Assembly (NCBI RefSeq): GCF_001677475.2
Contig: NZ_CP012497.1
Length of the DNA stretch: 64,000 nt
Direction: 5' to 3' (one strand)
Origin: Escherichia coli
GTDB lineage: Bacteria; Pseudomonadota; Gammaproteobacteria; Enterobacterales; Enterobacteriaceae
How positions within the stretch are numbered: position 1 is the stretch's first letter; the number at the start of each line of letters is the position of its first letter. Shown here one piece after another: positions 1 through 64,000 of this stretch. The position numbers and the translations under genes were made by a program. The notes below the pieces were generated by a model. That model worked only from the letters and a program-made list of their open reading frames with translations. It was not told the origin of the DNA and searched no databases.

Positions 1-772
1 CTATCATGTAGGGTTCGTCTGCATGGCGACGCTGCCATTCCGCGACAAAATCTTCGTAGGCTTCTGACATAGGTCTGCCATTCGCCTGGCGATACTGCGC
101 CAGAAATTCAGGTAGCCAGCTAATTTCCTCCGGTTTTATTTCGTCGCGTTTTCCTGGTGCCAGTAACAGCAGCCGTTCTGCGGCGTTCTGTGACTGGTTG
201 TACTTCAGCACCCACTGATAAAGTGGGTCACGACTGATGGTGCGATTAGCACCACGTTTTGCATTGGCGTTAACTGCGGCCTGTTGCAGGCGTTCCGGTA
301 GTTCACCTTTACGGGCTTTTTCGACAAGAAAGTTAATGGCTTTCAGTCGCCCGAGATCACCGTCTCTTTCCAGCCTCAGCACTTCCACCACCAGCGCAGA
401 TCTTGCTTCAGATACCCGGCGCTGGTTTTCGGTCAACGCGTTCAGGCGTTCTTCCATCAGTTGTGGAGAACCGCGATATGCTTCGATTGCCTGGACTGCA
501 TCAGGATTACGAGCCTTCCTGGTAACAACCTTCACTTCAGAAACATTGTTCTCTGTAGCCACCAGCTGTTCCACATAGCGTTCACGCAGTGCCCTTTGAG
601 TTACCTCTGGCAGGCAATCGATGTGGTATTCAATGGCTTTTGTGCCTTCACGTCGGCGGCTAACGTCATTGCGCCCATGGGCAAAACGCTGTAACGCCTG
701 ACGGATACCTTTTGCAGTGACTGGCATTCCTGGTACGCCGAGCAAGTCGTTTGCGGTAACGTACAACTGCAT
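1..772 (-). CDS. Mu-like transposase A, 5' part (gene continues past window start)
   Basis: Minus-strand ORF with ATG at 770-772 (MQLYVTANDLLGVPGMPVTAKG...), open to the window edge with no stop; N-terminus resembles the MuA/Mu-repressor winged-helix DNA-binding domain; starts 1 nt after the ner stop. Confidence 0.65.
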   Translation of the reverse strand, partial: MQLYVTANDLLGVPGMPVTAKGIRQALQRFAHGRNDVSRRREGTKAIEYHIDCLPEVTQRALRERYVEQLVATENNVSEVKVVTRKARNPDAVQAIEAYRGSPQLMEERLNALTENQRRVSEARSALVVEVLRLERDGDLGRLKAINFLVEKARKGELPERLQQAAVNANAKRGANRTISRDPLYQWVLKYNQSQNAAERLLLLAPGKRDEIKPEEISWLPEFLAQYRQANGRPMSEAYEDFVAEWQRRHADEPYMI

Positions 773-773
773 A

Positions 774-1025
774 TCACGACGCCTTCCTGATAAATCCATC
801 GTTACGATACCGGCTGGGCCAGATGATTTCTGGCGGTACACCTATAGCGTCAGAAATTACGCGTTCGTATTTTTTGTTCGGTGTACGAACTACCGCTTTC
901 AGTGAATCCTGAGCATAACCAGCATGGAGTGAAAGCTCCCGGAAGGAAGACCACCCATTATCTTTGAGCGCCAGCTGAATCTTTAGCGAAGGCCAATCGC
1001 GGTCGCGATCTTCTCTTTGTCTCAT
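774..1025 (-). CDS. ner: Ner-like DNA-binding regulator (Ner/Nlp family)
   Basis: 83 aa; C-terminal ...IGVPPEIIWPSRY matches the Ner/Nlp signature; immediately upstream of the transposase. Confidence 0.75.
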   Translation of the reverse strand: MRQREDRDRDWPSLKIQLALKDNGWSSFRELSLHAGYAQDSLKAVVRTPNKKYERVISDAIGVPPEIIWPSRYRNDGFIRKAS

Positions 1026-1216
1026 CTTTCCTTTACCCTACAAAGTTACCCGCGCGGATATCCGGTCGGATATCCGTATGGATAAAATCGTAGATCACAA
1101 AAAGTACCATTACAAGGTATTTTTTGTATTTTGTTTGTATTTTTGAATTTTCCTTTCTATTCAATTAGATAGATGGAAAAGAACCTTTATGCAGAAAAAT
1201 ACCTAGAGGTACTTTT
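1026..1216. promoter_or_regulatory. Divergent early control region between ner and repressor
   Basis: 190-bp AT-rich intergenic region with repeated TTTTGTATT-like motifs between divergent genes; the position matches the Mu c/ner operator-promoter region. Confidence 0.35.
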
Positions 1217-1732
1217 ATGGAGCAAGCAAAAGAACCTATCGTAGAGCGCATGGCATATCTTATTAGACGGTATCCATCAAGAAGTGCTGCAGCCAGAGCC
1301 TGGGGAATAAATATCAATACGTTACAAAGCTATTTTAAAAAGGGAAACACACCAGAACCTCGAGAAAGCATATTGGTACGCATTGCAGAAAGTGAAGGTG
1401 TTAGTCTTGAATGGTTAAAAACAGGCAACGGAAACCCACCAAAAATACAAGAATCACAAAGCAGTTTAAGTCAAGGCGATCAGCTAACTGAGATGCTCTC
1501 GTTTCTTACTAGTGAAGAACGAGAGGCTCTTACCAGCATGTTCGCAAGGAAAGGCGTTGAAACGGTACTACGCTTATTGGACAAAGATACTCAAGAACTG
1601 CTGCAACTAGAGGGTCGTAAACGCCTGGCTGCATTGATGTTGGTTGATATGTCCGACGAGCAAGTCAGAGAGATTTTGGAAGAAATTGAAGCAAGTATTC
1701 TCTCACACAGCGTAAAAGCAAAGGCAGGTTGA
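1217..1732 (+). CDS. Putative prophage repressor (HTH)
   Basis: 171 aa, divergent from ner; N-terminal HTH-like segment (AAARAWGININTLQSYFKKGNTP) and C-terminal coiled-coil-like region. Confidence 0.5.
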   Translation: MEQAKEPIVERMAYLIRRYPSRSAAARAWGININTLQSYFKKGNTPEPRESILVRIAESEGVSLEWLKTGNGNPPKIQESQSSLSQGDQLTEMLSFLTSEEREALTSMFARKGVETVLRLLDKDTQELLQLEGRKRLAALMLVDMSDEQVREILEEIEASILSHSVKAKAG

Positions 1733-1832
1733 CTTAATTGACCTGCTTTTGGAGCTTCTTTAAAATTCGCTTTAAAAGGAGATGCGGGCATTTTTGAAGG
1801 GGCTTAAAAGGCTTGAAATAACACGGCGCGCC

Positions 1833-2267
<435 letters not shown>

Positions 2268-2277
2268 GGTCGTTGAT

Positions 2278-2889
2278 ATGGGACTTAATGTTGCATCAGT
2301 AAAGTCTTATGTATCTTCGGCATTAACGACGACATTATTTGGCTCCGGCGTTGGTGAGCGGGAAGTTGGTAAGCTGACGTCAATCATCATGAACAAAATG
2401 CTGTTCGCGCAAGGATGGCAGTTCTCTGTCGAAGTTGATGGACTGGAGGGGGCAGACTTCTTTGCCAAAGACATTACCTACCACGATTACAGCATCGAAT
2501 ATGAAACGATTAAAATCGGCGGAGGGAATATCCTTCAGCCAACGGAGCGTTCGCCTGGGCAGATAACAATGATGGTCAGGGATACCGTTGATGGCCTCGT
2601 TTTGGACTGGTTTAAGACGGCAAAAAGTCGGGTGATTAATCCGGACGGTACTGGGAATATACCGTCTAAATATTTGCTCAATGTGCGTATTTATCGGTTA
2701 CTGTCTTCCGGTTTAACCAAACTGGAAAATGAGATGACGGTATTCCCGGTCACTACCGGCGATGTCACCTATGCGCGAGATCAGGTTACTGAATTTAAGT
2801 CATTCCCAATGACCTTCGCATTGCACAGCACGTTTAACCAATCCTCAAGTTCTTTGGCTTCCCTTCTGGGCTTTAGCTTTTCTCTTTGA
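2278..2889 (+). CDS. Putative tail tube protein (tub position)
   Basis: 203 aa, RBS-spaced after the upstream ORF; position relative to sit matches P1 tub. Confidence 0.4.
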   Translation: MGLNVASVKSYVSSALTTTLFGSGVGEREVGKLTSIIMNKMLFAQGWQFSVEVDGLEGADFFAKDITYHDYSIEYETIKIGGGNILQPTERSPGQITMMVRDTVDGLVLDWFKTAKSRVINPDGTGNIPSKYLLNVRIYRLLSSGLTKLENEMTVFPVTTGDVTYARDQVTEFKSFPMTFALHSTFNQSSSSLASLLGFSFSL

Positions 2890-2903
2890 ATTAAGGAGCA
2901 AGG

Positions 2904-3785
2904 ATGCTTTTACCTCTTTTCCCGCTACCATCGCGGCCAACTGAATTGATCCAGTTCCGTCAGCCAAATATTGCTGATGCGATGCGTTTCAACTCGATAA
3001 CACCGGAGGAACAAGAACAACAGACAACGGCGTATTTAAAAGCCTTGCTGGCTGAACCCGCGAAACATGATCCCCTGACATGGACGGCGCAGGACCGGAT
3101 TACCGCGTTATGGTGGATATTTACCGGCTCCCGTGAAACACCGGTCGAGACATTCACCTACACCTGTAAACATTGTGGTAAAGAGCATTATTACGATTGT
3201 GATATGAATGCTCTGGCTGAAGATATCCAGGTCCTGGAAGTGGAACCTTTCATTGACGATATTGAGGTGTCTGTAGAGGGAGTACCTTATCAATGGCGTA
3301 TCGTGCCGCTTGATGGTTGGGCAATGGAAATGCTGGAGATGCGCCGTGCAGCATTGCCACCTGAAGACGACGCGGAATTCAAAGAAGCGATCGTTGATTT
3401 GCGTTTTTGGGAATTCGCTTATCAGTGTGAGCTTTATAACGATGTTAGCGGTACTCGTGAAGATCAGGCTGAGCGTCGTTATGAAACGATTAAACGGATG
3501 GCCATTGATACTGAATTTATGAAGCTGGCGGCACACATCCGACTGGCTCATGAAAAGCTCGAACATGGTTTACCGTGCTACATCGATAAAGGTGAAATGC
3601 GTCTTCGTCTCCCGCCGCATAAATGCCCAAATCAGGATAAAAAGGAGTCCACAGAGGGTGCATATACCCGTCTGTGGGTGCCCTTTCGGGCTACCGACTT
3701 CATTCCACAGGTGGGGATTGAAAAGCTATCAGACCTTAGTGTCCAACCTGGTTTTGTATGGGGGTATACCGATTCAGGACGCTGA
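2904..3785 (+). CDS. Tail-associated hypothetical protein (pmgB position)
   Basis: 293 aa ORF tightly packed between the tube-like gene and sit. Confidence 0.35.
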   Translation: MLLPLFPLPSRPTELIQFRQPNIADAMRFNSITPEEQEQQTTAYLKALLAEPAKHDPLTWTAQDRITALWWIFTGSRETPVETFTYTCKHCGKEHYYDCDMNALAEDIQVLEVEPFIDDIEVSVEGVPYQWRIVPLDGWAMEMLEMRRAALPPEDDAEFKEAIVDLRFWEFAYQCELYNDVSGTREDQAERRYETIKRMAIDTEFMKLAAHIRLAHEKLEHGLPCYIDKGEMRLRLPPHKCPNQDKKESTEGAYTRLWVPFRATDFIPQVGIEKLSDLSVQPGFVWGYTDSGR

Positions 3786-3866
3786 AAGGCTCACTGAATC
3801 CTATGCGTTTTTCCTGTTGGAGAAACTGGAAGAAAAACTTAAACCGAAACGGTAGGCGATAAGATC

Positions 3867-6800
3867 ATGGAAAGAAAAAACGCCAACATTGACGATGTTA
3901 TAAGGACAGTTGAAACCGCCAGCGCAAAAGAGCTGGAAGAGCTTGCTGGTATCCGGGAAGCTGTTGAAGATTTGAAAGGTGGGCGAGTTGCTACTGTTGA
4001 TCCTGTCTCTCGCAGCGTGTCGGCATTAAATCGCACAATCGAAAATTCCCGGCCTGACTTTGTGGCCAAAGCGCCATCAGTAGACCCTATTGTTGACGCA
4101 ATGAAACGGCTTAATTTAGGGGACGTTTCTCGTGTAGTTCAGGAAGATGTTGCTCAACAGGAACAGCGGGCCAAATCAACCACACCAAAGGGTAAAAAAC
4201 GACGCAGGAAGGCTATACCAGAGGATGTAAAGGCGCAACGGACCGAAGCAGCCGAACACGCTCGCGAAATGTTCGGTCAAAAAGGCGGTGCGCAAAAAAG
4301 CCAAAACCAACGCGATGCGCGTGGTCGTTTTATTGGAAAGTCAGGGAGTAAGGCCGCAGCGGAAGATGCCCATGCTGAACGAGCAGAAAAGGCCAGGCGA
4401 AAAGAGGATGATGAGCGTCTAAATGCTGAATCAGGTTTATTAAAAAAACTGTCAAAAGTAGCTGAAGGCATAGGTAACCCTTCAGAGACTCGTGCCGTCG
4501 ATGCGTTAGGTTATGCCGTTGCTGGTCCATTGTGGGCCGCAGGGAAGGAGCTTGGCGGGATATCAAAAGAAGTTGGCGGATCGCTTAATGGTGCCAGAAA
4601 GTCTATTGCCGATGTGATTCGTGGCAATGACGATAACAGCCGTAAAAAAGGTTTTTTTAGGCGTAAATCGCAAAGTAGTGCCGATGTCGTTCAGGTTAAC
4701 ACCCAAAAACGGACGGTTCAGGAACTTCAGGATCAGACCAGCGAAATTAAAGAGGGCAATGACAAGATTCTCAGCGCCCTTGATCAGATAGCCAAAAACA
4801 CCGGGAAAAAGAAGGGCGGCTTGCTGTCCAAATTATTTAGCCTGTTAGGGAAGGGGGCCGGTGGTATTGCTTCCCTCATTTTTGGCCGTGGGGCACTAAA
4901 GAAAGTTGGCTCGATGGCACTAGGCGCTTTAGGTATAAAAAAAGTTGCAAGCTTATTGGGCTTTGGTGGGAAAAAAGCTGCTGCCAAAGAAGCTGGCGAA
5001 TTGGCTACTCGCGGTGCCGGAAAACTTGCAACTAAGGGATTGGGGAAACTAGGTGTTAAGGCACTTGCAAAGGGGGTTTTACGCGCAATTCCGCTAGTCG
5101 GCACGGTGGCTGGAGGTATCTATGATGCGGTAACCGGTTGGAATGATACAGAAGCACAACGTCGGACCTTTGGGCTTAAGGATGGGGAAGATCCATCTTT
5201 TCAGCAAAAAGCGGCTTATACACTGGCTAACGTTCTCGATATGGGAGGACTGGTATCTGGTATTAGCAGTGCCATTGGTGGCGTTCTCAAATCACTTGGA
5301 TTTGAGGATATCGGCAATATGTTGCAATCATTTTCGACGGAAAGTATTGCACAGGCCATTGATAGTGGGATTACCAATTTAGAAACATACATTTCTAACC
5401 TTGGTGACACCATATCCACAACATTCAACGATTACACAGCCAAGATTGGCGATGCTATTTCAGCTTGGTTCAGTGACACAACCAAGAGTCTGAACGAAAA
5501 ATTAGACGCCATCAAAGACTTCTTTACTGTCGATAACCTGAAAAAGGTTTTCAGTGATGCAATTGATAGTGCAATTGATTTCATTAAGAACCCGGGGAAA
5601 TACATTAAAGAGGCTGGCAGTAATCTATGGAGTGCCGCAAAAGAGCTTTCAGGTGAGGTTGCTGATGCCGCTGTTCAGAGCACCCCTGTGGCCTGGGTTG
5701 CATCAAAGCTAGTCAATAAAGCGGATGCGAAAGAGGTTACACCTGAATTAAAAACACCTGCTAAAGAACGTCAGGAGGGCAATGCTCCTAAGACTGAATA
5801 TACCCCTAAAAAGGCTAATATTGTCACTCGTGTTGTAAATGCATCCTTAGATACGGCGAAAGATAGCAATAAAACAGTTAAAGAAACTGCTAATCAGATT
5901 ATCAATGCAAATGCCGTAGAAACGGGCAATCGCGCGTTGCAGAAAATTGATAAAGCCATTGGTCAAAATAGCTCGTCATCATCGTCGCGTAATACTACTG
6001 GAACCAGGAATGATATTCAGAAAGCTGCGGATACCTACAACAATGGCAACTTGGATGTAAAAGTAGGAAGTCTTGGCGCTGAAGGTAAGGCAAATCTCGA
6101 TAAGTTGGCTCCATATTTTGCTGAACTAGAGAATAAATATGGTCTTCCAGAAGGCACTCTTTACGCGATTGCTGCAACTGAATCAGGAGGGGATCCTAAC
6201 GCAAAGTCTCCGCTTACAAGATCACCAGATGGAAAGTTAAGTGGTGGCGCACTCGGGATGTTCCAGTTCACGAGTATTGCTCGTAAAGAGACAGGGATAT
6301 CGGAACCGGATGCATTTGATCCTGTGAAATCGGCAGAAGCTGCGGCTCTTCTCATGAGCAAGTATCTGAAGCAAGCCAATGGAGACTTAAACGAGGCCAT
6401 CACTGCATATAACGCTGGGTTTGGCACTATCAATAAGTGGAAAAAAGGCACAGGTGACTTATCGAAAGAAAACCGTGAGTACGCGATCAAGGTCAATACT
6501 CATCGTGCTCGCTATTTGGGTGGTGAAATCTATACACCTGGAGCAGGAGCACAGGGTGGGGCGCAATATGGAGTGAGGGGACCACTGCCTGATAACGCTG
6601 TTATCGATCAGTCTACTGGCCTGGCGTTTACCCCTGGTGATAGCCCGTTTGAGAAAGGCGGTCTGGTAGACAAAATCGGCAATGCTGTTGGCGTTAACGA
6701 TCTGGTCAACAAATTCATGAATGGCCGGGGGATGCGTCGGGAAGTCGTTCAGGGAACCCTCGAAGAACGTGCACGAGGAAGGGGAACCGCAACGGCAGCT

Positions 6801-7295
6801 GGCAATGTGTATGTTGATACACCTATGCCAGTTGAAGAGGCACGTCCGGTAGCAAACAACTCAAGTTACTTTGACCAACTCGGTGCACAAATGGGGATTG
6901 ATGGGCTGTATGACAAACTCATTAATGCCCGGGGAATGCGCTCAAATAATTCTCCTCAACCAGCCTCCACGTCCCAGGTGACGACTGCCGCCAACGATTT
7001 GCAGCAACCAACCGGTCGTATGCAGATAGACGGGCAGGTTATTAGTGACCTTGGCGGTTCCGGTGCTAAGCCGACAATGCAGTTGGCTGATAATACCGTT
7101 TCACTTGATGGTGAAACGAAGCGGCTGTTTGCGCAGATGACCTCATTGCTTGCCAGGATTGAAGAGCACACCAAAGACTCGGCGAAAGGCCAGGGAACTG
7201 TCGTAAAGGTCAGCACGCCTCAACCGGGCGTTATGCGCACGGTGCCACTGTCAATTGATGATCCGTTGATGAATGACTACGCGAGAGTTGATTGA
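3867..7295 (+). CDS. sit: Sit: tape-measure-like internal tail protein with lytic transglycosylase domain
   Basis: 1142 aa; Gly/Ala/Lys-rich repeats; SLT motifs LYAIAATESGGDPNAKS...GALGMFQF...AYNAGFG. Confidence 0.8.
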   Translation: MERKNANIDDVIRTVETASAKELEELAGIREAVEDLKGGRVATVDPVSRSVSALNRTIENSRPDFVAKAPSVDPIVDAMKRLNLGDVSRVVQEDVAQQEQRAKSTTPKGKKRRRKAIPEDVKAQRTEAAEHAREMFGQKGGAQKSQNQRDARGRFIGKSGSKAAAEDAHAERAEKARRKEDDERLNAESGLLKKLSKVAEGIGNPSETRAVDALGYAVAGPLWAAGKELGGISKEVGGSLNGARKSIADVIRGNDDNSRKKGFFRRKSQSSADVVQVNTQKRTVQELQDQTSEIKEGNDKILSALDQIAKNTGKKKGGLLSKLFSLLGKGAGGIASLIFGRGALKKVGSMALGALGIKKVASLLGFGGKKAAAKEAGELATRGAGKLATKGLGKLGVKALAKGVLRAIPLVGTVAGGIYDAVTGWNDTEAQRRTFGLKDGEDPSFQQKAAYTLANVLDMGGLVSGISSAIGGVLKSLGFEDIGNMLQSFSTESIAQAIDSGITNLETYISNLGDTISTTFNDYTAKIGDAISAWFSDTTKSLNEKLDAIKDFFTVDNLKKVFSDAIDSAIDFIKNPGKYIKEAGSNLWSAAKELSGEVADAAVQSTPVAWVASKLVNKADAKEVTPELKTPAKERQEGNAPKTEYTPKKANIVTRVVNASLDTAKDSNKTVKETANQIINANAVETGNRALQKIDKAIGQNSSSSSSRNTTGTRNDIQKAADTYNNGNLDVKVGSLGAEGKANLDKLAPYFAELENKYGLPEGTLYAIAATESGGDPNAKSPLTRSPDGKLSGGALGMFQFTSIARKETGISEPDAFDPVKSAEAAALLMSKYLKQANGDLNEAITAYNAGFGTINKWKKGTGDLSKENREYAIKVNTHRARYLGGEIYTPGAGAQGGAQYGVRGPLPDNAVIDQSTGLAFTPGDSPFEKGGLVDKIGNAVGVNDLVNKFMNGRGMRREVVQGTLEERARGRGTATAAGNVYVDTPMPVEEARPVANNSSYFDQLGAQMGIDGLYDKLINARGMRSNNSPQPASTSQVTTAANDLQQPTGRMQIDGQVISDLGGSGAKPTMQLADNTVSLDGETKRLFAQMTSLLARIEEHTKDSAKGQGTVVKVSTPQPGVMRTVPLSIDDPLMNDYARVD

Positions 7296-7651
7296 TGGCC
7301 AACAATAACGAAATTGATCCTTTACTGACGCTGGAGTTATCCGGCGTAAAAACGTATGAGTCCCAGGAGGAGGCCTGGGGCGCTCGTTTATATGAGTGGC
7401 TAAACACTTATCAGGGTGAGGTATACGGAGATCCGTCATGGGGCAATGTTTTACCGCAGTTTAAACACGAACCGACCAACTTGTCGTATGTTCAAATTGC
7501 GGTTGAGGCAATGCTTTTGCAAAAACTGACGGTAGATTTACCCGACATACCGATTTCTGGCTTGTCAGTAGCCGAGGGAGATGCTTTTGATAAGTTGAAA
7601 ATATCCATTCGTATCAGGGATATAACTATCACACAGGACGTGGTGCTATGA
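7292..7651 (+). CDS. Small baseplate-associated protein (pmgA position)
   Basis: 119 aa, overlaps the sit stop by 4 bp (translational coupling). Confidence 0.4.
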   Translation: MMANNNEIDPLLTLELSGVKTYESQEEAWGARLYEWLNTYQGEVYGDPSWGNVLPQFKHEPTNLSYVQIAVEAMLLQKLTVDLPDIPISGLSVAEGDAFDKLKISIRIRDITITQDVVL

Positions 7652-9081
7652 GTAAAACAACACCGACTAAAGACAGTATTCGTGCAGAGTTTGAAGAGCT
7701 TGTCGAGAAAGATTCATTCTGGTCGAAGTTTGTCGGCTCTCAATTTGTCTCGATGCTGACATTGTTTATTACCCAGATTGTATACAGGTGTTTTCAATAT
7801 GCCGATGCTGCGCTGGCTGAAGGCTTTATATCGACTGCGACGCGGCGTTCCTCTATCCTGGCTGCGGCAGAAACGAACAGTTATGTTGGTACCAAGCCAA
7901 CACCGTCATCGGGGATGATTGAGATCACAGCCACAAGTGAAGATGCTCCAGCGGTAATCCCCAAAAACATGCCTTTAATATCTGACGACCAGTACCCTTA
8001 CATGACTATGGATGTATGCAGATTGGTTGACGGCACCGGTACGGTAGAAGTGGCACAGTTGGAAATCCAGGAGGTGACATATACCGTTACGGCAGCCAAA
8101 GAATTTCTGGAAGTCGTGTTATCAAAGGCTCTCACTGCTGTCTGCTATAAGCTGGAAGTATTCGTGACGACCGATGGTAAGACCACGCAGTGGTCTTCCA
8201 GCACTATGTTCCGGTTAGCCGGTAGTAAAAGCCAGGTCTACGTTGAGTTTTATAAACCATCCGAGCAGTTGGGGGTTCGATTCGGCGATGGGCTAATTGG
8301 GCAAATACCGCCAGAAGGCTCGACAATTACGCTTAAGGTATGGTGCACCAACGGCGATATAACCCTGGTTGCTGGCCAAAACCTGACGCCTGTCGATTCT
8401 GCGGCTAATTTAGCTAATTTGATTTCAGTTAAGACAACGACACCTATAACCGCAGGTACCGATGCTGAAACAACGGAGATCACACGTAACCGTGCACAAT
8501 ATTACCTTGCCTATGATGATCAGGTCGTATGGGGCGGGGACTATACGTATTTTCTGGTGCGTAACATCCCGGGACTGTCCTGGGTAAAGGCATGGGGCGA
8601 AGGCCAGCAAGAGAAATTAGATGGTGCTTATAATATTCGGAATATCAATAGGATATTTATTTCAGGATGGCATCCAAACAAAAGCCAGTCAGAGCTTGAA
8701 GAAATGATCCTGGCTGCCTTTAAGAAGGTGCCGAATGAGTTGAACAAGAAATTCTCGTATAAAGAGGTCAGAAAACTACCCTTTAAGATCACCATCACCG
8801 GGCGGATATCGGCAAGCCTGACCATTGAGAACGTGACCGATGAGCTGAAGTCGGCACTGGAAACAAAATTTGGGCGTGACTCAACTTTCTTTGATCCGAA
8901 CCGTGTCGGCAAGTACATCCTGATTAAGAAAAAAGACGTTTGGGCATTTATCGAAACGCTGGGTTATTTCCGCGACTTTTATCTGGAATTTGTCGAGTGG
9001 AATGAGTCCAACGGCTTTTACGATTTCGTTTATCTGGATACAGAAAACTCCACCTTTAATATTTCGTATGAGGAGGAGTGA
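7648..9081 (+). CDS. Baseplate protein (BplA-like)
   Basis: 477 aa, coupled to flanking genes; position matches P1 bplA. Confidence 0.5.
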   Translation: MSKTTPTKDSIRAEFEELVEKDSFWSKFVGSQFVSMLTLFITQIVYRCFQYADAALAEGFISTATRRSSILAAAETNSYVGTKPTPSSGMIEITATSEDAPAVIPKNMPLISDDQYPYMTMDVCRLVDGTGTVEVAQLEIQEVTYTVTAAKEFLEVVLSKALTAVCYKLEVFVTTDGKTTQWSSSTMFRLAGSKSQVYVEFYKPSEQLGVRFGDGLIGQIPPEGSTITLKVWCTNGDITLVAGQNLTPVDSAANLANLISVKTTTPITAGTDAETTEITRNRAQYYLAYDDQVVWGGDYTYFLVRNIPGLSWVKAWGEGQQEKLDGAYNIRNINRIFISGWHPNKSQSELEEMILAAFKKVPNELNKKFSYKEVRKLPFKITITGRISASLTIENVTDELKSALETKFGRDSTFFDPNRVGKYILIKKKDVWAFIETLGYFRDFYLEFVEWNESNGFYDFVYLDTENSTFNISYEEE

Positions 9082-9917
9082 TGCAGCGTTCCTGGTTTAA
9101 TAACCGGCTTACATCAGCTAAGCAAAAGTCATTGCTCTATAAATCATTGGCTGATTTGGTTCAGTTAATGATGGATACCTTTGTTGACCCATGGTTGGAG
9201 CGAATTACCAACCGGAAGTCTATTTTTTCCATGAGCAAGGAGGATCTGGAGACCAGGACAAATGAACTTGGCCAGTTCTTTACTATCAGAACGTCGAACT
9301 CATCTTCCGTTCCGATGTTGTTACAACAGCGTCTTGATGAGATTCACTTTAAGGGAACTGAACGCCCTATAAACCAGACAATTTACCGCGAATTTAACGG
9401 TATTTCTGTTTTATGGGATCCGATATATGCACCGGTGGACCTTGAGCGTCATCCCTATGGCACAGTTCTAATACCAGAAAGCACACTGGAGACTACCGGC
9501 GGCACATTCGGCGAGATGTTTCTGACTTCCAGAGGGATGATCAGTATTCCCATAAACGACCTGGCCCGGACAATGGGTATTACTGGCACGATAGATCAGT
9601 CAGCAATTACAGAAGAAATTCTCAGAAAGTTTAATCAGTTCGTAAAGCCTCTACTGCCACTGCATATAGTGTTTGATGGGCTTACGCTCTATTTGTCGGT
9701 TGTTGTAAATGAACAGGCCGACATGATCACCTTGAACGAGATTTCTGATACCGAAAAAGCATTCTGCTGGTTTGAAACTTCGGATACAACTTCGCTTACT
9801 GGAGTTACGTCGATTAGCGCCCCTATCACCGCAACGCCGGGTGGCACTATTGTGAAAGCGACACCTACGTTTGATCGCACACGCGCAGATGATTTGTTGC
9901 TGGATAGCGACGCCTGA
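9078..9917 (+). CDS. Baseplate / tail-fibre attachment protein (gene 16 position)
   Basis: 279 aa, 4-bp overlap with the upstream gene. Confidence 0.45.
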   Translation: MMQRSWFNNRLTSAKQKSLLYKSLADLVQLMMDTFVDPWLERITNRKSIFSMSKEDLETRTNELGQFFTIRTSNSSSVPMLLQQRLDEIHFKGTERPINQTIYREFNGISVLWDPIYAPVDLERHPYGTVLIPESTLETTGGTFGEMFLTSRGMISIPINDLARTMGITGTIDQSAITEEILRKFNQFVKPLLPLHIVFDGLTLYLSVVVNEQADMITLNEISDTEKAFCWFETSDTTSLTGVTSISAPITATPGGTIVKATPTFDRTRADDLLLDSDA

Positions 9918-9995
9918 CAATCACCCCGTCCGCAGGGCGGGGTGACAAGTTACTTCTCTTACAATGAGGCTTCACAACATTGATTAGGGAAAATC

Positions 9996-10430
9996 ATGTC
10001 TGACGTCTCAACAAACCTCTATAAGAGTCAGTTGTTGGACTATTACTATCAGCGGCGCGCTGAATCGTCCATTAACAAAGGCTCTCGATTTTTAATCAGC
10101 AAGGCCGTTTTCGGTACCAGTTCACTGGTTACTAAGAAAGGAGATGGCACTTATGAGATTGGAGAACTGCCAAAGGCTTTCGATCTGGCAGAACTGACCA
10201 GTCAATTTTGCACCATCAACCTCGTCCCAACCTACTCAGGCGGGATAATTACTGTCCGAATGGACCTTGATCAAAGCCAGTTGCAGGAAGGGAAAAACTA
10301 CCCATTCAACACTCTGGTTGTTCTGGATAACGAGAACAAGCCAATCGCCATTATTTGTGTCCAGGAAGACTCGCTGTATGTGGGCAAAACATATACCGCA
10401 GTTATGGCCATAAACACGACTACAGCATAA
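9996..10430 (+). CDS. Tail-fibre associated protein R-like
   Basis: 144 aa immediately upstream of the tail-fibre gene. Confidence 0.4.
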   Translation: MSDVSTNLYKSQLLDYYYQRRAESSINKGSRFLISKAVFGTSSLVTKKGDGTYEIGELPKAFDLAELTSQFCTINLVPTYSGGIITVRMDLDQSQLQEGKNYPFNTLVVLDNENKPIAIICVQEDSLYVGKTYTAVMAINTTTA

Positions 10431-10441
10431 GGATATGTTTG

Positions 10442-11908
10442 ATGAATGACGTTACAGTTGTCACATCGGTTACTTCCCCATCACCCGAGTCGTTGGCTCT
10501 GGTGGCTGATGTGCAATACCACGAACCATATCTGTCAGCCGCGCTAAACCGAAAATTCAGGGGGATTGTTGACCCGGGATTTTATGCCGGTTTCTTACCT
10601 AAGCCTGGCGGTGGGATGAACCTGTTAATCACCTCAGTGGATGGTGATAAAACCGCAGGCGCGGCGTCGGTGGATATTGGTGAATTCTACCAGGTAACTA
10701 TTCAGCACCGTAAGGATATTTCTCTTGCACTTAGTGCAGGCAAGAAATATGCAATTGTGCTGAAGGGAAGATACCTCCTTGGAGAGGATACCTATCAGGT
10801 TAATACCGCGTCACATATTCATGCGGCTGAATTTGTTGCCAGAACCTATACCGATTCATATCAGTTAGGAGATGGGGAGCTGCTTGTTTGTACGGTGAAT
10901 ATCCCTGCTGGCGTATCAGCCATTACCCAGGAGATGATTGATACATCCGAGCGTATTAACCGCACGATCGGCATTGATATTTCAGACTCTGTAACCAGTA
11001 GTAGAAGTGATGTTGCTGCAAGTTCGCTGGCAGTTAAAAAAGCCTACGATCTGGCAAAAAGCAAGTATACGGCGCAGGATGCAAGCACAACGCAAAAGGG
11101 ATTAGTTCAGCTCAGTAGCGAAACTAACAGCGACAGCGAAACAATGGCGGCGACCCCTAAAGCCGTTAAGTCTGTAAAGGATCTGGCTGATACCAAAGCG
11201 CCAATAGAAAGCCCGAGTCTGACAGGAACGCCAACCGCGCCGACGGCAGCGCAAGGTACAAACAGCACGCAGATCGCAAATACAGCCTTTGTTAAGGCAG
11301 CTATAACTGCACTTATCAACGGTGCGCCTGGCACACTGGATACGCTGAAAGAAATAGCGGCTGCGATCAATAACGACCCGAATTTCAGCACAACTATCAA
11401 CAATGCCCTGGCTCTCAAAGCGCCTTTGGCAAGCCCTGCATTAACGGGTGTCCCTACTGCGCCGACCGCCGCACAGGGCACAAATAATACGCAGATTGCT
11501 ACGACCGCTTATGTAAGAGCTGCCATATCCGCACTGGTTGGTTCATCACCAGAAGCTCTTGATACCCTGAATGAGCTTGCCGCAGCACTTGGCAATGACC
11601 CGAACTTTGCGACAACAATGACAAATGCGCTGGCAGGCAAACAGCCTCTGGATGCAACTTTAACCGCTCTCGCGGCCCTTGCGACTGGTGCAAACAAACT
11701 GCCTTATTTTACTGGTAAGGATACGGTAGCTCAGACTGATTTAACGTCAGTCGGTCGCGATATTCTGGCTAAAACAAGCACACTGGCCGTTATCCAATAC
11801 CTTGGTTTAAGAGAACTCGGTACCAGCGGTGAAAAGATCCCCCTGTTGAGTACGGCTAACACATGGAGTGCGCGCCAGACTTTCAACGGCGGGATCACCG
11901 GGCGCTGA
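10442..11908 (+). CDS. S: Tail fibre S, constant part plus start of inverted repeat; ends at an apparent frameshift
   Basis: Repeated fibre motifs (SPSLTGTPTAPTAAQGTNSTQIANTAFV / SPALTGVPTAPTAAQGTNNTQIATTAYV); in-frame stop at 11906-11908 is created by a 1-nt difference from the right-hand repeat copy. Confidence 0.75.
   Translation: MNDVTVVTSVTSPSPESLALVADVQYHEPYLSAALNRKFRGIVDPGFYAGFLPKPGGGMNLLITSVDGDKTAGAASVDIGEFYQVTIQHRKDISLALSAGKKYAIVLKGRYLLGEDTYQVNTASHIHAAEFVARTYTDSYQLGDGELLVCTVNIPAGVSAITQEMIDTSERINRTIGIDISDSVTSSRSDVAASSLAVKKAYDLAKSKYTAQDASTTQKGLVQLSSETNSDSETMAATPKAVKSVKDLADTKAPIESPSLTGTPTAPTAAQGTNSTQIANTAFVKAAITALINGAPGTLDTLKEIAAAINNDPNFSTTINNALALKAPLASPALTGVPTAPTAAQGTNNTQIATTAYVRAAISALVGSSPEALDTLNELAAALGNDPNFATTMTNALAGKQPLDATLTALAALATGANKLPYFTGKDTVAQTDLTSVGRDILAKTSTLAVIQYLGLRELGTSGEKIPLLSTANTWSARQTFNGGITGR
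11790..11815. other. cixL-like recombination site (TTATCCAATACC TT GGTTTAAGAGAA)
   Basis: 26-bp site resembling hix/gix/cix crossover sites, at the outer edge of the left inverted repeat. Confidence 0.6.
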
Positions 11909-12416
11909 CAGGGAACGCCGACACCGCGACGAAATTAAAAACAGCCATAAATATTAATGGCGTCAGGTTCGATGGTTCTACGACATTTCGATACCAACAA
12001 TTACGTCTAGAGGACGCGTTACTGCGCTTACCGGTACAACGCAAGGTGCTGCTACTGGATTGCAGATGTATGAGGCATACAACAATGGTTATCCGACGAC
12101 TTACGGGAATGTACTTCACCTGAAGGGAGCTGCATCAACTGGTGAAGGCGAGTTGCTCATTGGCTGGAGTGGCACAAATGGCGCTCATGCACCTGCTTTC
12201 ATTCGATCCAAAAGAGATAGCACTGCTGCGGCATGGTCCGAATGGGCACAGATCTATACGTCAAAAGACTCCGTTCCCGGCGTTAATGCCAAAGGGAATC
12301 AGGACACCTCTGGTAATGCGGCTACAGCGACCAAATTGCAGACAGCACGTACTATTAACGGTGTCTCGTTTGATGGTTCTAAAAACATTGAGCTAACGGC
12401 GGAAGATTTAAATCTT
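11816..12416. repeat. Left inverted repeat of C-segment (coding, imperfect)
   Basis: Reverse-complement match to 15485-16083; outer about 180 bp nearly identical, inner part diverged. Confidence 0.65.
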
Positions 12417-13025
12417 GAGCAAACCGTAGAATTAGCCGTAGGAGCATTACAGAAAAACCAGAACGGCGCGGATATTCCAGGAAAAGATACCTTCACCAAA
12501 AATATTGGTGCATGTCGCGCTTTTCACAGTGCTATTAGTACAGGGGCAGGTAACTGGACAACAGCACAATTGATTGAATGGCTGGATTCTCAAGGGGCAT
12601 TCAATCACCCATACTGGATGTGCAAATGTTCATGGTCATACGGCAATAATAAAATTATTACCGATACTGGCTGTGGAACTATTCATCTTGCAGGTTGCGT
12701 TATTGAGGTTATGGGTAATAAAGGTGCCATGACCATCCGTGTAACAACACCAAGCACTTCCAGCGGTGGCGGAACTACTAATGCACAATTTACTTATATA
12801 AACCACGGTGGAGATTATGCGCCAGGCTGGCGGCGTGACTACAACACGAAAAATCAGCAACCTGCATTTGCTTTAGGGCAAACAGGAAGCACTGTCGGAA
12901 ATGATAAAGCTGTTGGCTGGAACTGGAATAGCGGGGTCTATAACGCAATCATTGGTGGCGCATCGACATTAATCCTCCACTTCAATATGAATACGGGAGC
13001 TGCCCTGCTGTACAGTTCCGCGTGA
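12060..13025 (+). CDS. Tail-fibre variable part Sv (frame-shifted relative to the constant part)
   Basis: Encodes ...[25 protein letters not shown]...[52 protein letters not shown] then a unique C-terminus. Confidence 0.6.
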
Positions 13026-13360
13026 ATTACAGGAACGGTGGTATTTTTTATCGTTCAGCGCGTGATGGTTACGGATTCGAAGCTGACTGGTCAGAATTTT
13101 ACACCACAACACGCAAGCCATCAGCAGGAGATGTTGGTGCATATACGCAGGCAGAATGTAACTCAAGGTTTATTACAGGTATTCGCCTTGGCGGTCTGTC
13201 ATCTGTTCAGACATGGAATGGTCCCGGCTGGTCTGACAGGTCAGGTTATGTCGTTACGGGTTCAGTTAACGGAAACCGTGATGAATTAATTGATACAACT
13301 CAGGCAAGGCCAATTCAGTATTGCATTAATGGAACGTGGTATAACGCGGGGAGTATTTAA
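13022..13360 (+). CDS. Tail-fibre distal tip segment (separate frame; probably the frameshifted end of S)
   Basis: 112 aa ending ...[12 protein letters not shown]; homologous to the minus-strand 14454-14966 product ending ...[11 protein letters not shown]. Confidence 0.4.
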
Positions 13361-13362
13361 TT

Positions 13363-13896
13363 ATGATGCACTTAAAAAATATTACTGCTGGCAACCCTAA
13401 AACAAAAGAGCAATACCAGCTAACGAAACAATTTAACATCAAATGGCTTTATACAGAGGATGGGAAAAACTGGTATGAGGAACAAAAGAACTTTCAGCCT
13501 GATACGTTGAAAATGGTCTATGACCACAACAACGTTATTATTTGTATTGAAAAGGATGTTTCAGCAATTAATCCAGAAGGCGCAAGCGTCGTTGAGGTTC
13601 CTGATATTACAGCAAATCGCCGGGCTGATATTTCGGGTAAATGGATGTTCAAAGATGGCGTAGTGATAAAGCGAACTTATACCGAGGAGGAACAGAGGCA
13701 GCAGGCAGAGAATGAAAAGCAAAGCCTGTTGCAACTTGTCAGGGATAAAACCCAGCTATGGGACTCACAGCTACGGCTGGGCATCCTTTCCGACGAGAAT
13801 AAACAAAAATTAACCGAGTGGATGCTCTATGCGCAGAAAGTCGAATCTACAGACACCTCCAGCCTGCCAGTAACATTTCCCGAACAACCTGAATGA
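13363..13896 (+). CDS. U: Tail-fibre assembly chaperone U
   Basis: 177 aa, [20 protein letters not shown]...[16 protein letters not shown], Tfa/U family; paralogue of the inverted copy. Confidence 0.75.
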
Positions 13897-13924
13897 GACA
13901 AGGCCCGATAGCGGGCCTTAATTT

Positions 13925-14452
13925 TTATTCAGGCTTTTGTGGCCATTCAGGATTTGCCGTATCCACACGGCTGACCAGAACACTGTAGCGTTCCCATGCT
14001 TCCAGTCGTGTGCGTTCCTCGTCTGTTGCCATATTCAGCCTGACAGCGCGTTCCAGCGGCTGAATGACTGATTCAGCTTCGGAAAGCAATGCGGCCTTTT
14101 GTGATTCGGCTTGTTGTTGCTGTTCGTCTGCCGTATAAATCCGTTTAACTACAGCTCCATCCTTAAACATCCACTTTCCTGAATCATCAGCGCGGCGGTT
14201 GGCTGTTATATCGGGAACCTCAACGACGCTAAAACCTTCAGGGTTAAGCGTGGAGGCATCTTTAGTGATGGCGACAATAATATTATTTGCATCGTAAACA
14301 ATCTTTATTGTGTCTGGCTGAAAGTTTTTCACTTCCTCATACCAGTTTTTTCCGTCCTCAGAGTAAAGCCAGATAACTCCGTGTTTCTTTGTTAACTCAT
14401 ACTGTTCCAGTGTTTTAGCGTTACCCGCTTTTATGTTCTTTAAGTGCATCAT
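13925..14452 (-). CDS. Tail-fibre assembly chaperone U' (alternative orientation)
   Basis: 175 aa, [20 protein letters not shown]...; mirror arrangement to U. Confidence 0.75.
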
Positions 14453-14453
14453 A

Positions 14454-14966
14454 TTAAACGCTCGCTACATTATACCAGGTGCCATTTATATACTTTTGAA
14501 CGGGTCTGTAATAAACGCCAGCTATATTATCGGCAGAGTTGGACCCTGTATCCTGAACATTAATACCAGACAATACATGACCTGACGGGCACTGGAAATT
14601 CCATGTTTGCCAGTTGTTCACTCCATAATATTGCTGTGAACCAAGTCGAACATCTTTCACATATCTGGAATCAAAATTGCCATAGTTGCCGGGAATAACT
14701 TGCGCACCGCAAAGCCAGTTTCCGTTATTATCCATGTACGCCTGACCATCGGTGCCATTGGCTGTCCTTGAATTATTAATCATGTAAAAACCAAACTGGT
14801 AGTTACCAAGTCCACCGACAAAAAATTTGCGTTCTGCATGGTCTTGTCTTAACAAAGCCTGCGCAGAACTTGTTGATACTGCGTTTCTACCAAAAATGAC
14901 ATTCTGGTTTCGCATATCAATCCATGAGGTTGAGCCACTATTAATAGCAAACCTGTTTGCATACAC
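14454..14966 (-). CDS. Alternative tail-fibre distal tip segment
   Basis: 170 aa ending ...[12 protein letters not shown]; the frame stays open upstream to about 15040. Confidence 0.5.
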
Positions 14967-14980
14967 CCAGGCGTTAGTTG

Positions 14981-15790
14981 TTATATCTCCTGTAACATCC
15001 AGACCATGCCCATGCTTATCCGACCAGTTCTGAGATTAAGCGTAAAGGGGCGTAGTGGCCCTATATCACCATTTTCTCCCTCATTCTCTCGTGTAGGGAT
15101 GATATGCAGGCATTCTTCAGAGCGACGAAAAATAGCACCAAAAGATGAATTAAATATCCTCAGTGCATTGACTGTCGATATTTTTACTTCACTGCTGAAA
15201 AGGGCTTTAACAAGGACAGACAAAGCATCCCATTTAAGATTCATCAGGTCTTTTGTTGTGGTGCTCTGGCGGCTTCTCCATTTGAAATATTCATTTCCGT
15301 TGTCGCCTGTTTCAAACCACATGTATGAATCAGTATCGCTGTCGGCATCATTTTTAAATCCAATCTTTGCCCAGTCAGTATTTCGAATCCAGGCAAGGAT
15401 TGAGTCATTTTCAAAAGTAAGCCCGCCGGACAAGATATCGCCTGAACGCTGAACGGCATTATTTGCTTTATTAATGAATTCCTGTAGATTTAAATCTTCC
15501 GCCGTTAACTCAATGTTTTTAGAACCATCAAACGAGACACCGTTAATAGTACATGCTGTCTGCAATTTAGTCGCTGTAGCCGCATTACCAGAGGTGTCCT
15601 GATTCCCTTTGGCATTAACGCCGGGAACGGAATCTTTTGACGTATAGACCTGCGCCCATTCAGACCAGTTAGCAGAATCAGTATCCCGCCGCGAACGGAT
15701 ATGTACGGGCGCATGGTCACCACTCGTGCCACTCCAGCCAATGAATAACTCACCTTCGCCAGCAGCGGTGGCACCTTTAAGGTGAAGCAC
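14981..15790 (-). CDS. Alternative tail-fibre variable part Sv'
   Basis: Shares ...HLKGATAAGEGELFIGWSGT...[29 protein letters not shown] with Sv, then diverges; the C-terminal 60 aa look out of frame. Confidence 0.6.
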   Translation of the reverse strand: MLHLKGATAAGEGELFIGWSGTSGDHAPVHIRSRRDTDSANWSEWAQVYTSKDSVPGVNAKGNQDTSGNAATATKLQTACTINGVSFDGSKNIELTAEDLNLQEFINKANNAVQRSGDILSGGLTFENDSILAWIRNTDWAKIGFKNDADSDTDSYMWFETGDNGNEYFKWRSRQSTTTKDLMNLKWDALSVLVKALFSSEVKISTVNALRIFNSSFGAIFRRSEECLHIIPTRENEGENGDIGPLRPFTLNLRTGRISMGMVWMLQEI

Positions 15791-16083
15791 ATTGCCATAG
15801 GGGGAAGGGTAGCCATTGTTGTATGCCTCATACAGCTGAATCCCGGATGTCCCCTGTGCATTCGCCCCAGAGCCGTTACGCGACCACGCGATACCATAGT
15901 ATTGATATTAATGTCACCAGAACCATCGAACCTGACGCCATTAATGTTTCTGGCTGTTTTCAATTTCGTTGCGGTATCGGCGTTCCCTGTCAGCGCTCCG
16001 GTGATCCCGCCGTTGAAAGTCTGGCGCGCACTCCATGTGTTAGCCGTGCTCAACAGGGGGATCTTTTCACCGCTGGTACCGAG
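15485..16083. repeat. Right inverted repeat of C-segment
   Basis: Reverse-complement match to 11816-12416. Confidence 0.65.
15505..16053 (-). pseudogene. S segment encoded in the right inverted repeat, in a different frame from Sv'
   Basis: Begins [44 protein letters not shown], same as the end of the S constant region; after ...RVTALG the fibre reading ([20 protein letters not shown]) continues only in another frame. Confidence 0.4.
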
Positions 16084-16111
16084 TTCTCTTAAACCAAGGT
16101 TTAGGATTGAA
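16084..16111. other. cixR-like recombination site
   Basis: TTCTCTTAAACCAAGGTTTAGGATTGAA; its inner half is the reverse complement of the inner half of the left site. Confidence 0.55.
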
Positions 16112-16661
16112 ATGATGACGCAGGAAACTTTTTATAAAGCGTGGAAACAGCAACATCATAGATGATTGCAACCTGCTTACGGGGGATGCCATTCTCCAGC
16201 AATCGACGCATTTGCTGCCATGTTTCTTCTTGGTATTTAGGCCGACGGCCTCCTATTCGACCTTCTGCGCGAGCTGCATCAAGTCCAGCGCGTGTACGTT
16301 CAACGATAAGCTCGCGTTCCATTTCAGCCAGCGCCCCCATTACGTGAAAGAAAAAACGCCCCATTGGTGTACTGGTGTCGATAGAGTCAGTGAGACTCCG
16401 GAAATTAATTCCTCTGTCACGCAGCTCTTCCACCAGCACAACCAAGTGACGCATGCTGCGCCCAAGACGATCTAACTTCCATACGACCAGGGTGTCACCT
16501 CTGGAAAGCATACGCAAAACCTTTTTTAGCCCAGGGCGTTCAGTCTTTTTGCCGCTCGCCTTATCCTCAAAAATTAGCTCACATCCTGCGCTTTCAAGGG
16601 CATTTCGTTGCAAAGCAGTGTTTTGTTCATTTGTTGATACGCGTACATAGCCGATCAGCAT
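16101..16661 (-). CDS. cin: Cin/Pin/Gin-family serine DNA invertase
   Basis: 186 aa, MLIGYVRVSTNEQNTALQRNA...LVVWKLDRLGRSMRHLVVLVEELRDRGINFRSLTDSIDTSTPMGRFFFHVMGALAEMERELIVERT; near-identical over long stretches to Pin/Cin. Confidence 0.9.
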   Translation of the reverse strand: MLIGYVRVSTNEQNTALQRNALESAGCELIFEDKASGKKTERPGLKKVLRMLSRGDTLVVWKLDRLGRSMRHLVVLVEELRDRGINFRSLTDSIDTSTPMGRFFFHVMGALAEMERELIVERTRAGLDAARAEGRIGGRRPKYQEETWQQMRRLLENGIPRKQVAIIYDVAVSTLYKKFPASSFQS

Positions 16662-16782
16662 GATTTTTACTCTAATGCGTTGTTCTTATGAGTCTGCGAA
16701 TTTTAAAGAACAAAGCGTTATGCACAGAAATAACAATCTGAATAGGTTCCTGCTTGATTTTTGTTAGATCCGGGAGGAGCTT

Positions 16783-17067
16783 ATGCAGATTTTGATTTTT
16801 TTAATGTCCATTATTAGTGGAACCTATTTATTTCTTACTGGAGTTAGGCGTGGAGCTTATAAGCCATGTTTTTTACATTGGCTTGAAGCATGGCTGCTTG
16901 CCATAAAAGGTGGTTTTGTTGGTTTTTGTCTTGCAGAAGTTCAGTGGGGAAACTCATTTTTGAATGTGGTTGCTTTTTTGATATGTAGTTGGAATAGCCA
17001 TTTTGTATTAAGAATAACCAAAATATGGGTTTTTCACTTGATTTACGAATGTATTGGCAAATTATGA
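16783..17067 (+). CDS. Hypothetical small hydrophobic protein
   Basis: 94-aa ORF with hydrophobic segments in the AT-rich region between cin and lydA; coding status uncertain. Confidence 0.2.
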   Translation: MQILIFLMSIISGTYLFLTGVRRGAYKPCFLHWLEAWLLAIKGGFVGFCLAEVQWGNSFLNVVAFLICSWNSHFVLRITKIWVFHLIYECIGKL

Positions 17068-17127
17068 ACAACCAGATGAGAAGTTACTTTGCATACCATT
17101 ACCTCCTGACAACGTAGGAGGGAACTT

Positions 17128-17457
17128 GTGCTTGACACACAGGAATTAGCTCCAGTTGCTATTGCGCTCCTGCTTTCAGTAATTGGTGGGATAGGCACGT
17201 TCCTGATGGATGTCCGAGACGGTCGCCAGTCTGGCAATTTGTTGGGATTGGTTACGGAGATCTTTGTTGCAGTGACAGCTGGCGCGGTGGCGTACCTATT
17301 GGGGCAACACGAGGGCTGGGAGTTATCAATTACGTACTTAATGGTAACGATAGCCAGCAATAACGGTCATGAGGTGATTTCAGGGATGAAACGAGTGAAT
17401 ATCGATAGCATTCTGAATGTTCTTACAAGTTTGGTGAAAAAGGGAGGCGGGAAATGA
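17128..17457 (+). CDS. lydA: Holin LydA-like
   Basis: 109 aa with hydrophobic transmembrane segments; first gene of the operon after cin. Confidence 0.55.
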   Translation: MLDTQELAPVAIALLLSVIGGIGTFLMDVRDGRQSGNLLGLVTEIFVAVTAGAVAYLLGQHEGWELSITYLMVTIASNNGHEVISGMKRVNIDSILNVLTSLVKKGGGK

Positions 17458-17897
17458 TTGGCTGGGGTGTATGCGTTCTTGCGTTAGCCTTAGCCGATCG
17501 CTATTTGCTAAAACGCAAGGACATCACGCATTTAGAACTTGGTGATGTGGAAATTAAACCGGGTTTCATCCGGGTGCCGTTCAAATACCGGTCTAAATTC
17601 CCGTTTTTGCGCGGCGCAACGGTCAGATATTGGATCCGCGATGTTCAGAAGCCGACGACAGTGATTGAAGGCGAACAACGTTGTCTGACGTCAGCTGAAC
17701 AGGGCGAAAACAGTGAATGGTTGTACATACCCACTGAATATATGGGTAAAGGAGAGCGACTGTGGCATTTCAACGTCATGGTTACGCATGGCGACTCGTT
17801 CATTAACCCGTTGTATCGGATTTTCCCTGTTACTCAGCAAATCCGCAGAAGTTACGTAATAAATCTCGCACAGGATGTGTCAGATGACGAAAAATAA
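17454..17897 (+). CDS. lydB: LydB-like (antiholin position)
   Basis: 147 aa, N-terminal transmembrane segment, 4-bp overlap with lydA. Confidence 0.45.
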   Translation: MIGWGVCVLALALADRYLLKRKDITHLELGDVEIKPGFIRVPFKYRSKFPFLRGATVRYWIRDVQKPTTVIEGEQRCLTSAEQGENSEWLYIPTEYMGKGERLWHFNVMVTHGDSFINPLYRIFPVTQQIRRSYVINLAQDVSDDEK

Positions 17898-18486
17898 GTA
17901 TGCAACGGTCGATTTTGACCAGGTTAATGAAAAGGGGCTGAAATCCCTTATCGCGGCGATCAATAAAACCGGTGTTACGGTAATTGAGGTTGACTCCAGC
18001 AACCGCGCAACAACGAAAGATGGCGTTAAAGTTAAAACCGCAAAGCTGGTTCTTAACGACGGACAAATTCTTGCCATACAGGTAAACGATACTGGCGATA
18101 TATCGTCTGTGAAACTGAATGGAAAAGCTATTCCTAACGCTCAGTCGCCGGATATCAAGACGCTTGGTACCGTCATGGGACAGGCGGCCCGCAAAAACTC
18201 CGCAAAATTCCAGAAATCACTGATCGCCAAAGCGAAGCGTGTTGCCAATCCGGTAGACAAGAAACCGGCAGTTAAATCCAACTTTCAGCGCCTGCAAGAA
18301 GCAAAACAGCGGAATGCTCAGGTGGTTGCCGCTTATAAGTCCGCGCAGAATTCGGTGTCTTTCAATCAACAGCAGATCACTGATTTGCGGGCGAAGCTGG
18401 ATAAGGAGACGGGCCGACTCAATAACGAAAAGGCACGGAATGGCGAACTCAAACGTCGTCTTAAGCAACTGAAAGCAGGAAATTAA
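17875..18486 (+). CDS. hdf: Hdf-like (homologue of DarA fragment)
   Basis: 203 aa; shares the KNSAKFQ-containing segment with the next gene product; position matches P1 hdf. Confidence 0.5.
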   Translation: MCQMTKNKYATVDFDQVNEKGLKSLIAAINKTGVTVIEVDSSNRATTKDGVKVKTAKLVLNDGQILAIQVNDTGDISSVKLNGKAIPNAQSPDIKTLGTVMGQAARKNSAKFQKSLIAKAKRVANPVDKKPAVKSNFQRLQEAKQRNAQVVAAYKSAQNSVSFNQQQITDLRAKLDKETGRLNNEKARNGELKRRLKQLKAGN

Positions 18487-18487
18487 C

Positions 18488-20101
18488 ATGGAACAGTTAA
18501 ATATCAATAAAGGGGTGACGATCAAGCCTGGGCTTGACGTGCTTCCCCCGCCAGTGACTGATGATGAATATCGCGCATTAATGGCCGGTGAGGACCGCTA
18601 TCTGATGACGGAATCCAACACCCTGGAGGAAATCGAGGCTACGTTCTTCTATGACACGCCGATCCACTGGTGTGCTACGGATTTACTGGAGGCGATTAGT
18701 TCTACTCGTTTGCAGTTACACCGGACCATGCAGGCATTTGTCCGGGCATTGAACCAGAAGCTGAATGGTACCGGAATCTCTGCGGGGAGTGATAAAACGG
18801 GGGAGGTGGCCCAGAGCGGCGCGCGCGCGATCGGCGGTGCTGAAATTGGCCGGGCACGTAACGTTAACGGGCTGCCGGTCCTGCCAGCCATTATTCCGCT
18901 CAGTGATGGTCAGACTATCAGCATTCTGTTTCATAGCCCGACAGCGGAAAACCGGATCACCAATAGCGATACGCTGGTTGCTTTCCAGTTCTTACTGAAT
19001 AAAAAAGACGTTACTCACACCGTTGCTCCGATGAGTGGACGTGATATGACGCTGGCGCAGGTCACCATGAAACTTGCCAACCTTGCAGAGAAAAACTCGG
19101 CAAAATTCCAGCGTGCGCAGAAGAAGAAAAAAGCCCTGGTTGATGAAATAACCCAACTACAGGCTGACAGTGACCAGAAAGAGGATGCCATGAGCGACCT
19201 CGCGGATCAGGTGGCAGCGGTAGAAGGGCAGAAGGTAGATCTGGAGCAGAAAATTAACGCTGTTGCATCGGAAGCGGATTCTCTTTATGAAGAGAATGAG
19301 CGTTTGCAGACGGAGATTGATCAGCTCAATCGCACAGGTGGGCGCGATACCATTGATCCAGCGGGGATGACTGGTGGGCACTCGCGCGCGCTGACGGATC
19401 GCCTTGCCAGTATCAAAAATCGTATGCATATGAACGGGGAAGTGACGCTCAGTAATGGAGCATCAATGAAGCAATTCATTGAGGACGGCGAAGGGTATAT
19501 CCAGTTAACCGATTCGGATGGCAGCGTGTACATGATCAAGGCTAAATCCATACAGGGTGTGGACATGGCAGATGCGATCGGCAAGCTGTTTAAAGCCTAT
19601 AAAGCGGGTAATGTATCGGAATACCTGGTCCAACCAGAAGAACATAAACCGGAAAACGTCGAACCTGAACCAGCGGAGGATACCGGTAGCTCTTCGCCTG
19701 AACCAGAAGTCTCTGTAGGTGCATATCGATATGCCCTGCAAATGCGTCCGGCGGCCCCTGGCGCAATACCTGAAGGTAACAAAGCAATTCTGCCGCGCCC
19801 TGATGAAGGTGACCCGTATTATGAATATGCACGCTACGGCATTGCTACTTACGATACCCCGCTTTCTGATCAGCAAATGAGTGAGTACGACCTGAAGTTA
19901 TTGCCTCGCGAGGATTCTTTCGACTTCCTGGCGAAGACACTTACTAATGGTCCGTTTGGCAAATATGCACAAAAAGCTCTGGAGCTGGCCACCAGCTCAC
20001 CAGACGAGTTCCGCGTAATGCTGAAAACTCAGTTTCAAAAAACTTTCCCCAATATTGCGTTTCCGGGGGCGCTGGCACCGAGAAAATGGTGCAGAGCATG
20101 A
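18488..20101 (+). CDS. darA: DarA-like antirestriction protein
   Basis: 537 aa; segment LANLAEKNSAKFQRAQKKKKAL is paralogous to Hdf; coiled-coil region. Confidence 0.5.
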   Translation: MEQLNINKGVTIKPGLDVLPPPVTDDEYRALMAGEDRYLMTESNTLEEIEATFFYDTPIHWCATDLLEAISSTRLQLHRTMQAFVRALNQKLNGTGISAGSDKTGEVAQSGARAIGGAEIGRARNVNGLPVLPAIIPLSDGQTISILFHSPTAENRITNSDTLVAFQFLLNKKDVTHTVAPMSGRDMTLAQVTMKLANLAEKNSAKFQRAQKKKKALVDEITQLQADSDQKEDAMSDLADQVAAVEGQKVDLEQKINAVASEADSLYEENERLQTEIDQLNRTGGRDTIDPAGMTGGHSRALTDRLASIKNRMHMNGEVTLSNGASMKQFIEDGEGYIQLTDSDGSVYMIKAKSIQGVDMADAIGKLFKAYKAGNVSEYLVQPEEHKPENVEPEPAEDTGSSSPEPEVSVGAYRYALQMRPAAPGAIPEGNKAILPRPDEGDPYYEYARYGIATYDTPLSDQQMSEYDLKLLPREDSFDFLAKTLTNGPFGKYAQKALELATSSPDEFRVMLKTQFQKTFPNIAFPGALAPRKWCRA

Positions 20102-20406
20102 TCAATGCATTGCAGGCCGAAGTCGGTGAGATTACTCAGCCAGAACCTGCCCCGGCACAGCCTGATGAAACGGTTAGCGAAGCAGATGCAGAGGCTAATA
20201 AAGCCATTGAATATCTCAATAACGTGATGGATATGCAAAGCACTGACATGGCGGAGATCCGTAACGCCCGGGGTAATGTCCGGGAAGCGATTGCAGCCCT
20301 TCAGGCTGCCGGGCGTTTTGAGGAAAACGAAGAGCTGGTTAATGGCGCTGCTCGCCACCTGGCTGATCTGCTGGTAGCAATCCAGAAAGCGGGGGTAGCG
20401 GCATGA
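20086..20406 (+). CDS. Small acidic protein (ddrA region)
   Basis: 106 aa ORF overlapping the darA-like stop. Confidence 0.3.
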   Translation: MVQSMINALQAEVGEITQPEPAPAQPDETVSEADAEANKAIEYLNNVMDMQSTDMAEIRNARGNVREAIAALQAAGRFEENEELVNGAARHLADLLVAIQKAGVAA

Positions 20407-20768
20407 CACTATCAGCTATTGAGTTAATGGACCTCAGCGACAAGTTGGATTCTCTGATGTCCAAAGCTGCTACCGCGAGTGGCATGGAGTTGCTGGATAT
20501 CAGCGATGAAATTGACCAGATCATGCAACAGATGGGGTACGGCGCGTCCGGCGGTGGTAGTGGCGAGGAAAAACAACCTTCGGAACATGATGGTGTGCCA
20601 AAACTGGTTGCTGATTTCCTGGCTGATAAATTCGTCGATCAGAGCACAGATGCATTTATCGGTACCTTGCAGGACTTGAGTCAATATGTTGGCACATACA
20701 TCGACCTGGACCAGGTTAAACAGCACACGGCGGCATGGATAGCCGCCAACATTGAAGAGGCAGCATAA
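20403..20768 (+). CDS. Small acidic protein (ddrA region)
   Basis: 121 aa, 4-bp overlap with the upstream ORF. Confidence 0.3.
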   Translation: MTLSAIELMDLSDKLDSLMSKAATASGMELLDISDEIDQIMQQMGYGASGGGSGEEKQPSEHDGVPKLVADFLADKFVDQSTDAFIGTLQDLSQYVGTYIDLDQVKQHTAAWIAANIEEAA

Positions 20769-20780
20769 GGCGTAACAGGG

Positions 20781-22997
20781 ATGAGCTTAAGCGATCAGGT
20801 GGTAATTGCCACCAGCATAGAAACGCTGATCGAGCTGCTTAAGAACCTGCCCGATTATGGGCGGGTTTCGTATGTGGTGACAGCGAAGGGAGACGAGGTA
20901 AAAACAGCGTTTGATATCGTCGATGCCTCAGCTCTTTTGGTATCCAATACTCTGGATGGGAAAATTAATCCTGACTATCCCCAGGAACTTCAGCCGCGCG
21001 ACCGGACCCGCGCATCCAGCCTTCTTCAGGTTAACCAGATATCCAAAGATTTGCGGCCTGCTCAGCTTACCGATTCCGGTTTATCCAGCCATGGCGCGCC
21101 GATAATTGGTGAGGACAATGCCGTTGAGTCAGGTAATGGACGGACCATGGGAATCATTAAAGCCTATCAGGACGGCAATGCGGATCGGTATCGTGAGTAC
21201 CTGATTGAACATGCGACCGAATTCGGCATACGACCTGAAAAGGTTGAATCAATGACGGCTCCTGTATTGGTGCGCCGCCGGTTAACTAAGGTTGACCGCG
21301 TTCAGTTTGCCAAGGACTCAAATATTTCTGATCTTCAGGAAATGGCAGCCAGTGAAAAGGCTTTTGTTGATGCCGACAGCATAACACCGGCGATGATGGC
21401 GCTGTTTAATCCGTCAGAAAGCGGAGATCTGCTTAGCCGCAGTAATGACGCGTTTATTCGCGGATTCATGACGCAAGTTGGTGCCACACAGGCTGCTGGC
21501 CTTGTAACGGAAGATGGGCGACCAACGCGGCAACTTGTTGACCGTATACAAAACGCGATCTTTGCCAAGGCATATAAGGATGCGCGCCTGGTAAGGATGG
21601 TTGCAGAAGAACCTGATCCGGATATGCGTAATGTTCTGACGGCGCTTAATGCGGCAGCCAATGATTTTGTCCAGATGCAGGCTTTATCAGGAGAAGCGCA
21701 CAAGCAGGCTGTGACAACTATTGTTGATGGCATTGAGACAGCGGATAGCCTCGATAAAAAGGCGCTGGCGGCATTGAAAGATGCGGTAGACCTGGTAAGG
21801 CAATCGAAGGAGTCAGGCCAGCATATTACCGATGTTATTGCTCAGGGGGATATGTTCAGCGAAACGGCCCCGGAAGTGAAAGCACTCGCGTTGTTCATCG
21901 TCGCGAATAACCGTAGCGCGAAGCGTATGGCCACCGCCTTTAAGTTGATGGCTCAACGTATCAATGATGAGTTACAGCACCAGGGCCAGGCGCTGGGGGA
22001 TATGTTTGGCGGCGGCGATGTGTCGTTACAGGATATCCTTCGCCAGGTGTCTCAGGAACTGGAAAACGAAGGCATGCAAGGGATATCCGGCGGTCTTTTC
22101 GAGTCCGTTTCCGGCGGTAGTTACAACGGTGTTGCTCCATATACCAGCTTGCTATTACATCGGGCATCCGGCATCAAAGACATTATTCATCTGATCAGGC
22201 TGCTTTCCCGTACAGATCCCCAGGATGAACAGCTTGTACAAGTGCTTGCGCATTTTGTTCGAATGCCTGTTGCCGACGTGAATAAATGGTGCCGATTATT
22301 CGGTATCAGCAATTCGTTACTTCGCGGATTGTTAAATCACGCATCCTCCCTTGGGCGCGACGGCTTTGATGAGATAGCGCAGGCGATACAAAACGGAGAT
22401 ATGCCACCAGCTATTGACTGGTTTTCCATTCGCCCAACCAGGGTGAAAGCATTCCTTAGCGCGGCGCATTCGGCATCACCATTGGCAGAAATGGTTCAGA
22501 GGTTGTCGCTCATATTCACAGACCATACCGCGTTGGGTGATCTGACTCTGGACGAGATGAAAGAAGCCTCCATTCAGTGGGCCGATCAACAAAATGAGGT
22601 TAACTCAGACTTCTTGCCAGCATTCAGGAAGGCCGTTAGTAAAGCGGATGATTCCCGTGGAATTCTGAAGGCATTTAAGGCATTGCAAAGTCGGGTTAAT
22701 AAACATGTCGGTGATATCGATGGGGTAACGGCGGAAGGCAGGGATATTCTTAAAGAGCACGGCATAACGCCAGAGTTTATTGATGAGATCAGGACGGATA
22801 TGCAGCGTGAGGTCGTATCGTCCCTGCAAATTGTAGCCAGAGCGTTGGCGGATGCTAATCCGAAGAGTGCGGCCATTGTTAACCGGGTTATTGGTGATAT
22901 TGAAGCATCGGAGGGCATGGGGGCGCTGAAACTCTTCCTTTCGCGAGCGTTTAATCCTAACGGCAATATTCTCCCTGGCATTATTGGTGAGGTATGA
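20781..22997 (+). pseudogene. ddrB: ddrB-like gene, 5' part, interrupted by IS insertion
   Basis: 738 codons ending ...ILPGIIGEV followed by a stop inside the IS; the reading frame resumes exactly after the IS. Confidence 0.55.
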
Positions 22998-23085
22998 GAC
23001 GACAATAACTCAGTCCGCCTGGCGCCGATTATTCTGGCCGGTTTTGTAACCTGAGTGTCATTTACATGATCCAACAGGAAATGGC

Positions 23086-24585
23086 GTGACGCTCAATACT
23101 TCTCAGGTCAGTTACTATATGACTCAGCGTAAGAAAGGTATAACTCAGCATATCTCGGCCATGAAGGCTGGTATCTCAGTCCGTTCTGGTCGTCGGATCG
23201 AAAAAGGAGAGTGGGCAAAAAACAGTGTTCGGCACTGGCGCACACGCAAAGATCCTCTGGAAGCTGTGTGGGACAGCATGCTTGTTCCTCTGTTGAAAGA
23301 GAGGCCGGCTCTGACACCAACAACTCTACTGGAGATGCTACAGGATAAATATCCCGGCCAGTACCCCAACAGCCTTCGAAGAACAATGCAACGGCGGGTT
23401 CGCGAATGGAAACTACAGTATGGTACAGAGCAGGAGGTCATGTTCCGCCAGCAACATCAGCCCGGCCTGCGAGGCCTGTCGGACTTTACTGAACTGAAAG
23501 GTGTAGTTGTCACCATCGCCGGTAAGTTGTTGGCGCATAAGTTGTATCACTTCCGTCTGGAATGGAGCCACTGGAGCTGGATGCGGGTTGTTCTGGGTGG
23601 TGAGAGCTTCTCTGCTCTGGCTGAAGGCCTGCAGGAAGCCCTCGGACAACTGGGCGGAGTGCCGGTAGAACATAAAACGGACAGCCTGAGGGCAGCATGG
23701 AAACAACAGGGCGAAGATGGACGCCGCGAGCTGACTGAGCGTTATGCTACTCTCTGTCAGCACTACGGAATGCAGGGCGTACACAATAATGCCGGTCGGG
23801 GCCACGAAAATGGCTCGGTTGAAAGTGCCCACGGACATCTGAAAAGGCGTATCTGTCAGGCGCTGATACTGCGGGGCAGTAACGACTTCAGCACCATAGA
23901 AGAATATCAGGCCTTCATCACTCAGCAGGTTATGCGGCACAACCGTAACAATCAGGATCTGGTCAAGGAAGAACGTCTTCATCTGAAACCGCTGCCGCTT
24001 CGTCGCAGTGCTGACTATGATGAGCTGACTGTGAGGGTTAGTCGCAGCAGTACCATCAATGTGAAGCACGTCGTCTACAGCGTACCTTCCCGGCTTGTAG
24101 GTCAACTGTTACGGGTCAGGTTATGGGACGATCGTCTGAGCTGTTACGTTGGCAGCAGCGAGGTCATGAGCTGCCCTCGCGTCAGACCAGAAAAAGGGAA
24201 GACGCGGGCCCGTCGTATCGACTTCCGACATGTGATCGACAGTCTGGCAAAAAAGCCCGGTGCGTTCTGCCATGCAACGCTGAGAAATGACATCCTGCCG
24301 GACGATGAATGGCGGAGGCTGTGGCGTCGCTTATGTAATCATCTGGAGCCCGATATGGCAGGAAGGCTGATGGTACATGCCCTGAAACTGGCTGCAGGAT
24401 ACGACGATATCTCAGTCGTGGCAAAAGGTATGGAGCAGATGCTGAATACCCCGGGAAACGTGGATCTGCACCGGCTGATGCGCTTCCTGGGTATAAAAGA
24501 AAAGGCGTTGCCGGTAGTCAATGTGATACAGCATAACCTGAGCAGTTATGAGCAACTACTGCGTGGCAAGGGAGGTTCGCAGTGA
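23086..24585 (+). CDS. istA: IS21-family transposase IstA
   Basis: 499 aa; N-terminal HTH and integrase-core-like region; followed by overlapping istB. Confidence 0.85.
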   Translation: MTLNTSQVSYYMTQRKKGITQHISAMKAGISVRSGRRIEKGEWAKNSVRHWRTRKDPLEAVWDSMLVPLLKERPALTPTTLLEMLQDKYPGQYPNSLRRTMQRRVREWKLQYGTEQEVMFRQQHQPGLRGLSDFTELKGVVVTIAGKLLAHKLYHFRLEWSHWSWMRVVLGGESFSALAEGLQEALGQLGGVPVEHKTDSLRAAWKQQGEDGRRELTERYATLCQHYGMQGVHNNAGRGHENGSVESAHGHLKRRICQALILRGSNDFSTIEEYQAFITQQVMRHNRNNQDLVKEERLHLKPLPLRRSADYDELTVRVSRSSTINVKHVVYSVPSRLVGQLLRVRLWDDRLSCYVGSSEVMSCPRVRPEKGKTRARRIDFRHVIDSLAKKPGAFCHATLRNDILPDDEWRRLWRRLCNHLEPDMAGRLMVHALKLAAGYDDISVVAKGMEQMLNTPGNVDLHRLMRFLGIKEKALPVVNVIQHNLSSYEQLLRGKGGSQ

Positions 24586-25337
24586 GCAATATCCATCACC
24601 TTGAACATAGCCTGCGTAAACTACGCCTGACACGAGTTGGAGCTGAATGGCACGCTCTGGAAAAACGAGCGCTGGCAGAAGGCTGGACACCATCGCGCTA
24701 TCTTCTGACGCTATGCAATGAAGAACTCCTGTGGCGCGAGAGTGAAAAACTGCGTCGTTATAAAAAGGAGGCCCGGTTGCCAGTTGCCAAAACGCTGAGC
24801 GAATACGACTTCAGTCAGGTGCCGGAACTGAATGGAGCTCAGTTCCGGCAACTCTGTGAAACGACAGACTGGGTTGATGCAGGAGAAAACGTTCTGCTGT
24901 TCGGAGCCAGCGGGTTGGGGAAAAGCCATCTGGCGGCAGCGATCGTGGATGGCGTAGTAGGTCAGGGCTACCGGGCCCGGTTCTACAGCGCAGGAGAGCT
25001 GTTGCAGGAACTACGTAAAGCCAGAGCTCAGTTGAAACTGAATGAGCTGCTACTGAAACTGGATCGCTACCGGGTGATAGTGGTGGATGATCTTGGCTAT
25101 GTCAAACGCGATAGTGCCGAAACGGGTGTGCTGTTCGAGTTAATAGCGCATCGCTATGAACGTGGGAGCCTGGTGATAACCAGTAACCATCCGTTCAGCA
25201 TGTGGGGCAGCATCTTCGTGGATGAGACTATGGCGGTGGCTGCGGCAGACAGGCTGATCCATCACGGATATATGTTCGAACTGAAAGGGGAAAGCTACAG
25301 GAAAAAGACAGCGAAGGCAGTAACAAGCGCGACTTGA
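24582..25337 (+). CDS. istB: IS21-family ATP-binding helper IstB
   Basis: 251 aa; Walker A GASGLGKSHLAAA and Walker B VIVVDDLGY. Confidence 0.85.
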   Translation: MSNIHHLEHSLRKLRLTRVGAEWHALEKRALAEGWTPSRYLLTLCNEELLWRESEKLRRYKKEARLPVAKTLSEYDFSQVPELNGAQFRQLCETTDWVDAGENVLLFGASGLGKSHLAAAIVDGVVGQGYRARFYSAGELLQELRKARAQLKLNELLLKLDRYRVIVVDDLGYVKRDSAETGVLFELIAHRYERGSLVITSNHPFSMWGSIFVDETMAVAAADRLIHHGYMFELKGESYRKKTAKAVTSAT

Positions 25338-25389
25338 TGTCGCCCTGAAGGGTGCGGCCAGTATAGTTGGCGCGAGTCGGCAAAACTAG

Positions 25390-26184
25390 TTGACGTCTAA
25401 TAGTGAGGCTAAAAAGTATGTCAGTGAAGAAGAACTTGAGCAGCTTGACCAACTACTTAAGCGATTCTCATATAACCCGCAGACACGCTGGCAAATGAAT
25501 CAGCGAAGTATGGGTTCGGTCCACGAGAAAGTGTTATCTGCCATGAACAGTGCGATCGCAAACTCATCCGTATCTGAAGAAAAAGCTCTTGAGTGGGCCG
25601 ACTCTTTTATCACAGAAGAAGTGGAAGAAGCCCGCGCTGGACAGAATGGTGGGATAGACCTGCGCAAGGAACTTGCTGATATTTATCGCCTGACCGGCGG
25701 GAAAATATCGACCTTATCAAAGGTAGTTCACCACCAGGGAAGGGCATATGCAAATCTAAATGGTGTTGTTGCTGTCAATTTGAACGATGAAAATGCAAGT
25801 GCACTGTGGCACGAGCTGGGTCATCATCTTGAGTACAGTAACCCTGGTTTGTTAGAGAAAGCCCGGTCATTCCTGAAGGCCAATGTTGAAGGGGATAAGC
25901 CATCTTTCGTCAATATCGGTGGGCGTGGCAAGCCTGAATGGTGCTTCAGATCTCGATTGAGTAATATTTATATGGCGAAGGTATACCCGCCAGCCTCAGT
26001 AAGTAACACCGGGAAAATTCGGCAGAAATCACCGACTATTTCCAAAACGTCAGCAACGGAAGTATTCTCTATGGCTCTTCAGTTGTATCATGACAAAGAG
26101 GCCGCTGCCGCATCACTGATGAATGGTGACGGATTGCTGGAACTGTTATTAGGTGTGGCAAAGGAGCTAAATAATGCAGATTAA
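25390..26184 (+). pseudogene. ddrB: ddrB-like gene, 3' part
   Basis: Frame continues from the upstream part once the IS and one copy of GTGAGG are removed (...GIIGE|AKKYVSEEELEQ...). Confidence 0.5.
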
Positions 26185-26482
26185 AATCGCAGCGCCATTA
26201 GGTGGAGATGCCATTATCGAATTTGATGATAATGAAGAAGTTTCCGGGCGTTTAAGCATTATCTCCGGTGACATTACCGAGGACATGATCGCTGAAGCCA
26301 TAGCTGGAGCAAATCCCAATAGCTATATGGGATTCGTTAACACCCTTGATGCTCCCGCAAGTGATGTTCTCCGAACGCTGCATCTTTACGCTGGCTGGTT
26401 TGTTGATTGGCCAGCAGTAGATGGTGGCGATGAGGACGACGACGATGATTTTGGTGATCATGTAGACCAGATCGTATATTGA
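26174..26482 (+). CDS. Small acidic protein
   Basis: 102 aa with a Asp/Glu-rich C-terminus (DGGDEDDDDDFGD); last gene of the plus-strand operon. Confidence 0.35.
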   Translation: MQIKIAAPLGGDAIIEFDDNEEVSGRLSIISGDITEDMIAEAIAGANPNSYMGFVNTLDAPASDVLRTLHLYAGWFVDWPAVDGGDEDDDDDFGDHVDQIVY

Positions 26483-26484
26483 AG

Positions 26485-26510
26485 AAATCCCGCCAATCGG
26501 CGGGATTTTT
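26485..26510. terminator. Rho-independent terminator (bidirectional position)
   Basis: AAATCCCGCC-AATC-GGCGGGATTTTT hairpin with T-run between convergent genes. Confidence 0.5.
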
Positions 26511-26513
26511 ACC

Positions 26514-27608
26514 TCACGAGAAGCTTTTTTCTGATGTCAGCCAACAGTGCTCGTGCAAATCTCTTGGTGGTTTTTCGACAAACGCCTCTTCAGCCACATC
26601 CTGCCAGGGGATTTGTTTAGCCCATTCAGTTATAGCGTTATGGTTTGCCGAGAATAACGGTATTGTATAGGCCTTCAGCCAGTCTAATGTGCTGGAGTTG
26701 TGTTTTTGAGCGTGATGTTTCGCATGGTGTTTGGCGATCACGATCGTAGGCACTACCCATTTACTACCGTCAGTCATTGTGAAGTGCATATTACGGGGAA
26801 CAGATGACTTTTCCATCAACTCCCGAATCCCGGGGAATTTCCCCAAGATCAATCGGCGATATTCATCGCTATTGCGTCCACCAAACTCTTTGGCTTTGAA
26901 TTCAAGATATGCTTCAGAAACGAGAGGTGAATCCTCTGTGTTTAGAGTTATCGCCGTGAAAAAACCAGCAGGATTGTTTTTACTATGGGCCAACCGGTGA
27001 TGCGAATCATAAAAGTACCCTTTCTCGCGTTCCGATGGTTTCGACAGCAACAGCAGGCGCGAGTCATAATTGGTTAAATTGCCAGTTATCACTGCATGAG
27101 CGCGATCGCTGATTTCCGCCGAGTTAATAACGATGAAAAGATCGTGCGGTCCAGTAAAACCAGCCAGAGACTCTTCGTTATTCAGACAATAGGTTATATA
27201 GACGCATCCCCATGTTTCACTGATATGCACCAACCCTTTGTCAGGGTGTATTCTGAAATAATTGCCAAGAAAAGGGTGTTTTTGGGTAACTCGCTCCCAA
27301 TAACGGAACATATAGTCAATTATTGTTTTTCGACTATCGTTAATCGCAGGAGAAACAACCACTGTACGGGAACACGAATACAGTATTGTTTGCAGGATGC
27401 TAATCACTGCCACAATAGAGGTTTCCCCAATACCATGTGGTGTGGTGGCAGTGACTTTGGCTCCGGTGTTCTTTATCGCGTTAATAATTTTTGCTTGATG
27501 AGGTGTTAACTCAATATCAAGCAACTCTTTTGCTGCCAGTTCCCAATTGTCTTTATACCGTTCTATCAGTGCTAACCAGGCAGATTCATTCTGTATACGA
27601 TTAATCAC
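26514..27608 (-). CDS. Terminase-large-subunit (PacB) ATPase-domain paralogue with degenerate Walker A/B; no nuclease domain
   Basis: 364 aa; alignable with the PacB N-terminal 250 aa in this window (e.g. GYFYDSHHRLA...FTAITLNTEDSPLV vs [11 protein letters not shown]...[14 protein letters not shown]); Walker A HGIGETS vs PacB HGTGKSD; Walker B VINSAE vs IIDEAS. Confidence 0.6.
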   Translation of the reverse strand: MINRIQNESAWLALIERYKDNWELAAKELLDIELTPHQAKIINAIKNTGAKVTATTPHGIGETSIVAVISILQTILYSCSRTVVVSPAINDSRKTIIDYMFRYWERVTQKHPFLGNYFRIHPDKGLVHISETWGCVYITYCLNNEESLAGFTGPHDLFIVINSAEISDRAHAVITGNLTNYDSRLLLLSKPSEREKGYFYDSHHRLAHSKNNPAGFFTAITLNTEDSPLVSEAYLEFKAKEFGGRNSDEYRRLILGKFPGIRELMEKSSVPRNMHFTMTDGSKWVVPTIVIAKHHAKHHAQKHNSSTLDWLKAYTIPLFSANHNAITEWAKQIPWQDVAEEAFVEKPPRDLHEHCWLTSEKSFS

Positions 27609-28383
27609 TTTCCACCTCTTCCGTGGTGTTTTCTTGCAGTTCTGTTAATGCAGCACGACATAGGTTCCGGGCATTGGCTATAGCCACACTTTTGACTTCA
27701 TCCGTCATCGTGCAGGTAATGTACTGATCGAGTTCTTCAGCGCGGATGATGCTTTTGCCAATCAGAAACTGTATTTGCCATAGCAGATCGGCATCCATAA
27801 TCAGAATTTCTGCCGGGCCTTCAGGGCCAGCCGGGAAGGAAACATAAGACTGTTTGCCCAGGCCGACAACTCGACAACTTGCTTCAAGAATTGCGCGCTT
27901 GAGGTCTGACTTTATAACGGAAACAGGTTGATTTTCACCAGTGATTACGCCGTTGACATGGAAAGGCATGTAGCTTGAAATACGCTCCACTTTCCACACG
28001 CCAGCAAGCGATCCTTCATGCAGCACAATGGGGGTAACCGCGAGTTTCATCTCACCATATAACTGCTGGCAGATAGCTGGATTGCTGAATACATCTAAAG
28101 GCTCACATTCAAACAGCGGCGCAATCTGCATGAGGTCCATCATGGTCATCCCTGGGGTACGAGCAGTAATGAATCTGCGCATACCAGTATCCATTGCGCT
28201 CCAGATTGCTACACCATGCTTTTTGCTCACTTCTTCAGTAAAGCCAAGGTGGCACATGATGGTTTTTTCGATAGCCAGATCAGAGATCGAAACCTTTTCG
28301 CCAGGCACACCATCATTATTGATGGTCACTTCGACACTCTGACCATTACGCAGGCGGTATTGAATTGCTTTAGTATTTTCCAC
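27601..28383 (-). CDS. Hypothetical protein (middle gene of ssb-linked operon)
   Basis: 260 aa; 8-bp overlap with the downstream gene, 6-bp gap from the upstream gene. Confidence 0.45.
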   Translation of the reverse strand: MENTKAIQYRLRNGQSVEVTINNDGVPGEKVSISDLAIEKTIMCHLGFTEEVSKKHGVAIWSAMDTGMRRFITARTPGMTMMDLMQIAPLFECEPLDVFSNPAICQQLYGEMKLAVTPIVLHEGSLAGVWKVERISSYMPFHVNGVITGENQPVSVIKSDLKRAILEASCRVVGLGKQSYVSFPAGPEGPAEILIMDADLLWQIQFLIGKSIIRAEELDQYITCTMTDEVKSVAIANARNLCRAALTELQENTTEEVESD

Positions 28384-28389
28384 GTTAAA

Positions 28390-29118
28390 TCACTCCACTA
28401 CAAACCAGTCACATGCCAGTAAATCATCCACAGACGGCAACCAAACGCTGTCCATATTTTGTGCATCTTTCAATACAAAATGGTCACCATAAGGAACGTG
28501 AATGCCGTGTAAATTGACGCTTCCAGCGAGAACTAACCAGCAGAATTGCTTTTCGCCTTTCCACTCGCGTCGGGCAACTTTCTTGCCTTCCTTCAACCAC
28601 ATTAGCGCGTCAGAGAAGTCGGCTGCTTCAAGGTCGATTTCTTCTTGTGTGGTAATGATGCCACCGGCAGCAATAGTTACGTCCCTGGCTGTAATGAATG
28701 TCACCCCATTGTGACCTTCAATGCTAAGCGATACCTCATTTTCGAAGAAGTCGTTAGTCCGACTAAAGCCTTCTTCAAATGTTTTTTCTGGTGAATAGGA
28801 CAGATAACCGTCCTCATAACCGAGCAGATAGCCGCCAGTATCTGGTCGGTGTTTTTGCAAAAACGCTGCATCAACACGAACCGTTACGCCTTGGGGGTCC
28901 ATTAATGTGATATAGCCACAAGCAGGGGTATTATCAATCAATGAGATAATCTCGATATCTTTGATTTTCGATGCACTAACGATTTTGTGAGCTTTGTATT
29001 TGGGAAGGAACTTAAAAAGCTCTTTCGTTGCCATTTTATTCATAGTCTTTTCTCTGCTTAAAATTTGATGTATTGCGCCTTCAGGTGGGGAGGAATGTTT
29101 TCCCACCAGCGAAAGCAA
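28390..29118 (-). CDS. Hypothetical protein with C-terminal DUF2829-like (Tad2-like) motif
   Basis: C-terminus [25 protein letters not shown]...[18 protein letters not shown] resembles the DUF2829 signature as I recall it; true start probably an internal Met (MNKMATKEL) near 29040. Confidence 0.4.
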
Positions 29119-29713
29119 TGCCTCGGGGTGTTCTTTTCGTGAAAAGCGCGTGCCATTGCCAGCTTTGGCGTTTTTTAGCGAGTTCGTGCTTTTGTCGGCG
29201 TCTGGACCACCGCTTTTCTTTCAGTCGTTTTTGAATATCGTCGTCAAAGTCCATTGGAGGTTCGTTATTGGCGTTGCTCTGAGGTTTACCGCCACCACTG
29301 TATTGCTGGTGGTTTTGAGGTTGGTTTGATTGCCCCCAGCCATTTGAGGACTGTGAATCGTCACGGCGAGCGCCGATCATTTGCATGGTGCCGCCCTGGC
29401 TGACGATAATTTCCGTCGTGTAACGTTCTACACCGGCGTCATCTGTCCACTTACGGGTTTTAAGTTTCCCTTCGATGTAGACCTGAGAACCTTTTCGTAA
29501 ATACTCACTCGCAATTTCAGCAAGTTTTCCGAACAAAACGACTTTATGCCATTCTGTTTGCTCTTTCTGTTGGTCCGTTTGCTTGTCGCGCCATGATTCA
29601 TTCGTTGCGATGCTGAGTCTTCCGACCGCGCCGCCATTTGGTATATACCTGATCTCCGGGTCTTGCCCCAGGGTACCAATCAGGATGACTTTGTTTACAC
29701 CGCGTTGTGCCAC
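29081..29713 (-). CDS. ssb: Single-stranded DNA-binding protein; annotated ORF has an unusual C-terminal extension
   Basis: OB-fold N-terminus [23 protein letters not shown]..., Gly/Gln-rich linker, acidic tip PPMDFDDDI at residues 152-160; the canonical IPF ending is absent and the frame runs 50 more codons. Confidence 0.8.
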
Positions 29714-29732
29714 TTATCTTACCTAATAAAAT

Positions 29733-29749
29733 AAATTAATTAGAGCAAT
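29733..29749. promoter_or_regulatory. C1 operator-like site upstream of ssb
   Basis: Reverse complement ATTGCTCTAATTAATTT vs P1 C1 operator consensus ATTGCTCTAATAAATTT. Confidence 0.5.
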
Positions 29750-29882
29750 AATGTATATCTTTGAAACGTAGCTAACAAGTGATTTGCATTATCCTGTACC
29801 TTCTAAAGGGATCGAGTCAGTCGGTATTGGCTGTGAATGGGTGTTTGTCCTGGAGCGTAAAAAATTCGCTTATGAGGTCTTT

Positions 29883-30440
29883 ATGAAGGGAAAAACAGCC
29901 GCAGGAGGCGGTGCAATTTGCGCTATCGCGGTGATGATTACCATCGTGATGGGTAATGGCAATGTGCGAACCAACCAGGCGGGGCTTGAGCTTATCGGAA
30001 ACGCTGAAGGTTGCCGACGTGATCCATACATGTGCCCGGCGGGGGTATGGACTGACGGGATCGGTAATACACACGGGGTAACGCCGGGTGTGCGAAAAAC
30101 AGACCAGCAAATCGCCGCTGATTGGGAAAAGAATATCCTGATCGCTGAACGCTGTATTAATCAGCACTTCCGGGGCAAAGACATGCCCGATAATGCCTTC
30201 AGTGCAATGACAAGCGCGGCATTCAATATGGGATGCAATAGCTTACGGACCTACTACAGCAAAGCGCGAGGCATGCGAGTTGAAACGTCCATCCACAAGT
30301 GGGCGCAGAAAGGGGAATGGGTGAATATGTGTAACCATCTCCCTGATTTCGTGAACAGTAACGGCGTGCCCCTGCGAGGTTTAAAGATTCGCCGTGAAAA
30401 AGAACGCCAGCTTTGCCTGACGGGACTGGTCAATGAATAA
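29883..30440 (+). CDS. lyz: SAR endolysin Lyz (T4-lysozyme family)
   Basis: 185 aa from internal Met MKGKTAAGGGAICAIAVMITIVMGNGN (SAR-type N-terminal membrane segment); the ORF-track start at 29784 is an upstream extension. Confidence 0.85.
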   Translation: MKGKTAAGGGAICAIAVMITIVMGNGNVRTNQAGLELIGNAEGCRRDPYMCPAGVWTDGIGNTHGVTPGVRKTDQQIAADWEKNILIAERCINQHFRGKDMPDNAFSAMTSAAFNMGCNSLRTYYSKARGMRVETSIHKWAQKGEWVNMCNHLPDFVNSNGVPLRGLKIRREKERQLCLTGLVNE

Positions 30441-30687
30441 ACTCCGGCAGCTCCGCCGACTTTCGACAATGAAGTTATCGCTGGCGGCGATAGTTTTTGA
30501 CTCGATTTTCATGGCGGTATATGTGCTCAATGAGACGTGGCCACTGGAACCGCTATTGTATGCCGGGCTTCGGCTGTGCCTGACATTTTTGAGCATGGCT
30601 GCGAGATTGATGCAGCAGAAAGAAACTGCTTCAGATTGTCCACGCCGCGCGGTGCGCAAATATATGGCACGCAGGCGAAGGAGATAA
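30433..30687 (+). CDS. Small membrane protein downstream of lyz
   Basis: 84 aa, two hydrophobic segments, Arg-rich C-terminus; overlaps the lyz stop; followed by a terminator. Confidence 0.3.
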   Translation: MNKLRQLRRLSTMKLSLAAIVFDSIFMAVYVLNETWPLEPLLYAGLRLCLTFLSMAARLMQQKETASDCPRRAVRKYMARRRRR

Positions 30688-30698
30688 TAGTTAACGAG

Positions 30699-30727
30699 AA
30701 CCCCGGCAGCCGCCGGGGTTATTTTTG
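30699..30727. terminator. Rho-independent terminator
   Basis: CCCCGGC-AGC-CGCCGGGG hairpin followed by TTATTTTT. Confidence 0.55.
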
Positions 30728-30731
30728 GTGG

Positions 30732-33462
<2,731 letters not shown>

Positions 33463-33528
33463 TTAATTAGAATAATTCGCATCGTGTTTTAACGGAATTT
33501 AACACTAGTCACTTGTTAAGGATTACCA

Positions 33529-36500
33529 ATGAACAAGCTATCTATGGGGGTGTTTCGCTGTTCAAGTGTCAGCGAAATATTGAAATACATTAGGGCAATA
33601 ACATCTCACCGAGCGCCGATTAAATACGGCGTGGAAAAGGTGGAAGGCAAAAGCTATGACCGACTGCGCCGGGAGGCGAATCAGAAGGCGATAGATTTGC
33701 TTAATTCGCTGGTGGACGGCGCGACACTGACAGATGAACAGCGCCAGATCCTGGCTGGGTACACCGGTGAAGGCGGCATTGGCGGGTCCGTCTCCGAATA
33801 TTACACACCAAAGCCGATCGCTGAAGGTGTCTGGGAGATCATGAAGCTCTACGGCGCGGACGTAGGTAACACTCTGGAACCATCGGCGGGAACTGGCGTT
33901 TTTAATGAGACAAAACCGGTTGGTACGGTGATGACCGCGACTGAGATCAGCAGTGTTTCCGGTCGTATAAACCAGTTGTTACACCCGGAAGACAGCGTAC
34001 AGATTTCCCCGTTCGAACAGCTGGCTATAAGCACACCTAACGATTCATTCGACCATGTTGTGGGTAACGTTCCGTTCGGCGGTCGTGATAACACACGCAA
34101 CATCGATAAGCCTTACGCAGAAGAAACGGACATGGGTTCTTACTTCATGCTCCGCATGCTGGACAAGATAAAGCCAGGCGGATTCATGTGCGTGATTGTG
34201 CCGCCGTCCATTGTTTCAGGTTCAAACATGAAGCGGTTACGCCTGCGCCTATCACGGAAAGCTGAATTTCTTGGTGCCCACCGCTTGCCTACCGGTACTT
34301 TTGACGCAAACGGGACCAGTACAGTCGTTGATGTGGTGCTGATGCGCAAACATCCGGCAGAGATGGCTGAGAAAATCCCCCTGGTGGATGAAAGCACTCT
34401 TGAATCGGCAAATGTGCTTTGGCCAACGTTTATTTCTGGCAAGTGGTTTGAAAAGGATGGCCGCCGGTTTGTTCATGGTACCCAGGAAAAGGGCTTCCAG
34501 GGGCGTATTGAGGTTCGTGCCGACGGGCAGATTGATAACCAGGCTCTTAAAGCGAAGCTGATTCATCGTTTCGAAAGTCGTATCGACTGGTCTTTGCTCG
34601 ATATGGCTGAACCGTCACCGACCGCAGATGTTGTTGATGAAGGGGAAATGCGCCTGATTAATGGCGTATGGCAAAAATATGCTGGTGGTCGCTGGATTGA
34701 AGCTGATGCTGGTAAGGAGCTTAAGATTGATGCTGCCAGTTATGGCGCGGATAGCTGGGAGGCTCTTCAGCGTAACCTGACTACAACAGAAGGCCGTCTC
34801 GGTATGACATTTACCCAGATGGCAAATGTCCGCGATAAGTACACCACATCAATCAGCGACGATATGGTGCAGCTGGTGGACTGGATTAACAGCCAGCCTG
34901 AAAAATACCGTGAACGCTTGTATCGCGGGGCGATGATTGGCCGGATGTTAATTGAATATCAGGATATGAAGGCCGCCGGGCATAGTGCTGAACAAATCGA
35001 ACAGAAGCGCCTTTCTCTGGTATCCCGTTTGCAGGCAGAGATTGACCGTTTTGGTAACCCCGGTCGCGGTCCGATAGCTAAATTATCGGGAAGCGGTGCG
35101 CGCGCCTGGTTTGCTTTCCGTGGGGCAATTAAGCTGGATGGCACTATTTCTGACGAGCTGACAGGAAAGCTGGTTACGCATGATTCCAGCGCCAGTTATG
35201 ACTCCACCAGCTATCAGGACACCCTGCGTTATCTCTATAGCGATCTTACCCGCGATCCAATCCAGCTCGATGATTTCCGCCTTGCGTTTACCGGCGAACT
35301 GCCAGCCAGTGATGAAGAGTTGCTTAATTTATTGGCCAGCACCCCTGGTATTGCGGTTTCACCGTATGGCGGGATTGTTCCGTTCGCCCGCGCCACCAGC
35401 GGCGACATTAACGAGATAGTGGCTCCAAAACAGGAATTCCTTGCCACACTCCCCGACGGTCCAGTAAAGAACAACGTCCTTAATCAGCTGGCAGCGATCG
35501 AAGAGAAGCGCATCAAGACGCCAGCAGAGAATATCCGCTTTAAGCTCAATAGCCGTTGGTTCGACCGCTCCGTCATTCTGGAGTTTTTGCAGAAAAACGG
35601 CTATCCGGATCTGCGCTATGTGCAGTCAGTGCAGCTGGAAGGCGACGAAATGGTTTCTGACACCTATCACGGTGGTGATGGTCTGTTCGTCGGGCACCGA
35701 TACGGTGTCGTCCAGCGCAAGGATAAAGAAACAGGCGAGATCCGCTACGAGTGGGACCGTAAATCAGGTGAAAACGCGACCGGGTTCCCGGCACAGCTGG
35801 AAAAGTATCTCAATGGTGCGCGTATCGGTGGCAAAGATAGCGCGACGGCGAACGGCTACCGCGAGCAGATGGCACTGCTTGAGGACCAGTTCAATAAGTG
35901 GATCAAGACGCACGATCGCTACGATGAGCTGGTTGCCAAATACAACGATGTGTTCAATAGCAATATCCCGTATGAACACTCTGGCGATCCGCTTGGGTTG
36001 AAGGGATTAAGCGGTAAGCGTCAGCCATTTGATTACCAGAATAGCGAGGTGCGCCGACTGTCCGAAGATGGGCGCGGCATCCTGGGCTTCGGCACCGGGC
36101 TGGGTAAAACCACGACCGCGCTGGCACTTGAGGCGTTCAACTATGAGAACGGTCGCTCCACCCGTACTGCGTATGTAGTGCCTAAATCAGTGCTGGAAAA
36201 CTGGTATTACGAAGCAAAAGAATTCCTGAGTGAAGAGGCATTCAGTAACTACCTGTTCGTCGGTCTTGATGTGCTGATGGATGGCGATCAGATTCGCCAG
36301 GTGCCGGTGCTCGATGAGAACGGTAAACCTGTTCTTGGTGCTGATGGCACTCCAGTTATGCGCGATGCTCTTAAGCTGGCAGATGAAGCCACTATCACGG
36401 CGCGGATGAATGCGATCCCGCACTCAAATTACCGTGCAGTCGTGTTTACCAAAGAACAATACGCCCGCATTCCGCTACGTGATGACACCGTAGATGAGCA

Positions 36501-39500
36501 TGCACAAGACATGCTTTATGACTTCGTTGCTGCCGGACGTGTGGCCAGCGCAATGGATTCCGATTCCCATCGCAAAGAGGCGGCGCGTCGCCGGGTATTG
36601 TCGGAGTATTCAGATACCGGTACCGAAAAAGCAGAGAAGTATCCGTACTTTGAGGATATGGGCTTCGACAGCGTGATCGCCGACGAAGGCCACAACTACC
36701 GCAATAGCTATAAAAATGGTCGCGAAGCGTCACAACTGGCCTATCTGCCCACCAGTGCGGTGGCGCAATCGGCGCGGGATATGGCAATTAAAAACGCGTA
36801 CCTGATGAAAAAGAATGGCGGGCGCGGACCGGTTCTCCTGACTGCAACGCCAGTCGTTAACACCCCGATCGATGCATACAACATGCTTTCTCATGTTCTG
36901 CCGAAGGAATACTGGCAGAAGATGGGGATCTACGGTCCTGATGACTTCGTTAAATTCTTCGGCAAGACCAGGCTGGAAACGGTACAGAAAATCAGCGGTG
37001 AAGTTGAAGAAAAAATGGCGCTGGTGGGCTTTGAAAACCTTGATGCGCTGCGCGGTATATTCCATCGCTGGGTAACGCTTAAAACGGCGGAAGACGTTAA
37101 GGATACCGTGGAGATCCCGGAGCTGGACGAACACCAGCAGGATGCACCACTTACTGAAGAACAACTGGCGGCGTATGAAGAATTGCGTCAGCAGGCGGAA
37201 GCGGCAGCAAAAGCCAACAATGGCGTAACGACCTCGGTTAATGAAGACGGCGTGATTGAGCACGAGAAAGCCCGTCCGATCTTCTCAATAATCAGGGATA
37301 TGGACCGCGTATGTACTGACATGGACCTGTACTATCGCCGGATCACCTATCGTTTCCTGCCGGAGTACGCCGATGCGGTGCAGCAGCTGGCGGACAGTTT
37401 GCCTAAACAAGCCACCAGCGAAGACGACGACAGTGATGATTCAATCACGCAGCAATCGCAATACTCCCTGATAGATAAGGGCGAGTTTATTCAGTTGCAG
37501 GTTCCGGAAGCGTTTGAGCAGGAAGTGAATAAGCGCCTGGCCAAGTTTGGCATTGACGAACAGACCGTAACTCACCCCGTTACGCCCAAATACGCGAAGC
37601 TGATCGCCACGCTGAAGGAGTTTTTCCCGGAAGGTAAGCAAATCATCTTCACCGATGAAAAAACGCAACACCAGAAGCTCAAACGCATTATCTGCAATGC
37701 TCTTAACCTTGAACCTTCAAAGGTGGGGATCCTGAATGCTCAGACGGTTGCCGAGGCAGGCAAAACCGGTCAGAAACTGAAAGCTGTTAAACCGCCGAAA
37801 GAGCTACCGGATGAACCAACAGATGCACAGATAGCGAAATACAACGAGCAAATGGCTCTGTATGACGCCTATATCGCGCAGCAAAATGAAATGTCGTTGG
37901 GCGGTCTGGAAAAGATTGCAGCCGACTTCCAGGAGGGCTGGACTCCGATCATCATCTGCAACAAAAAGGCAGAGGTGGGTATCAACCTGCATCGAGGAAC
38001 GACTGACATCCATCATCTGACGTTGCCATGGACACCAGCCAGTATCGCACAGCGTAACGGTCGCGGTGCCCGAGTTGGCTCCAACCGTGCAAGCGTTCGC
38101 GTTCATTACTACTGCGGCAAGGGTTCTTTCGATGAATACCGACTTAAGACGCTGAAGCGTAAAGCAGGCTGGATCTCCGATATCCTCCGTTCAGATAAGT
38201 CAGAAATGGAGAACGCCGACGCCAACGATATGATCGAAATGCAGATGTATACCGCTAAGGATGATGGCGAACGTCTGGCAATGATGCAGGTTCAAATGGA
38301 TAAGGCGAAAGCCGCGCAACGCGCTCGCCAGAAAGAACAGGCTACTATCGACCTTCAGAACTACATCAAGGCGCAGCACGCAGCTGGCGAGGATGTGGAG
38401 GTACTTACCGCTGAATTAGAGCGAAGCAAAGCGGAATTTGAAAAGAGCACCGACGAGGTAGCTAAATTCAAACAGGCGGTAATGGCCAAAGCAGCTGATA
38501 ACGCAGACTGGAAGGCCCGCTGGGGGAGTGTCCATCACACAGACCGTATGTTGTTAGCACAGTATCGCGCGTCGTTGAAAAGCGCCATTCAGCGCAAGGC
38601 TAATATCTCTCAAGCCATTTCCCGCTATGAGAAATTATTGAACCGTACTCAGAAGGCCGCGACGGATATCAAACGCCTGCGCCCGCTGGTGGAGGATGCA
38701 ATAAATAAAGGCATTCTGGATGTTGATCCTGATCTGGTTAACCATGCGAATGAGTTCCTTGTTATCGGCGATCGCTCATGGCGTGTAGGCCAATACTACG
38801 ATTGTGCCGGTGATATCGTTCGCATTAAGTCGCTGGACTTCGACAGCCAGCGCGCAGACGTGGAGATTATCTTTACCTTCAAAGGCACCAAATCGGGTAA
38901 CTGGGATGTGAAGACGCTGGATAAACAGGTGGATGTAACTCCCGATGAAGATGCTGTTATGCAGAAAATCAGTGGTGGCGTCTCCATCGCCGGGATTAAC
39001 GACATCATTTCCTGTGACGATTTCTACCGTTTCCAGCAGCGCGGCATGATCAAAATCACTGACTCATACGGCGTTCAGACTACAGAGTCAGGCTATAGCA
39101 TTGATTTTGTCGGTACCTATACGAACCCACTGAAGCATGCGGTTTACCCGGATCGCCGTGACGGCGCGCTGAAGTCGTCAATTGCAAAATGGGTGCTTGG
39201 TATGATGTCGGAAGGGAATAACCGCCAGGTCCGTTTGGCAGAAGTATTCCTGACTGAACTGTTTGGCTCCAATTATGGCGATGTAATCGCGTCATACGGA
39301 GATACGCTATCTCCTGAAGCAATTCAGGAGAAAATAGCGGATGCGATCGCCAGAATGCCGGAGAAAACAAGCCAGGGGGCTACTCGTAACGGGGATTCTG
39401 AACTTGAGGTCACCAATGCTATTTTCGGTACCCATGAGTTCCGGTCGTCAGATTATGAGATCACCACAACACAGTTTGGCACCATTGACATTTACAGCAA

Positions 39501-40296
39501 TAAAGATGAGATCAAGCAGGCAATGGACGCAGCAAGCGCGCGCATTGCAGCAGAACGGAAAGCCAATCTGAATCATGCAGTCGCCGCGCTGACTCAATCG
39601 TGGGTAACAGCAATCAGGGAGGCCGCCACCACAGGGAAAATCACACCTGCAATTGCGGATGTCGTAAACGAAGGCTCTAAATTTATGGATGCCTATAAAA
39701 TGGATTCGGTGCAGTTGCCATCAGCCTATGGCCAACTCAGCTATCGCATGACCTACAACCTGGTATCAATGTTTTCTGACCTTGCCATTCTTGGGCTGGT
39801 GGACCTTAACGAGGTTACGCCGGAATTGCTCAGCATGCGCAAGAATCATGTGGAGATATTGCAGAGAATTAACACGGCACTTGCCGGGCGCACTGATGAA
39901 GAGAAACAGGCCGACGCTGATCGGATAAACCTGGCCCTAGGCAACATCACGGAGGAAGAAATTGCCGCCAGAAACGAGAAACAAGAAGAGTTATCATCAA
40001 TACAGGGTGATGCCACCAGCATAGCTCAGTCTCTTGGTCTGAATTATCGCGTATCCACCGCCGACTTGAAGATGATGTACGCACCAAAATTCGCCGCTGG
40101 TGAGGTATTTGGGCTTCAGGAGGCGTCCGGCATGAAAGGCATTCTTTTCCGTGCGAAAGACGCAATCAAGGCGAAATTCGGCGCTCGCTGGCTGCCAGCG
40201 AAGGCGAAGAACAGCGATTTCCCGGGTAACTGGTGGATTATCGAGACAAAACACAACGTGGCGGACGTTCTGGCCGTCATCCAACAATACGCATAA
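33529..40296 (+). CDS. darB: DarB antirestriction protein (N6-adenine methyltransferase plus SF2 helicase)
   Basis: 2255 aa; MTase-like motifs EPSAGTGVF and GNVPFG; helicase motif I GFGTGLGKTT and motif II VIADEGHNY. Confidence 0.85.
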   Translation: MNKLSMGVFRCSSVSEILKYIRAITSHRAPIKYGVEKVEGKSYDRLRREANQKAIDLLNSLVDGATLTDEQRQILAGYTGEGGIGGSVSEYYTPKPIAEGVWEIMKLYGADVGNTLEPSAGTGVFNETKPVGTVMTATEISSVSGRINQLLHPEDSVQISPFEQLAISTPNDSFDHVVGNVPFGGRDNTRNIDKPYAEETDMGSYFMLRMLDKIKPGGFMCVIVPPSIVSGSNMKRLRLRLSRKAEFLGAHRLPTGTFDANGTSTVVDVVLMRKHPAEMAEKIPLVDESTLESANVLWPTFISGKWFEKDGRRFVHGTQEKGFQGRIEVRADGQIDNQALKAKLIHRFESRIDWSLLDMAEPSPTADVVDEGEMRLINGVWQKYAGGRWIEADAGKELKIDAASYGADSWEALQRNLTTTEGRLGMTFTQMANVRDKYTTSISDDMVQLVDWINSQPEKYRERLYRGAMIGRMLIEYQDMKAAGHSAEQIEQKRLSLVSRLQAEIDRFGNPGRGPIAKLSGSGARAWFAFRGAIKLDGTISDELTGKLVTHDSSASYDSTSYQDTLRYLYSDLTRDPIQLDDFRLAFTGELPASDEELLNLLASTPGIAVSPYGGIVPFARATSGDINEIVAPKQEFLATLPDGPVKNNVLNQLAAIEEKRIKTPAENIRFKLNSRWFDRSVILEFLQKNGYPDLRYVQSVQLEGDEMVSDTYHGGDGLFVGHRYGVVQRKDKETGEIRYEWDRKSGENATGFPAQLEKYLNGARIGGKDSATANGYREQMALLEDQFNKWIKTHDRYDELVAKYNDVFNSNIPYEHSGDPLGLKGLSGKRQPFDYQNSEVRRLSEDGRGILGFGTGLGKTTTALALEAFNYENGRSTRTAYVVPKSVLENWYYEAKEFLSEEAFSNYLFVGLDVLMDGDQIRQVPVLDENGKPVLGADGTPVMRDALKLADEATITARMNAIPHSNYRAVVFTKEQYARIPLRDDTVDEHAQDMLYDFVAAGRVASAMDSDSHRKEAARRRVLSEYSDTGTEKAEKYPYFEDMGFDSVIADEGHNYRNSYKNGREASQLAYLPTSAVAQSARDMAIKNAYLMKKNGGRGPVLLTATPVVNTPIDAYNMLSHVLPKEYWQKMGIYGPDDFVKFFGKTRLETVQKISGEVEEKMALVGFENLDALRGIFHRWVTLKTAEDVKDTVEIPELDEHQQDAPLTEEQLAAYEELRQQAEAAAKANNGVTTSVNEDGVIEHEKARPIFSIIRDMDRVCTDMDLYYRRITYRFLPEYADAVQQLADSLPKQATSEDDDSDDSITQQSQYSLIDKGEFIQLQVPEAFEQEVNKRLAKFGIDEQTVTHPVTPKYAKLIATLKEFFPEGKQIIFTDEKTQHQKLKRIICNALNLEPSKVGILNAQTVAEAGKTGQKLKAVKPPKELPDEPTDAQIAKYNEQMALYDAYIAQQNEMSLGGLEKIAADFQEGWTPIIICNKKAEVGINLHRGTTDIHHLTLPWTPASIAQRNGRGARVGSNRASVRVHYYCGKGSFDEYRLKTLKRKAGWISDILRSDKSEMENADANDMIEMQMYTAKDDGERLAMMQVQMDKAKAAQRARQKEQATIDLQNYIKAQHAAGEDVEVLTAELERSKAEFEKSTDEVAKFKQAVMAKAADNADWKARWGSVHHTDRMLLAQYRASLKSAIQRKANISQAISRYEKLLNRTQKAATDIKRLRPLVEDAINKGILDVDPDLVNHANEFLVIGDRSWRVGQYYDCAGDIVRIKSLDFDSQRADVEIIFTFKGTKSGNWDVKTLDKQVDVTPDEDAVMQKISGGVSIAGINDIISCDDFYRFQQRGMIKITDSYGVQTTESGYSIDFVGTYTNPLKHAVYPDRRDGALKSSIAKWVLGMMSEGNNRQVRLAEVFLTELFGSNYGDVIASYGDTLSPEAIQEKIADAIARMPEKTSQGATRNGDSELEVTNAIFGTHEFRSSDYEITTTQFGTIDIYSNKDEIKQAMDAASARIAAERKANLNHAVAALTQSWVTAIREAATTGKITPAIADVVNEGSKFMDAYKMDSVQLPSAYGQLSYRMTYNLVSMFSDLAILGLVDLNEVTPELLSMRKNHVEILQRINTALAGRTDEEKQADADRINLALGNITEEEIAARNEKQEELSSIQGDATSIAQSLGLNYRVSTADLKMMYAPKFAAGEVFGLQEASGMKGILFRAKDAIKAKFGARWLPAKAKNSDFPGNWWIIETKHNVADVLAVIQQYA

Positions 40297-40329
40297 CAGG
40301 AGCGCCCGGTTCGCCGGGCGTCGCATAAT

Positions 40330-40770
40330 ATGGCCACACTATCTGATACAATAAAACCGAATAAAACATATCTTGAGGCGGTACTCCGTACAGCGTTGTT
40401 AGGAAAGACAGAAGACGAATACGTTGATTTCTTCCTGTCAGGGCTACGCGGGCGATTACTGAAAAATCCCCGCCTGTACCGCAGCTACGGCCCATACTGG
40501 CCGGAAATTAAAAAATTATTACTGGAGCGCGGTTATGGTAATTTCGGTCGTCTCGTTGACCGTGACGTTCGCAAAATTTACCGTTATGACCGCCCGGCGC
40601 TGACGCTCATAGCCGCGACGCTCTACAGCCAGGAGCGTTTTGATAATGGTCAGATATACTCAGCCTGGCATTTACTGCCAGTGCCTGAAGAGGTTGACGA
40701 CCAGGACTATGAGTTTGAGTCTTACGATTTGGAAGTTGAAGCCTTAGCACAGGCTGGAGAGAAAACTTGA
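40330..40770 (+). CDS. Hypothetical protein (ulx position)
   Basis: 146-aa ORF 34 bp downstream of darB. Confidence 0.35.
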   Translation: MATLSDTIKPNKTYLEAVLRTALLGKTEDEYVDFFLSGLRGRLLKNPRLYRSYGPYWPEIKKLLLERGYGNFGRLVDRDVRKIYRYDRPALTLIAATLYSQERFDNGQIYSAWHLLPVPEEVDDQDYEFESYDLEVEALAQAGEKT

Positions 40771-41015
40771 AAAAGCGATACTACACAGTAAAGCATGGGA
40801 CGCTACGAGCATTACAAGAGTTTGCTGATAAGCATAACGTTGAGGTGCGCAGGGAAGGGGGAAGTAAAGCTCTGCGGATGTACCGTCCGGACGGAAAATG
40901 GCGGACGGTCGTCGATTTCAAAACTAACAGCGTTCCCCAGGGCGTCCGCGACCGGGCATTCGAAGAATGGGAGCAAATCATCATAGATAATGCATTGCTC
41001 CTGAATATAGATTGA
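40767..41015 (+). CDS. Lxc/Bof-like small protein (by size and position)
   Basis: 82 aa, 4-bp overlap with the upstream ORF. Confidence 0.35.
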   Translation: MKKRYYTVKHGTLRALQEFADKHNVEVRREGGSKALRMYRPDGKWRTVVDFKTNSVPQGVRDRAFEEWEQIIIDNALLLNID

Positions 41016-41155
41016 TATACTTAAAGGTTGCGGTTACTGGCCCCTCTGATAGCCATACTCCATGAAGAGCAAACTTGTGAAGTTCCATATCTTCATGCGT
41101 TTCTTGGTCATGGAGTATTTATATTGTATAGGTAGATATTGTTTGAGTGCAGTTA

Positions 41156-41500
41156 TCACTGCATCGAGATGTAATTAGGACATGGTAATATACATTTCTT
41201 GAACGTACTATCTTTACCGGAGAACTTTATTCTCACATAAGGGGATAATGAAATATCTACCCAGAATGTGATGTCATTATGAATTCCTAACTTTTTGTAT
41301 ATTTTGTATTTCTGAAAAGAAACTGTTTTAATGCTGCGAAATCGGGACTTTGATATCTGAGTGATATTATATCCCTTTAATAATAACTCAAGTACGCTGC
41401 ATTCAGCTTCTGTCAATGATGCAGATATCCACACATGAACTGTAATATCATGCCTTTCTATATGTGCTTTTATATAACAAGTTTCTTTTTTATTATTCAT
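41156..41500 (-). CDS. LuxR/GerE-type HTH transcriptional regulator (small, no receiver domain)
   Basis: 114 aa; LTEAECSVLELLLKGYNITQISKSRFRSIKTVSFQKYKIYKKLGI matches the LuxR C-terminal HTH; AT-rich context. Confidence 0.55.
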   Translation of the reverse strand: MNNKKETCYIKAHIERHDITVHVWISASLTEAECSVLELLLKGYNITQISKSRFRSIKTVSFQKYKIYKKLGIHNDITFWVDISLSPYVRIKFSGKDSTFKKCILPCPNYISMQ

Positions 41501-41604
41501 TTTGTTAATATATATATCAAAAGATAGAAATAATGGAATATCGGTGTCATGGTAAAGAGCAGTCCATCCATGGTTCTGCTCTTTGTTCTTAGATGCTATT
41601 TAGT

Positions 41605-44600
41605 TCAGAAGGTATACTTCACACCCAACATTGCAGATGTGTCGTTATACCCTTTGTCACCGACTTGAACACCTACATTCCCCCACAGGTTCAGTCTGGA
41701 ATTTATCTGCCCCTCAACACCGGTTTTTATTTCTCCGATATTACGGGCACCGTCCTGATGTACCGTCACACCATTCATACGAGTACCAAAATCACGGGTG
41801 TTATGCAGCCAGTTCACTTCCACAAATGGGCTGAATTCCCGGGATTTGCCTTCATCTATACGACTGTGGCTTTTAATCCATGTTTTCACGCCCAGACGGG
41901 TACGGACATTACCATCTCCGGTGCTTTCAACACGGGTACCGTTGCTTTCGCGATGTTCGTCCGCTTTAACACCCATCCAGATGACCTGAGCCTGAGGCTG
42001 GACATACCACTCATTCAAACCACCTTGGCTGCCCGTAAACTCACCAGCCTTCCAGGTATAACCAGTTTCCAGTGATGCAGTAAGTCCTTTTGATTTCCAG
42101 GATTCACTCTGCAATCCATCACCTTTAACATAGTTATCAAACCAGCTGTACTGTGCCCAAGAGTCTAGGTAAGCCCCGTTATGTGTTTCATCATTGGCAT
42201 ACCAGGTGGCATACAGCCCAGTGCTGTAACCATTCACACTACCTTTTGAACGATATCCTGTGCGCACAGATTCTGTATTATTGTGGTCATTACCGTATCC
42301 GGCCATTAAGCCAAGATGCCAGCGATCCGTTTTATTCCAACCCCACTGTGCTATATCGCCGCCCAGTTGCATAACATAACGGTTGCTTTGTGTTTTTAAC
42401 TGGTTGCTTCCGTCGCGCCAGCGATTGTGTCCACCCTCATGACGCATCCACATGCTTGTAGTTTTCAATTCACCGGTAATCACATCGGTATACTGCATTT
42501 GCCCCTGACGTTCGTGTAGGCGAGTCACGAACATAGTATTTGCAGCAGCAATGTTTGCCGTATAGCTACCAGCTTCTGGGCGAAGATCATTGTCACCTGG
42601 TGTTGGGGTCGGATTTGGCTCCGGGTCCGGGTTCGGAGTTGGATCCTCAGGTTGTTTGCCACTAGTTAGGTACCAGTTGCCATTTTTATCGCCTTGCCCC
42701 CGCCCAAGAGTGTAATCATAAGCACCAGCCGCAATTCGGCCAACTTGTACAAAGTCACCGTTAGATTGACCATCAACCTGGATAATGTTGATGCCATTGA
42801 GTGTTTGTGCCCCAATACCACCAACGTTGTTTACGGAAACAAAGGTTTTACCCTCTGTATTTCCTTTTACAACCAACTTATCGATTGGAGATGTGTCGTC
42901 ACCAAGAACGCCTGAAAAGTAGATATAGCCATTTTCGCCAGTATAATCACCATTAATTGTTAAAGTGTTTTTTGCATCGCTGCCCAAATATATAGAGCCA
43001 TTATTATTAAGATGAGCAACATCCGAATCGCTAACCATATTCCAGATGCTGTTTTTAGCTAAATTAACAATGCCACCATTATACGCGGTTCCAGTCCAGT
43101 TGGAATTTTCTAATGAAAGATTGGCAATACTGTTACTATCAGCGCGAATATCGCCATTAAAGGAAGTATTCTTGACTGTAACATCAACGTTCCCTCCCAC
43201 ACCGGCATCATTACTGGTTGAGAAGATGAATGTGCCGTTATTCTTTATTTGGCTGCCATCTAACGTGGCGGAAATAGCACCACCATTAGCATTAAAGTTA
43301 TATCTAGTTTCGCTAATCATCACCCCATTCTCTTGGGTAAGCTCAACTTTTGCATTATTGGCAGCGACTACAGAGTCAGCCTCTTTTCCTGATACATGAA
43401 TGGATGCATTATTGCCACTAATAACTGTATTGTCATCACTGACCCATATTCCATGAGCATAATCACCGCTTGTTGTAATCGATGAACCAGAACCAAGTGT
43501 AATTTTTGCAGCTGAATTTGCTGTTGCTCCATATGAGTTTAGCCCCTTAGTAATAATCTGGGCTGTATGGGCATTAACAGTGGCTTCATTTTGTGCATTT
43601 ATACCGTATGAGTCAGTACCGGCTGTATTAATAGCTATTTGCTCGAAGCTAATATCAGCTACTTTACCATGCCCCCACACACCTATTGACTGATCACCTA
43701 ATGTGGCGATTGTTGATGTTCCCGTCAGCTCTACGCGTGAATCAGGTGCTGAGTCTGAGGGATTTAAAGCCGTAACATATATACCTTTGGCTGATGTGCC
43801 ATTTGTTTTTATTGAGATACTATCACCCGTTATTATACCACCATTACCACCGGTGATATGGATGGTATTAGCCTGCGTCCCTGATGTTTCAAGAGATGCA
43901 TTTACTCCAAGATTTATATTCCCATTATTAGAGGCAGTTACGGCATGAGCTTGTTTGCCAGAAGTGGTTACCTGGAGTCCTTTAGATACAGATATACTAG
44001 AGTTATTGCCATCTGCACGTAAACCATAGCCATTTTGGCCTGAAGTGGAAATATGAACATCAGCTAATTCAGCTGAGCCAGCTGACGATGCAGATACTCC
44101 CCAAGCCCCTGTTCCATCAGTTTTAATCTGCGTATTTGTTAGTGAAACATAACCGTTGTTTTCGGCAGATATGCCACGAGCTCCCCATGCTTGTGATGGT
44201 TTTTTATCCCCCAGAGTGGTAATGGTTGAGTCGCTAATTACTATTTTGCTATTTATGCCAGAGCTAACAATACCTCTGGCATTATCTCCAGATGTGGTAA
44301 TGTTAACTTTATTTAAACTGGCTTGGCCTCCATTTAAAATAGAAACACCACTAGCATTTACACCAGATGTGTTAATATCACCTTGTTCAACAGTTAGTGA
44401 AGATTTGTCAACATTAATCCCTGTAGCGTTTATCCCACTTGTTGTAATTGACATACCGTTAGCGATAGTCATTGAAGAATTATTATCAAGTGAAATGCCA
44501 GAGGCGTTTTTGCCTTTTGTGGTTATTGTAATCCCACCTTGAGAGTTAATTTTAGACCCACTGGATATATTAACTCCGTTTGCCTTATCACCTTCTGTAG

Positions 44601-44859
44601 ATAACGTCACTGTACCTTCGGTAGTTAGTTCACCTGAATTTGTGACAGAGATCGCATATCCATTACTTCCTGTATTACTGCCCGTATTAATATCGAGGTT
44701 ATCTTTATTAACTTGAACATCATTATCAATTTTAATAGCAGTTGTTGAAGCGTAAGCATTTGAAAATAATGCGCCGATTATAGCTGCCAGTAGGGTCAAG
44801 CGAGGAGAGTTCCCCCCTGAAGAGCTATTTTTTTTATTATTATAAACAGAAAGTGACAT
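41605..44859 (-). CDS. AIDA-I-type autotransporter adhesin (type Va secretion)
   Basis: 1084 aa; N-terminal signal peptide; about 700 aa of imperfect Gly/Ser/Thr/Asn-rich repeats; Pro-rich linker PEDPTPNPDPEPNPTPTPG; C-terminal beta-barrel ending GVKYTF. Confidence 0.85.
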   Translation of the reverse strand: MSLSVYNNKKNSSSGGNSPRLTLLAAIIGALFSNAYASTTAIKIDNDVQVNKDNLDINTGSNTGSNGYAISVTNSGELTTEGTVTLSTEGDKANGVNISSGSKINSQGGITITTKGKNASGISLDNNSSMTIANGMSITTSGINATGINVDKSSLTVEQGDINTSGVNASGVSILNGGQASLNKVNITTSGDNARGIVSSGINSKIVISDSTITTLGDKKPSQAWGARGISAENNGYVSLTNTQIKTDGTGAWGVSASSAGSAELADVHISTSGQNGYGLRADGNNSSISVSKGLQVTTSGKQAHAVTASNNGNINLGVNASLETSGTQANTIHITGGNGGIITGDSISIKTNGTSAKGIYVTALNPSDSAPDSRVELTGTSTIATLGDQSIGVWGHGKVADISFEQIAINTAGTDSYGINAQNEATVNAHTAQIITKGLNSYGATANSAAKITLGSGSSITTSGDYAHGIWVSDDNTVISGNNASIHVSGKEADSVVAANNAKVELTQENGVMISETRYNFNANGGAISATLDGSQIKNNGTFIFSTSNDAGVGGNVDVTVKNTSFNGDIRADSNSIANLSLENSNWTGTAYNGGIVNLAKNSIWNMVSDSDVAHLNNNGSIYLGSDAKNTLTINGDYTGENGYIYFSGVLGDDTSPIDKLVVKGNTEGKTFVSVNNVGGIGAQTLNGINIIQVDGQSNGDFVQVGRIAAGAYDYTLGRGQGDKNGNWYLTSGKQPEDPTPNPDPEPNPTPTPGDNDLRPEAGSYTANIAAANTMFVTRLHERQGQMQYTDVITGELKTTSMWMRHEGGHNRWRDGSNQLKTQSNRYVMQLGGDIAQWGWNKTDRWHLGLMAGYGNDHNNTESVRTGYRSKGSVNGYSTGLYATWYANDETHNGAYLDSWAQYSWFDNYVKGDGLQSESWKSKGLTASLETGYTWKAGEFTGSQGGLNEWYVQPQAQVIWMGVKADEHRESNGTRVESTGDGNVRTRLGVKTWIKSHSRIDEGKSREFSPFVEVNWLHNTRDFGTRMNGVTVHQDGARNIGEIKTGVEGQINSRLNLWGNVGVQVGDKGYNDTSAMLGVKYTF

Positions 44860-45343
44860 AGATAACCTCGAGTTTATACATTATCCGGATTTATAATAAC
44901 AGATGTTTTAGTTTACTGTGTGATTATGTTCTCGCAAATATTCATGCATTTCGCTGCACAAAATCGGAAAAATAATAAATAAGGAGGTTGAATAAATCAA
45001 TTATTCACTTTAAATAAATTTCAAATGAAAATCATTCAACAAATATATGCGATTAATGTGCATCGTTACATAAAAATCATGGAGACGCATTGAATTATTA
45101 TTCAATTATTGATTATGAAACAACCAGCTTAATATGCGTGCTATTAATTCCTCCATTTATCACCTTTATATCTACTGGTAATAGATGCTGAGGCTTGGTT
45201 AGTAAAATGTCTTCATTTGGTGTTGATGTTAATTTGTGTTTTTTATTGTTTTGTTTTTGTTTTTTATGTGTTTTGCAAATAATAATTTTTGGTTACCTTA
45301 AGTAGTAATTTGTAATTAGCTGCTTGGTGTAATAAGTTTGAAA

Positions 45344-46012
45344 TTAAAGGTAATCATATTTACCTGTGAGTAAGCCTTGCGGCACACGTGTTTCTCCCAT
45401 TCGTTGAGTAGCATTAATAATATTGATGAATGGCTCTATCAGCGAGGGCTCACGCTGCGTATTAATCCTACCAGCCATTGCCTGAATGTAGTGCGCGCTC
45501 ACCACGTTGTTGTATTCCGTTGCAAAGCAACATAGTAGCGTCAGAACGTGCTCTGTGGTTATTTCGCTCCAGTTGATGTTGAAAAATTCATCGCCTTTTT
45601 TGTCGTGTTCGGAATCGAAGATGCTTTGATGGAGAATGTACTTGCCGGACTCCTTGCGTGGTAACTTGATCGCTTTCTGGCGTTCCAGCTCCTTGTAAAT
45701 CTGCATTGCTTCAATCAGTACCGGCCTGCCGTTCATGAAGGGATCGCGCAACCTTACACGCTGGCCAACTCGACCAGTAATAAAGCTGTTTTCCTCTTCC
45801 ACCAGCACGATAAAACCCTTTTCCTCTTTTTCTCGCAATTCGCGCAGCAGCTGGAGTTCCATGTCGCGGCGGCGTTCAGGGTAGCTGGTCCGCTCAGCCA
45901 TTATCAGCTCGTTGTTGATCCATGCAGCAGTCATTGACGCCGGTTTGCCGACGTTCATCGAAACAACGCATATTTTCTTATCCATAGCTCCCCCTACAAA
46001 AAGAAAAGCCAC
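45344..46012 (-). CDS. Hypothetical protein (mat position)
   Basis: 222-aa ORF between the autotransporter island and ref. Confidence 0.35.
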   Translation of the reverse strand: MAFLFVGGAMDKKICVVSMNVGKPASMTAAWINNELIMAERTSYPERRRDMELQLLRELREKEEKGFIVLVEEENSFITGRVGQRVRLRDPFMNGRPVLIEAMQIYKELERQKAIKLPRKESGKYILHQSIFDSEHDKKGDEFFNINWSEITTEHVLTLLCCFATEYNNVVSAHYIQAMAGRINTQREPSLIEPFINIINATQRMGETRVPQGLLTGKYDYL

Positions 46013-46173
46013 CAGCGGCGGCTTAGCAATACAACTGAAGGTAGCGCCCGGTACTCAGACTGTGCCGTCCATGGAATATTTGAAAAGGGATCCATCCGTA
46101 CCGGGCGTGTGATGATTCTGACTCAAGTCACTTGTCAGTTGTCAATCATTTAAGATTAAAAATAATATATTTA

Positions 46174-46734
46174 TTAGTGCATGATGTTTGCCATTTCATA
46201 GGCGTCAGCCAGCAACTCCATCTCTGACTTGTTCAGCAAGGTGAATTCTTTCTTGCCTCCAACCACACCATCGGCATGAACAGGGACCAGCCAGGGGTAT
46301 TTTTCTCTTACTTCAGCCGGAGCTGCATGCTGGTGGTGCCATCTACAAAGTGGCAATTGCTTTTTATGACAACCCGGCGCGGTACGACCGGCGATATGGT
46401 GCAGAGACACCTCATTAGATATTACTCCATGCATATAGCAGGCAATGCAGGGGAGAGCGCCAAGAGCATTGGCGATGCGCCGTTCCTCCGCCGTTGGTGT
46501 TCTCCCCTTCAAGCCACGAGATTTTATTTTTACCGCGCTTTTCCGCGTTTTGCTGGCTGGTGGGCGCTCTTTCTGTTTAGCGATACGGCGGTCGATAGTA
46601 TCTCGCATTTTCTGATATTGAGATTCTCGCCAGACCGGATCAGCCAACTTCTCCCGTTGCCGAGCGATCGCTCGTTCTCTGGCTGCCTTCTGCCACTTGC
46701 GGCACTGTTCAATTTTTTGTTCGATTGTTTTCAT
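46174..46734 (-). CDS. ref: Ref recombination enhancement function (HNH-type nuclease)
   Basis: 186 aa, MKTIEQKIEQCRKWQKAARERAIARQREKLADP...CRWHHQHAAP; recognised as P1 Ref. Confidence 0.85.
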   Translation of the reverse strand: MKTIEQKIEQCRKWQKAARERAIARQREKLADPVWRESQYQKMRDTIDRRIAKQKERPPASKTRKSAVKIKSRGLKGRTPTAEERRIANALGALPCIACYMHGVISNEVSLHHIAGRTAPGCHKKQLPLCRWHHQHAAPAEVREKYPWLVPVHADGVVGGKKEFTLLNKSEMELLADAYEMANIMH

Positions 46735-46820
46735 ATGGTCAAAAAAAAGGCGGCCTAATGGCCGCCTATGATGTCAAGGAGTTAAGTAATGGCTCGTCTT
46801 CGTAGTTGACAAAAACCGCG

Positions 46821-46849
46821 GCTCAATTATAGCAATCAATTAGAGCAAT
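46821..46849. promoter_or_regulatory. Tandem overlapping C1 operator-like sites upstream of ref
   Basis: Reverse complements ATTGCTCTAATTGATT and ATTGCTATAATTGAGC. Confidence 0.5.
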
Positions 46850-46981
46850 GATAGATATTTTGTTTATCGCGAATCACATTTTTTCACTTCAGTACCAGTG
46901 TGCTATACTCCTTCTTGATTGATTGGATGCGGAATACAAACCCGCTCTTTTGTGCAGCCTGGCTCCTTGCCAAGCTTTTTT

Positions 46982-47293
46982 TTATTTCATCATGGAAGCT
47001 GTTAACGCTTTGGACCTTGCTGAACTGATTGAAAGGACATTGTTAACCTTACCCAAGAGTTCGCCAAACTCAGACATCACTTTAGCAAAACCGCGCCGTG
47101 CTTCTTCCTCGGTGGCATTCATCACGAAATGTTCAGCACTACGCATACTTTTGACAGGAAACGCAACGGATATTGAGTCAATATCAGGCATTCTATCGCT
47201 CAGCTTTACAGTGACAATGACGGCTGGCGACTGAATATTAGTGCTTACAGACAGCACTACATATTTTCCGTCGATGTTGAAATCCTTTCTCAT
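46982..47293 (-). CDS. Hypothetical protein (cra position)
   Basis: 103-aa ORF between cre and ref. Confidence 0.35.
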   Translation of the reverse strand: MRKDFNIDGKYVVLSVSTNIQSPAVIVTVKLSDRMPDIDSISVAFPVKSMRSAEHFVMNATEEEARRGFAKVMSEFGELLGKVNNVLSISSARSKALTASMMK

Positions 47294-47310
47294 ATGTCAC
47301 CATAAATATC

Positions 47311-47326
47311 AAAGAATTAGAGCAAT
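47311..47326. promoter_or_regulatory. C1 operator-like site
   Basis: Reverse complement ATTGCTCTAATTCTTT. Confidence 0.45.
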
Positions 47327-47343
47327 CATTTACGCATTAATGG

Positions 47344-48375
47344 CTAATCGCCATCTTCCAGCAGGCGCACCATTGCCCCTGTTTCACTATCCAGGTTACG
47401 GATATAGTTCATGACAATATTTACGTTGGTCCAGCCACCAGCTTGCATGATCTCCGGTATTGAAACTCCGGCACGGGCCATATCTCGCGCGGCTCCGACA
47501 CGGGCACTGTGTCCAGACCAGGCCAGGTACCTCTGGCCAGAGTCATCCTTAGCCCCGTAAATCAATCGGTGAGTTGCTTCAAAAATCCCTTCCAGGGCGC
47601 GAGTTGATAGCTGGCTGGTGGGTGATGGCGAGGCAACACCATTTTTTCTGACCCGGCAAAACAAGTAGTTATTCGGATCATCAGCCACACCAGAGACAGA
47701 AATCCATCGCTCGACCAGTTTAGTTACCCCCAGGCTAAGTGCCTTCTCTACACCTGCGGTGCTAACCAGCGTTTTCGTTCTGCCAATATGGATTAACATT
47801 CTCCCACCGTCAGTACGTGAGATATCTTTAACCCTGATCCTGGCAATTTCGGCTATACGTAACAGGGTGTTATAAGCAATCCCCAGAAATGCCAGATTAC
47901 GTATATCCTGGCAGCGATCGCTATTTTCCATGAGTGAACGAACCTGGTCGAAATCAGTGCGTTCGAACGCTAGTGCCTGTTTTGCACGTTCACCGGCATC
48001 AACGTTTTCTTTTCGGATCCGCCGCATAACCAGTGAAACAGCATTGCTGTCACTTGGTCGCGGCAGCCCGGACCGACGATGAAGCATGTTTAGCTGGCCC
48101 AAATGTTGCTGGATAGTTTTTACTGCCAGACCGCGCGCCTGAAGATATAGAAGATAATCGCGAACATCTTCAGGTTCTGCGGGAAACCATTTCCGGTTAT
48201 TCAACTTGCACCATGCCGCCCATGACCGGCAAACGGACAGAAGCATTTTCCAGGTATGCTCAGAAAACGCCTGGCGATCCCTGAACATATCCATCAGGTT
48301 CTTGCGAACCTCATCACTCGTTGCATCGACCGGCAATGCAGGCAAATTTTGGTGAACGGTTAACGATTTAGTCAT
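47344..48375 (-). CDS. cre: Cre tyrosine recombinase
   Basis: 343 aa, ...LTVHQNLPALPVDATSDEVRKNLMDMFRDRQAFSEHTWKMLLSVCRSWAAWCKLNNRKWFPAEPEDVRDYLLYLQARGLAVKTIQQHLGQLNMLHRRSGLP...; matches Cre apart from N-terminal residues. Confidence 0.95.
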   Translation of the reverse strand: MTKSLTVHQNLPALPVDATSDEVRKNLMDMFRDRQAFSEHTWKMLLSVCRSWAAWCKLNNRKWFPAEPEDVRDYLLYLQARGLAVKTIQQHLGQLNMLHRRSGLPRPSDSNAVSLVMRRIRKENVDAGERAKQALAFERTDFDQVRSLMENSDRCQDIRNLAFLGIAYNTLLRIAEIARIRVKDISRTDGGRMLIHIGRTKTLVSTAGVEKALSLGVTKLVERWISVSGVADDPNNYLFCRVRKNGVASPSPTSQLSTRALEGIFEATHRLIYGAKDDSGQRYLAWSGHSARVGAARDMARAGVSIPEIMQAGGWTNVNIVMNYIRNLDSETGAMVRLLEDGD

Positions 48376-48767
48376 TTATTATGCGTAATTTTAACAGTTA
48401 AGCCTTGTTCATGAAGTATCTCATCAATAATTCGAATCACATCCCCAGGTAGATCATCGTTCTCGAAATATCTGTGATCGGGGATTTCTACAGTGATTGG
48501 AGTTGCTGCTTCATGCAAAATCCGAACAGTCTTTTTTTCTTCTTTGCATGCTGAATATTCAGCCTCTTCGATATCTTTCCAGCTTGCACCATCAAATTGC
48601 TGGTAAACCCGAGTGTACTGCATGCGGTTTCGCTTTACTTCTTCTGCTAACTCCCAAATTGCAACGGCCATAGCACGTTCATTTTCACTCGTTCCAGGGT
48701 TAGCAGCTTTTTGTTTTGCGTCCTTAAGTAAGGCGTTTACCTTGGCATCCGTCAGGCTATTAAACAT
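48372..48767 (-). CDS. Hypothetical protein upstream of cre
   Basis: 131 aa; its stop overlaps the cre start by 4 bp. Confidence 0.4.
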   Translation of the reverse strand: MFNSLTDAKVNALLKDAKQKAANPGTSENERAMAVAIWELAEEVKRNRMQYTRVYQQFDGASWKDIEEAEYSACKEEKKTVRILHEAATPITVEIPDHRYFENDDLPGDVIRIIDEILHEQGLTVKITHNK

Positions 48768-48786
48768 GCATCACCTCATGATCAAG

Positions 48787-49008
48787 TTAAATTATTGTTT
48801 TCAGCAGAGTGTACAGGATTGGATCTGCCTTTACCTGTTTATGGTTCTCGTCATAGAAACGCCAGCGACCGCGCGTGCGTTCTATTTTCTCTTCACCGCG
48901 AGATAATGACAGTTGGTAACTATCACGCTCAAACCCTTTTGCCCGCCAGTAACCACGGTTTTTCTCAAGCTCAAGATGAGTGGACACTTTAGCAGCTGAA
49001 TATCCCAT
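48787..49008 (-). CDS. Hypothetical small basic protein
   Basis: 73-aa ORF between loxP and cre. Confidence 0.25.
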   Translation of the reverse strand: MGYSAAKVSTHLELEKNRGYWRAKGFERDSYQLSLSRGEEKIERTRGRWRFYDENHKQVKADPILYTLLKTII

Positions 49009-49197
49009 TTTTCACCTCTGATTGATTGGTGGTGCTAAGTGCGCTACGCGAAATCTGGAGCACTAACACTGCCAACATTTCGCAGATTTTACGTAGCGCA
49101 ACCTTGATCAAATGATCAAGTGATCACTATTTGACCTGATAAGGTATTGAACTGTATGGATTTACAGGTAAATTGATCATGTTCAATAACCCTTAAG

Positions 49198-49231
49198 ATA
49201 ACTTCGTATAATGTATGCTATACGAAGTTAT
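49198..49231. other. loxP site
   Basis: Exact ATAACTTCGTATA-ATGTATGC-TATACGAAGTTAT (13-bp inverted repeats, 8-bp spacer). Confidence 0.95.
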
Positions 49232-49276
49232 TAGGTCTGAAGAGGAGTTTACGTCCAGCTGCGCATAAAAAACAAG

Positions 49277-49291
49277 AATTATTAGAGCAAT
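49277..49291. promoter_or_regulatory. C1 operator (minus orientation)
   Basis: Reverse complement ATTGCTCTAATAATT. Confidence 0.55.
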
Positions 49292-49357
49292 ATATTTTGA
49301 GAGATAAATCCCACTCCACCAGCCAAAAACTGGATTGTTTTTCATAGTTGTTTGACA

Positions 49358-49373
49358 ATTGCTCTAATAAATT
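49358..49373. promoter_or_regulatory. C1 operator (plus orientation), upstream of coi-c1
   Basis: ATTGCTCTAATAAATT, near-exact consensus. Confidence 0.6.
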
Positions 49374-49612
49374 ATAGTTTTGCCACCGTTTCGTAATACG
49401 ACTTTGGATTCACTATTTAATGTGTCTTCAGCGTTGTAGAGCGGCTCAGAAGGAAATGAGCAAACAGGGAAACCTTATACAACGGCATTACAGCTATGCA
49501 TTGCTCATCTTACACACAGCGCAATGTTGATAGATAACCCCAGCATGGAACATGGGTGAAACAGTAGGTCAGAGCTTCAGGCTCTGTGTTGTCAATACAG
49601 TGAGGCATAATT

Positions 49613-49822
49613 ATGGCTTTCATTCCACCAACCATCGACGATGTTAGACATTGCTCTAACGCTTTATCTGTAGACCCCGCCGAAACCGACGCTGCTCGCG
49701 CCATTGCTGAACACTACTCAAAGATATCCAATCAGGAGTACCGCATCACCCAAGACGACCTGGATGACCTCACTGACACAATCGAATATCTCATGGCAAC
49801 TAACCAGTTAGACTCACAATAA
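49613..49822 (+). CDS. coi: Coi-like (C1 inactivator), by size and position
   Basis: 69 aa immediately upstream of c1. Confidence 0.55.
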   Translation: MAFIPPTIDDVRHCSNALSVDPAETDAARAIAEHYSKISNQEYRITQDDLDDLTDTIEYLMATNQLDSQ

Positions 49823-49932
49823 ATGCACTAATAAATCTATTATTTTTGTTTGATCCCTCTATAATATAGGTCAGTAATGACCGGTTTTCTCAGCCGGGCG
49901 TTATTGACCATGTCAATTCTGGAGGAGGATCA

Positions 49933-50784
49933 ATGATAAATTATGTCTACGGCGAACAACTGTACCAGGAGTTCGTCAGCTTCAGGGATCTCTTTCTAAA
50001 AAAAGCTGTTGCACGCGCCCAACACGTTGATGCCGCCAGCGACGGTCGTCCTGTACGCCCGGTTGTCGTTCTACCGTTCAAAGAAACAGACAGCATTCAG
50101 GCTGAAATTGATAAATGGACTTTAATGGCGCGGGAACTGGAACAGTACCCAGACCTCAATATCCCAAAGACTATTTTATATCCTGTGCCTAACATCCTTC
50201 GCGGTGTACGTAAGGTTACGACTTATCAGACAGAAGCTGTGAACAGCGTCAACATGACCGCTGGCCGCATTATTCATCTGATTGATAAGGACATTCGCAT
50301 CCAAAAAAGCGCGGGGATCAATGAGCACAGTGCGAAATACATAGAGAACCTGGAAGCAACAAAAGAGCTAATGAAGCAGTACCCAGAGGATGAAAAATTC
50401 CGTATGCGCGTACACGGCTTTAGCGAAACAATGCTGCGCGTCCACTACATTTCCAGTAGCCCTAACTACAATGATGGTAAATCAGTTAGTTACCATGTGC
50501 CACTGTGTGGCGTGTTTATCTGCGATGAAACTCTCCGTGATGGAATTATCATCAACGGTGAATTCGAAAAAGCAAAATTTAGCCTTTATGACTCCATAGA
50601 ACCGATCATCTGCGACCGCTGGCCGCAAGCAAAAATATATCGCCTGGCAGATATTGAAAATGTAAAAAAACAAATTGCCATCACTCGCGAAGAGAAAAAG
50701 GTTAAGTCAGCCGCATCAGTTACGCGCAGCCGTAAAACTAAGAAGGGGCAGCCAGTAAACGACAACCCCGAAAGCGCGCAATAA
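49933..50784 (+). CDS. c1: C1 immunity repressor
   Basis: 283 aa, MINYVYGEQLYQEFVSFRDLFLKKAVARAQ...; matching operators throughout the window. Confidence 0.85.
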   Translation: MINYVYGEQLYQEFVSFRDLFLKKAVARAQHVDAASDGRPVRPVVVLPFKETDSIQAEIDKWTLMARELEQYPDLNIPKTILYPVPNILRGVRKVTTYQTEAVNSVNMTAGRIIHLIDKDIRIQKSAGINEHSAKYIENLEATKELMKQYPEDEKFRMRVHGFSETMLRVHYISSSPNYNDGKSVSYHVPLCGVFICDETLRDGIIINGEFEKAKFSLYDSIEPIICDRWPQAKIYRLADIENVKKQIAITREEKKVKSAASVTRSRKTKKGQPVNDNPESAQ

Positions 50785-50816
50785 ATTATGCCCGGCATCA
50801 ACCGGGCATTCTTCCA

Positions 50817-51932
50817 TTATTCAGCCGCCACCGGTTTTAACAAGCCAGCATCGAGCAGTTTACGCGTCAACCACTGTTGGCCTTTCCCCGTTAATTGAGG
50901 CGTCAGCCGTATCTGATAGCCATCTTCATCATCCAGCACCACTTCTCTCACTGTGAAATATCCGGCGTTTATGTACTGCTGAAACGGTACATTTTTACGT
51001 CCGCCGGACGCAATCAGGATGCCGTTCTCCCGTAACCAGGCAAACAGCGCATTTTGCTTAAGTCCAACAACCTTTGCAAAATTCCCAATCAGGATCCCCT
51101 TAGCCACTGATACCCGGTCGGCAAAATCGACTTTAGGGGCTGCGGCCACCAGCTGCTGATTTAGCTGGTGGGTTTTCTGTTCCAGAAGTTGCTTTTGTTC
51201 AGCCAGCTCGGCAGCCAGGCGCAGAGCTTCTGGAAGCGTCTGGGGGATTGCGATCGGTTGCTGTTCTTTTTGTCGGAAGTAGCTGTCTTCCAGTTTTTCA
51301 AAGAATGCCCATGCCTGATCTGTTTCGAGCATTTTTGCGTGACGGGCAGCTCCTCGTTCCGTCCAGAGGATGAGTGAGCGGGCTTTAGGAGAGATGGGAT
51401 TTTGTGAGTTACTTAAAGTCACCCGCAAATTGTTCAAATCATCTCCAATAACTTTATAGAAATGCTTGCCTTCACAAAAACGTTCAGCATTACGGGAAAA
51501 GTTCTTCTTGATGTTATCCGCATCGGTCCCATACCCCTTAGCAAGGATCTTGGTTGTCACTACACGCACTCCCAGCCATTCCAGAACGGGAATTTCATCA
51601 GACTGATTCTGAACAACCACCAGCTCTGACTCCTGAACTGAAGGTGCATGAACTTTTTCTGATTTAACGTTAGTTGCTTTCATTCTGTGTGCCTCCTTGC
51701 GTGTTTCGGCTGCGACGGTTGCGTAATTCAGATGCCCCTGTTCGAGCAGGTATTCGCGGATATCAGACAGCAGGATGCGGTGAACCGCGTTCTTGTCCTT
51801 TCTCCGGTAAAGTTGTTTGGTGATCATGAAGTAGTTGGCTATAACGCCTGGTATATCCCTGGTACTGATACAAGCAGTGTGCTGTTCAATTGCCTCGATC
51901 ATCTCTTCACGGGTGACTAATGACGTTCTCAT
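50817..51932 (-). CDS. ant1: Antirepressor Ant1-like (KilA-C / antirepressor C-terminal domain)
   Basis: 371 aa from MRTSLVTREEM...; its start overlaps the icd stop (ATGA); C-terminal DFADRVSVAKGILIGNFAKVVGLKQNALFAWLRENGIL. Confidence 0.6.
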   Translation of the reverse strand: MRTSLVTREEMIEAIEQHTACISTRDIPGVIANYFMITKQLYRRKDKNAVHRILLSDIREYLLEQGHLNYATVAAETRKEAHRMKATNVKSEKVHAPSVQESELVVVQNQSDEIPVLEWLGVRVVTTKILAKGYGTDADNIKKNFSRNAERFCEGKHFYKVIGDDLNNLRVTLSNSQNPISPKARSLILWTERGAARHAKMLETDQAWAFFEKLEDSYFRQKEQQPIAIPQTLPEALRLAAELAEQKQLLEQKTHQLNQQLVAAAPKVDFADRVSVAKGILIGNFAKVVGLKQNALFAWLRENGILIASGGRKNVPFQQYINAGYFTVREVVLDDEDGYQIRLTPQLTGKGQQWLTRKLLDAGLLKPVAAE

Positions 51933-52150
51933 AGTCCCTCCTGAGCACAAGCGTTTACAGGGGGGCACCAGTAACTGAGAGAATTGCGCAAATCGGTAGA
52001 AAAACGGGCGGAGAAAATACAGGGAGCATCCGGAAGCTGAGAACGTGCCTCATCTTCTGTTGGTGCGATAACGAAGTGATAGTGACGTTTCTGGCAGGAG
52101 TAAAAGCGCCAGATGAATTCAGGGTGAGCTGGGGTAGGGGTAGTAGCCAT
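51929..52150 (-). CDS. icd: Icd-like small protein
   Basis: 73 aa (MATTPTPAHPEFIWRFY...), strong SD AAGGAGG 8 nt upstream; translationally coupled to ant. Confidence 0.55.
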   Translation of the reverse strand: MATTPTPAHPEFIWRFYSCQKRHYHFVIAPTEDEARSQLPDAPCIFSARFSTDLRNSLSYWCPPVNACAQEGL

Positions 52151-52159
52151 AATGGCAGC

Positions 52160-52468
52160 CTCCTTAGACGTTGGTATGTAACCACCGCAGAAGAGACCAA
52201 TCTTGCTGGCGGTGGACTGTACGGAGTTGGCCTTACTGGCGTCCAAGGTAACCAGCCTACCCGAAGGTAGCCCCATACAGCCCACCATTGTAGAGGTGTG
52301 CGTGTACGCCGATACAAAAAAAGACGCGAGCGGCGTCTGTATCGCCTTAGACTTAAGCGGGAGGCCAATCCCGGCACCCGTTTTAATGAGGTGCCTGATC
52401 AGCATAAACCGAAAATGCCTCAAGGCGCAAGAGGTCAGGTTCAATGTAACATCGGTAGTTAAAAAACA
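52160..52468 (-). ncRNA. Candidate c4-like antisense RNA / structured leader of the icd-ant operon
   Basis: About 300 bp non-coding region upstream of icd, with a terminator-like hairpin and a repeat of the icd RBS-region sequence (CCTTAGAC). Confidence 0.3.
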
Positions 52469-52469
52469 C

Positions 52470-52486
52470 AATTTATTAGAGCAAAT
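52470..52486. promoter_or_regulatory. C1 operator variant upstream of the icd-ant region
   Basis: Reverse complement ATTTGCTCTAATAAATT. Confidence 0.45.
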
Positions 52487-52488
52487 AT

Positions 52489-53973
52489 TCATTCATTAAG
52501 CCATGCCAGAGCTTCATCAACCTGCGCTTCGTCTTCGACGCTAAGCACTTCATCCTGGGGAACATAATCCGCCAGCATAGCGAAACAATATGTATCCCAA
52601 TGGTCTGGTGAGTGCAGGTTGAGTTTTTTCTTCATATCCTCCTTACTCATCACCTTCCATTGACCTGCGGAGTTAATCCCTACAGGGATTTTCGACGCTT
52701 CCTCAATAGTTTCATTACCCTTATCCAGTCTCATACGACCAGATTTTACGGCCTCTGCGGCTTGAACGTTGGCATAAGCACGTTTATCAAAGTACAGGCT
52801 CTTATCTTCACGGCTATGCATCTTTTTACCCCAGCGTATACGCTGTACGGTAATACCATAATACTCGTACATCAGATCCGCCGTTGCTTTACCCAGGCCA
52901 TCGCCGTCTATCGCTATGGTGATATTGGGGAATCGCTCAGGATTACATTCTGCGAAAATTTTGGCAGCAAGCTGCGTTTCTGTAACGTCTGTGTATTCCA
53001 GCATTCGATAGTTGATTACACGGCGTTTATTTCGCTGGCCGGACACCATCATGATATTGATAACGGACTTATCCCGTCCCGTACCACCAGCAACGTCCAC
53101 ACATGCAAGCCAGCCCCATCCTTTGGCAATCTTGACTTTCCGCCGCGTTGCACGTTCAACCTCATCACGTCCAAGAAGGAAGCCATCCTGTGATTTAGGG
53201 AATAGGCCGCGTACCTTAATCATGTACATAGGGTTATCACGCCCGCCGTACTCCGCCAGCTTCATTTTGATAAATGCTGGCGTTACCAGCGGTGATTCCT
53301 CACTGTTAAGCGTGATCGCCGTATAAACGCCATCAGGGTTACCAGGACGCTTGGCCAGTTTATGGTGAGTATCGTAGAAATAGCCGCTTGGGCGTGTAGG
53401 CTGTGACAGCAATAAGATGCGGTTATCCTGTCCGGTAAGAGCACCGGTGATGATACCGAAAGCTCTATCACTGACACCGGAGGCTTCATCGATAATATAC
53501 AGAAGATGGTCTGCGTGTTCACCAGCGAGAGCTTCTTCACTTCCCAGACGAAAGCCCTTCGGTACTACAGTCCATACACCTTTACCAGTAACCTCATAGA
53601 AAGCGGTTTCTGTCAGAACAAAATAATCAGCAAGCCATGGAAAACGGCTGGTGGCCGTAGCCCAGTTTATCTTGATGTACTTGAATATACCGGTCATTAC
53701 CTGCTGAATTTTGTTCGCAACGATAATGGCGCGGGCACCGGGATACATGATTATGAACAACATGATCATGATAGAAGTCATGTCTGATTTCCCGGTACCG
53801 TGACCAGACGAAACAGATGTCTTGCTACCCTGTTCCTGCACAGACTCAATAATCAGATCCTGCTGCCAGGTAGGTGTTTTGCCGAACAAAACATCTGCCG
53901 CCGCAATCCAGTCATAACGATATAGCGCCACCAGCTCGCGCCAACGCGGATCCGTTACGCAACTTCTGGCCAT
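52489..53973 (-). CDS. pacB: Terminase large subunit PacB
   Basis: 494 aa; Walker A HGTGKSD, Walker B IIDEAS, C-terminal nuclease-like domain. Confidence 0.9.
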
Positions 53974-55166
53974 TAATCATCATCCCCGTATAGCTTGCGG
54001 GTAACTTCTTCGTCTTCCTCCTCGTCTTCGTCCAGGTCTTGTTCCAGCCATGGTTCGTTTGATACACCTTCAGTATCAACATCTCCATAACCGCCTGTAT
54101 CAACGATATCGGCGATTTCTTCCCTACGTTGCTCAATCCACAATGCGGCATCGGCGCGGCGGTTGGCGGCCCGTTCTCGCGCAACTTTGTCCAGATCTTC
54201 AAGAGAAGGGCCACCGACGGCAGTTTGCCTTTCCTCATCATCGGTATTGGTCTTAGGAGCACGCAGATCGGCTTTGATTTGCTCCAGCATCAGGGGCGGC
54301 ACTTTCCCACCATGCGCCTCGATGAATTCAGCTGCTTCCAGCACTGACCAGTTATTTTCACGCTTTCGTTCGTATGCCAGCTTAACAATGCCAGCTTGCC
54401 CCATAGATAAAGCGTGCTTTTCCGCCTCCCGGCTTTCTTTTCGATAGTTATTCCGGATGCTGTAAATGGTGTTGATCAGACTGCTTATCTGCGCGGAACA
54501 GCTGTTTAGCATGCTCGCGATACGGTATTCAGGCGGAGTACCTTCATCATCGTCTTTTTGCTGATCGCGCATTTCCTGCACCAGGCGAATACACGTATCC
54601 CTGGCGTTCTCCAGCATAATGAGATGAGAAAGAGACTTTTCCAGAAGAGTGGTTTCCAGAACATCGGCCCCGGACCGACGCAACATAGCGCGCGCGGCCT
54701 TCCGCGCTTCAACGTTATCTATCAGGTAATCGCCAGCTTCGAATTCAAAGCGTTCACCATCATCATCCAGGGTGTCGCGTTCCAGGCGATCACGTAAGGT
54801 CCGGTGGGCACGGGTGATCACGTCATGATCATCAGAACGATCATTTATGCGCTTATTTTGGCGCTTCGCATTCTCGACTGCGGCACTGACAACGGCATTA
54901 ACTCTTTGTTTTTTCGCTATTCCAGCCGCAATGTGATCACCTGCATGTTGATCATTAGAGTGATCAATGATCATGCTTTTTAGTGGCTTCCTGACTGGCT
55001 TATTTGGCTTGCGGCTGTCCGCTGTCCTGGTGTCTTCTTTGAAGGCACGGAGATAACGACGTGCGGTATTAGGGTTAAGATTAAACTCGGCGGCATACTG
55101 TGCGATGGTGTAACCACCATCTCGCGCCAGGCGAGCAAAATTCTTCTTGTGATCGTCCCAGGTCAC
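53973..55166 (-). CDS. pacA: Terminase small subunit PacA (contains pac site)
   Basis: 397 aa, acidic C-terminus; hexamer repeats inside the 5' third of the gene. Confidence 0.9.
54787..54975. other. pac packaging site (two clusters of TGATCA/G / GATC hexamers)
   Basis: GATC hexamers at 54787, 54815, 54826, 54838 and TGATCA at 54934, 54949, 54961, 54968, separated by about 90 bp. Confidence 0.75.
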
Positions 55167-55251
55167 TTATGCTTCCTTTCGTAAAAACTCTTTTTGACGC
55201 GAGGGTAACGAAAGTCACATGTCAAAAGGCCCGGAACGGGCAAGCAATCAA

Positions 55252-55704
55252 TCAGATACGTGCGGATGTGGCATTACCGTAATGACGGTGCTGACGGGCC
55301 ACCTTATTGAAAAGTTGACGCGCCATTACCCAAGGCTGGTGCTCCCGGCGTTCCTTTTCGTCCTGCGTCATATAGAGTTCGTTCTGGAGTTTTTCATCAA
55401 ACCGGCGCGGCGCGCGGCTGCGGCGAAAGAATTCAGGATTCAGAGAGTGGATCTGAAATCTACGTGGGCGTGTACTGTCATCAATCAAAACAGACGAATA
55501 CTTAGACACAGCGATAGCCTTTAAGCGCAGATAAACGTCGCGCTTATCGACATCCAGATGCGGGTATTCCTTTTCAAGGATTGCTGCGAGTTCTTTCGCT
55601 GATAGAAGAGATTTAGTGCGGATCATGTAATCCGCAATCTCATACGATGTTATTCGTGAGTGATTTATTTCCATGAAGTGGCGTCCCTGCCAGTTAAGTA
55701 ACAT
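55252..55704 (-). CDS. lpa: Lpa-like late promoter activator (by size and position)
   Basis: 150 aa directly upstream of pacA; preceded by a C1 operator. Confidence 0.55.
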   Translation of the reverse strand: MLLNWQGRHFMEINHSRITSYEIADYMIRTKSLLSAKELAAILEKEYPHLDVDKRDVYLRLKAIAVSKYSSVLIDDSTRPRRFQIHSLNPEFFRRSRAPRRFDEKLQNELYMTQDEKERREHQPWVMARQLFNKVARQHRHYGNATSARI

Positions 55705-55776
55705 CCTGTCACCTACTGATTAGCCCATGTCAACTAATCAACGTGCAATATAATACACTAGATTAAAGAAATATCA

Positions 55777-55791
55777 ATGCATTAGAGCAAT
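55777..55791. promoter_or_regulatory. C1 operator-like site upstream of lpa
   Basis: Reverse complement ATTGCTCTAATGCAT. Confidence 0.45.
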
Positions 55792-55792
55792 T

Positions 55793-56836
55793 TTATCTAA
55801 CACACGACGAATGACTTGTGATAGCGCCGACTCCAAGCGCGTAATCAAAGAACAATCGTTGATGCATCGCCAGCCTGCCGTGCGTTTTCTCCCAATTATC
55901 GCGGTCACGCTCAATATCACGCTGGCATGACTGGCACAGAGGAATTGCGTAAATGTCATGCGCGCATAATCGACTATGACGAACGATATAAGGCGTAATG
56001 TGAGCGCCAGCTCTCGCAGCTCCACAGCCACAGCATGGACGGGAAGCCACAAAGTCCATGTACTCGGGCAATTTTAGCGATTGAAGTTTTGGTATTTTGA
56101 AATGCGCCATACCTGGGTCGGAGTCAACATCCACAGGGCATACTTTTGCACGCATCGGCGCGGCGCGTTCTTCCATCATCTGAACATATGCTGTAGCGCG
56201 ATCGTCATACGGGCGAATATCCGCCTCTTTCAGAGGTCCGCTATCCTGCGTTGCAGCTTTCATCTTATTTATTGATATACGGCAGACTTCTTCCGGCATC
56301 AGGTGCATCATGTTGCGCATGAAAGCCCACCAGCACAGTTCCTGAATACTTAAATCATGGCCATCTGAAAGCCCCATTTCCTGACGGGCGACATCCAGCA
56401 TCCAGTTAACGCGATTATTATGCAGCGTTTCTTTCAGCTCATTAAAACCACGCATCCGGTAATGGTTATCGTGATGCCAGCACAACAACACCGCGCTATT
56501 GTCTCGTTCAGCGTGGACAATATGGTTGTCACACCAACTACGATCTGCGGCCTGGCATCGCCCCTCTTTCCTGCGCAACCACGCCACCAGCGCGTCAATT
56601 CCACCAATACGGCGAAACAGTTCATCGCTGTTAAAAAACGGCTGCAACGCCTCATTTGTTGCCATGGTTTGCTCGGAAACAACGAGGCCGTCGTCCATGT
56701 GCTCGATTAACTCACGCGGCACCGGCTCCATAATAAATTTACGGCCAGCCTCCACCAGCTTTCTGACTTCCTGATCCACTTTGAATGTGGCGAGGCCAAG
56801 CTCTTTTTGTACAAAGGGAGTAATTACGGCTTTCAC
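55793..56836 (-). CDS. Cys/His-rich hypothetical protein (pdcB position)
   Basis: 347-aa ORF with several Cys/His clusters. Confidence 0.4.
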
Positions 56837-56863
56837 ATCACACCTTTAATCACTGATTGGGCT

Positions 56864-57064
56864 TTATCTGCTGCCCGGCATTTTCTGTTTAAGCACAACC
56901 ATTTCCTGACGGCATAACACAGCAATAGCGGTCCTGGCACCAATTTGCTTACCAACCAGGTATTGCTTTACCTCGCGGCGACTCACGCCATCAAGAAGCA
57001 TCTTTAACGCTCTACGGGACAATTTGTTGTATTTACGTGCCATTAATCTACTCCGCAGAACCAT
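56864..57064 (-). CDS. Small basic hypothetical protein (pdcA position)
   Basis: 66-aa ORF overlapping the doc 3' end. Confidence 0.3.
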
Positions 57065-57428
57065 ACAATCTACGTAACGTGGCGGCGACAGTAGATACAG
57101 ATATCTCTCCGGTCGCAGCCCCTACGGTAAGGTCTGCCAGTTCTGGTGAATCAAATACCTGCACCCCGTTACGGCGTAGAAATAGCAGCGCACTGTTTAG
57201 CGCGGTACGCTTATTGGCATCATTGAATATATGCCCTCTCGCAGTAGCCACCAGGTAGGTGGCGGAGACTTCGAAAAGGTCGGTGATCTCTTCGTAGGCA
57301 ACTCTGGCCTGAACTCTCCCGATAATGGCCTCTGCCCTACCCGGATCTGACATTCCCGGCAGGCCGCCGTAGCGGCTTATATTCGCATCATGAAGCGCAA
57401 TAAGTTCTTCCGGTGATATATGCCTCAT
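57048..57428 (-). CDS. doc: Doc toxin (Fic-fold)
   Basis: 126 aa, [25 protein letters not shown]... Confidence 0.9.
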
Positions 57429-57649
57429 TATCGGTTTACCAGTTCCTTGTTGGTGGAGTCCAGGGTGTCAAACAGGGATGCAAATTCGGCATCCAGCGCC
57501 GCTTTTTTGTAGGCTTCGAAAGTAGCCTTGCTGACAATTACTGCTGGCTCACGGCCTCTGCGAGTGATTTCAACCTCTTCCCCGGCTTCAACATTGTTGA
57601 GCACTTCAGAAAGGTTGCCGCGCGCGGTACGGAAGTTAATGGATTGCAT
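57428..57649 (-). CDS. phd: Phd antitoxin
   Basis: 73 aa, [41 protein letters not shown]...; the ORF-track start is 2 codons upstream. Confidence 0.9.
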
Positions 57650-57721
57650 AAACACCTCGTGTACTCGTTATGTGTACACAATTATAAACTTCACAGGCAT
57701 AAAGCACCAGCACTTTGCAGC

Positions 57722-58111
57722 TTAAATCACCGGACAATCATCAAATTCCCCACTTCGGGCATCATTAATGACATGAGTGATCACACCAAAAACAGCATTA
57801 CTACCCGTGTAACCATCGTCATCTACTGGTAACGCCTCTTTCTTCCCGGTGCTTAAATCCTCAAGGTGCTGACGCGGATACTTTCGGTATCTCTTTATGC
57901 GATATTCACCCTCCATAGCGCAGACAAGCAGCGAACCATCAACTGGAGTAAGCGAAGAATCAACCACCAGCAAAGCACCCTGCAATATTCCCTCACGGTG
58001 ATGACTATCAGCTGCCCTCATGAAGTAGGTCGCTGAAGGATGTCTAATTATCTGCTGATCAAGAGAAATACGGCTCTCAGCATAATCCGCCGCAGGAGAA
58101 GGGAAGCCCAT
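57722..58111 (-). CDS. humD: HumD (UmuD'-like S24 peptidase domain)
   Basis: 129 aa, S24 LexA/UmuD-like C-terminal domain. Confidence 0.8.
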   Translation of the reverse strand: MGFPSPAADYAESRISLDQQIIRHPSATYFMRAADSHHREGILQGALLVVDSSLTPVDGSLLVCAMEGEYRIKRYRKYPRQHLEDLSTGKKEALPVDDDGYTGSNAVFGVITHVINDARSGEFDDCPVI

Positions 58112-58127
58112 AATACTCGCCTCTTAA

Positions 58128-58147
58128 TACTGTATATACATACGGTA
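58128..58147. promoter_or_regulatory. LexA (SOS) box upstream of humD
   Basis: TACTGTATATACATACGGTA vs consensus TACTG(TA)5CAGTA. Confidence 0.5.
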
Positions 58148-58442
58148 TATGTTGAAGCTATATATTTTTGAACTCTATCTCTTAAAAAAGATGTTAATAA
58201 GATGCTAACTATTGAAAGGCATAAATATATACAATTCCAACAAACGTTATTTTTAACAAATTTTTTCTCTCCGTTGACTTTTGCGAAAGCCTTGTCTGGC
58301 CTAAATTGCGCGGAAGCTACTTTTTCCTTCCTGAGTTATCCACAGAGTTATGCACTTGCATGTATAACCTATACACACTATCTTAATTCGCAAGACACTG
58401 ATGTTGCGGTATTGAAGGTTCATTGGGTTAAAAATAGACATT

Positions 58443-58473
58443 AAAAAGCCCAGTTGACTAGGCTGGGCTTTTT
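58443..58473. terminator. Rho-independent terminator-like hairpin (A-run / T-run flanked)
   Basis: AAAAAGCCCAG-TTGACTA-GGCTGGGCTTTTT. Confidence 0.5.
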
Positions 58474-58773
58474 AAGAGGAAACAGAGTTTGCGGCTCTGT
58501 TCCTGAGCCATAAGTATCTGGCGACTGAATTAAGATTAACCGAATGTACTGGATTCATCAAGAAACGTTGAGTGGTCATACCAGGTAATAATGACCATTT
58601 ACTAAACATCGTTGTTCTCAAAGAAGATTTAAGTCCAGGTTTTTGGTGACTCTAAAACCTTACCTTAACTCGAAATCGTGCCGTAAGTATCTGGCGACTA
58701 CAGATATTGCAACTGCAAAGGCAAGCCCAAAGGTATTTGCAGCTAGGCGCGATAAAACTAAGTGAGACCTGTT

Positions 58774-58857
58774 ATGGTTAACTTACTGTTCAAAATCGTG
58801 CCGCCGATGTTCGCGATTATCAAAGCGATCATTGAGTACGTAAACCAGCGTCCATAA
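58774..58857 (+). CDS. Candidate 27-aa hydrophobic peptide
   Basis: ATG...TAA encoding MVNLLFKIVPPMFAIIKAIIEYVNQRP, followed by a hairpin at 58871-58897; weak SD. Confidence 0.2.
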   Translation: MVNLLFKIVPPMFAIIKAIIEYVNQRP

Positions 58858-58912
58858 CGCTAGTTGCTACAGGCCCCATCAAGAGCATGGGGCCTCTTTA
58901 TCGTACTATTGC

Positions 58913-59578
58913 TTATTTTTTACGGACTGAGTTGTTCACTGCTCTGGCAATCTTCTCCCGCAATTGCTGCGTTCCGTGGTACTGAACCGCAATATCCCTC
59001 AACTCGTTCACCAGTTCTCGAATCTGGTGATCTTTAAGCTCATTATTTGGGTGATTGGTAACAACTCTGGTTAATTCACCCTTGTCTTTTGCTCTTACGT
59101 ATGCAGCTCTTGTGCATTCGACCCATGTATTACCGCCTACATTAACTTCGTAGATTAGGCTGGACTTATCTGTCAATTCGGAACAAATACGGGCCGTGGT
59201 CTGGCAACTAGAGCATTCGCAGTTATCGCGGAAACCGTGGTCTACTGGCTTCGGTTTCACATCATCAACTTTTTCTACCCTATTGGAATTTAAATACTTC
59301 GAAGCCTTGCTATGCCAATCGCTTGTTTTAGGATCTTGTCCATCCATCAAACGCCAGGCTTCAGCGATTAACTCATAACTAGTGACTGTAGCTTCCTGCG
59401 CATCACCAACAAGCCGTGTAATCTCTCTTTCAAGCCGACCGCCTAGCTCTGTTTTAGTGCAATGTTCTGACCAATCGCCAGCCTCAAGCAGCGCGAGAAT
59501 GCTTAAAATATCGTCCAATAGAACGGTAGTATTATCGACTTCCTTCTGAAACTCACCGGCTACTGATTTATGCATCAT
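58913..59578 (-). CDS. Hypothetical late protein
   Basis: 221-aa ORF in the minus-strand late operon. Confidence 0.4.
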   Translation of the reverse strand: MMHKSVAGEFQKEVDNTTVLLDDILSILALLEAGDWSEHCTKTELGGRLEREITRLVGDAQEATVTSYELIAEAWRLMDGQDPKTSDWHSKASKYLNSNRVEKVDDVKPKPVDHGFRDNCECSSCQTTARICSELTDKSSLIYEVNVGGNTWVECTRAAYVRAKDKGELTRVVTNHPNNELKDHQIRELVNELRDIAVQYHGTQQLREKIARAVNNSVRKK

Positions 59579-59781
59579 TCGTCATCCTCATCACAGGATG
59601 AGAGTAGTGGGTTAGTCATTCGCCCTACTTGAGTGGCGTAGCCACGCCGACAGAGATTGCGCAGCACACTGTATATTTCGAACATCTCGGTTCGTTCATC
59701 GCCAACATCAAGCTCAGATGCTATAGCGTGGCATTCAGTCGCGAGAGCCGATATTTTCTGAAATAACTCTGCTTTATTCAC
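59575..59781 (-). CDS. Hypothetical small acidic protein
   Basis: 68 aa, 4-bp overlap with the downstream gene. Confidence 0.3.
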   Translation of the reverse strand: MNKAELFQKISALATECHAIASELDVGDERTEMFEIYSVLRNLCRRGYATQVGRMTNPLLSSCDEDDE

Positions 59782-60046
59782 TCTTCGACTCCTGTGGCGG
59801 TTCTGGTAGTGGCATCCAGTGAGTTAGTTTCGATGCTGATTCTTCCCCATCGTCAGTGACTGCCCACCATTTGTTTCTCGACCAATCGTAATACCTTTCG
59901 AAGGTATCGCACTCAGTCCAGCCGTAAGACTTATCCATAAAAATGAAATGGACGCTAGCGCCAGCTTTTCGCTGTGCTTCCATCAGATGAACGAGATAAG
60001 CCGATGTTCGTCCACCTGAAAAGCTGACGACTTGATGCATACTCAC
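59774..60046 (-). CDS. PP-loop ATPase-like N-terminal fragment
   Basis: 90 aa with VVSFSGGRTSAYL (PP-loop motif) but too short for a complete PAPS-reductase/QueC-type enzyme. Confidence 0.35.
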   Translation of the reverse strand: MSMHQVVSFSGGRTSAYLVHLMEAQRKAGASVHFIFMDKSYGWTECDTFERYYDWSRNKWWAVTDDGEESASKLTHWMPLPEPPQESKSE

Positions 60047-60049
60047 GGT

Positions 60050-60778
60050 TTATTCCTGAATGCGCTTAAACTCGATTACCCACACCCAGGGATTAGCGTT
60101 CCAGCTTTCTTCGCCGTAGATGGACTCCCACAGACGCTGGAACGCAACCTTGGCCATTGCGAAGTCCCCATTGGGAGTAAGGAATGTTCCCGGGTAATCA
60201 GGAAGTAAACTTCCAGCAGGCGGAACGCCCTCAGCCCCTGCATCGCATTCGCTGATATCGTTCAACCGCTCAACGCGCACGTTGGTAATTTCCAACAGAA
60301 TGCGTGATGCCCATCGCGGCATGTGAATTGATGGACGCCACCCACCATCAAACTTTTCATTCACAGTGTGAGGTTTCCAGTCGGCATCATCGGGTATCGA
60401 CCATAAGCCGTAATCACCAGGCTTTTGCTCACAACTGGCCCGATAAATCCTTGCTGCGTTCTTCTCATCGCCACGACAAGGGTTGTCGTTCCAGTCCACA
60501 CTGCAACCATCCTCATTGCCTAATATCGCCCATGTTTCACGAACCCAAATTCGATCGCCGACGATACCAAAGGGGCAATTGAAAACACTGCTTACACCAT
60601 CAGCCCCGTACCACTGAAAACCTGCACCAATTTTTCTAACCATCACTGGTGCTTCTGGACCAACTTCCGCAGGCTGATTTTTCATTATCCGCCGCGTCTG
60701 CGTTTTCCTTCCTTCGAGGATGGCCCGGACCATCTCATCGTTGAAAATCATGCCGCGCTCTTTCACTTCGCCTTTCAT
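60050..60778 (-). CDS. Hypothetical protein
   Basis: 242-aa ORF with 4-bp overlap to the downstream gene. Confidence 0.4.
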   Translation of the reverse strand: MKGEVKERGMIFNDEMVRAILEGRKTQTRRIMKNQPAEVGPEAPVMVRKIGAGFQWYGADGVSSVFNCPFGIVGDRIWVRETWAILGNEDGCSVDWNDNPCRGDEKNAARIYRASCEQKPGDYGLWSIPDDADWKPHTVNEKFDGGWRPSIHMPRWASRILLEITNVRVERLNDISECDAGAEGVPPAGSLLPDYPGTFLTPNGDFAMAKVAFQRLWESIYGEESWNANPWVWVIEFKRIQE

Positions 60779-60787
60779 GCATCCCCC

Positions 60788-60874
60788 TTACCCATGCGCG
60801 ACGATGCCGCCAAAAGTGATAGAGAACAGCCAGAAATAGATCGCGGCCATAATGATTTTGAATGCCGTGTTCAT
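60788..60874 (-). CDS. Candidate 28-aa hydrophobic peptide
   Basis: MNTAFKIIMAAIYFWLFSITFGGIVAHG with SD AGGAG 8 nt upstream, 9 nt before the next gene start. Confidence 0.3.
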   Translation of the reverse strand: MNTAFKIIMAAIYFWLFSITFGGIVAHG

Positions 60875-60958
60875 ATTTTCAGCTCCTGTGATTGATTGGA
60901 TACATGCCGCGCCTTGCGGCATGTTTTTATTTTCACTTTCTCTGTTTTAAAAATCAAC

Positions 60959-60973
60959 ATTTATTAGAGCAAT
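60959..60973. promoter_or_regulatory. C1 operator
   Basis: Reverse complement ATTGCTCTAATAAAT, exact consensus core. Confidence 0.55.
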
Positions 60974-61479
60974 TATTGTTGATGAAGAAGCGCATTTTCA
61001 TACTCCCTAACCATTAATGTAAGTACGCCGTGACTCCTGAAAACACGCGCCACTTCAATCTTATCTTCCAGCGCGAACGCAATTTTACTTAGACCAATTT
61101 TCTTCAGGAGATCAATCTTTGCTGGACCGTCATTTCTGTCATCGGTGGCAGGACGCATAGATAGCAAAGGCTCATCCCCGTTTGTTACGTACTTTCGCAG
61201 CCAGGCTCGTGTTTTATCCCTTGCGATCTCACAGCGCCCGGTTACAAACCAGACCGTGTAAATGCTGGATAACTGGCGCACCATATCAATAACTGGAGTA
61301 ATGGGAGCATCAGTTTCACAGGCAAGGTTAAACTCGTTCCAGTGCTCTGTTAATGCACCTTTACCTGGTGGTGGAAGTAAATGCAGCCTGTCTTCCGTTG
61401 CCTCTGATATCGTCCCATCAATATCTACTATGACGATGTACGGACGTTCCTGGTGTGCGTGTTTATTGAAAATACTCAA
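60973..61479 (-). CDS. pap: HAD-family phosphatase (Pap-like)
   Basis: 168 aa, HAD motif I VIVDIDGTIS. Confidence 0.55.
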   Translation of the reverse strand: MSIFNKHAHQERPYIVIVDIDGTISEATEDRLHLLPPPGKGALTEHWNEFNLACETDAPITPVIDMVRQLSSIYTVWFVTGRCEIARDKTRAWLRKYVTNGDEPLLSMRPATDDRNDGPAKIDLLKKIGLSKIAFALEDKIEVARVFRSHGVLTLMVREYENALLHQQ

Positions 61480-61551
61480 ATGCCCTCCTCATTGGACGAA
61501 AAAAATGCTGGTGGGCGCACTCCACCAGCATTAAAAGTGACACTGTAACTA

Positions 61552-62814
61552 TCAGCGAACGTAAATAGTGCCGCCGTTCTCTTTTTCCCATGCATCGCTA
61601 CGTGCATAGCAAACATCGAGAAGTCTTCTTGCCGCAGTTTCCTCTAAACCCAATTCGACAACCAACTGCTCATGACGGCGGGTAACCACATCAAACAGGG
61701 TATGCAGTCCTTTAGTTGCCAGATCATCAATGAATTCCGGTTCGAACGGCAGCTCTGCATCTGCCAACATAACCTCTTGCGCCCACTCAACTCGACGGAC
61801 CAGTTCCGGGCGGCGGCTTTCCATCTCTTTACAGATCAATTCATGGAAGAACTCTACCCAACCTTCCGGCTGGAACTCGCGGAAAATTGCCAACGGCTGG
61901 AAGTTTGGCATCAACCATTCGTTGATTCGGATATCAATGGCATAGCCCATGTCGCAGCAGAACTGATAAGCAAAGTCCAGCTTAGAAACGATATAAGGAC
62001 GCTCGTTATTGAACTCTTTAGGCGATGAGATCCCATAAGCCAGGAGGCGCGGGAAGAAGGAGATTTGCCCTAACGTCGGATGAAGTTTGCTTGCAGGGAA
62101 ACGGCGCTCAGTAATGCCATACATTTCCTTCTTGAGCGTCGCAAATTTGGCATTCTCATTAACCAGCGCGGTAACCTCTGCTTTTTTATTAGCAAATGCC
62201 ACGCGCGCCTCACTTGCATCTTTAATAGTCTTTTTGAGCTGTTGGTTAAGGTCGGCGACCTGCTTACGCAGTTCCTGTCGCTCACTTTTGGCTTTGTTAT
62301 AGCGTTTCTCAAGGTTAAAAGGATCAAGTTTCATGATCTCTTTATATTGAGATTTTAGCGTTGAAATCTGTGAGTTCCGCAGTTCAACCATCGCTGTCAT
62401 TTCATTGAGTTTTGTTTCCAGCTCAATGCTTATACGTTCGGCATTATCAGCACGCAGGTTGGCGTCATGCGTCGCATCGTCGATCGCATCCTGTTGCTGG
62501 CGTTTCAAATGTTCAATTTGCAGATGAAGCTCTTCAATTTCTTTACCCTTCAGGCCGAGATCCAACTGCATATTTTCGGCTTCATCTACCAGGGAGTTAT
62601 GGCTATCAGCTTCTGCGTTATAAACATCAATAAGCTGTGCGTGAAGCATCTCCGCTGACTGAACCGCATTATCAAAAAAACGCGCTGTGAGGTCATCACA
62701 ACTAACGCGGCGTTGCGCGGCTCGGATGTTCTGGATAATGGCCGGGATACCGGCATTCAGGACGTCAGGGATAGATACATTTTCGATTGATTGGTTTTGT
62801 GCTGAAGTGCTCAT
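61552..62814 (-). CDS. Hypothetical coiled-coil protein
   Basis: 420 aa with a long coiled-coil segment. Confidence 0.4.
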   Translation of the reverse strand: MSTSAQNQSIENVSIPDVLNAGIPAIIQNIRAAQRRVSCDDLTARFFDNAVQSAEMLHAQLIDVYNAEADSHNSLVDEAENMQLDLGLKGKEIEELHLQIEHLKRQQQDAIDDATHDANLRADNAERISIELETKLNEMTAMVELRNSQISTLKSQYKEIMKLDPFNLEKRYNKAKSERQELRKQVADLNQQLKKTIKDASEARVAFANKKAEVTALVNENAKFATLKKEMYGITERRFPASKLHPTLGQISFFPRLLAYGISSPKEFNNERPYIVSKLDFAYQFCCDMGYAIDIRINEWLMPNFQPLAIFREFQPEGWVEFFHELICKEMESRRPELVRRVEWAQEVMLADAELPFEPEFIDDLATKGLHTLFDVVTRRHEQLVVELGLEETAARRLLDVCYARSDAWEKENGGTIYVR

Positions 62815-62815
62815 T

Positions 62816-63034
62816 TCAAAGTTCCGTATTAGCTTGTTCTTCGGTCATTTTTCCTAAGTATGAAGGTGGAAGGACTACGCAATTTGTATCCAGCCCCTCA
62901 CCTATGGCAGCCTGTAAAATTCTGGCTAAGGTGAGCCTCTTGTTGCGATACCTGGTGATGACATGCCTGATACCGCCGGTCGGCGTAACAAAGGCGATCA
63001 GCCAGTAGTGATATTTCCGTCGGAATGGCCACAT
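62816..63034 (-). CDS. Hypothetical small protein
   Basis: 72 aa; preceded by a pair of C1 operators. Confidence 0.3.
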   Translation of the reverse strand: MWPFRRKYHYWLIAFVTPTGGIRHVITRYRNKRLTLARILQAAIGEGLDTNCVVLPPSYLGKMTEEQANTEL

Positions 63035-63048
63035 AGTGCACCTTGCAG

Positions 63049-63065
63049 ATTGCTCTAATAAAAAA
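63049..63065. promoter_or_regulatory. C1 operator (plus orientation)
   Basis: ATTGCTCTAATAAAAAA. Confidence 0.5.
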
Positions 63066-63099
63066 CGTGATGAGTGTACATCACGTTTTAAAAATATGG

Positions 63100-63114
63100 A
63101 ATTATTAGAGCAAT
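63100..63114. promoter_or_regulatory. C1 operator (minus orientation)
   Basis: Reverse complement ATTGCTCTAATAATT. Confidence 0.5.
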
Positions 63115-63115
63115 A

Positions 63116-63817
63116 TTATTCTGATTCTAGCTCAAAAAACGAGCTAATAAGGGGAAGCCAATCCTCTGACACTTCGCGAGGTCGCGGTTTGCCGTGGAAA
63201 AAGATTATTCGGCAGTCCTTTGGTAATGCCCCATTCCCCCTGGAGTAACGCGCGCTTGCATATTTTGAACCAGGTTCCACAACATCGGCCTTGTAACTTA
63301 CAAACCATCCCGGATACAGATCCTGAAATGCTGGTGTATCATCGCCCATAACCTTCCGTAAGAACCCCTGATCACCCCAGCACTCAGTAGTGACACAACG
63401 AGAAATCCAACCTTCCGGATCTTGCCAGAATGAACTCCAGATATGCGCTTTTACACTATTTGGTATCCACAGGGCACCGCTACCACGATATTGTGGATGG
63501 TAAAAATCCCTAAGCATGGTGAAGCTGGTTGGTGGATTCTCAAGGATTGGGCGTATATCACCGGCAATAACCGTGTCCAAATCCAGATAGAACAGATCAT
63601 CGGTTATATCCGGTCGGAACAACTCGATTTTCGCCCACCAGCCACGGCACTTTTGCCACTGGTTGATCAATGGGACAACTTTGACGCCAGGTACATGTAA
63701 ACGCTTCAGGTCTGTCAGGCAAATAATTTCATAGCCTTTTGGCAGTTGATTAACCAGCCACTGCACATCGGAAGCGTTATAGTCACCACCAGAGCGAAGA
63801 ACTAAAGCAATCTTCAT
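63116..63817 (-). CDS. Hypothetical protein
   Basis: 233 aa; its start overlaps the stop of the upstream phosphatase gene. Confidence 0.4.
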
Positions 63818-64000
63818 GCTGCACCATCACCTTTCACTTTCATCAATGTCAGGTTTCCGCAAAATACGGCACCAGTGTCGATATAATGCTGATTCCAGAA
63901 TGTCTTCGGGATTTTCACCGGAGTGTGACCAAAGATAAAACGATCTGCGCCCGAAATTTCGCCACCAATATCATCCATCGAATCACTGATACGCTCGCGC
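63814..64000 (-). CDS. Ser/Thr protein phosphatase (calcineurin-like metallophosphatase), C-terminal part; gene continues past window end
   Basis: Open frame to the window edge encoding ...[43 protein letters not shown] (GHTP and IDTG motifs). Confidence 0.55.

Follow-up and report, generated by a model that had tools for sequence, protein, structure and literature searches.

A 15-nt deletion at the 3' end of a P1-like phage-plasmid ssb gene in Escherichia coli replaces the terminal Pro-Phe of SSB with a 50-residue basic extension

Introduction

Bacteriophage P1 carries an ssb gene of its own, which is able to replace the host ssb but is not known to be needed for phage growth. Its product, P1 Ssb (SSB-P1, YP_006485.1), and the orthologs in other P1/P7-like elements, such as SJ46 and pMTY1586_IncY, are encoded at the same locus, divergently from lyz and behind the operator Ossb. 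A different kind of accessory SSB is found in naturally competent Firmicutes, where SsbB, an OB-fold paralog that coats ssDNA but has no canonical tip for recruiting partners, exists alongside a fully functional SSB.

In E. coli SSB, binding of partner proteins by the C-terminal tip (SSB-Ct) is determined mainly by Pro176, Phe177 and the terminal carboxyl group; single changes of P176 or F177 are as damaging as the loss of all three aspartates, and in RecO an arginine anchors the carboxyl end of SSB (PMC3152348). The DDDIPF motif mediates essential interactions with many genome-maintenance proteins (PMC5872125). Fusions to the C-terminus of SSB are expected to disrupt these interactions and to need a second, wild-type ssb, and a C-terminal fusion was dominant-negative when expressed from a plasmid (PMC7293020). 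More generally, for engineered SSB-Ct variants it has been described that partner binding is lost, that a wild-type copy is needed and that a high dose is dominant-negative (PMC3152348, PMC7293020).

Here we describe the ssb gene found in a stretch of 64,000 nucleotides from E. coli contig NZ_CP012497.1 (called the window below). A preliminary description, made from the sequence alone, had pointed out that the SSB encoded there does not end with the usual tip. The window protein shares its OB fold, its linker and its acidic residues with P1 Ssb, and 159 of its first 160 residues are identical in the alignment, the sole mismatch being G47D; unlike P1 Ssb, it lacks the terminal Pro-Phe and the stop at this position and carries a basic extension of 50 aa in addition to G47D. 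It resembles engineered forms of E. coli SSB (C-terminal GFP fusions and the SSB-Ct peptides deltaF177 and P176S (ssb-113)), in which SSB-Ct is likewise blocked or deprived of Pro or Phe. Those, however, are laboratory constructs of the host protein, whereas the window SSB is a natural accessory allele of a phage-plasmid, and its tail is short and basic rather than a folded tag. SsbB-type paralogs differ from it in being old and conserved and in having a dedicated role, while the window allele is a recent deletion in a single lineage with a new tail that is not conserved.

Results

The ssb gene and the domains of its product

The ssb ORF lies on the minus strand at positions 29081-29713 and consists of 210 codons and a TGA; like P1 ssb, it begins with GTG (residue numbers given here count Met1). 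The 210-aa protein matched phrog_44 (E=9e-59). Its residues 6-106 (29396-29698, minus strand) matched the Pfam SSB family PF00436 with E=3.8e-39 and form the OB-fold domain for ssDNA binding and tetramerization, as indicated by the Pfam match, the alignment and the strands of an AlphaFold2 model. In SSB proteins W41, W55, F61 and W89 are the conserved aromatic residues that stack on ssDNA, and H56 is the histidine of the tetramer interface. Our alignment shows no variation at W41, W55, H56 and W89 and almost none at F61, and all five residues are kept in the window SSB.

The OB fold is followed by an intrinsically disordered linker of residues ~117-152 (29258-29365, minus strand), identified from the alignment and from pLDDT. 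Residues 117-152 are rich in Gly, Gln and Pro and identical to the corresponding part of P1 Ssb, and pLDDT is below 50 for residues 114-152. The AlphaFold2 model recovered both the OB fold and the disordered linker with a mean pLDDT of 54.6, that is, with low overall confidence, and was used as a hint on secondary structure only.

The linker leads into what is left of the acidic tip, PPMDFDDDI (residues 152-160; 29234-29260, minus strand), from which the terminal Pro-Phe is gone. Residue 160 is encoded by ATT at 29236-29234; codon 161 is CAA (29233-29231), and 49 further codons follow before the TGA at 29083-29081. The preliminary description, which had placed the anomaly at 29081-29240, was correct in stating that the protein continues for 50 codons instead of ending with IPF and a stop, and the interval covers the extension, the stop codon and the last codons of the tip. 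The 210-aa protein has no SSB-Ct, for which D-I-P-F would have to be the last residues of the acidic tip and the alpha-carboxyl group would have to be free, as Pro-Phe-stop is deleted and 50 residues follow. DIPF forms the C-terminal end in 87 of the homologs analyzed, and DDDIPF ends all five of the five reference orthologs compared, as well as the protein of a sister contig (see below). A 162-aa product ending in DDDIPF is not encoded in the window. The fold had also been described as normal, together with the linker and the acidic tip. The Pfam match, the linker and the acidic residues are indeed retained, while the OB fold is not fully normal, as it carries G47D.

Nature of the lesion

The last part of ssb and the spacer behind it were compared in alignments with the corresponding regions of P1 (NC_005856), Salmonella phage SJ46, phage Ro157c2YLVW and the plasmids pLH85-a-A and pMTY1586_IncY. 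All these references read GAT ATT CCG TTT followed by TGA or TAA; a short segment that differs among them comes next, and behind it lies a conserved block that begins with AAAAAACGACTGAAAG. At the corresponding position the window reads GATATTC joined directly to AAAAACGACTG, so that the gap falls exactly between GATATTC and AAAAACG. Relative to P1, SJ46, Ro157c2YLVW and pMTY1586, the alignment identifies the lesion as a deletion of 15 nt. Of the Pro codon only the first base is left, and the Phe codon is lost together with the TGA and 6 nt of the spacer. The junction lies between positions 29232 and 29233 on the minus strand.

A sister contig with an intact end was found in IMG/VR through a 33-mer query carrying three spacer substitutions specific to the window. 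This contig, IMGVR_UViG_648276647_000006 (L012 in the following), has a spacer identical to that of the window, including a 1-nt indel near its end, and yet it retains an intact ...GATATTCCGTTCTGAATGTGTAAAAAACG (CCG TTC TGA, i.e. DDDIPF followed by a stop) and Gly47. It follows that the window allele is derived and that it arose by simple deletion of CGTTCTGAATGTGTA, the 15 nt present in L012 and missing from the window, on this very background. The new stop (TGA, 29081-29083, minus strand) is in frame through the 1-nt spacer indel that the window has in common with L012.

The preliminary description had suggested that a 1-nt indel might be found whose correction restores DDDIPF. The alignments with the references and with L012 show a clean 15-nt deletion instead, and shifting the frame by one base at the junction yields ...IFKND followed by a stop, not IPF. 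We also considered that the junction could be a recombination scar or an imprecise boundary of a module. Divergence from pMTY1586 does jump at this point, from ~0.2% within ssb to 4-36% per 100 nt beyond it, across the spacer and into the 5' half of the next gene; this explanation was dropped since L012 has the same divergent spacer next to an intact ssb end.

The G47D substitution

The second change specific to this lineage is the replacement of GGC by GAC in codon 47 (29573-29575, minus strand), a G to A transition at nt 140 that results in G47D. It is absent from P1, SJ46, pMTY1586 and L012, all of which have Gly47, and Gly occupies this position in 109 of the 110 homologs with a readable flanking motif. 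In the AlphaFold2 model, residue 47 is predicted to lie within the hairpin loop between strands 28-42 and 49-61.

Over its first 480 nt, ssb differs from that of pMTY1586 by G47D, a non-synonymous change, and by no synonymous one; comparison with P1 yielded two synonymous differences and the same non-synonymous one. Judging from the alignments, both lineage-specific changes in ssb, the 15-nt deletion and G47D, alter the protein at conserved features. Two protein-altering changes with no synonymous change relative to pMTY1586 would fit relaxed constraint and, equally, positive selection.

The extension and the spacer downstream of ssb

The 50 codons of the extension (29084-29233, minus strand) are translated from what was formerly the spacer downstream of ssb. 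The extension contains 16 Lys and Arg residues versus two Asp and Glu, has a pI of ~12 and a net charge of about +14, and raises the pI of the whole protein from 6.2 to ~10. A helix was predicted by AlphaFold2 over residues 156-191 with low to moderate confidence. An open frame of this length is unremarkable here, since the spacer contains only 15% T and 13% of the shuffles of the 150 nt were free of in-frame stops.

When the tip and the tail together (59 aa) were used as a query, only two tiny clusters matched, of 59 and 64 aa, annotated as 'hypothetical protein, partial'. Both are calls of the spacer ORF itself in NCBI data, one of them with a different ATG context. In P1, SJ46, pMTY1586 and L012 an ATG indeed stands directly after the ssb TGA and in the same frame (TGAATG), opening a basic ORF of 52-60 codons. 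In pLH85-a-A, by contrast, a different 22-nt segment follows the stop, there is no such ATG and the phase is different. The C-terminus of the spacer ORF is frameshifted between alleles, no PHROG match was obtained for the P1-type spacer ORF corresponding to the extension, and the ORF is not called in the RefSeq annotations of the plasmids. We therefore rejected the spacer ORF as a real gene on account of its non-conserved start and phase in pLH85-a-A, the presence of only two tiny clusters and the lack of a PHROG. From these comparisons we conclude that the tail is a chance translation of an apparently non-coding spacer.

Several other properties of the spacer (29044-29233 in the window, ~190 nt; 2074-2270 in L001) were recorded. 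It is open in more than one frame: the GenBank annotation of isaA in P1 runs through it in one frame, and the TGAATG ORF occupies another. The segment after the ssb stop behaves as a variable cassette, being GAATGTGT in the P1 type and AACGAAAGACAAAAT in the pLH85 type. A search of the spacer against Rfam gave no matches at E<=1, and the folding energy of the spacer RNA was not significant (z=-0.21). No terminator-like sites were found on the ssb strand of the spacer; those on the opposite strand were no commoner than in shuffled sequences.

Distribution of the allele

The exact 210-aa protein is present on nine contigs in a public protein collection composed of NCBI data and Logan assemblies. 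Four loci retrieved from four samples (SRR11608754, GCA_002516285.1/NJSK01000031, ERR10434848 and SRR3929499) matched the window with 99.98-100% identity along 6-8 kb. The occurrence of an identical allele in independent assemblies means that the deletion is real and that resequencing of 29200-29250, which had been proposed in the preliminary description, is unnecessary. The locus from SRR11608754 (L005) carries the ssb deletion and lacks a 2.4-kb IS21-family insertion present in the window; hence the deletion is older than the insertion and common to at least two sub-lineages.

We then searched for the deletion more broadly with a 91-nt query centered on the junction, requiring coverage of at least 80%. 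Matches were obtained to 313 plasmids in PLSDB and to 303 E. coli records in RefSeq. In such a search a 100% match in one piece would head the ranking, and no single-piece match was present among the matches listed; the top matches listed were all split in two pieces, with the extra bases between them corresponding to the intact stop region. Among 21 matched phage records, four of which were aligned explicitly, no single-piece span was reported and the deletion was not found. The exact junction 40-mer had zero matches in IMG/VR, GTDB representative genomes and JGI metagenomes. The possibility that an extended C-terminus is a conserved feature of P1-like elements, which would have removed the anomaly, can be set aside, as no reference P1-like genome among the matches listed has the extension. 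The deletion is derived and, as far as these collections indicate, rare and found only in a near-clonal lineage. Since the allele has spread to several isolates, it cannot be strongly deleterious.

Public data contain further alleles of P1-type SSB in which the C-terminus is lost or scrambled (P0007 and P0018-P0025). P0007, a 145-aa protein ending in ...GGGKPF, has lost the acidic tip in frame and is found on 17 contigs from Salmonella; P0022 has 121 aa, and P0018-P0021, P0024 and P0025 have frameshifted linkers. Some of the truncated or frameshifted alleles may be assembly errors. The tip-less ones (P0007, P0021, P0022, P0024 and P0025) fit a dispensable tip.

Neighboring genes and the wider element

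The new ssb stop is separated by the 37 nt of spacer left untranslated (29044-29080, minus strand) from the ATG of the downstream gene (28390-29043, minus strand), whose 217-aa product carries a Tad2-like (DUF2829) domain at its C-terminus. Residues 142-216 of this protein matched PF11195 (E=3.7e-18), the protein also matched phrog_872, and independent gene calls on related contigs place its ATG at 29043. Thus, the extended ssb does not run into the next gene, contrary to the preliminary description: its stop precedes the ATG, and it overlaps only a mechanical ORF extended to a TTG at 29118. The Tad2-like (anti-Thoeris, DUF2829) gene has no counterpart in P1 itself. Its 5' half, especially 28600-29000, is a hot-spot of divergence from pMTY1586, where differences reach 36 per 100 nt, compared with ~1% in the flanks; a donor of this patch was sought in PLSDB, where the best match was only 88% identical.

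The 85 nt upstream of ssb do not differ from those of P1, in which promoters and a C1 operator are annotated; the sequence ATTGCTCTAATTAATTT (29733-29749, minus strand) is the same as that of Ossb (Op21), the C1 operator upstream of ssb in the P1 annotation. The gene thus has the position of a P1 ssb ortholog, between the divergent lyz and the isaA region and with a C1-controlled operator and promoter upstream, and the flanking genes encode a lysozyme and an isaA-like product. In the mechanical call, the lysozyme ORF (29784-30440, plus strand) has 218 codons and a TTG start. The start of Lyz varies with the annotation: related records and gene calls give 185 aa (558 nt), and the SJ46 gene is longer (645 nt).

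The window is collinear with pMTY1586_IncY, and within these 64 kb the element is otherwise largely intact compared with that plasmid. Among the ORFs of at least 120 aa, a ddrB-like gene alone is visibly interrupted by an inserted element, and four others align only partially to pMTY1586, two of these lying at the window ends or at breaks of collinearity. The inserted element is the 2.4-kb IS21-family element (22993-25402), which has an istA-like gene (23086-24585, 499 aa) and an istB-like gene (24582-25337, 251 aa) and splits the 995-aa ddrB-like gene into 20781-22997 and 25390-26184. Like L005, both L012 and pMTY1586 lack this insertion. The string of genes starting with ssb ends with an ORF of 364 aa (26514-27608, minus strand) that matched phrog_5902 and, with a weak resemblance (E=3.6e-9), phrog_2 (terminase large subunit). 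It is absent from pMTY1586 at this position, where window positions 26510-27601 have no match.

Discussion

The gene described here is the ssb of a P1/P7-like phage-plasmid with two lineage-specific lesions, and it probably represents a tolerated defect that is neutral to mildly harmful rather than a designed feature. The 15-nt deletion removes Pro-Phe, the stop and 6 nt, so that translation would run for 50 codons through a T-poor spacer up to a chance TGA. By analogy with E. coli SSB, the 210-aa product should still fold as an SSB and bind ssDNA. The acidic tip, now internal and deprived of Pro-Phe and a free carboxyl group, would not be expected to dock the chi subunit, PriA, RecO, RecQ, ExoI or DnaG. 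That loss of the terminal Pro-Phe abolishes binding of partner proteins had been anticipated in the preliminary description, and the published work on E. coli SSB-Ct and on C-terminal fusions supports this as an inference. The tail, with a charge of about +14, probably neutralizes the adjacent acidic residues and may add some non-specific affinity for nucleic acids.

Persistence of such an allele is probably explained by the functional SSB supplied by the host. Since the 85 nt upstream of ssb are the same as in P1, including Ossb, repression of the phage ssb would be expected in the plasmid-prophage state, with expression confined to induction, a stage at which the cell would contain host SSB as well. 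The allele is therefore probably tolerated thanks to the presence of host SSB and the apparent repression of ssb by C1.

Several other explanations were weighed against the tolerated defect. A sequencing or assembly artifact has nothing in its favor beyond the a priori oddity of the ORF; as the same allele was obtained in independent runs and assemblies from different submitters, and a loss of 15 nt is untypical of read errors, the chance of an artifact is negligible. It is highly improbable that the deletion fused SSB to a genuine small basic protein encoded right after ssb in P1, SJ46, pMTY1586 and L012. The same-frame ATG immediately behind the ssb TGA, the 52-60 open codons in those relatives and the two small ORF calls, one in a different ATG context, would agree with such a fusion, but pLH85-a-A has another 22-nt post-stop segment in a different phase and no such ATG, the end of the ORF is frameshifted between alleles, the ORF belongs to no PHROG family and is uncalled in the RefSeq plasmid annotations, and the T-poor composition accounts for the open frames. 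We regard it as very improbable, too, that the altered SSB is a by-product of an effect on expression, in which translation of almost the whole 190-nt spacer relieves polarity or RNA structure and thereby raises expression of the Tad2-like gene and of the operon genes further downstream. The genes for SSB, the Tad2-like protein, the isaA-like product and the 364-aa protein are co-oriented with tiny gaps or overlaps, the ssb strand of the spacer has no terminator-like site, and the new stop is 37 nt from the next ATG versus ~195 nt in relatives; nevertheless, this argument is purely inferential, and with a z of -0.21 and no Rfam match the spacer RNA presents no obvious barrier to be relieved.

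An adaptive allele, in which masking of the tip by the basic tail together with G47D was selected, either because it evades a defense that senses SSB or ssDNA or because it stops titration of host partners, appears unlikely to us. Escape of phages from DARNA and Hna maps to SSB genes, and the Hna escapers lose negative charge and gain affinity for DNA. The SSBs of Hna- and DARNA-escape phages are, like that of the window, mutant proteins that have an altered charge or affinity for DNA and are maintained in phage populations; they belong, however, to unrelated folds and families (T7 gp2.5, T5, phage 5A), and defense pressure is hypothetical for the window SSB. Moreover, G47D adds a negative charge, the opposite of what is seen in the Hna escapers, and in the DARNA study deletion of the C-terminal Phe of T7 gp2.5 left activation unrelieved. 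Selection would also be in line with the observations that both lineage-specific changes are non-synonymous and located at conserved positions, and that the allele is common to several isolates and older than the IS insertion. On the other hand, two changes provide no statistical power, hitch-hiking suffices to explain the spread within a near-clonal lineage, and the tail is simply what the spacer happened to encode, being identical to the untranslated spacer of L012. We accordingly assign a low probability to the view that a tip-masked, basic-tailed SSB with G47D has been naturally selected to coat ssDNA without recruiting host partners or triggering Hna- or DARNA-like immunity. If it were true, this would be a case of natural defense evasion, or of uncoupling from the host interactome, through capping of SSB-Ct, and masking of the SSB tip would become linked to evasion of defense.

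Under the preferred reading, that of a tolerated defect, an accessory gene has undergone an ordinary mutational event, and the mutant allele, confined to one lineage, is not a new kind of SSB. The main value of the finding is for annotation and quality control: the 210-aa 'SSB' is best interpreted as the product of a P1 ssb allele with a derived deletion of 15 nt, neither as a new architecture nor as a sequencing error. At the same time, it is a natural, circulating counterpart of the laboratory constructs in which SSB-Ct is blocked. Together with the other tip-less P1-type alleles, it suggests that a phage-plasmid can persist in E. coli populations without the docking tip of its SSB.

Follow-up and report, generated by a model that had tools for sequence, protein, structure and literature searches.

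The window, by which we mean the whole 64,000-nucleotide stretch of Escherichia coli DNA that was analysed, has the gene order ssb-lyz-lydD-pro-prt of the annotated phage P1 genome (NC_005856), with pro convergent and 3' of lydD. An earlier note on this DNA had pointed to an 84-aa ORF with two hydrophobic segments and an Arg-rich tail that overlaps the lyz stop codon and is followed by a terminator, and all of these features are indeed present at 30433-30727 (Table 1). The encoded protein is 100% identical in amino acid sequence to P1 LydD (P1_gp014, annotated as "putative holin") and matches the PHROGs family phrog_21930 ("holin") at 9e-59. At the DNA level, P1, P7 and further Punavirus genomes match the region with 96.8-98.8% identity; the local identity of the lydD region to P1 is 98.6%, and the five differences from P1 within lydD are all synonymous. 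Matches to lydD were found in 494 plasmid records, and the ORF carries an antiholin label in some GenBank and plasmid records (H7; H39, H55). The identical protein, encoded after lyz and before the convergent pro, identifies the gene as the P1 orthologue. Taken together, we conclude with high confidence that this ORF is the lydD gene of a P1-like phage (genus Punavirus), that it is the second gene of a late lyz-lydD operon and that it encodes a pinholin. The gene was already named in the 2004 annotation of the P1 genome (Lobocka et al. 2004) and was characterised experimentally in 2022; the observation is real, but it is not new.

Table 1 Features of the lyz-lydD operon and of the unlinked lydA/lydB operon in the window
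Feature	Position	Strand	Description
LPdar	17081-17099		Promoter ahead of the lydA/lydB operon
lydA	17128-17457	+	Canonical holin; 100% identity to the annotated P1 gene (blastn)
lydB	17454-17897	+	Antiholin; 99% identity to the annotated P1 gene (blastn)
LPlyz	29777-29795	+	Late promoter AAGTGATTTGCATTATCCT, identical to annotated P1 LPlyz; annotation transferred from P1
lyz	29883-30440	+	SAR endolysin, 185 aa; protein identical to P1 Lyz
lydD	30433-30687	+	ATG start; 84 aa; very probable pinholin with two TMDs; second gene, after lyz
lydE	30537-30752	+	GTG start; 71 aa; out of frame, overlaps part of the 3' half of lydD; "putative antiholin" in the P1 annotation
Terminator	30699-30727	+	Intrinsic terminator-like hairpin and T-run; closes the lyz-lydD operon

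The lyz gene differs from its P1 counterpart at seven nucleotides, all of them at third codon positions, and its product matches Pfam Phage_lysozyme at 2e-22 and the PHROGs endolysin family phrog_7 at 7e-69. The region 5' of lyz was compared with P1 by blastn and MAFFT, and LPlyz lies one nucleotide left of where the P1 coordinates would put it, owing to a 1-nt difference in an A-run 5' of lyz. This run, at 29855-29865 in the lyz 5' untranslated region, has six A in the window and five in P1. Since the lyz TAA occupies 30438-30440 and the lydD ATG lies at 30433, the two genes share 8 nt (ATGAATAA, reading ...GTC A ATG AAT AA). The Shine-Dalgarno match 5' of this ATG is weak. Twelve bases past the lydD stop codon begins a hairpin (30699-30720) of nine pairs, seven of them G-C, with a 4-nt loop and the tail ATTTTTGG; it dominates the minimum free energy fold of 30680-30735 (-19.5 kcal/mol, z = -2.3 versus shuffles). 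P1 has the same stem with one loop change.

The earlier note had also associated the small frame with lyz rather than with lydA/lydB, and this linkage stands: lydD overlaps lyz, and lydA/lydB are about 12.5 kb away at 17128-17897. Just 5' of LPdar and lydA, an ORF in the lydC position (16783-17067, plus strand) encodes a 94-aa hydrophobic protein with 30% identity to P1 LydC, apparently a holin-like allele that has either been replaced or diverged strongly. Two further differences from P1 were seen close to lyz. In ssb (29081-29713, minus strand), a 15-bp deletion relative to P1 near 29215-29235 removes the last two codons (Pro-Phe) and the stop; the ORF runs for 48 extra codons (210 aa versus 162 aa in P1), and in the window the protein no longer has DDDIPF, the canonical C-terminal tip through which SSB recruits its partners. 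A segment of ~660 bp at ~28380-29040, in the isaA region, is absent from P1 at that place and carries most of a 242-aa ORF (28390-29118, minus strand) of unknown function.

Its length alone does not make the lydD ORF a gene, since chance produces many overlapping ORFs of comparable size in the window, and together with the weak Shine-Dalgarno match this would suit a chance open frame without expression. We therefore examined the frame in four divergent lydD lineages with 77-85% amino acid identity, represented by Cronobacter phage JK004 and by P1-like contigs from Salmonella, Klebsiella aerogenes and a faecal metagenome. All four keep an open frame of exactly 84 codons, even though synonymous sites are near or past saturation (dS relative to the window from 1.8 to undefined; dN 0.14-0.19). 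The dN/dS ratio is 0.06-0.18 over all computable pairs, and 61 of the 103 variable columns fall at codon position 3. The loss of the frame in relatives, which the earlier note had named as the outcome that would speak against its proposal, was thus not observed. In these divergent relatives, a convergent ProQ-like gene replaces pro 3' of lydD and the ssb-lyz-lydD block is kept; an unrelated hairpin with a T-run lies at the same place as in the window, directly 3' of lydD. Because ssb-lyz-lydD and a hairpin persist while the 3' gene changes, the conserved unit is lyz-lydD-terminator. Strong purifying selection on a frame of fixed length, the plasmid records that match it and the published phenotypes of lydD mutants (PMC9025707) leave practically no room for a chance frame. 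Conservation makes lydD a real, constrained gene.

Unlike lydD, the overlapping lydE frame is not constrained. In relatives it is interrupted by stops at varying positions, and over the shared bases dN/dS is 1.4-3.8 in the lydE frame versus 0.08-0.29 in the lydD frame. Five of the six differences between the window and P1 in lydE alter an amino acid. The last third of lydE is the translated terminator hairpin and T-run, and a transcript ending there would therefore be without the lydE stop codon. No family match for lydE was found in Pfam, PHROGs or NCBIfam. Consistent with this, removal of lydE had no lysis phenotype and made no difference to lysis by a lyz+lydD plasmid (PMC9025707). The possibility that lydE encodes an o-spanin or an antipinholin was considered and rejected in view of the stops in relatives, the dN/dS above 1, the non-synonymous differences and the lack of a phenotype on removal. 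It is probable that lydE is not a functional gene, and an artefact of the P1 annotation would follow as a corollary if LydD belongs to the distinct pinholin family proposed below.

LydD itself has been studied by Bednarek et al. (2022, Int J Mol Sci 23:4231, PMC9025707), who named it a pinholin working with the SAR endolysin Lyz; the holin-like lysis accessory envisaged in the earlier note is thereby borne out. In that study, a plasmid with lyz and lydD caused faster and more complete lysis of E. coli than one with lyz alone, and Lyz and LydD lysed cells with no other P1 protein present. A P1 lydA lydD mutant formed no plaques; lydA and lydA lydC mutants did. Loss of lydD delayed lysis in liquid culture, where LydD was accessory only and could not lyse E. 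coli cells without LydA. When lyz was replaced by lambda R, a cytoplasmic endolysin, lydD was without effect, and LydD likewise failed to support lambda R in a two-plasmid system. Induction of lydD alone lowered colony counts with no lysis, and in lydC lydD mutants the lysis morphology shifted from the SAR-endolysin/pinholin type to the canonical type. The pinholin label draws on this genetic specificity and on lethality. The same authors attributed the spanin function of P1 to ppfA and mlp, genes of another operon, and noted that LydD departs from the prototype S21-68 in its strongly basic N-terminus and in lacking a glycine zipper in TMD2 (PMC9025707).

The protein sequence agrees with a small membrane protein. 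The Kyte-Doolittle profile (19-residue window) has maxima of 1.89 at residues 15-33 and 1.42 at 41-59, and the two hydrophobic segments, for which the earlier note had suggested a transmembrane prediction, extend over about 15-33 and about 41-60. The net charge is +5 in the N-terminus (residues 1-14), -2 in the loop (33-39) and +8 in the tail (61-84), which ends in RRRRR. By the positive-inside rule, an N-in/C-in topology is predicted. An AlphaFold model based on a shallow alignment, and of no more than moderate confidence (pLDDT 68, pTM 0.37), has helices at 3-32 and 40-83 connected by a loop at 33-39. TMD2 reads LLYAGLRLCLTFLSMAARLM and is without a GxxxG/A/S zipper. In its length of 84 aa, its two hydrophobic segments, its C-terminal charge of +8 and the adjoining endolysin gene, LydD has the general characteristics of a holin.

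We further searched 1.84 billion representative proteins with phmmer and obtained 12 matches to LydD at E <= 0.001. The small remote homologues are 59-82 aa long and 31-52% identical to LydD in the alignment, and four of them (P0009, P0011, P0012 and P0013) carry Pfam DUF7940 (PF25612), a family of unknown function. Against this family, LydD reaches 22.8 bits (E = 1.4e-4), short of the gathering cut-off of 27 bits, and its homology to the family is supported by the phmmer match of 4e-13 to the DUF7940 member P0009. DUF7940 members align over both LydD TMDs and have the same invariant residues, whereas LydD of the P1 clade has an extra 20-residue Arg-rich tail in place of the short, nearly neutral tails of the remote homologues. 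A Pfam scan of LydD at E <= 1 gave nothing but DUF7940, and no Pfam holin family. NCBIfam lacks a model that covers LydD, LydE or any of the remote homologues, nothing was obtained from a profile search against PDB sequences, and a full-text literature search on DUF7940 found no papers.

Genomic context was retrievable for four remote homologues (L008, L009, L010 and L011) and for Aeromonas phages, the latter found by tblastn of the remote homologues against phage records. In L008, L009, L011 and Aeromonas phage AeroV_348, the start of the LydD-like gene lies inside, or directly abuts, the 3' end of a lysozyme gene, and these lysozymes have a P1-Lyz-type SAR N-terminus, the conserved Cys and an EGCRRDPY-like region. 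A lysozyme also precedes the lydD homologue in L003, L005 and L007, so that the conservation downstream of lyz that the earlier note had asked about extends to these genomes; all six lysozymes that were translated (L003, L005, L008, L009, L011 and AeroV_348) have the P1-Lyz-type SAR N-terminus. In L011 and AeroV_348, a DUF2570 or Rz-like spanin gene comes next, which gives a cassette of SAR lysozyme, LydD-like protein and spanin with no other holin annotated nearby. For L010, no lysozyme was found on the 5.5-kb contig. Pairs of a LydD-like protein and a SAR lysozyme occur in P1-like plasmid-prophages, Aeromonas myophages and uncultured phages. This co-inheritance with P1-Lyz-type SAR lysozymes supports the view that the function of LydD is tied specifically to such endolysins.

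Compact lysis cassettes with a LydD-like gene were also noted at 2151-3607 in L009, 1348-1704 in L010, 1125-1517 in L011 and 1247-2399 in L013. In the L009 cassette, the SAR lysozyme is preceded by a 109-aa protein that has a single TMD and a coiled coil, and the LydD-like gene is followed by a 132-aa protein whose TMD is N-terminal; L010 has a 118-aa TMD and coiled-coil protein similar to the former.

In the 12-sequence alignment, A19, D23, E34, P40, Y43, R47, L50, T51, M55, A57 and R58 are invariant. The Aeromonas phage homologue keeps D23, R47, T51 and R58 and has Gln at position 34. On a helical wheel of TMD2, the invariant or nearly invariant Y43, R47, T51, S54 and R58 fall within 200-280 degrees; this helix is amphipathic (hydrophobic moment p = 0.006 versus shuffles), and its polar face is the conserved face. 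In TMD1, L15, A19, D23, F26 and Y30 fall within 0-80 degrees. From these patterns, we infer that the charged residues D23 and R47/R58 may line a pinhole or may form an ion pair between TMD1 and TMD2. We tentatively propose, as a reading that is quite possible although we would stop short of calling it probable, that DUF7940/LydD-type proteins form a distinct pinholin family that is translationally coupled to P1-Lyz-type SAR endolysins and is perhaps of a non-S21 kind, with a stably N-in hairpin in which the conserved Asp within TMD1 and the Arg residues of the TMD2 polar face would gate or line the pinhole.

The published account, in which LydD depolarises the membrane and the membrane-tethered Lyz is therefore released and activated, is the best supported. 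In its terms, late in infection LPlyz would drive a bicistronic transcript that ends at the 30699-30727 hairpin. Ribosomes that terminate on lyz may restart at the overlapping ATG, and such translational coupling would tie the output of LydD to that of Lyz. Once inserted in the inner membrane, LydD would adopt an N-in/C-in topology as a helical hairpin: TMD1 would span ~15-32 and TMD2 ~41-60, joined on the periplasmic side by a short, acidic loop (NETWPLEP). As the protein accumulates, it would form lesions, presumably small in pore size, and the membrane potential, and with it the proton motive force, would collapse. On depolarisation, the SAR domain of Lyz would leave the bilayer and the enzyme would become active, degrading the wall over the whole cell. 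LydD may act in this way together with the unlinked LydA, its antagonist LydB and LydC, tuning the timing of lysis to host and growth conditions.

Several observations sit less easily with the pinholin account. LydD lacks features of S21-68, having an N-terminal charge of +5 and no glycine zipper; it has no Pfam holin match, only the sub-cut-off one to DUF7940; its Arg-rich tail is confined to the P1 clade; and no lysozyme accompanies the remote homologue L010 on its 5.5-kb contig. Among the alternatives, the chief one left is that LydD could be a release factor specific for SAR endolysins, forming no pore and requiring no prior collapse of the membrane potential. The model for such a protein is the releasin gp25 of phage Mu, a membrane protein that, as Chamblee et al. 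are said to have reported in mBio in 2022, helps the signal-anchor of the endolysin to leave the bilayer. Proteins of the gp25 family, DUF2730, combine one TMD at the N-terminus with a domain in the cytoplasm. The close co-inheritance of the LydD family with one type of SAR lysozyme would fit such a role, as would the basic N-terminus and the missing glycine zipper, which speak against an S21-like pathway. So would the published findings that LydD helps Lyz and not lambda R, and the fact that its pinholin label comes from genetics, not from direct depolarisation data (PMC9025707). However, LydD alone cuts colony-forming units, as a holin or pinholin would and a pure release factor would not (PMC9025707). 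Moreover, LydD has two amphipathic TMDs with conserved polar faces and not a single anchor with a cytoplasmic domain, its Pfam scan at E <= 1 gives no DUF2730, and in the Aeromonas phage cassette the LydD-like protein is the sole holin candidate beside a lysozyme and a spanin. A releasin-like role is therefore disfavoured, and we regard it as unlikely.

Still less likely is that LydD is an antiholin or a regulator that modulates LydA (or LydC) and has no membrane action of its own, although this would account for the antiholin or "putative antiholin" label in some records, for the accessory role beside LydA in liquid culture (PMC9025707) and for the N-terminal positive charges, which resemble the antiholin form of S21. 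The antiholin-like option, which the earlier note had left beside the holin-like one, is contradicted by the lydD mutants, in which lysis comes late; without an antiholin, it should come earlier. The lethality of LydD on its own and the sufficiency of LydD and Lyz among P1 proteins for lysis (PMC9025707) point the same way, and LydD and LydA have no detectable sequence similarity. We also considered a dual start, in which M1 and M13 would give holin and antiholin forms, and rejected it. Only the P1 clade keeps M13 throughout, remote homologues having L, I or V there, and no purine-rich Shine-Dalgarno sequence precedes this codon; with M13 not conserved beyond that clade, an antiholin form of this type is unlikely. 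The spanin-like option of the earlier note fares no better. In this reading, lydD, or the lydD/lydE pair, would be an outer-membrane disruption module comparable to embedded Rz/Rz1, a notion suggested by position only, since two small ORFs overlap out of frame 3' of the endolysin gene. Two-component spanins of the Rz/Rz1 kind pair an i-spanin, anchored by an N-terminal TMD and carrying a long periplasmic coiled coil, with a lipobox-bearing o-spanin lipoprotein. LydD has no lipobox and no periplasmic domain beyond a loop of ~7 residues, and lydE, which is not conserved, has neither a lipobox nor a signal peptide. The P1 spanins have been assigned to ppfA and mlp (PMC9025707), and in relatives a distinct gene, Rz-like or DUF2570, follows the one for the LydD homologue, which makes a spanin-like role hardly conceivable. 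The pinholin account thus remains the reading that we prefer.

As a discovery, the finding carries little weight, the gene having been named in 2004 and functionally characterised in 2022. What our analysis adds is independent evolutionary evidence that lydD is constrained and that the overlapping lydE is not, together with a connection from DUF7940, whose members are of unknown function, to a pinholin that has been studied in experiments. In addition, D23, R47 and R58, which do not vary in the 12-sequence alignment and are kept in the Aeromonas phage homologue, are obvious candidates for mutagenesis to learn how a non-S21 pinholin triggers.

Compared with known systems, lydD of the window is closest to that of P1 and P7, with which it shares the protein, the gene position, the 8-nt overlap with lyz, the late promoter and the terminator stem; relative to P1, it differs in the five synonymous positions and in one base of the terminator loop, and elsewhere the lydC allele and the 3' end of ssb differ. 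Within the same phage, the class II holins LydA and LydC are, like LydD, small two-TMD lysis proteins that cooperate with Lyz, but they are encoded in another operon 12.5 kb away, and no sequence similarity to LydD was detected. In contrast to LydD, LydA supports the canonical endolysin R. A functional parallel is the pinholin S21-68 of the lambdoid phage 21, which works with the SAR endolysin R21. Both proteins are small, have two TMDs and are predicted to be N-in/C-in; both are encoded beside a SAR endolysin, and both support SAR but not cytoplasmic endolysins. The gene order is different, since P1 lydD lies 3' of the endolysin gene and the pinholin gene of phage 21 lies upstream of it. No sequence homology between LydD and the S21 family was found in the Pfam scan at E <= 1, which gave DUF7940 only, or in the profile search of PDB sequences. 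S21-type pinholins are marked by a weakly hydrophobic TMD1 that can be externalised, a nearly uncharged N-terminus ahead of it and a glycine zipper in TMD2. The N-terminus of LydD carries +5 compared with about +1 in S21, in which a charge of +5 would block the exit of TMD1, and, unlike S21, LydD has no glycine zipper and has the invariant charged residues D23, R47 and R58 inside its TMDs.

Follow-up and report, generated by a model that had tools for sequence, protein, structure and literature searches.

The region between mat and lxc of P1-like phage-plasmids has been published as 'variable region 1', a hypervariable region of low GC content (PMC9603915). In reference P1 this position is occupied by res and mod (EcoPI) together with IS5. 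Two regulators described in enterobacteria are relevant to the cargo analysed here. PdeL (YahA) of E. coli K-12, a 'trigger' phosphodiesterase consisting of a LuxR-type HTH domain and an EAL domain, has fliFGHIJK, sslE and its own promoter as targets and acts as a repressor of fli genes (bioRxiv 10.1101/2022.01.19.477023; PMC12890032; PMC5052742). Activation of its own promoter takes place via an upstream imperfect palindrome (PMC5052742). SrgD, encoded by orf7 of the pefI-srgC operon on Salmonella pSLT, has been reported as a negative flagellar regulator, and PefI-SrgD repress flagellar class I expression (PMC3224193). PapX, FocX and MrpJ are likewise small DNA-binding proteins, encoded at the 3' end of adhesin operons, that repress flagellar genes (PMC3224193; PMC12890032).

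The island and its P1 flanks

We analysed a 64-kb stretch of E. coli DNA (the window) carrying an island between two blocks of P1 genes, darB-ulx-lxc and mat-ref-c8-cre. An autotransporter gene and a small regulator gene both lie between lxc and mat, which is the P1 res/mod position, as the initial annotation had proposed. The lxc (bof) gene (40767..41015, plus strand) belongs to the P1 backbone, since tblastn returned a 70-residue match with 100% identity to P1 Lxc. The cargo slot begins on the left at the lxc stop codon, directly after which every cargo type diverges. The 3' flank of the regulator gene, which is convergent with lxc (41016..41155, minus strand), is island DNA with a GC content of 0.386; it showed no homology to P1 and was related only to the regulator-bearing P1-like elements L001 and L004. 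On the right, the island had been delimited by an AT-rich upstream region at 44860-45343. That region was confirmed, but the stretch without P1 homology extends to 45470 and the exchanged segment includes the last 127 nt of mat. These final 42 codons of mat (45344..45470, minus strand) are allele-specific and move with the cargo. They were not P1-like in blastn and are common to L001 and L004, unlike P1 and unlike L030/L031. The rest of mat (45471..46012, minus strand) forms the P1 backbone of the right flank, with 96.8% nucleotide identity to P1 from 45471 on.

The description of the island as strongly AT-rich was accurate in part. Its GC content of 0.400 was the lowest among 299 same-size sliding windows across the 64 kb (median 0.474). 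The strongly AT-rich parts were only the regulator gene (GC 0.316), the spacers and the upstream region (GC 0.275), whereas the part encoding the autotransporter barrel had a GC content of 0.485.

Searches with P1 res/mod (tblastn and tblastx) detected no Res/Mod homologues in the 64-kb window, and no restriction enzyme was present among the annotations of the complete sibling plasmid CP056895, in agreement with the earlier expectation that res/mod would not be found elsewhere in the element. The proposal that the island replaces a defence module holds with respect to P1 res/mod, but it has to be qualified by the hypervariability of the slot (PMC9603915). In P1-like relatives the same slot carries SIR2, PIN, RelA/SpoT, DUF2971, DUF4935, GNAT and YaaC genes, and in some P1-like plasmids it is occupied by an AraC-type regulator with EAL cargo; the slot is therefore not purely for defence. 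These cargo types bear on the idea that the island is an anti-phage or superinfection-exclusion module, in which a passenger that coats or clumps cells, combined with a shut-off of flagella, would mask LPS and flagellar receptors. Such masking would explain why the cassette occupies a slot in which defence genes otherwise abound (type III restriction-modification in P1; SIR2, PIN, RelA/SpoT, DUF2971 and DUF4935 in relatives), and would fit the purifying selection that maintains both genes. If true, receptor masking would be a non-enzymatic cargo class for defence hotspots, one that serves the phage-plasmid itself. We nevertheless consider this very unlikely. The autotransporter matched no PADLOC family, and the regulator resembled part of a CARF model only through its generic HTH. 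AraC and EAL cargo is also found in this slot, and on IncF and IncHI plasmids the gene pair is surrounded by genes for adhesins and virulence and does not lie in defence islands.

A type Va autotransporter with an AIDA-like translocator

The larger gene of the island (41605..44859, minus strand) is an intact ORF encoding a classical (type Va) autotransporter of 1084 aa that ends in GVKYTF, with an aromatic residue last, and is identical to WP_244585966.1. Both this ORF and that of the 114-aa LuxR-type HTH protein (41156..41500, minus strand) were found exactly as initially annotated. The domain order was a signal peptide (residues 1-37), a beta-helix passenger (about 42-611), an autochaperone (612-718), a Pro-rich linker (736-763), a plug helix (761-775) and a 12-strand barrel (802-1084). 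The N-terminus, MSLSVYNNKKNSSSGGNSPRLTLLAAIIGALFSNAYA followed by S, has the hydrophobic core and AxA-type site of a predicted Sec signal peptide, and AlphaFold placed a helix at residues 21-32 within this region. Pfam assigned residues 803-1062 to Autotransporter (PF03797, E 8e-44) and residues 612-718 to AC_1 (E 2.5e-27), and TIGR01414 scored 412 bits against a cutoff of 16. The autochaperone coding region (42706..43026, minus strand) also matched the IcsA autochaperone 3ML3 (E 5e-20).

Residues 628-1084 matched 4MEE, the structure of the transport unit of the diffuse-adherence autotransporter AIDA-I, with an E value of 1e-95. In the AlphaFold model (pLDDT 87.9), residues 802-1083 form 12 long strands, residues 761-775 a helix and residues 42-732 an unbroken beta-helix, for which pLDDT was mostly above 90. 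Its superposition on 4MEE gave a TM score of 0.96 and an rmsd of 1.4 Å at 38% identity. The C-terminus thus models as the 12-strand barrel that had been predicted, and the designation AIDA-type is correct at the level of the translocator. The barrel coding region (residues 802-1084; 41608..42456, minus strand) is 98.5-98.9% identical between the two alleles of the island.

The passenger consists of coils of approximately 26 residues each with a TxGxxAxGI motif, giving a beta-helix of roughly 690 residues. A Pfam search found no AIDA (PF16168), pertactin or PATR repeats in it, and tblastn with a TibC-type probe found no Aah/TibC-type heptosyltransferase gene in the 64-kb window. With neither characterised adhesin repeats nor a glycosyltransferase, the term adhesin used in the initial annotation applies at the level of the autotransporter family; the passenger most likely serves the lysogen in adhesion or aggregation. 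The whole-protein NCBIfam model of AIDA-I (NF033176) scored 305 bits against a cutoff of 1200. The models of ECSE_1600 (588 against a cutoff of 2335), MisL (521 against 1297), YfaL/EhaC (215 against 1459) and ShdA (189 against 2249) also stayed below their NCBIfam cutoffs, and their alignments were mostly confined to the C-terminal half of the protein.

A small regulator related to PdeL and SrgD

The second gene encodes a stand-alone regulator of the FixJ/NarL/LuxR type, with a Pfam GerE/LuxR HTH (PF00196) at residues 28-76 (E 3.6e-10). Only 27 residues precede the HTH, and neither Pfam nor NCBIfam detected a second domain. A quorum-sensing LuxR protein and a two-component response regulator were both rejected, as there is no autoinducer-binding or receiver domain. 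Residues 7-83 aligned without gaps to residues 3-79 of PdeL (43% identity over 77 residues, E 8e-19). Identity to SrgD was 47% over the HTH core (E 7e-17), with an overall identity of only 30%. The recognition-helix motif RSxKT[VI]SxQK was invariant across the regulator family, PdeL included. The ORF ends at residue 114, and no EAL homologue was found in the 64-kb window. Homology identifies the regulator as the DNA-binding domain of E. coli PdeL in stand-alone form, and SrgD of Salmonella is a homologue. Among NCBIfam models its HTH was best matched by RcsB and BglJ, both of which counteract H-NS.

The upstream region and the intergenic spacer

The upstream region of the autotransporter gene (44860..45343, minus strand) comprises 484 nt with 27.5% GC and no ORFs. 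It includes a GAGG ribosome-binding site as well as a candidate sigma-70 promoter with its -35 element at 45000-44995 and its -10 element at 44977-44972. There are no GATC sites in 44860..45343 and hence no Ag43-type Dam/OxyR switch. In laboratory culture, H-NS probably silences this very AT-rich promoter region. A palindrome, TGAAT-N4-ATTCA (45091..45104, no strand assigned), occurs once in the 64-kb window and is a candidate operator, being conserved in four diverged upstream regions (the window, L001, L002 and L015); in L002 the flank shows a compensatory change. It resembles the ArgR ARG-box consensus.

The regulator had been suggested to be a local activator. As an activator or anti-silencer of the autotransporter promoter it would create positive feedback that overcomes H-NS silencing. 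A local role is conceivable because PdeL, the closest characterised relative, activates its own promoter (PMC5052742). The low GC content of the upstream region and the RcsB and BglJ matches are also consistent with such a role, and the downstream position of the gene would permit autoregulatory feedback if the two genes were co-transcribed. Nevertheless, the suggestion found no support in our comparisons and we regard it as rather doubtful. The regulator, a homologue of SrgD and of the N-domain of PdeL, is encoded downstream of its supposed target, and the palindrome, the one upstream element with clear conservation, is equally conserved in the chromosomal loci L002 and L015, beside which no homologue of the small regulator was found. 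We found no motif common to the pdeL promoter and the autotransporter upstream region. Furthermore, TibA-type loci with the same regulator have upstream regulators of their own (L008), and members of the same regulator family follow unrelated adhesins, both autotransporters and fimbriae, with unrelated promoters.

The regulator gene lies 104 nt downstream of the autotransporter gene on the same strand, with no recognisable Shine-Dalgarno sequence before it. Directly after the autotransporter stop codon, a hairpin without a U-run, AAAGAGCAG-N13-CTGCTCTTT (41554..41584, minus strand), was read from the sequence. The fold of the 116-nt spacer had an energy of -15.5 kcal/mol (z -1.06), not significant compared with shuffled sequence. 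An identical hairpin is present in L001 and stem-loops of different sequence occupy the corresponding position in L007 and L008; in L005/L006 no clear stem-loop was visible there. The hairpin may act as an attenuator or as a stabiliser of the mRNA 3' end.

Distribution and selection

The order of an autotransporter stop codon, about 95-110 nt and a same-strand regulator gene was observed in the window and in L001, L005, L006, L007 and L008, and also in L116, L117, L118 and L119. An EAL gene follows the regulator in L006, L008, L117, L036 and L037, and these EAL genes are 53-55% identical to one another and to the EAL domain of PdeL. On many IncF and IncHI plasmids, close homologues of the regulator lie behind autotransporter genes or close to fimbrial operons, often with an EAL gene next in line. 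In L009 and pSLT, the regulator gene follows, or lies close to, a pef-like fimbrial operon. At least 24 contigs carry the cassette itself, with intact ORFs, in this P1 setting, and it exists in two alleles.

Both genes are under purifying selection, with dN/dS across the two island alleles of 0.12-0.25 for the regulator and 0.225 for the autotransporter. The two genes have diverged very unequally (dS 1.47 against 0.21), and their linkage is still kept. These values have to be set against the possibility that the island is silent, hitch-hiking cargo whose intact genes bring no benefit, the regulator being what remains of a split PdeL-like gene pair after loss of the EAL half. Relatives do carry HTH and EAL as paired genes or fused in one protein, and no EAL part is present here. 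The extreme AT-richness suggests silencing by H-NS, and many autotransporters of E. coli are cryptic under laboratory conditions. We nonetheless judge this explanation unlikely, given dN/dS values well below 1 for both genes, the intact ORFs in at least 24 independent contigs and the recurrence of the regulator without an EAL partner on the IncF plasmids L005, L007, L116 and L119.

A model for the cassette

We propose that the island is a two-gene accessory cassette in variable region 1 that provides the lysogen with an adhesin and a trans-acting motility regulator, a tentative reading to which we assign a probability of roughly 0.45. It is supported by the identity and architecture of both proteins, by their position, by the adhesin-regulator(-EAL) order on many replicons and by the purifying selection acting on both genes. 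The downstream location of the regulator gene, the homology to PdeL and SrgD and the adhesin-linked homologues lead us to favour adhesin-coupled motility control over local activation. According to this model, the autotransporter would be exported by Sec through its 37-aa signal peptide, the 12-strand C-terminal barrel would be inserted into the outer membrane, and the beta-helix passenger with its autochaperone would be displayed on the cell surface. The regulator would be expressed with the adhesin or just after it, presumably by co-transcription, and would regulate host promoters in trans, most likely those of flagellar genes, in the manner of PdeL and SrgD. Surface attachment and motility would thereby come under reciprocal control. 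Without an EAL domain, the regulator would be blind to c-di-GMP.

Several points count against motility control. SrgD is reported to act jointly with PefI (PMC3224193), and no PefI homologue was found in the 64-kb window. In PdeL, transcriptional activity is coupled to the EAL domain, and the protein described here has no such domain. No Shine-Dalgarno sequence is recognisable before the regulator gene, and the hairpin there could stop transcription ahead of the gene.

If the model holds, some P1-like phage-plasmids push the E. coli cells that carry them towards attachment and loss of motility, and the cargo of P1-like elements (defence, antibiotic resistance, metabolism) extends to colonisation traits. 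A compact adhesin and regulator cassette would then be common to P1-like elements and IncF/IncHI virulence plasmids, and a widespread, little-studied family of stand-alone PdeL-N/SrgD-type proteins would tie adhesin expression to motility.

Comparison with known systems

Each component of the cassette belongs to a well-known class and the slot was already described as hypervariable; the island is in this respect fairly ordinary accessory cargo. It shares with P1 res/mod (EcoPI) the insertion point between mat and lxc and the typical low GC content. It differs from that locus in that its cargo is unrelated to restriction-modification and is transcribed in the opposite orientation, and in the allele present at the 3' end of mat.

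The autotransporter shares with AIDA-I the type Va organisation of autochaperone, linker helix and 12-strand barrel, whereas the 19-residue repeats of AIDA-I are replaced by coils of about 26 residues and there is no adjoining Aah/TibC heptosyltransferase. Chromosomal E. coli autotransporters that end CP4-44-like islands (P0011/P0012 clusters; L002 and L015) are 68-72% identical over the full length, their barrels are 87-88% identical, and they have the TGAAT-N4-ATTCA palindrome upstream in common with the gene described here. Unlike the phage-plasmid cassette, L002 and L015 are chromosomal and lie beside flu and cbtA/cbeA-type island genes, and L002 has a gene for a 511-aa EAL protein downstream in place of the small regulator.

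PapX, FocX and MrpJ belong to other protein families (MarR-like and MrpJ-type HTH), and their similarity to the regulator would be one of functional analogy. PdeL shares a homologous N-domain with the regulator, which has no EAL domain and hence would neither sense nor hydrolyse c-di-GMP, and which is encoded by a phage-plasmid behind an adhesin gene. SrgD is of nearly the same length (116 aa compared with 114 aa), and both proteins have a LuxR-type HTH. The adhesin is a chaperone-usher fimbria in the case of SrgD, with PefI as a partner that is missing here, and an autotransporter in the case of the P1-like island, but in both systems the small regulator is plasmid-encoded downstream of the adhesin operon or gene.

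Results

Genes, borders and composition of the island

Both open reading frames claimed in the initial annotation were recovered just as it describes them, namely an autotransporter gene on the minus strand (41605–44859, 1084 aa, C-terminus ...GVKYTF) and, on the same strand, a gene for a small regulator (41156–41500, 114 aa). The pair is flanked on the left by darB (33529–40296), ulx and lxc and on the right by mat, ref, c8 and cre, all belonging to the P1 backbone. In P1 proper, mat and lxc enclose res, mod and IS5, and the island thus occupies the P1 res/mod position, as had been proposed. In a blastn comparison P1 homology ended at window position 41006, nine bases short of the lxc stop, and restarted at 45471. 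The GC content of the island (0.400) was the minimum among 299 equal-size windows (median 0.474), with the extremes in the upstream region (0.275) and the regulator gene (0.316). The earlier description of the island as AT-rich was therefore borne out overall but not for the barrel-coding part, where a GC content of 0.485 is unremarkable. A search of 40800–45600 against Rfam returned no known RNA element, and only trivial tandem repeats were found in the island region.

Two differences from the sibling P1-like plasmid CP056895 were seen elsewhere in the window. An IS21-family element absent from the sibling (22993–25402; istA 23086–24585, istB 24582–25337) splits one ORF into 20781–22997 and 25390–26184; its sibling counterpart is a single 995-aa gene that follows ddrA directly and probably represents the ddrB gene of the dar antirestriction operon of P1. 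An extra Ant-like antirepressor gene (50817–51968, phrog_63, E = 2e-134) and an extra Icd-like gene (51929–52492) lie between the c1 side and pacB (52489–53973), and both are missing at the equivalent position of the sibling.

Cargo of the variable slot

Among P1-like phage-plasmids the res–mod interval has been catalogued as 'highly variable region 1' and tied to low GC (PMC9603915). Any match to the mat–lxc region was found in 794 plasmid records of PLSDB, mostly P1-like, and the cargo was read in sampled records. These slots contained SIR2, DUF2971, RelA/SpoT, PIN, GNAT, YaaC or DUF4935 genes, or else an EAL (c-di-GMP phosphodiesterase) protein together with an AraC-type regulator. The latter pair, found in many P1-like plasmids, is a second non-defence, lifestyle-type cargo of the slot. 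In three P1-like elements with this pair (CP081715, CP099021 and LC257586) the EAL protein appears catalytically intact. The autotransporter cassette was present in one of the 794 matching records, CP056895.1.

The divergence of all cargo types begins exactly behind the lxc stop. The mat ORF of the window (45344–46012) encodes 222 aa from a GTG start, compared with 250 aa in the P1 annotation, and its last ~42 codons are allele-specific, with at least three alleles that co-vary with the type of cargo in the slot. Because the cargo diverges after the lxc stop and the mat 3' alleles co-vary with it, these comparisons suggest that cargo is exchanged by homologous recombination inside mat and at lxc.

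As a comparison with P1, the reading of the cassette as a replacement for res/mod agrees with our searches for these genes elsewhere in the element. When P1 res/mod was run against the 64-kb window by tblastn and tblastx, no homologue of Res or Mod appeared, and the annotation of the complete 98-kb sibling plasmid lists no restriction enzyme. The window matches ~63 kb of that plasmid, and ~35 kb of the element from which the window comes lie beyond it. PADLOC defence annotation was also negative, and we consider it unlikely that the cassette serves defence by receptor masking, even in a slot that P1 uses for restriction-modification.

Spread and sequence evolution of the two genes

WP_244585966.1 is identical to the window autotransporter, and clusters at approximately 89% identity or above comprised ~96 sequence variants of 1061–1106 aa, several of them on contigs of 93–99 kb. 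The order cre-c8-ref-mat-autotransporter-regulator-lxc-ulx-darB was the same in every context inspected. Two island alleles were distinguished, with identities of 98.5–98.9% in the C-terminal unit, ~84% in the passenger and 69% in the regulator. The regulator had a dN/dS ratio of 0.12–0.25. That of the autotransporter was 0.225 as a whole, 0.07 in the barrel and 0.12–0.34 in passenger segments. That the cassette is silent hitch-hiking cargo appears improbable beside these ratios. Between the same two elements dS was 1.47 for the regulator versus 0.21 for the autotransporter, which indicates mosaic histories of the two genes with their linkage kept.

The autotransporter protein

Pfam placed an Autotransporter beta-domain at residues 803–1062 (E = 8e-44) and a type-1 autochaperone at 612–718 (E = 2.5e-27), and the TIGR01414 score lay well over its cutoff. 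For the named families AIDA-I, MisL, YfaL/EhaC, ShdA and ECSE_1600 the scores were far under each cutoff. Residues 628–1084 matched the AIDA-I transport unit of crystal structure 4MEE (E = 1e-95). An AlphaFold model built with 31 homologues as input (pLDDT 87.9) consisted of a signal-peptide helix, an unbroken beta-helix at 42–732, a linker helix at 761–775 and twelve long strands at 802–1083, and Foldseek superposed it on 4MEE with a target-normalised TM of 0.96 and an rmsd of 1.4 Å. The twelve strands and this superposition therefore uphold the C-terminal autotransporter barrel that had been proposed. The passenger is built of coils of ~26 residues each with a TxGxxAxGI motif, has no cysteine, and gave no AIDA, pertactin, PATR or ESPR match in Pfam; no heptosyltransferase gene was found. 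For these reasons the designation 'AIDA-type' holds for the translocator alone, and 'adhesin' is a putative role assigned at the level of the family.

Other autotransporters are present in phages GER2 (MG710528) and phi456 (OR339795). In phi456 the product is listed as a hypothetical protein, and its gene stands at another site, in a region flanked by IS1. The barrel also matched phrog_15824 (E = 2e-221), which carries the PHROG name 'tail fiber protein proximal subunit', and since the GER2 gene bears a similar name, long tail fiber proximal subunit, both look like mis-named autotransporters.

The small regulator and its relatives

The 114-aa protein has a GerE/LuxR HTH at residues 28–76, in agreement with its initial assignment to the LuxR family, and no receiver or ligand domain. 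It is 47% identical across the HTH core to SrgD (Salmonella pSLT orf7, 116 aa; E = 7e-17). Residues 7–83 align gap-free with residues 3–79 of the N-domain of PdeL (YahA) from E. coli K-12 (43% identity, E = 8e-19), covering the segment preceding the HTH and a DITFW motif behind it, and the recognition-helix motif RSxKT[VI]SxQK did not vary across the regulator family. Flagellar class I expression is reported to be under negative control by PefI-SrgD (PMC3224193). Published accounts place PdeL in the FixJ/NarL/LuxR type, give fliFGHIJK, sslE and its own promoter as validated targets, and describe repression of the fli genes (bioRxiv 10.1101/2022.01.19.477023; PMC12890032; PMC5052742). A scan of species-representative genomes returned mainly generic RcsB-like HTH domains, the informative matches being PdeL itself and two autotransporter-HTH-EAL loci only; in the phage collection no record has a homologue.

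In several replicons a regulator homologue (55–70% identity) lies ~95–110 nt 3' of an autotransporter gene and shares its strand. This order was found in the sibling P1-like plasmid and in six IncF plasmids (L005, L006, L007, L116, L117 and L119); in the Salmonella IncHI1 plasmid L008 the regulator stands behind a tibDBCA-like locus, and in C. rodentium pCROD1 (L118) it is a pseudogene behind an AIDA-type gene. In pSLT it follows the pef operon, and the locus L009 has the order pef-like fimbriae, EAL gene, regulator. An EAL gene comes next after the regulator in L006, L008, L117, L036 and L037. Because these EAL partners are 53–55% identical to the EAL domain of PdeL, as they are among themselves, the HTH and EAL gene pairs are, by sequence comparison, split PdeL-like proteins, and the window cassette has the DNA-binding half only. 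L036 is a 5.1-kb contig labelled Collinsella sp. MAG, with an Escherichia-type autotransporter barrel (77% identity), a regulator and the start of the EAL gene; it is probably mis-binned and enterobacterial.

In three IMG/VR P1-like contigs (L018–L020) an autotransporter-regulator pair occupies a second site, which lies past pacAB, on the side of cre where c1 is found. In these contigs (1232–10387 in L020) a 2641-aa autotransporter different from that of the window is followed by a 180-aa ORF and a 128-aa regulator homologue (61%); the 180-aa ORF had no NCBIfam match. E. albertii pEA4_97 (L004) was considered as an independent link between fimbriae and the regulator. At 7001–9163 it holds a passenger fragment of the window's own autotransporter (~residues 80–170) fused to mat and followed by ulx and lxc, with a convergent regulator homologue and a pef-like fimbrial operon now upstream of that homologue. 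It was left out because it seems to have arisen from this same island by inversion or replacement.

Regulatory DNA of the cassette

Within the 484 nt upstream of the autotransporter gene are a GAGG ribosome-binding site and a single candidate promoter that resembles the consensus (-35 at 45000–44995, -10 at 44977–44972). The lack of any GATC in this region ruled out an Ag43-type Dam/OxyR phase switch. A palindrome, TGAAT-N4-ATTCA, present in a single copy in the window (45091–45104), was conserved in an alignment of four diverged upstream regions, with a compensatory change in its flank in one chromosomal relative (L002); it resembles an ArgR ARG box. Since chromosomal relatives that yielded no homologue of the regulator have this palindrome as well, it is probably not the site of the regulator. 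Inspection revealed no operator common to the pdeL promoter and the island upstream region. Local activation of the autotransporter promoter by the regulator, as initially proposed, we regard as rather doubtful.

An intrinsic terminator between the two genes was rejected: the hairpin 3' of the autotransporter stop has no U-run, and the fold was no better than shuffles (z = -1.06). The sibling plasmid has the same hairpin, L007 and L008 have stem-loops of other sequence at the same place, and L005 and L006 have none that is clear.

Discussion

The stretch holds cargo of the colonisation type, a cassette of two genes in a slot of a P1-like phage-plasmid that is known to vary. In our preferred reading, to which we assign a probability of roughly 0.45, the surface-displayed passenger would promote attachment, and the downstream regulator, of the PdeL-N/SrgD type, would be expressed along with the autotransporter and act in trans on promoters of the host, those of flagellar genes being the most likely. 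Each part of the cassette comes from a well-known class, and what is new is their combination and location.

Follow-up and report, generated by a model that had tools for sequence, protein, structure and literature searches.

A probable intrinsic terminator between the C1-controlled promoter and the start codon of ref in a P1-like phage-plasmid

In a P1-like phage-plasmid, a hairpin followed by a run of eight U lies in the 5' leader of the mRNA for the nuclease Ref, immediately upstream of the start codon. We consider it probable, on the sequence and its relatives, that this element is a genuine intrinsic (Rho-independent) terminator and that it acts as an attenuator of ref. The leader-terminator reading is preferred because in three lineages the element keeps one and the same place, behind a C1-operated promoter and ahead of the start codon. 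As far as its title tells, the paper of Windle, Laufer and Hays (1988, J Bacteriol 170:4881) concerns attenuator control of P1 ref; such control was thus already proposed for P1 and is re-discovered here in a P1 variant. The present analysis adds signs of structural selection on the hairpin in two Ref lineages, the finding that the hairpin outlives ref in some plasmids, the restriction of the start without a Shine-Dalgarno (SD) sequence to the P1 lineage, and a single operator instead of two.

The ref locus and the hairpin in its leader

The window, by which we mean the whole 64-kb stretch of DNA that was analysed, is by its sequence a P1-like phage-plasmid. Over region 46100-47400 the identity was 98.5% to bacteriophage P1 (AF234172, NC_005856) and 92-96% to P7, SJ46, RCS47 and others, and about 700 P1-like plasmids likewise matched this region. 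The identity to P1 was 97.7% over the 441 bp spanning the leader, compared with 98.5% over 1.3 kb. The gene order cre, c8, ref, mat is common to P1 and the window. On the minus strand, cre occupies 47344-48375 and c8 46982-47293, as given by the ORF list and the P1 annotation, and ref occupies 46174-46734 with its ATG at 46734-46732, as given by the ORF list and Pfam. The 186-aa ref product carries the Pfam domain PF16786 (RecA_dep_nuc) at residues 80-182 (E = 2.3e-51), which places it in the Ref family of RecA-dependent HNH nucleases. Ref is a RecA-guided nuclease that makes lysogens sensitive to ciprofloxacin and prevents the establishment of lysogeny. Ronayne et al. (2016, PMC4713147) report that the inactivation of C1 raised ref mRNA 73-fold and that Ref reduced lysogenisation 40-fold. 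In the same report, the level of ref mRNA was lower and its timing later than for other C1-controlled genes, and H-NS bound the ref 5' region at the motif CGATAAA, which is found in the window at 46863-46869 (minus strand).

Read on the minus strand, the end of the leader is CATCAT-A-GGCGGCC-ATTA-GGCCGCC-TTTTTTTT-GACCAT-ATG. The putative terminator stem-loop, (A)GGCGGCC-AUUA-GGCCGCC, is located at 46749-46767 and was delimited by fold, conservation and shuffles. An optional eighth pair joins A46767 to U46748, so that the full structure (46767-46748, A-GGCGGCC-ATTA-GGCCGCC-T) closes a 4-nt loop with 8 pairs, all but one of which are G-C. The U8 tract (46741-46748) adjoins the stem on the ref coding strand, whereas the opposite strand has no T-run, and it occupies positions -14 to -7, the usual place of an SD. 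The U-run is separated from the AUG by the 6-nt spacer GACCAU (46735-46740), which by its sequence and by the anti-SD duplex holds no SD. The preliminary description had placed a hairpin with an 8-nt U-run 6 nt upstream of the ref ATG, and both are present as described: the hairpin alone has a folding energy of -16.6 kcal/mol, and a strict terminator scan, which asked for a perfect stem of 7 or more pairs including 5 or more G-C and for a T-run of 7 or more directly next to the stem, gave no match in any of 200 dinucleotide shuffles. In the real 64-kb window, the strict scan matched at two places, the ref leader and 61506-61530. A terminator consensus scan also called the hairpin, with the same 8 pairs, 7 G-C pairs and 4-nt loop. 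The hairpin was the dominant structure of the 98-nt leader, which folded with z = -2.9 against shuffles. The element thus combines a G+C-rich stem with a short loop, an abutting U-tract and a structure conserved among relatives, as is expected of an intrinsic terminator.

The other top-grade intrinsic terminator of the 64-kb window, at 61506-61530 on the minus strand, has a 9-bp stem, a 7-nt loop and T7. Elsewhere in the window, the gene order of 48372-52000 is unlike that of the P1 reference. An extra 131-aa ORF (48372-48767) overlaps the start of cre, and a 283-aa ORF on the plus strand (49933-50784), without a Pfam match, converges on ant (50817-51968, minus strand). Its 283 aa equal the length of C1. 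The ant gene has a terminator-like hairpin of its own, ATGCCCGG-TTGA-TGCCGGGCAT.

Promoters and the C1 operator upstream of the hairpin

At ref, the P1 GenBank record AF234172 (Lobocka et al.) annotates a 'monovalent C1 controlled operator Oref' overlapping the promoter P2ref, together with a predicted promoter P1ref, and it has no terminator there. Transferred to the window by alignment, the -35 hexamer of P2ref is CTATCA (46849-46854) and its -10 is TATAAT (46826-46831), both on the minus strand. The spacer of 17 bp is filled by Oref, ATTGCTCTAATTGATTG (site 1, 46833-46849, minus strand). The C1 operator consensus is the 17-bp asymmetric site ATTGCTCTAATAAATTT, and the window holds 11 sites within 3 mismatches of it, compared with 0.31 expected by chance. 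Site 1 agrees with this consensus at 14 of 17 positions and is a candidate operator by its sequence and the P1 annotation.

The preliminary description had proposed tandem C1 operators here and had suggested a comparison with the P1 ref promoter and operator. The comparison bears out the first site, which is where Oref is annotated in P1, overlapping P2ref; the second site does not stand. Site 2, ATTGCTATAATTGAGCC (46820-46836, minus strand), contains the -10 of P2ref, matches the consensus at only 11 of 17 positions, and falls beside an operator annotated as monovalent. It carries an A where all 11 operator matches of the window have a C. In all 87 P1-type relatives it has 5-7 mismatches to the C1 consensus, reading ATTGTT in 19 of them, and it is absent from a second Ref lineage, which keeps one operator and the TATAAT. 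Site 2 starts 13 bp downstream of site 1 as a near-copy of the left 13 bp of the operator. It is therefore best read, as far as sequence goes, as a -10 box inside a short 13-bp tandem duplication of the operator's left half, which would leave one credible C1 operator at ref, not two. With the hairpin 53-82 nt and the ATG 86-115 nt downstream of them, the sites are roughly where the preliminary description had put them.

Two further operator-like sequences were seen near ref. A counterpart of the P1 operator Omat overlaps the ref stop codon (46160-46182, ATGCACTAATAAATAT); the 3-mismatch scan missed it because it has 4 mismatches to the consensus. The second lineage likewise has an operator-like site at the ref 3' end (L088, position 2048). 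On the other side, 22 nt upstream of the c8 ATG, the minus strand carries a perfect C1-operator core, ATTGCTCTAAT, at 47316-47326, where the full 17-mer matches at 13 of 17 positions. At the same place between cre and c8, P1 reads ATTGCTATAAT and has no annotated operator.

The predicted promoter P1ref underlies a different reading, in which the terminator stops transcripts from cre, c8 and P2ref while ref is expressed from P1ref. Transcripts from P1ref would start inside the 5' arm, form no hairpin and escape termination. In the P1 annotation, P1ref (-35 TTGCCA, 16 bp, -10 CATCAT) ends directly at the hairpin, and P1-type leaders keep either CATCAT or AATCAT. We nevertheless regard this reading as quite unlikely. 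P1ref is labelled 'predicted' in P1, and the corresponding stretch of the window (46768-46795, minus strand, with the -10 CATCAT at 46768-46773 and the -35 at 46790-46795) has, through a 1-nt deletion and a substitution, the -35 GAGCCA (3 of 6) instead of TTGCCA and was not called by the promoter scan. In addition, no comparable -10 accompanies the hairpin in the second Ref lineage. Finally, the 73-fold dependence on C1 suggests that ref is transcribed mainly from P2ref, which carries the operator and precedes the hairpin.

Under the leader-terminator reading, the same arrangement argues that the hairpin would also insulate ref from read-through out of cre and c8. This role would matter because the hairpin that follows c8 has no U-tract on that strand.

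Read on the plus strand, the c8-ref intergenic region (46881-46984) resembles a small transcription unit, and 50 unique P1-like sequences show almost no variation in it. It begins with a promoter-like TTTTCA-17-(TG)TATACT (46881-46909) and continues with the hairpin GCGGAAUACAAACCCGC and then with AGCCUGG-CUCCUUG-CCAGGCU and U8. The AGCCUGG/CCAGGCU hairpin is perfect in P1, while in the window it has a C.A mismatch on the plus strand that is G.U-paired on the minus strand. This unit is unannotated in P1 and had no Rfam match.

Conservation of the leader in P1-type loci and in other Ref lineages

We compared 87 P1-type loci, namely those of P1, the window, four plasmids and 81 viral contigs that a scan for the pattern of the operator/-10 core had brought up. 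The hairpin stem was kept in 83 of the 87. Its 14 stem positions were invariant save for one C-to-U change, which keeps a G.U pair, and one deletion of a basal C, and three of the four loop positions varied (ATTA, ATCA, GAAA, GCAA, TAAA). The T-run measured 7-9 in ref-bearing loci and 6 in loci without ref. The 5' third of the leaders was highly variable. In P1 itself, the operator, the -10, the hairpin stem and loop, the U8 and the gene order are the same as in the window. The two differ in that the window has an A instead of a T 5' of the stem, which adds the eighth pair, and a 6-nt spacer, GACCAT, where that of P1 is the 5-nt GCCAT.

Twelve P1-type loci, such as those of E. albertii pEA18_2 and E. 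coli pHYEC7-mcr1, lack ref but keep cre, c8, the operator, the leader, the hairpin and T6; ref was not detectable in their records. They are homologous to the window up to the last T of the T-run and no further, and the convergent antirepressor gene ant stops 2 nt beyond it, with the ant-icd pair abutting (L002 1700-1760, L003 1700-1762, and 10 viral contigs that include L026, L011 and L076). All 12 share a single common junction, TTTTTTAATCATTCAGCC. A second copy of the ref-leader hairpin, which could have served as a recombination substrate for this junction, was not found in the 64-kb window. Since the hairpin survives in these 12 loci, its persistence does not need ref, and it may now also form the 3' end of ant. 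One record looked like the converse case, ref without the leader (L087; OQ595196, Salmonella phage SJ1), but it was set aside since it consists of abutted coding sequences with no intergenic DNA. These include cre, c8, a truncated ref and mat, in that order. The record has the look of an artefact that arose in assembly or deposition, and regulatory regions cannot be compared with it.

The survival of the hairpin without ref could also mean that the segment from P2ref to the terminator is a stand-alone, C1-controlled sRNA of about 75-80 nt, for instance an Hfq-binding one, with ref as a by-product of read-through. A hairpin with a U-tail is the typical 3' end of Hfq-binding sRNAs. In the 12 ref-less loci, the operator, -10, leader, hairpin and U6 are intact in several leader backgrounds. 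Within the leader, the 15-nt core GUCAACUACGAAGAC (46796-46810, minus strand) stands out by its invariance in P1-type leaders while the flanks vary: among 25 unique leaders, GTCAACTACGAAGAC was invariant save for one G-to-C change (L058), and its TGTCAAC recurs in the second Ref lineage. If such an sRNA existed, it would have a function of its own during P1 induction, and this would explain the survival of the element in phage-plasmids without ref. We consider this very unlikely. No site complementary to the core was found in the 64-kb window, even when up to 3 mismatches in 15 nt were allowed. The leader matched no Rfam family, the three sub-threshold matches being hairpin-driven chance matches, and its 5' hairpin is structurally unconserved. 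The retention in ref-less loci could equally stem from one rearrangement that left a shared junction, or from a new use of the hairpin in ending the ant transcript.

Ref homologues at 65-68% amino acid identity were seen in Klebsiella, in Salmonella and on viral contigs (L088, L089, L094-L097), where they follow other upstream genes. This second lineage has the same architecture: an operator, ATTGCTCTAATAATTAT, then G-TATAAT, a leader with TGTCAAC, a hairpin, U5-8, 10-13 nt and an ATG or GTG. The hairpin there reads GACGGTC-TTCG/TACG-GACCGTC. When the 11 distinct hairpins were aligned in register, 77 of 77 cells paired, and slid registers were far worse. Two of the seven stem pairs showed compensatory change, from G-C to A-U and from C-G to U-A, with U.G intermediates. 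This covariation is the pattern expected of a conserved helix, and it amounts to essentially one between-lineage event and two G.U variants. A Pantoea homologue (61% identity) likewise has an operator and then the hairpin GCCGCC-TCCG-GGCGGC-U7, about 95 nt before its ATG. The Ref homologues at 47-52% identity (L091-L093) have no leader hairpin and moderate SDs, and we set them aside as uninformative about the P1 arrangement.

Start codon, proposed course of expression and comparison with known systems

The ATG at 46734 is, by comparison of sequences, the true start of ref. From this codon onward, distant homologues share the N-terminus M-K/E-L/T-T-E-Q-Q-I, with an exchange of ATG and GTG. We considered an N-terminal extension of Ref through the hairpin, given that the P1 frame is open up to a TTG 26 codons upstream. 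Such an in-frame extension is excluded because the length of the leader varies by indels among relatives (leaders differ by 1 nt in either direction and T-runs measure 7-9); in the window, moreover, a TGA closes the frame 13 codons upstream. A leader peptide of 12 codons from the TTG at 46812 was also rejected, as its start is lost in E. albertii-type leaders, it has no SD, and the leader length varies out of frame. As the preliminary description had noted, ref has no SD: the best anti-SD duplex in -20 to -3 has +0.7 kcal/mol, compared with a median of -4.3 kcal/mol for the 59 long ORFs of the window. The ref mRNA from -8 to +40 is essentially unstructured (-0.2 kcal/mol). In the 71 ref-bearing relatives, the spacer between the U-run and the ATG is GCCAT, GACCAT or ACCTT and never SD-like, but in the second lineage GGAG or GGGA follows the U-run ahead of the start codon, so that a start wholly without an SD is peculiar to the P1 lineage.

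These features raise the question of whether the hairpin and U8 serve translation instead, by recruiting ribosomes through S1 or by stabilising read-through mRNA, in place of an SD and after the model of the E. coli rnd leader. Ribosomal protein S1 binds to U-rich tracts. The U8 of ref lies exactly at the SD position (-14 to -7), just 5' of a start without anti-SD pairing and in front of an unstructured region, as in enhancers of the rnd type, and U7-9 with an SD-less spacer of 5-6 nt is present in all 71 ref-bearing P1-type relatives. The E. coli rnd mRNA has a terminator-like hairpin followed by eight U, and it also has an SD. For rnd (RNase D), Zhang and Deutscher (1992, PNAS 89:2605) are cited in PMC7769764 for an A/U-rich enhancer with a weak start, the U-rich stretch upstream of that start being needed for translation. 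As an explanation of the element, however, this is unlikely. It accounts for the U-run and not for the selection on the GC-rich stem; the hairpin and U6 persist in the 12 loci without ref, with the convergent ant next to them; the second lineage has GGAG or GGGA between the U-run and the start; and the Pantoea hairpin is about 95 nt from its ATG. A role in translation is compatible with termination and does not replace it. It is possible, by analogy, that the U8 helps S1-dependent 30S binding on read-through mRNA as a secondary role of the terminator.

On the leader-terminator reading, ref expression would proceed as follows. In the lysogen, C1 at Oref would block initiation at P2ref. After the loss of C1, RNA polymerase would make a leader of about 75-80 nt and meet the terminator 6 nt before the AUG. 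The majority of P2ref transcripts would end there, as would read-through from cre and c8. The read-through minority would present an AUG without an SD, with the U8 and the unstructured, A-rich start region as its sole ribosome-recruiting features. Thus ref would be damped at three levels, namely initiation (by C1, plus H-NS), elongation (by the attenuator) and translation (by the SD-less start), because the nuclease harms the host and the establishment of lysogeny. The earlier suggestion of tight, possibly attenuated, C1-dependent control gains support from the P1 annotation, the 73-fold effect of C1 and the stem covariation.

Several points weigh against an attenuator. The ref mRNA still accumulates 73-fold upon induction, so the block is not absolute. 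Conversely, such a stem with U8 is expected to terminate very efficiently, which would leave little read-through for ref expression. The P1 record, too, has no terminator here and instead has the predicted P1ref with its -10 abutting the hairpin. A literature search found no Term-seq, 3' mapping or transcription start site study of P1, and a P1vir RNA-seq paper does not mention ref. From the sequence we infer termination, its efficiency and a read-through that is passive rather than regulated. The 1988 title of Windle et al. hints at a trans-acting antiterminator, which may also operate here. The consensus fold contained the terminator and a poorly conserved 5' hairpin, and no antiterminator helix. 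The sole candidate for an RNA antiterminator, a lone 5-bp GCCGC/GCGGC match to the extreme 5' end, was rejected as unconserved (GUUGUGG in variants). Given that the leader has neither a conserved ORF nor an antiterminator helix with the 5' arm, the most economical model would be an attenuator that works constitutively and lets a fixed minority of transcripts through.

The tightness of Ref repression bears on phage-antibiotic synergy and on the use of Ref as a programmable nuclease. The layered control by the C1 operator, H-NS, the leader terminator and the SD-less start would exemplify how a toxic phage gene is damped.

Compared with known systems, ref differs from the trp, his and pyrBI attenuators and from riboswitches, which rely either on a leader peptide or on an alternative fold for antitermination; no sign of one or the other was detected at ref. 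The likeness to rnd lies in the U-rich tract before a weak start, with the difference that the start cited for rnd is UUG whereas ref has an AUG without an SD; moreover, the ref hairpin outlasts its gene, which a pure translation element as in rnd would not. Within the window, the other C1 operators (for example those at 49275-49374, 60957 and 63049-63114) follow the same 17-bp asymmetric consensus overlapping a sigma-70 promoter. Unlike Oref, they have no top-grade terminator in the leader, as the terminator at 61506-61530 is about 1.5 kb from the nearest upstream operator. The arrangement at ref resembles the constitutive leader terminators of bacterial and phage 5' UTRs that have no sensing domain, with a strong terminator between a regulated promoter and the start codon, so that expression would depend on the fraction of transcripts that read through.

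Follow-up and report, generated by a model that had tools for sequence, protein, structure and literature searches.

Evidence for cassette exchange and takeover of the cre translation start in a P1-like element of Escherichia coli

The stretch of DNA analysed here (the window; 64,000 nucleotides of Escherichia coli contig NZ_CP012497.1, assembly GCF_001677475.2) carries a P1-type loxP-cre region in which one gene, orf131, stands between cra and cre and overlaps the start of the latter. The explanation that we favour as a whole, with a probability of roughly three in four, is that orf131 would be a horizontally exchanged cassette, brought into the region by recombination at the ends of cra and of cre. 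Relative to P1 only orf131 is extra, as cra has long been known; what is new is the evidence for the exchange of the cassette and for the takeover of the translation start of cre. The module itself is well known, and the version of it in the window departs from it modestly.

The interval between loxP and cre

On the minus strand of the window the features follow one another in the order loxP, cra, orf131 and cre, which is the conventional P1 orientation (Table 1). An earlier note, made from the letters of the window, had described two small ORFs between loxP and cre, and both are indeed found there on the minus strand. It had also described the P1 interval as shorter and non-coding: the former holds, as the interval measures 418 nt in P1 and 822 nt in the window, whereas the latter does not, since P1 and P7 carry cra within it. 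In these two phages cra/upf0.2 lies at 207-428 and cre starts at 436, with 7 nt between them.

Table 1. Features of the loxP-cre region, in positions of the whole window
Feature	Positions	Strand	Basis and remarks
c1	49933-50784		other side of loxP, as in P1
coi	49613-49822		other side of loxP, as in P1
loxP	49198-49231	.	exact pattern match to the canonical 34-bp site; aligns with P1 lox half-site, P1 positions 1-17
LexA box (annotated in P1/P7, P1 46-65)	49150-49169	-	invariant alignment columns; overlaps divergent P2coi promoter
GATC (Dam) sites	49106, 49114, 49122, 49175		four-site pattern as in P7
Putative P3cre promoter equivalent (P1 104-129)	49086-49111	-	sequence identical; alignment and P1/P7 annotation only
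cra (73 aa, ATG start)	48787-49008	-	ORF list; 69/73 identical to P1 Cra
Putative P2cre promoter equivalent (P1 283-312), within cra	48903-48932	-	alignment; -35 TTGAGC, in P1 TTGATC
Putative P1cre promoter equivalent (P1 400-424)	48791-48815	-	alignment and P1 annotation; -35 TGTACA kept, -10 ATTAT changed to ATAAT
Putative imported patch, about 470 bp	48355-48823 (outer limits)	-	left breakpoint 48832-48807, right breakpoint 48354 to about 48335
orf131 Shine-Dalgarno GAGGTGA	48771-48777	-	3 nt upstream of ATG (7-nt aligned spacing); -6.9 kcal/mol duplex with 16S 3' end
orf131 (131 aa, ATG start)	48372-48767	-	ORF list
ATGA stop/start overlap	48372-48375	-	cre ATG 48375-48373, orf131 TGA 48374-48372; 4 nt in common, including the stop
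cre (343 aa)	47344-48375	-	PF00589 at 6e-33

The 73-residue product is about 95% identical to P1 Cra (AAQ13977), and its residues 3-73 match phrog_804 (1.1e-33). Megablast against phage records aligns the half of the interval next to loxP at 95-98% identity with P1, P7, SJ46, RCS47 and others, in which the ORF is cra, and the ORF has the orientation of cre and the same place between loxP and cre as in P1 and P7. In fact, the P1 cre sequence of 1986 (X03453) already annotates a 73-residue gene as 'pot. ORF1 (aa 1-73)', and an ORF between loxP and cre in P1 is mentioned in the literature (PMC2409434). The 73-residue ORF can thus be identified by these matches as the known P1 gene cra (Cre-associated), a name that is positional, the P1 record reading 'putative cre associated function'. 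P1, P7 and distant relatives all have the frame uninterrupted, dN/dS against distant homologues is well below 1, and the gene is preceded by the Shine-Dalgarno (SD) sequence GAGGTGA. Using codon-usage log-odds trained on the 21 long ORFs of the window (training mean 0.26 ± 0.08 per codon), cra scores +0.29 per codon when read in its annotated frame and negatively in the other five. The protein is basic, as the earlier note had it, with a pI of 9.7. Searches with Cra of family profiles (Pfam, NCBIfam) and PDB sequences gave no match, its AF2 model (pLDDT 70) has no fold match by Foldseek (best E-value 0.2), and the literature found on cra consists of positional mentions.

The surroundings are also those of P1 and P7 (AF234172 and AF503408, from which the feature annotation was taken, and X03453). 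The window shares with them loxP, the LexA box (mapped as window position = 49215 - P1 position), the P3cre sequence and the cluster of Dam sites, as well as the flanks, which hold coi and c1 on one side and equivalents of c8, ref and mat, downstream of cre, on the other. Unlike P1, the window has an interval longer by 404 nt, which carries orf131, a 19-nt SD-bearing spacer after cra instead of the 7-nt one, a cre start that overlaps the upstream stop, and P1's nearest cre promoter now lying before orf131. No Rfam family was found within 47000-50000, and no terminator-like site on the minus strand in 47200-49700. A consensus scan of the minus strand gave no sigma-70-like site, a scan that also misses the experimentally described weak cre promoters of P1. 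No paralogue of ORF131 or Cra was found within the window.

orf131 as a gene and its distribution

The 131-residue ORF had been noted to overlap the cre start by 4 bp, and the ATGA at its end bears this out. The codon score of orf131 is +0.29 per codon in its own frame and negative in the other five, among them that of a 97-aa plus-strand ORF that overlaps the gene. Scoring of ribosome-binding sites and codon usage, which the earlier note had proposed as a check, thus gives for both small ORFs a strong SD (about -7 kcal/mol) and a gene-like codon score. The SD of orf131, GAGGTGA, is kept in the relatives L003, L004, L005 and L007. Across all informative allele comparisons dN/dS is 0.12-0.40, and the synonymous excess between relatives is significant (Fisher p about 1.6e-5 to 4e-8); among the closest E. 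coli alleles, which differ by few substitutions, dN/dS is higher (0.40-0.65). Five E. coli and Salmonella alleles, with proteins up to 16% different from one another, all have exactly 131 codons with zero indels, and the AATAAATGAC stop/start junction of orf131 and cre is present in five of five relatives examined. The codon score, the SD, dN/dS and the conservation of length and of the ATGA junction together indicate that orf131 is to be read as a real gene, and its predicted product is a hydrophilic, acidic protein with a pI of 5.2. A dnaX-type -1 frameshift site (A AAA AAG, orf131 codons 77-79) was considered and set aside, as the heptamer is broken in allele L007.

The earlier note would have given up the two genes had their frames been disrupted by stops in relatives. 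This is not what is observed, as the cra frame and, in the PLSDB and Salmonella copies, the orf131 frame are intact, and the only frameshifted orf131 alleles that turned up are two, both in raw-read assemblies. These two alleles suggest that the gene is dispensable. They also speak for a different reading, according to which the 131 codons would be a non-functional open frame in inserted DNA, as do the restriction of homologues to a narrow E. coli/Salmonella group, the low-confidence structure prediction of ORF131 and the dN/dS of 0.65 in one close allele pair. Against this stand the significant synonymous excess over 0.3 dS, the codon usage that is gene-like in one frame only, the strong and conserved SD, and five alleles which, although as much as 16% apart in protein, have no indel and an unchanged stop/start junction, so that we regard such a frame as highly improbable.

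The distribution of orf131 is narrow. A P1-type loxP-cre region is present in 698 of 5,426 complete E. coli genomes, and 31 of these 698 carry orf131, always on a plasmid, in single copy and full-length at the DNA level, and in all 31 under annotated hypothetical-protein and integrase CDSs. Among 703 matching PLSDB plasmids 13 have it, and in each of the 13 the frame is intact, being recovered as a single full-length tblastn piece. The frame is likewise intact in the Salmonella copies. Overall, about 95% of P1-like elements have cra-cre without orf131. No carrier was found by tblastn of ORF131 against the INPHARED phages, P1 and P7 having no orf131, and in megablast all phage records align to the interval in two pieces, skipping orf131. 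Many of the carriers are Shiga toxin-producing E. coli (STEC) of O111:H8/H- and O103:H2, as for example those with pO111_2. In the P1-like plasmids of STEC O111/O103, for which pO111_2 of E. coli O111:H- 11128 (NC_013370) is an example, and in pAVS0578-B (NZ_CP124376), the cra-orf131-cre order of the window recurs with identical junctions, and orf131 is annotated there as 'hypothetical protein'. The allele of the window is closest to that of pAVS0578-B (98.5% amino acid identity) and is 91.6% identical to the common O111 allele. The conservation in P1-like plasmids that the earlier note had asked about therefore differs for the two genes, cra being widespread and orf131 rare, though full-length and with the ATGA junction.

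Homologues of ORF131 are 84-98% identical and come from P1-like elements of E. coli and Salmonella only. A word-indexed search of 5.8 billion proteins returned six clusters (84-100% identity), exclusively from E. coli and Salmonella, and a HMMER profile search of 1.84 billion representatives returned only the cluster of ORF131 itself, a truncated copy and one repeat-protein artefact. By these searches ORF131 is an ORFan confined to P1-like phage-plasmids.

Exchange of the cassette between diverged backbones

The outline of the cassette emerges from comparison with P1. On both sides of the patch given in Table 1 the identity to P1 is 98-100%, and within it the alignment runs at 81%, is interrupted by a gap, and resumes at 90%. 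The patch contains the last 20-35 nt or so of cra, the 19-nt spacer, orf131 and about the first 21 nt of cre, and its diagnostic bases are unlike P1 and match the Salmonella type (L005/L007). In its cra part the last 20 nt or so hold synonymous changes only (LYTLLKTII is kept), with an E62D replacement further in. At the other end, the N-terminus of Cre reads MTKSL in the window, MSNLL in P1 and MTNSL in the Salmonella type, and after codon 7 cre returns to 98-100% DNA identity with P1 (dS 0.09).

The Salmonella P1-like elements L005-L007 (Logan contigs) have an identical loxP, orf131 between homologues of cra and cre, and the same ATGA junction. Their order is loxP - orf356 - cra (71 aa) - orf131 - cre (342 aa), the extra 356-aa ORF lying between loxP and cra and overlapping the start of the latter. 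The backbone is deeply diverged from that of the window, with Cre at about 85% amino acid identity, saturated synonymous sites, and Cra at about 61%. Between the window and L005, pS amounts to 0.81 (saturated) in cre and 0.66 in cra and to only 0.26 in orf131, and a 50-nt identity profile falls from about 90% over orf131 to about 70% on either side of it. Between L005 and L007 the pattern is reversed, with dS of 0.12 in cre, 0.18 in cra and 0.32 in orf131. This low value against L005 and its reversal within the Salmonella type indicate that the history of orf131 is uncoupled from that of its flanks. The GC content of orf131 (41%, compared with 51% in cre and 48% in the window) fits a foreign origin.

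These comparisons point to a transfer of orf131 between deeply diverged P1-like backbones, in which homologous recombination would have used conserved sequence at the 3' end of cra and at the 5' end of cre. In the window the same event would have brought in the strong ribosome-binding site of orf131 and swapped the first five codons of cre. The long form, with orf131, is found in L005-L007, and the short form, with a 7-nt spacer between cra and cre, in P1/P7, Salmonella L009-L011, Klebsiella L012-L014 and Cronobacter L015; the spacer of the short form keeps its length of 7 nt while its sequence varies between lineages. A parsimonious reading is that the orf131 cassette came into being, or was inserted, a single time at the junction of cra and cre and then moved between diverged backbones.

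A reverse history, with the long form as the ancestor and P1 and P7 derived from it by deletion of orf131, would draw on a loose likeness of the P1 spacer and cre start (TGAGTGTTAAATGTCCAAT..CTGAC) to the leader and start of orf131 (TGAGGTGATGCATGTTTAAT..CTGAC), and on the fact that ORF131 and Cre both start with M-x-N-x-L-T. However, four lineages that are deeply diverged from one another (P1/P7, Salmonella L009, Klebsiella L013 and Cronobacter L015) all have the 7-nt short form, and ancestral orf131 alleles would be expected to show a pS of about 0.8, like cre, and not the observed 0.26. Moreover, codons 2-5 of P1 cre, compared by eye, agree with those of long-form cre at 8 of 12 positions and with those of orf131 at 7 of 12. 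We consider such a loss in P1 and P7 very unlikely. The related idea of a hybrid cre start in P1, produced by deletion of orf131, was rejected, as the base matches are no better than those with the long-form cre start.

Translation of cre and the role of ORF131

In the window cre has no SD sequence: its best anti-SD duplex is at +1.5 kcal/mol, as compared with -2.5 kcal/mol (a weak GAG) for P1 cre and with -7.1 and -6.9 kcal/mol for cra and orf131. The start region of cre is AU-rich and unstructured (z = +1.2), and no stable RNA structure masks the start. With a stop/start overlap of the ATGA type and a downstream gene that lacks its own ribosome-binding site, orf131 and cre show two sequence features of a translationally coupled pair. 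Since there is no terminator-like site between the ORFs and cre, and no SD at cre, the most likely arrangement predicted for cra, orf131 and cre is a single transcription unit in which ribosomes that end orf131 reinitiate at the cre AUG. The earlier proposal that cre is the last gene of a small operon thus survives in part: an operon is the best reading from sequence, but cre may not be its final gene, as c8 begins 50 nt further on and no terminator-like site is found.

Leftward transcription would start from P1-type cre promoters beside loxP and inside cra, which are conserved here together with the Dam sites. Given that the promoter nearest to cre in P1 now precedes orf131, transcripts that reach cre would carry orf131 first. 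With the loss of even the weak SD of P1 cre, ribosomes arriving at the UGA of the AUGA probably restart on the cre AUG, and the output of Cre would be tied to the translation of orf131. An internal promoter inside orf131 is possible, the promoter scan being one that misses the weak P1 cre promoters. The conserved 7-nt spacing of the short form suggests that in P1 cre may be coupled in a similar manner to cra.

As to what ORF131 does, none of the searches yields an assignment. Its residues 1-131 match positions 1-131 of phrog_20152 (6.7e-84), a family without known function. Comparison with Pfam gave sub-threshold noise only and with NCBIfam noise only, PADLOC gave no match, and a sequence-profile search of the PDB nothing credible. 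AF2 gives a poor model (pLDDT 54) made up largely of helices, with a small alpha/beta portion at the C-terminus; Foldseek finds no match to this model in the PDB (best E-value 0.48). No publication on orf131 was found in a literature search, the public annotation being 'hypothetical protein' only. A toxin-antitoxin or defence pair made of cra and orf131 was considered and rejected, as neither PADLOC, Pfam nor NCBIfam gives a match and about 95% of P1-like elements have cra but no orf131.

The position of the gene invites the idea that ORF131 is a dedicated partner of Cre, acting on Cre level, on the bias between resolution and fusion at loxP, or on cyclisation after infection, with the coupling fixing the ratio of the two proteins. 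In agreement with this, the ATGA overlap with cre is kept in every carrier on two deeply diverged backbones, orf131 is never found at another location, and it was imported along with the cre start. Its constant position is, however, already accounted for by transfer through flanking homology. Although orf131 adjoins cre as an accessory factor of a recombinase might, profile and fold searches detect no DNA-binding domain (an Xis or HTH fold, for example), nor any other nucleic-acid-binding or recombinase-associated one; the model is poor enough that a DNA-binding domain may have escaped the search. The protein has a pI of 5.2. In addition, frameshifted alleles occur, and the roughly 95% of P1-like elements that lack orf131 include P1 and P7, in which Cre function has been studied (PMC2409434). 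We thus find a dedicated partnership unlikely. A variant in which ORF131 is a horizontally traded modulator that sets Cre level or biases loxP recombination, for example towards resolution, is likewise unlikely; in it, the hand-over of ribosomes at AUGA would enforce co-production of ORF131 and Cre in a fixed ratio.

Our best guess is instead an accessory, moron-like role in the plasmid (lysogenic) state, unrelated to recombination chemistry. A dispensable role of this kind is favoured over one in recombination because most P1-like elements, P1 and P7 among them, do without the gene and because frameshifted alleles occur. Like phage morons, orf131 is present or absent between conserved genes, has a low GC content (41% against 48-51%), a history uncoupled from the backbone and the character of an ORFan. 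A classical moron has its own promoter and terminator. Contrary to this, neither was detected for orf131 beyond the resident P1cre equivalent in front of it, the promoter scan being one of low sensitivity, and the gene is embedded in the resident operon, to which it appears to be translationally linked.

Cre-loxP is among the most widely used genetic tools, yet its native expression context is seldom examined. In every P1-like element examined cre closely adjoins an upstream ORF, which is cra in P1 and cra-orf131 here, and a small ORFan cassette appears to have recombined repeatedly into the exact cra/cre junction, where it would have taken over ribosome entry for cre. If it is true that ORF131 affects Cre, this would be of interest to recombinase engineers; otherwise orf131 joins the uncharacterised accessory genes, and is enriched among the P1-like plasmids of STEC O111/O103. 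As read here, orf131 would represent a clean small case in which diverged phage-plasmids exchanged a gene cassette by way of short flanks that are conserved.

Genes between loxP and cra in relatives

In the P1-like elements of Salmonella, Klebsiella and Cronobacter, one or two extra ORFs are found between loxP and cra, the 73-aa P1 gene. A 356-aa ORF (phrog_7674), whose stop overlaps the cra start, is common to all these relatives (L005-L007, Salmonella contigs with orf131, and L009-L015, contigs of the three genera without it), being preceded in L009-L015 by a 68-aa ORF (phrog_19934). In relatives, cre can thus be preceded by as many as three genes, which makes four with cre itself. Annotation artefacts were observed among RefSeq/GenBank relatives of cra (48787-49008) and cre (47344-48375), such as the label 'creatininase' given to Cra by PGAP in hundreds of records.

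Frameshifts in orf131 and residue differences in Cre

The 131-aa gene orf131 contains a dnaX-type slippery heptamer, A AAA AAG, at which the allele L008 (1220-1620), from a read-level assembly, has a 1-nt deletion that shortens the product to 92 aa; in another allele, P0007, the frameshift is earlier. Programmed frameshifting at this site is unlikely, since the heptamer is broken in the L007 allele. Cre differs from P1 Cre at the N-terminus and in two residues (GVASPSPTS versus GVAAPSATS in P1), in a region also variable among relatives.

An insertion next to c1 and a cargo gene beyond mat

Features and their positions
Feature	Position	Strand	Remark
Slippery run	48532-48538		orf131 codons 77-79
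Two-residue Cre difference	~47560-47590		within cre, residues ~249-255
Extra ORF(s), loxP-cra	L005-L007 1699-2981; L009-L015 1688-3216
ORF6N + KilAC protein	50817-51968	-	383 aa, antirepressor-type
Autotransporter	41605-44859	-	1084 aa; PF03797 beta-domain (8e-44), AC_1 autochaperone domain

Whereas c1 is directly followed by the terminase gene in plasmid pAVS0578-B, here the ORF6N + KilAC gene comes directly after c1, which makes it another variable insertion. Beyond mat, the autotransporter gene occupies the place of res/mod in P1, and only one PLSDB record (CP056895, 93% identity) covers both this gene and the cre region. The autotransporter gene is a virulence-type cargo on a P1-like phage-plasmid.
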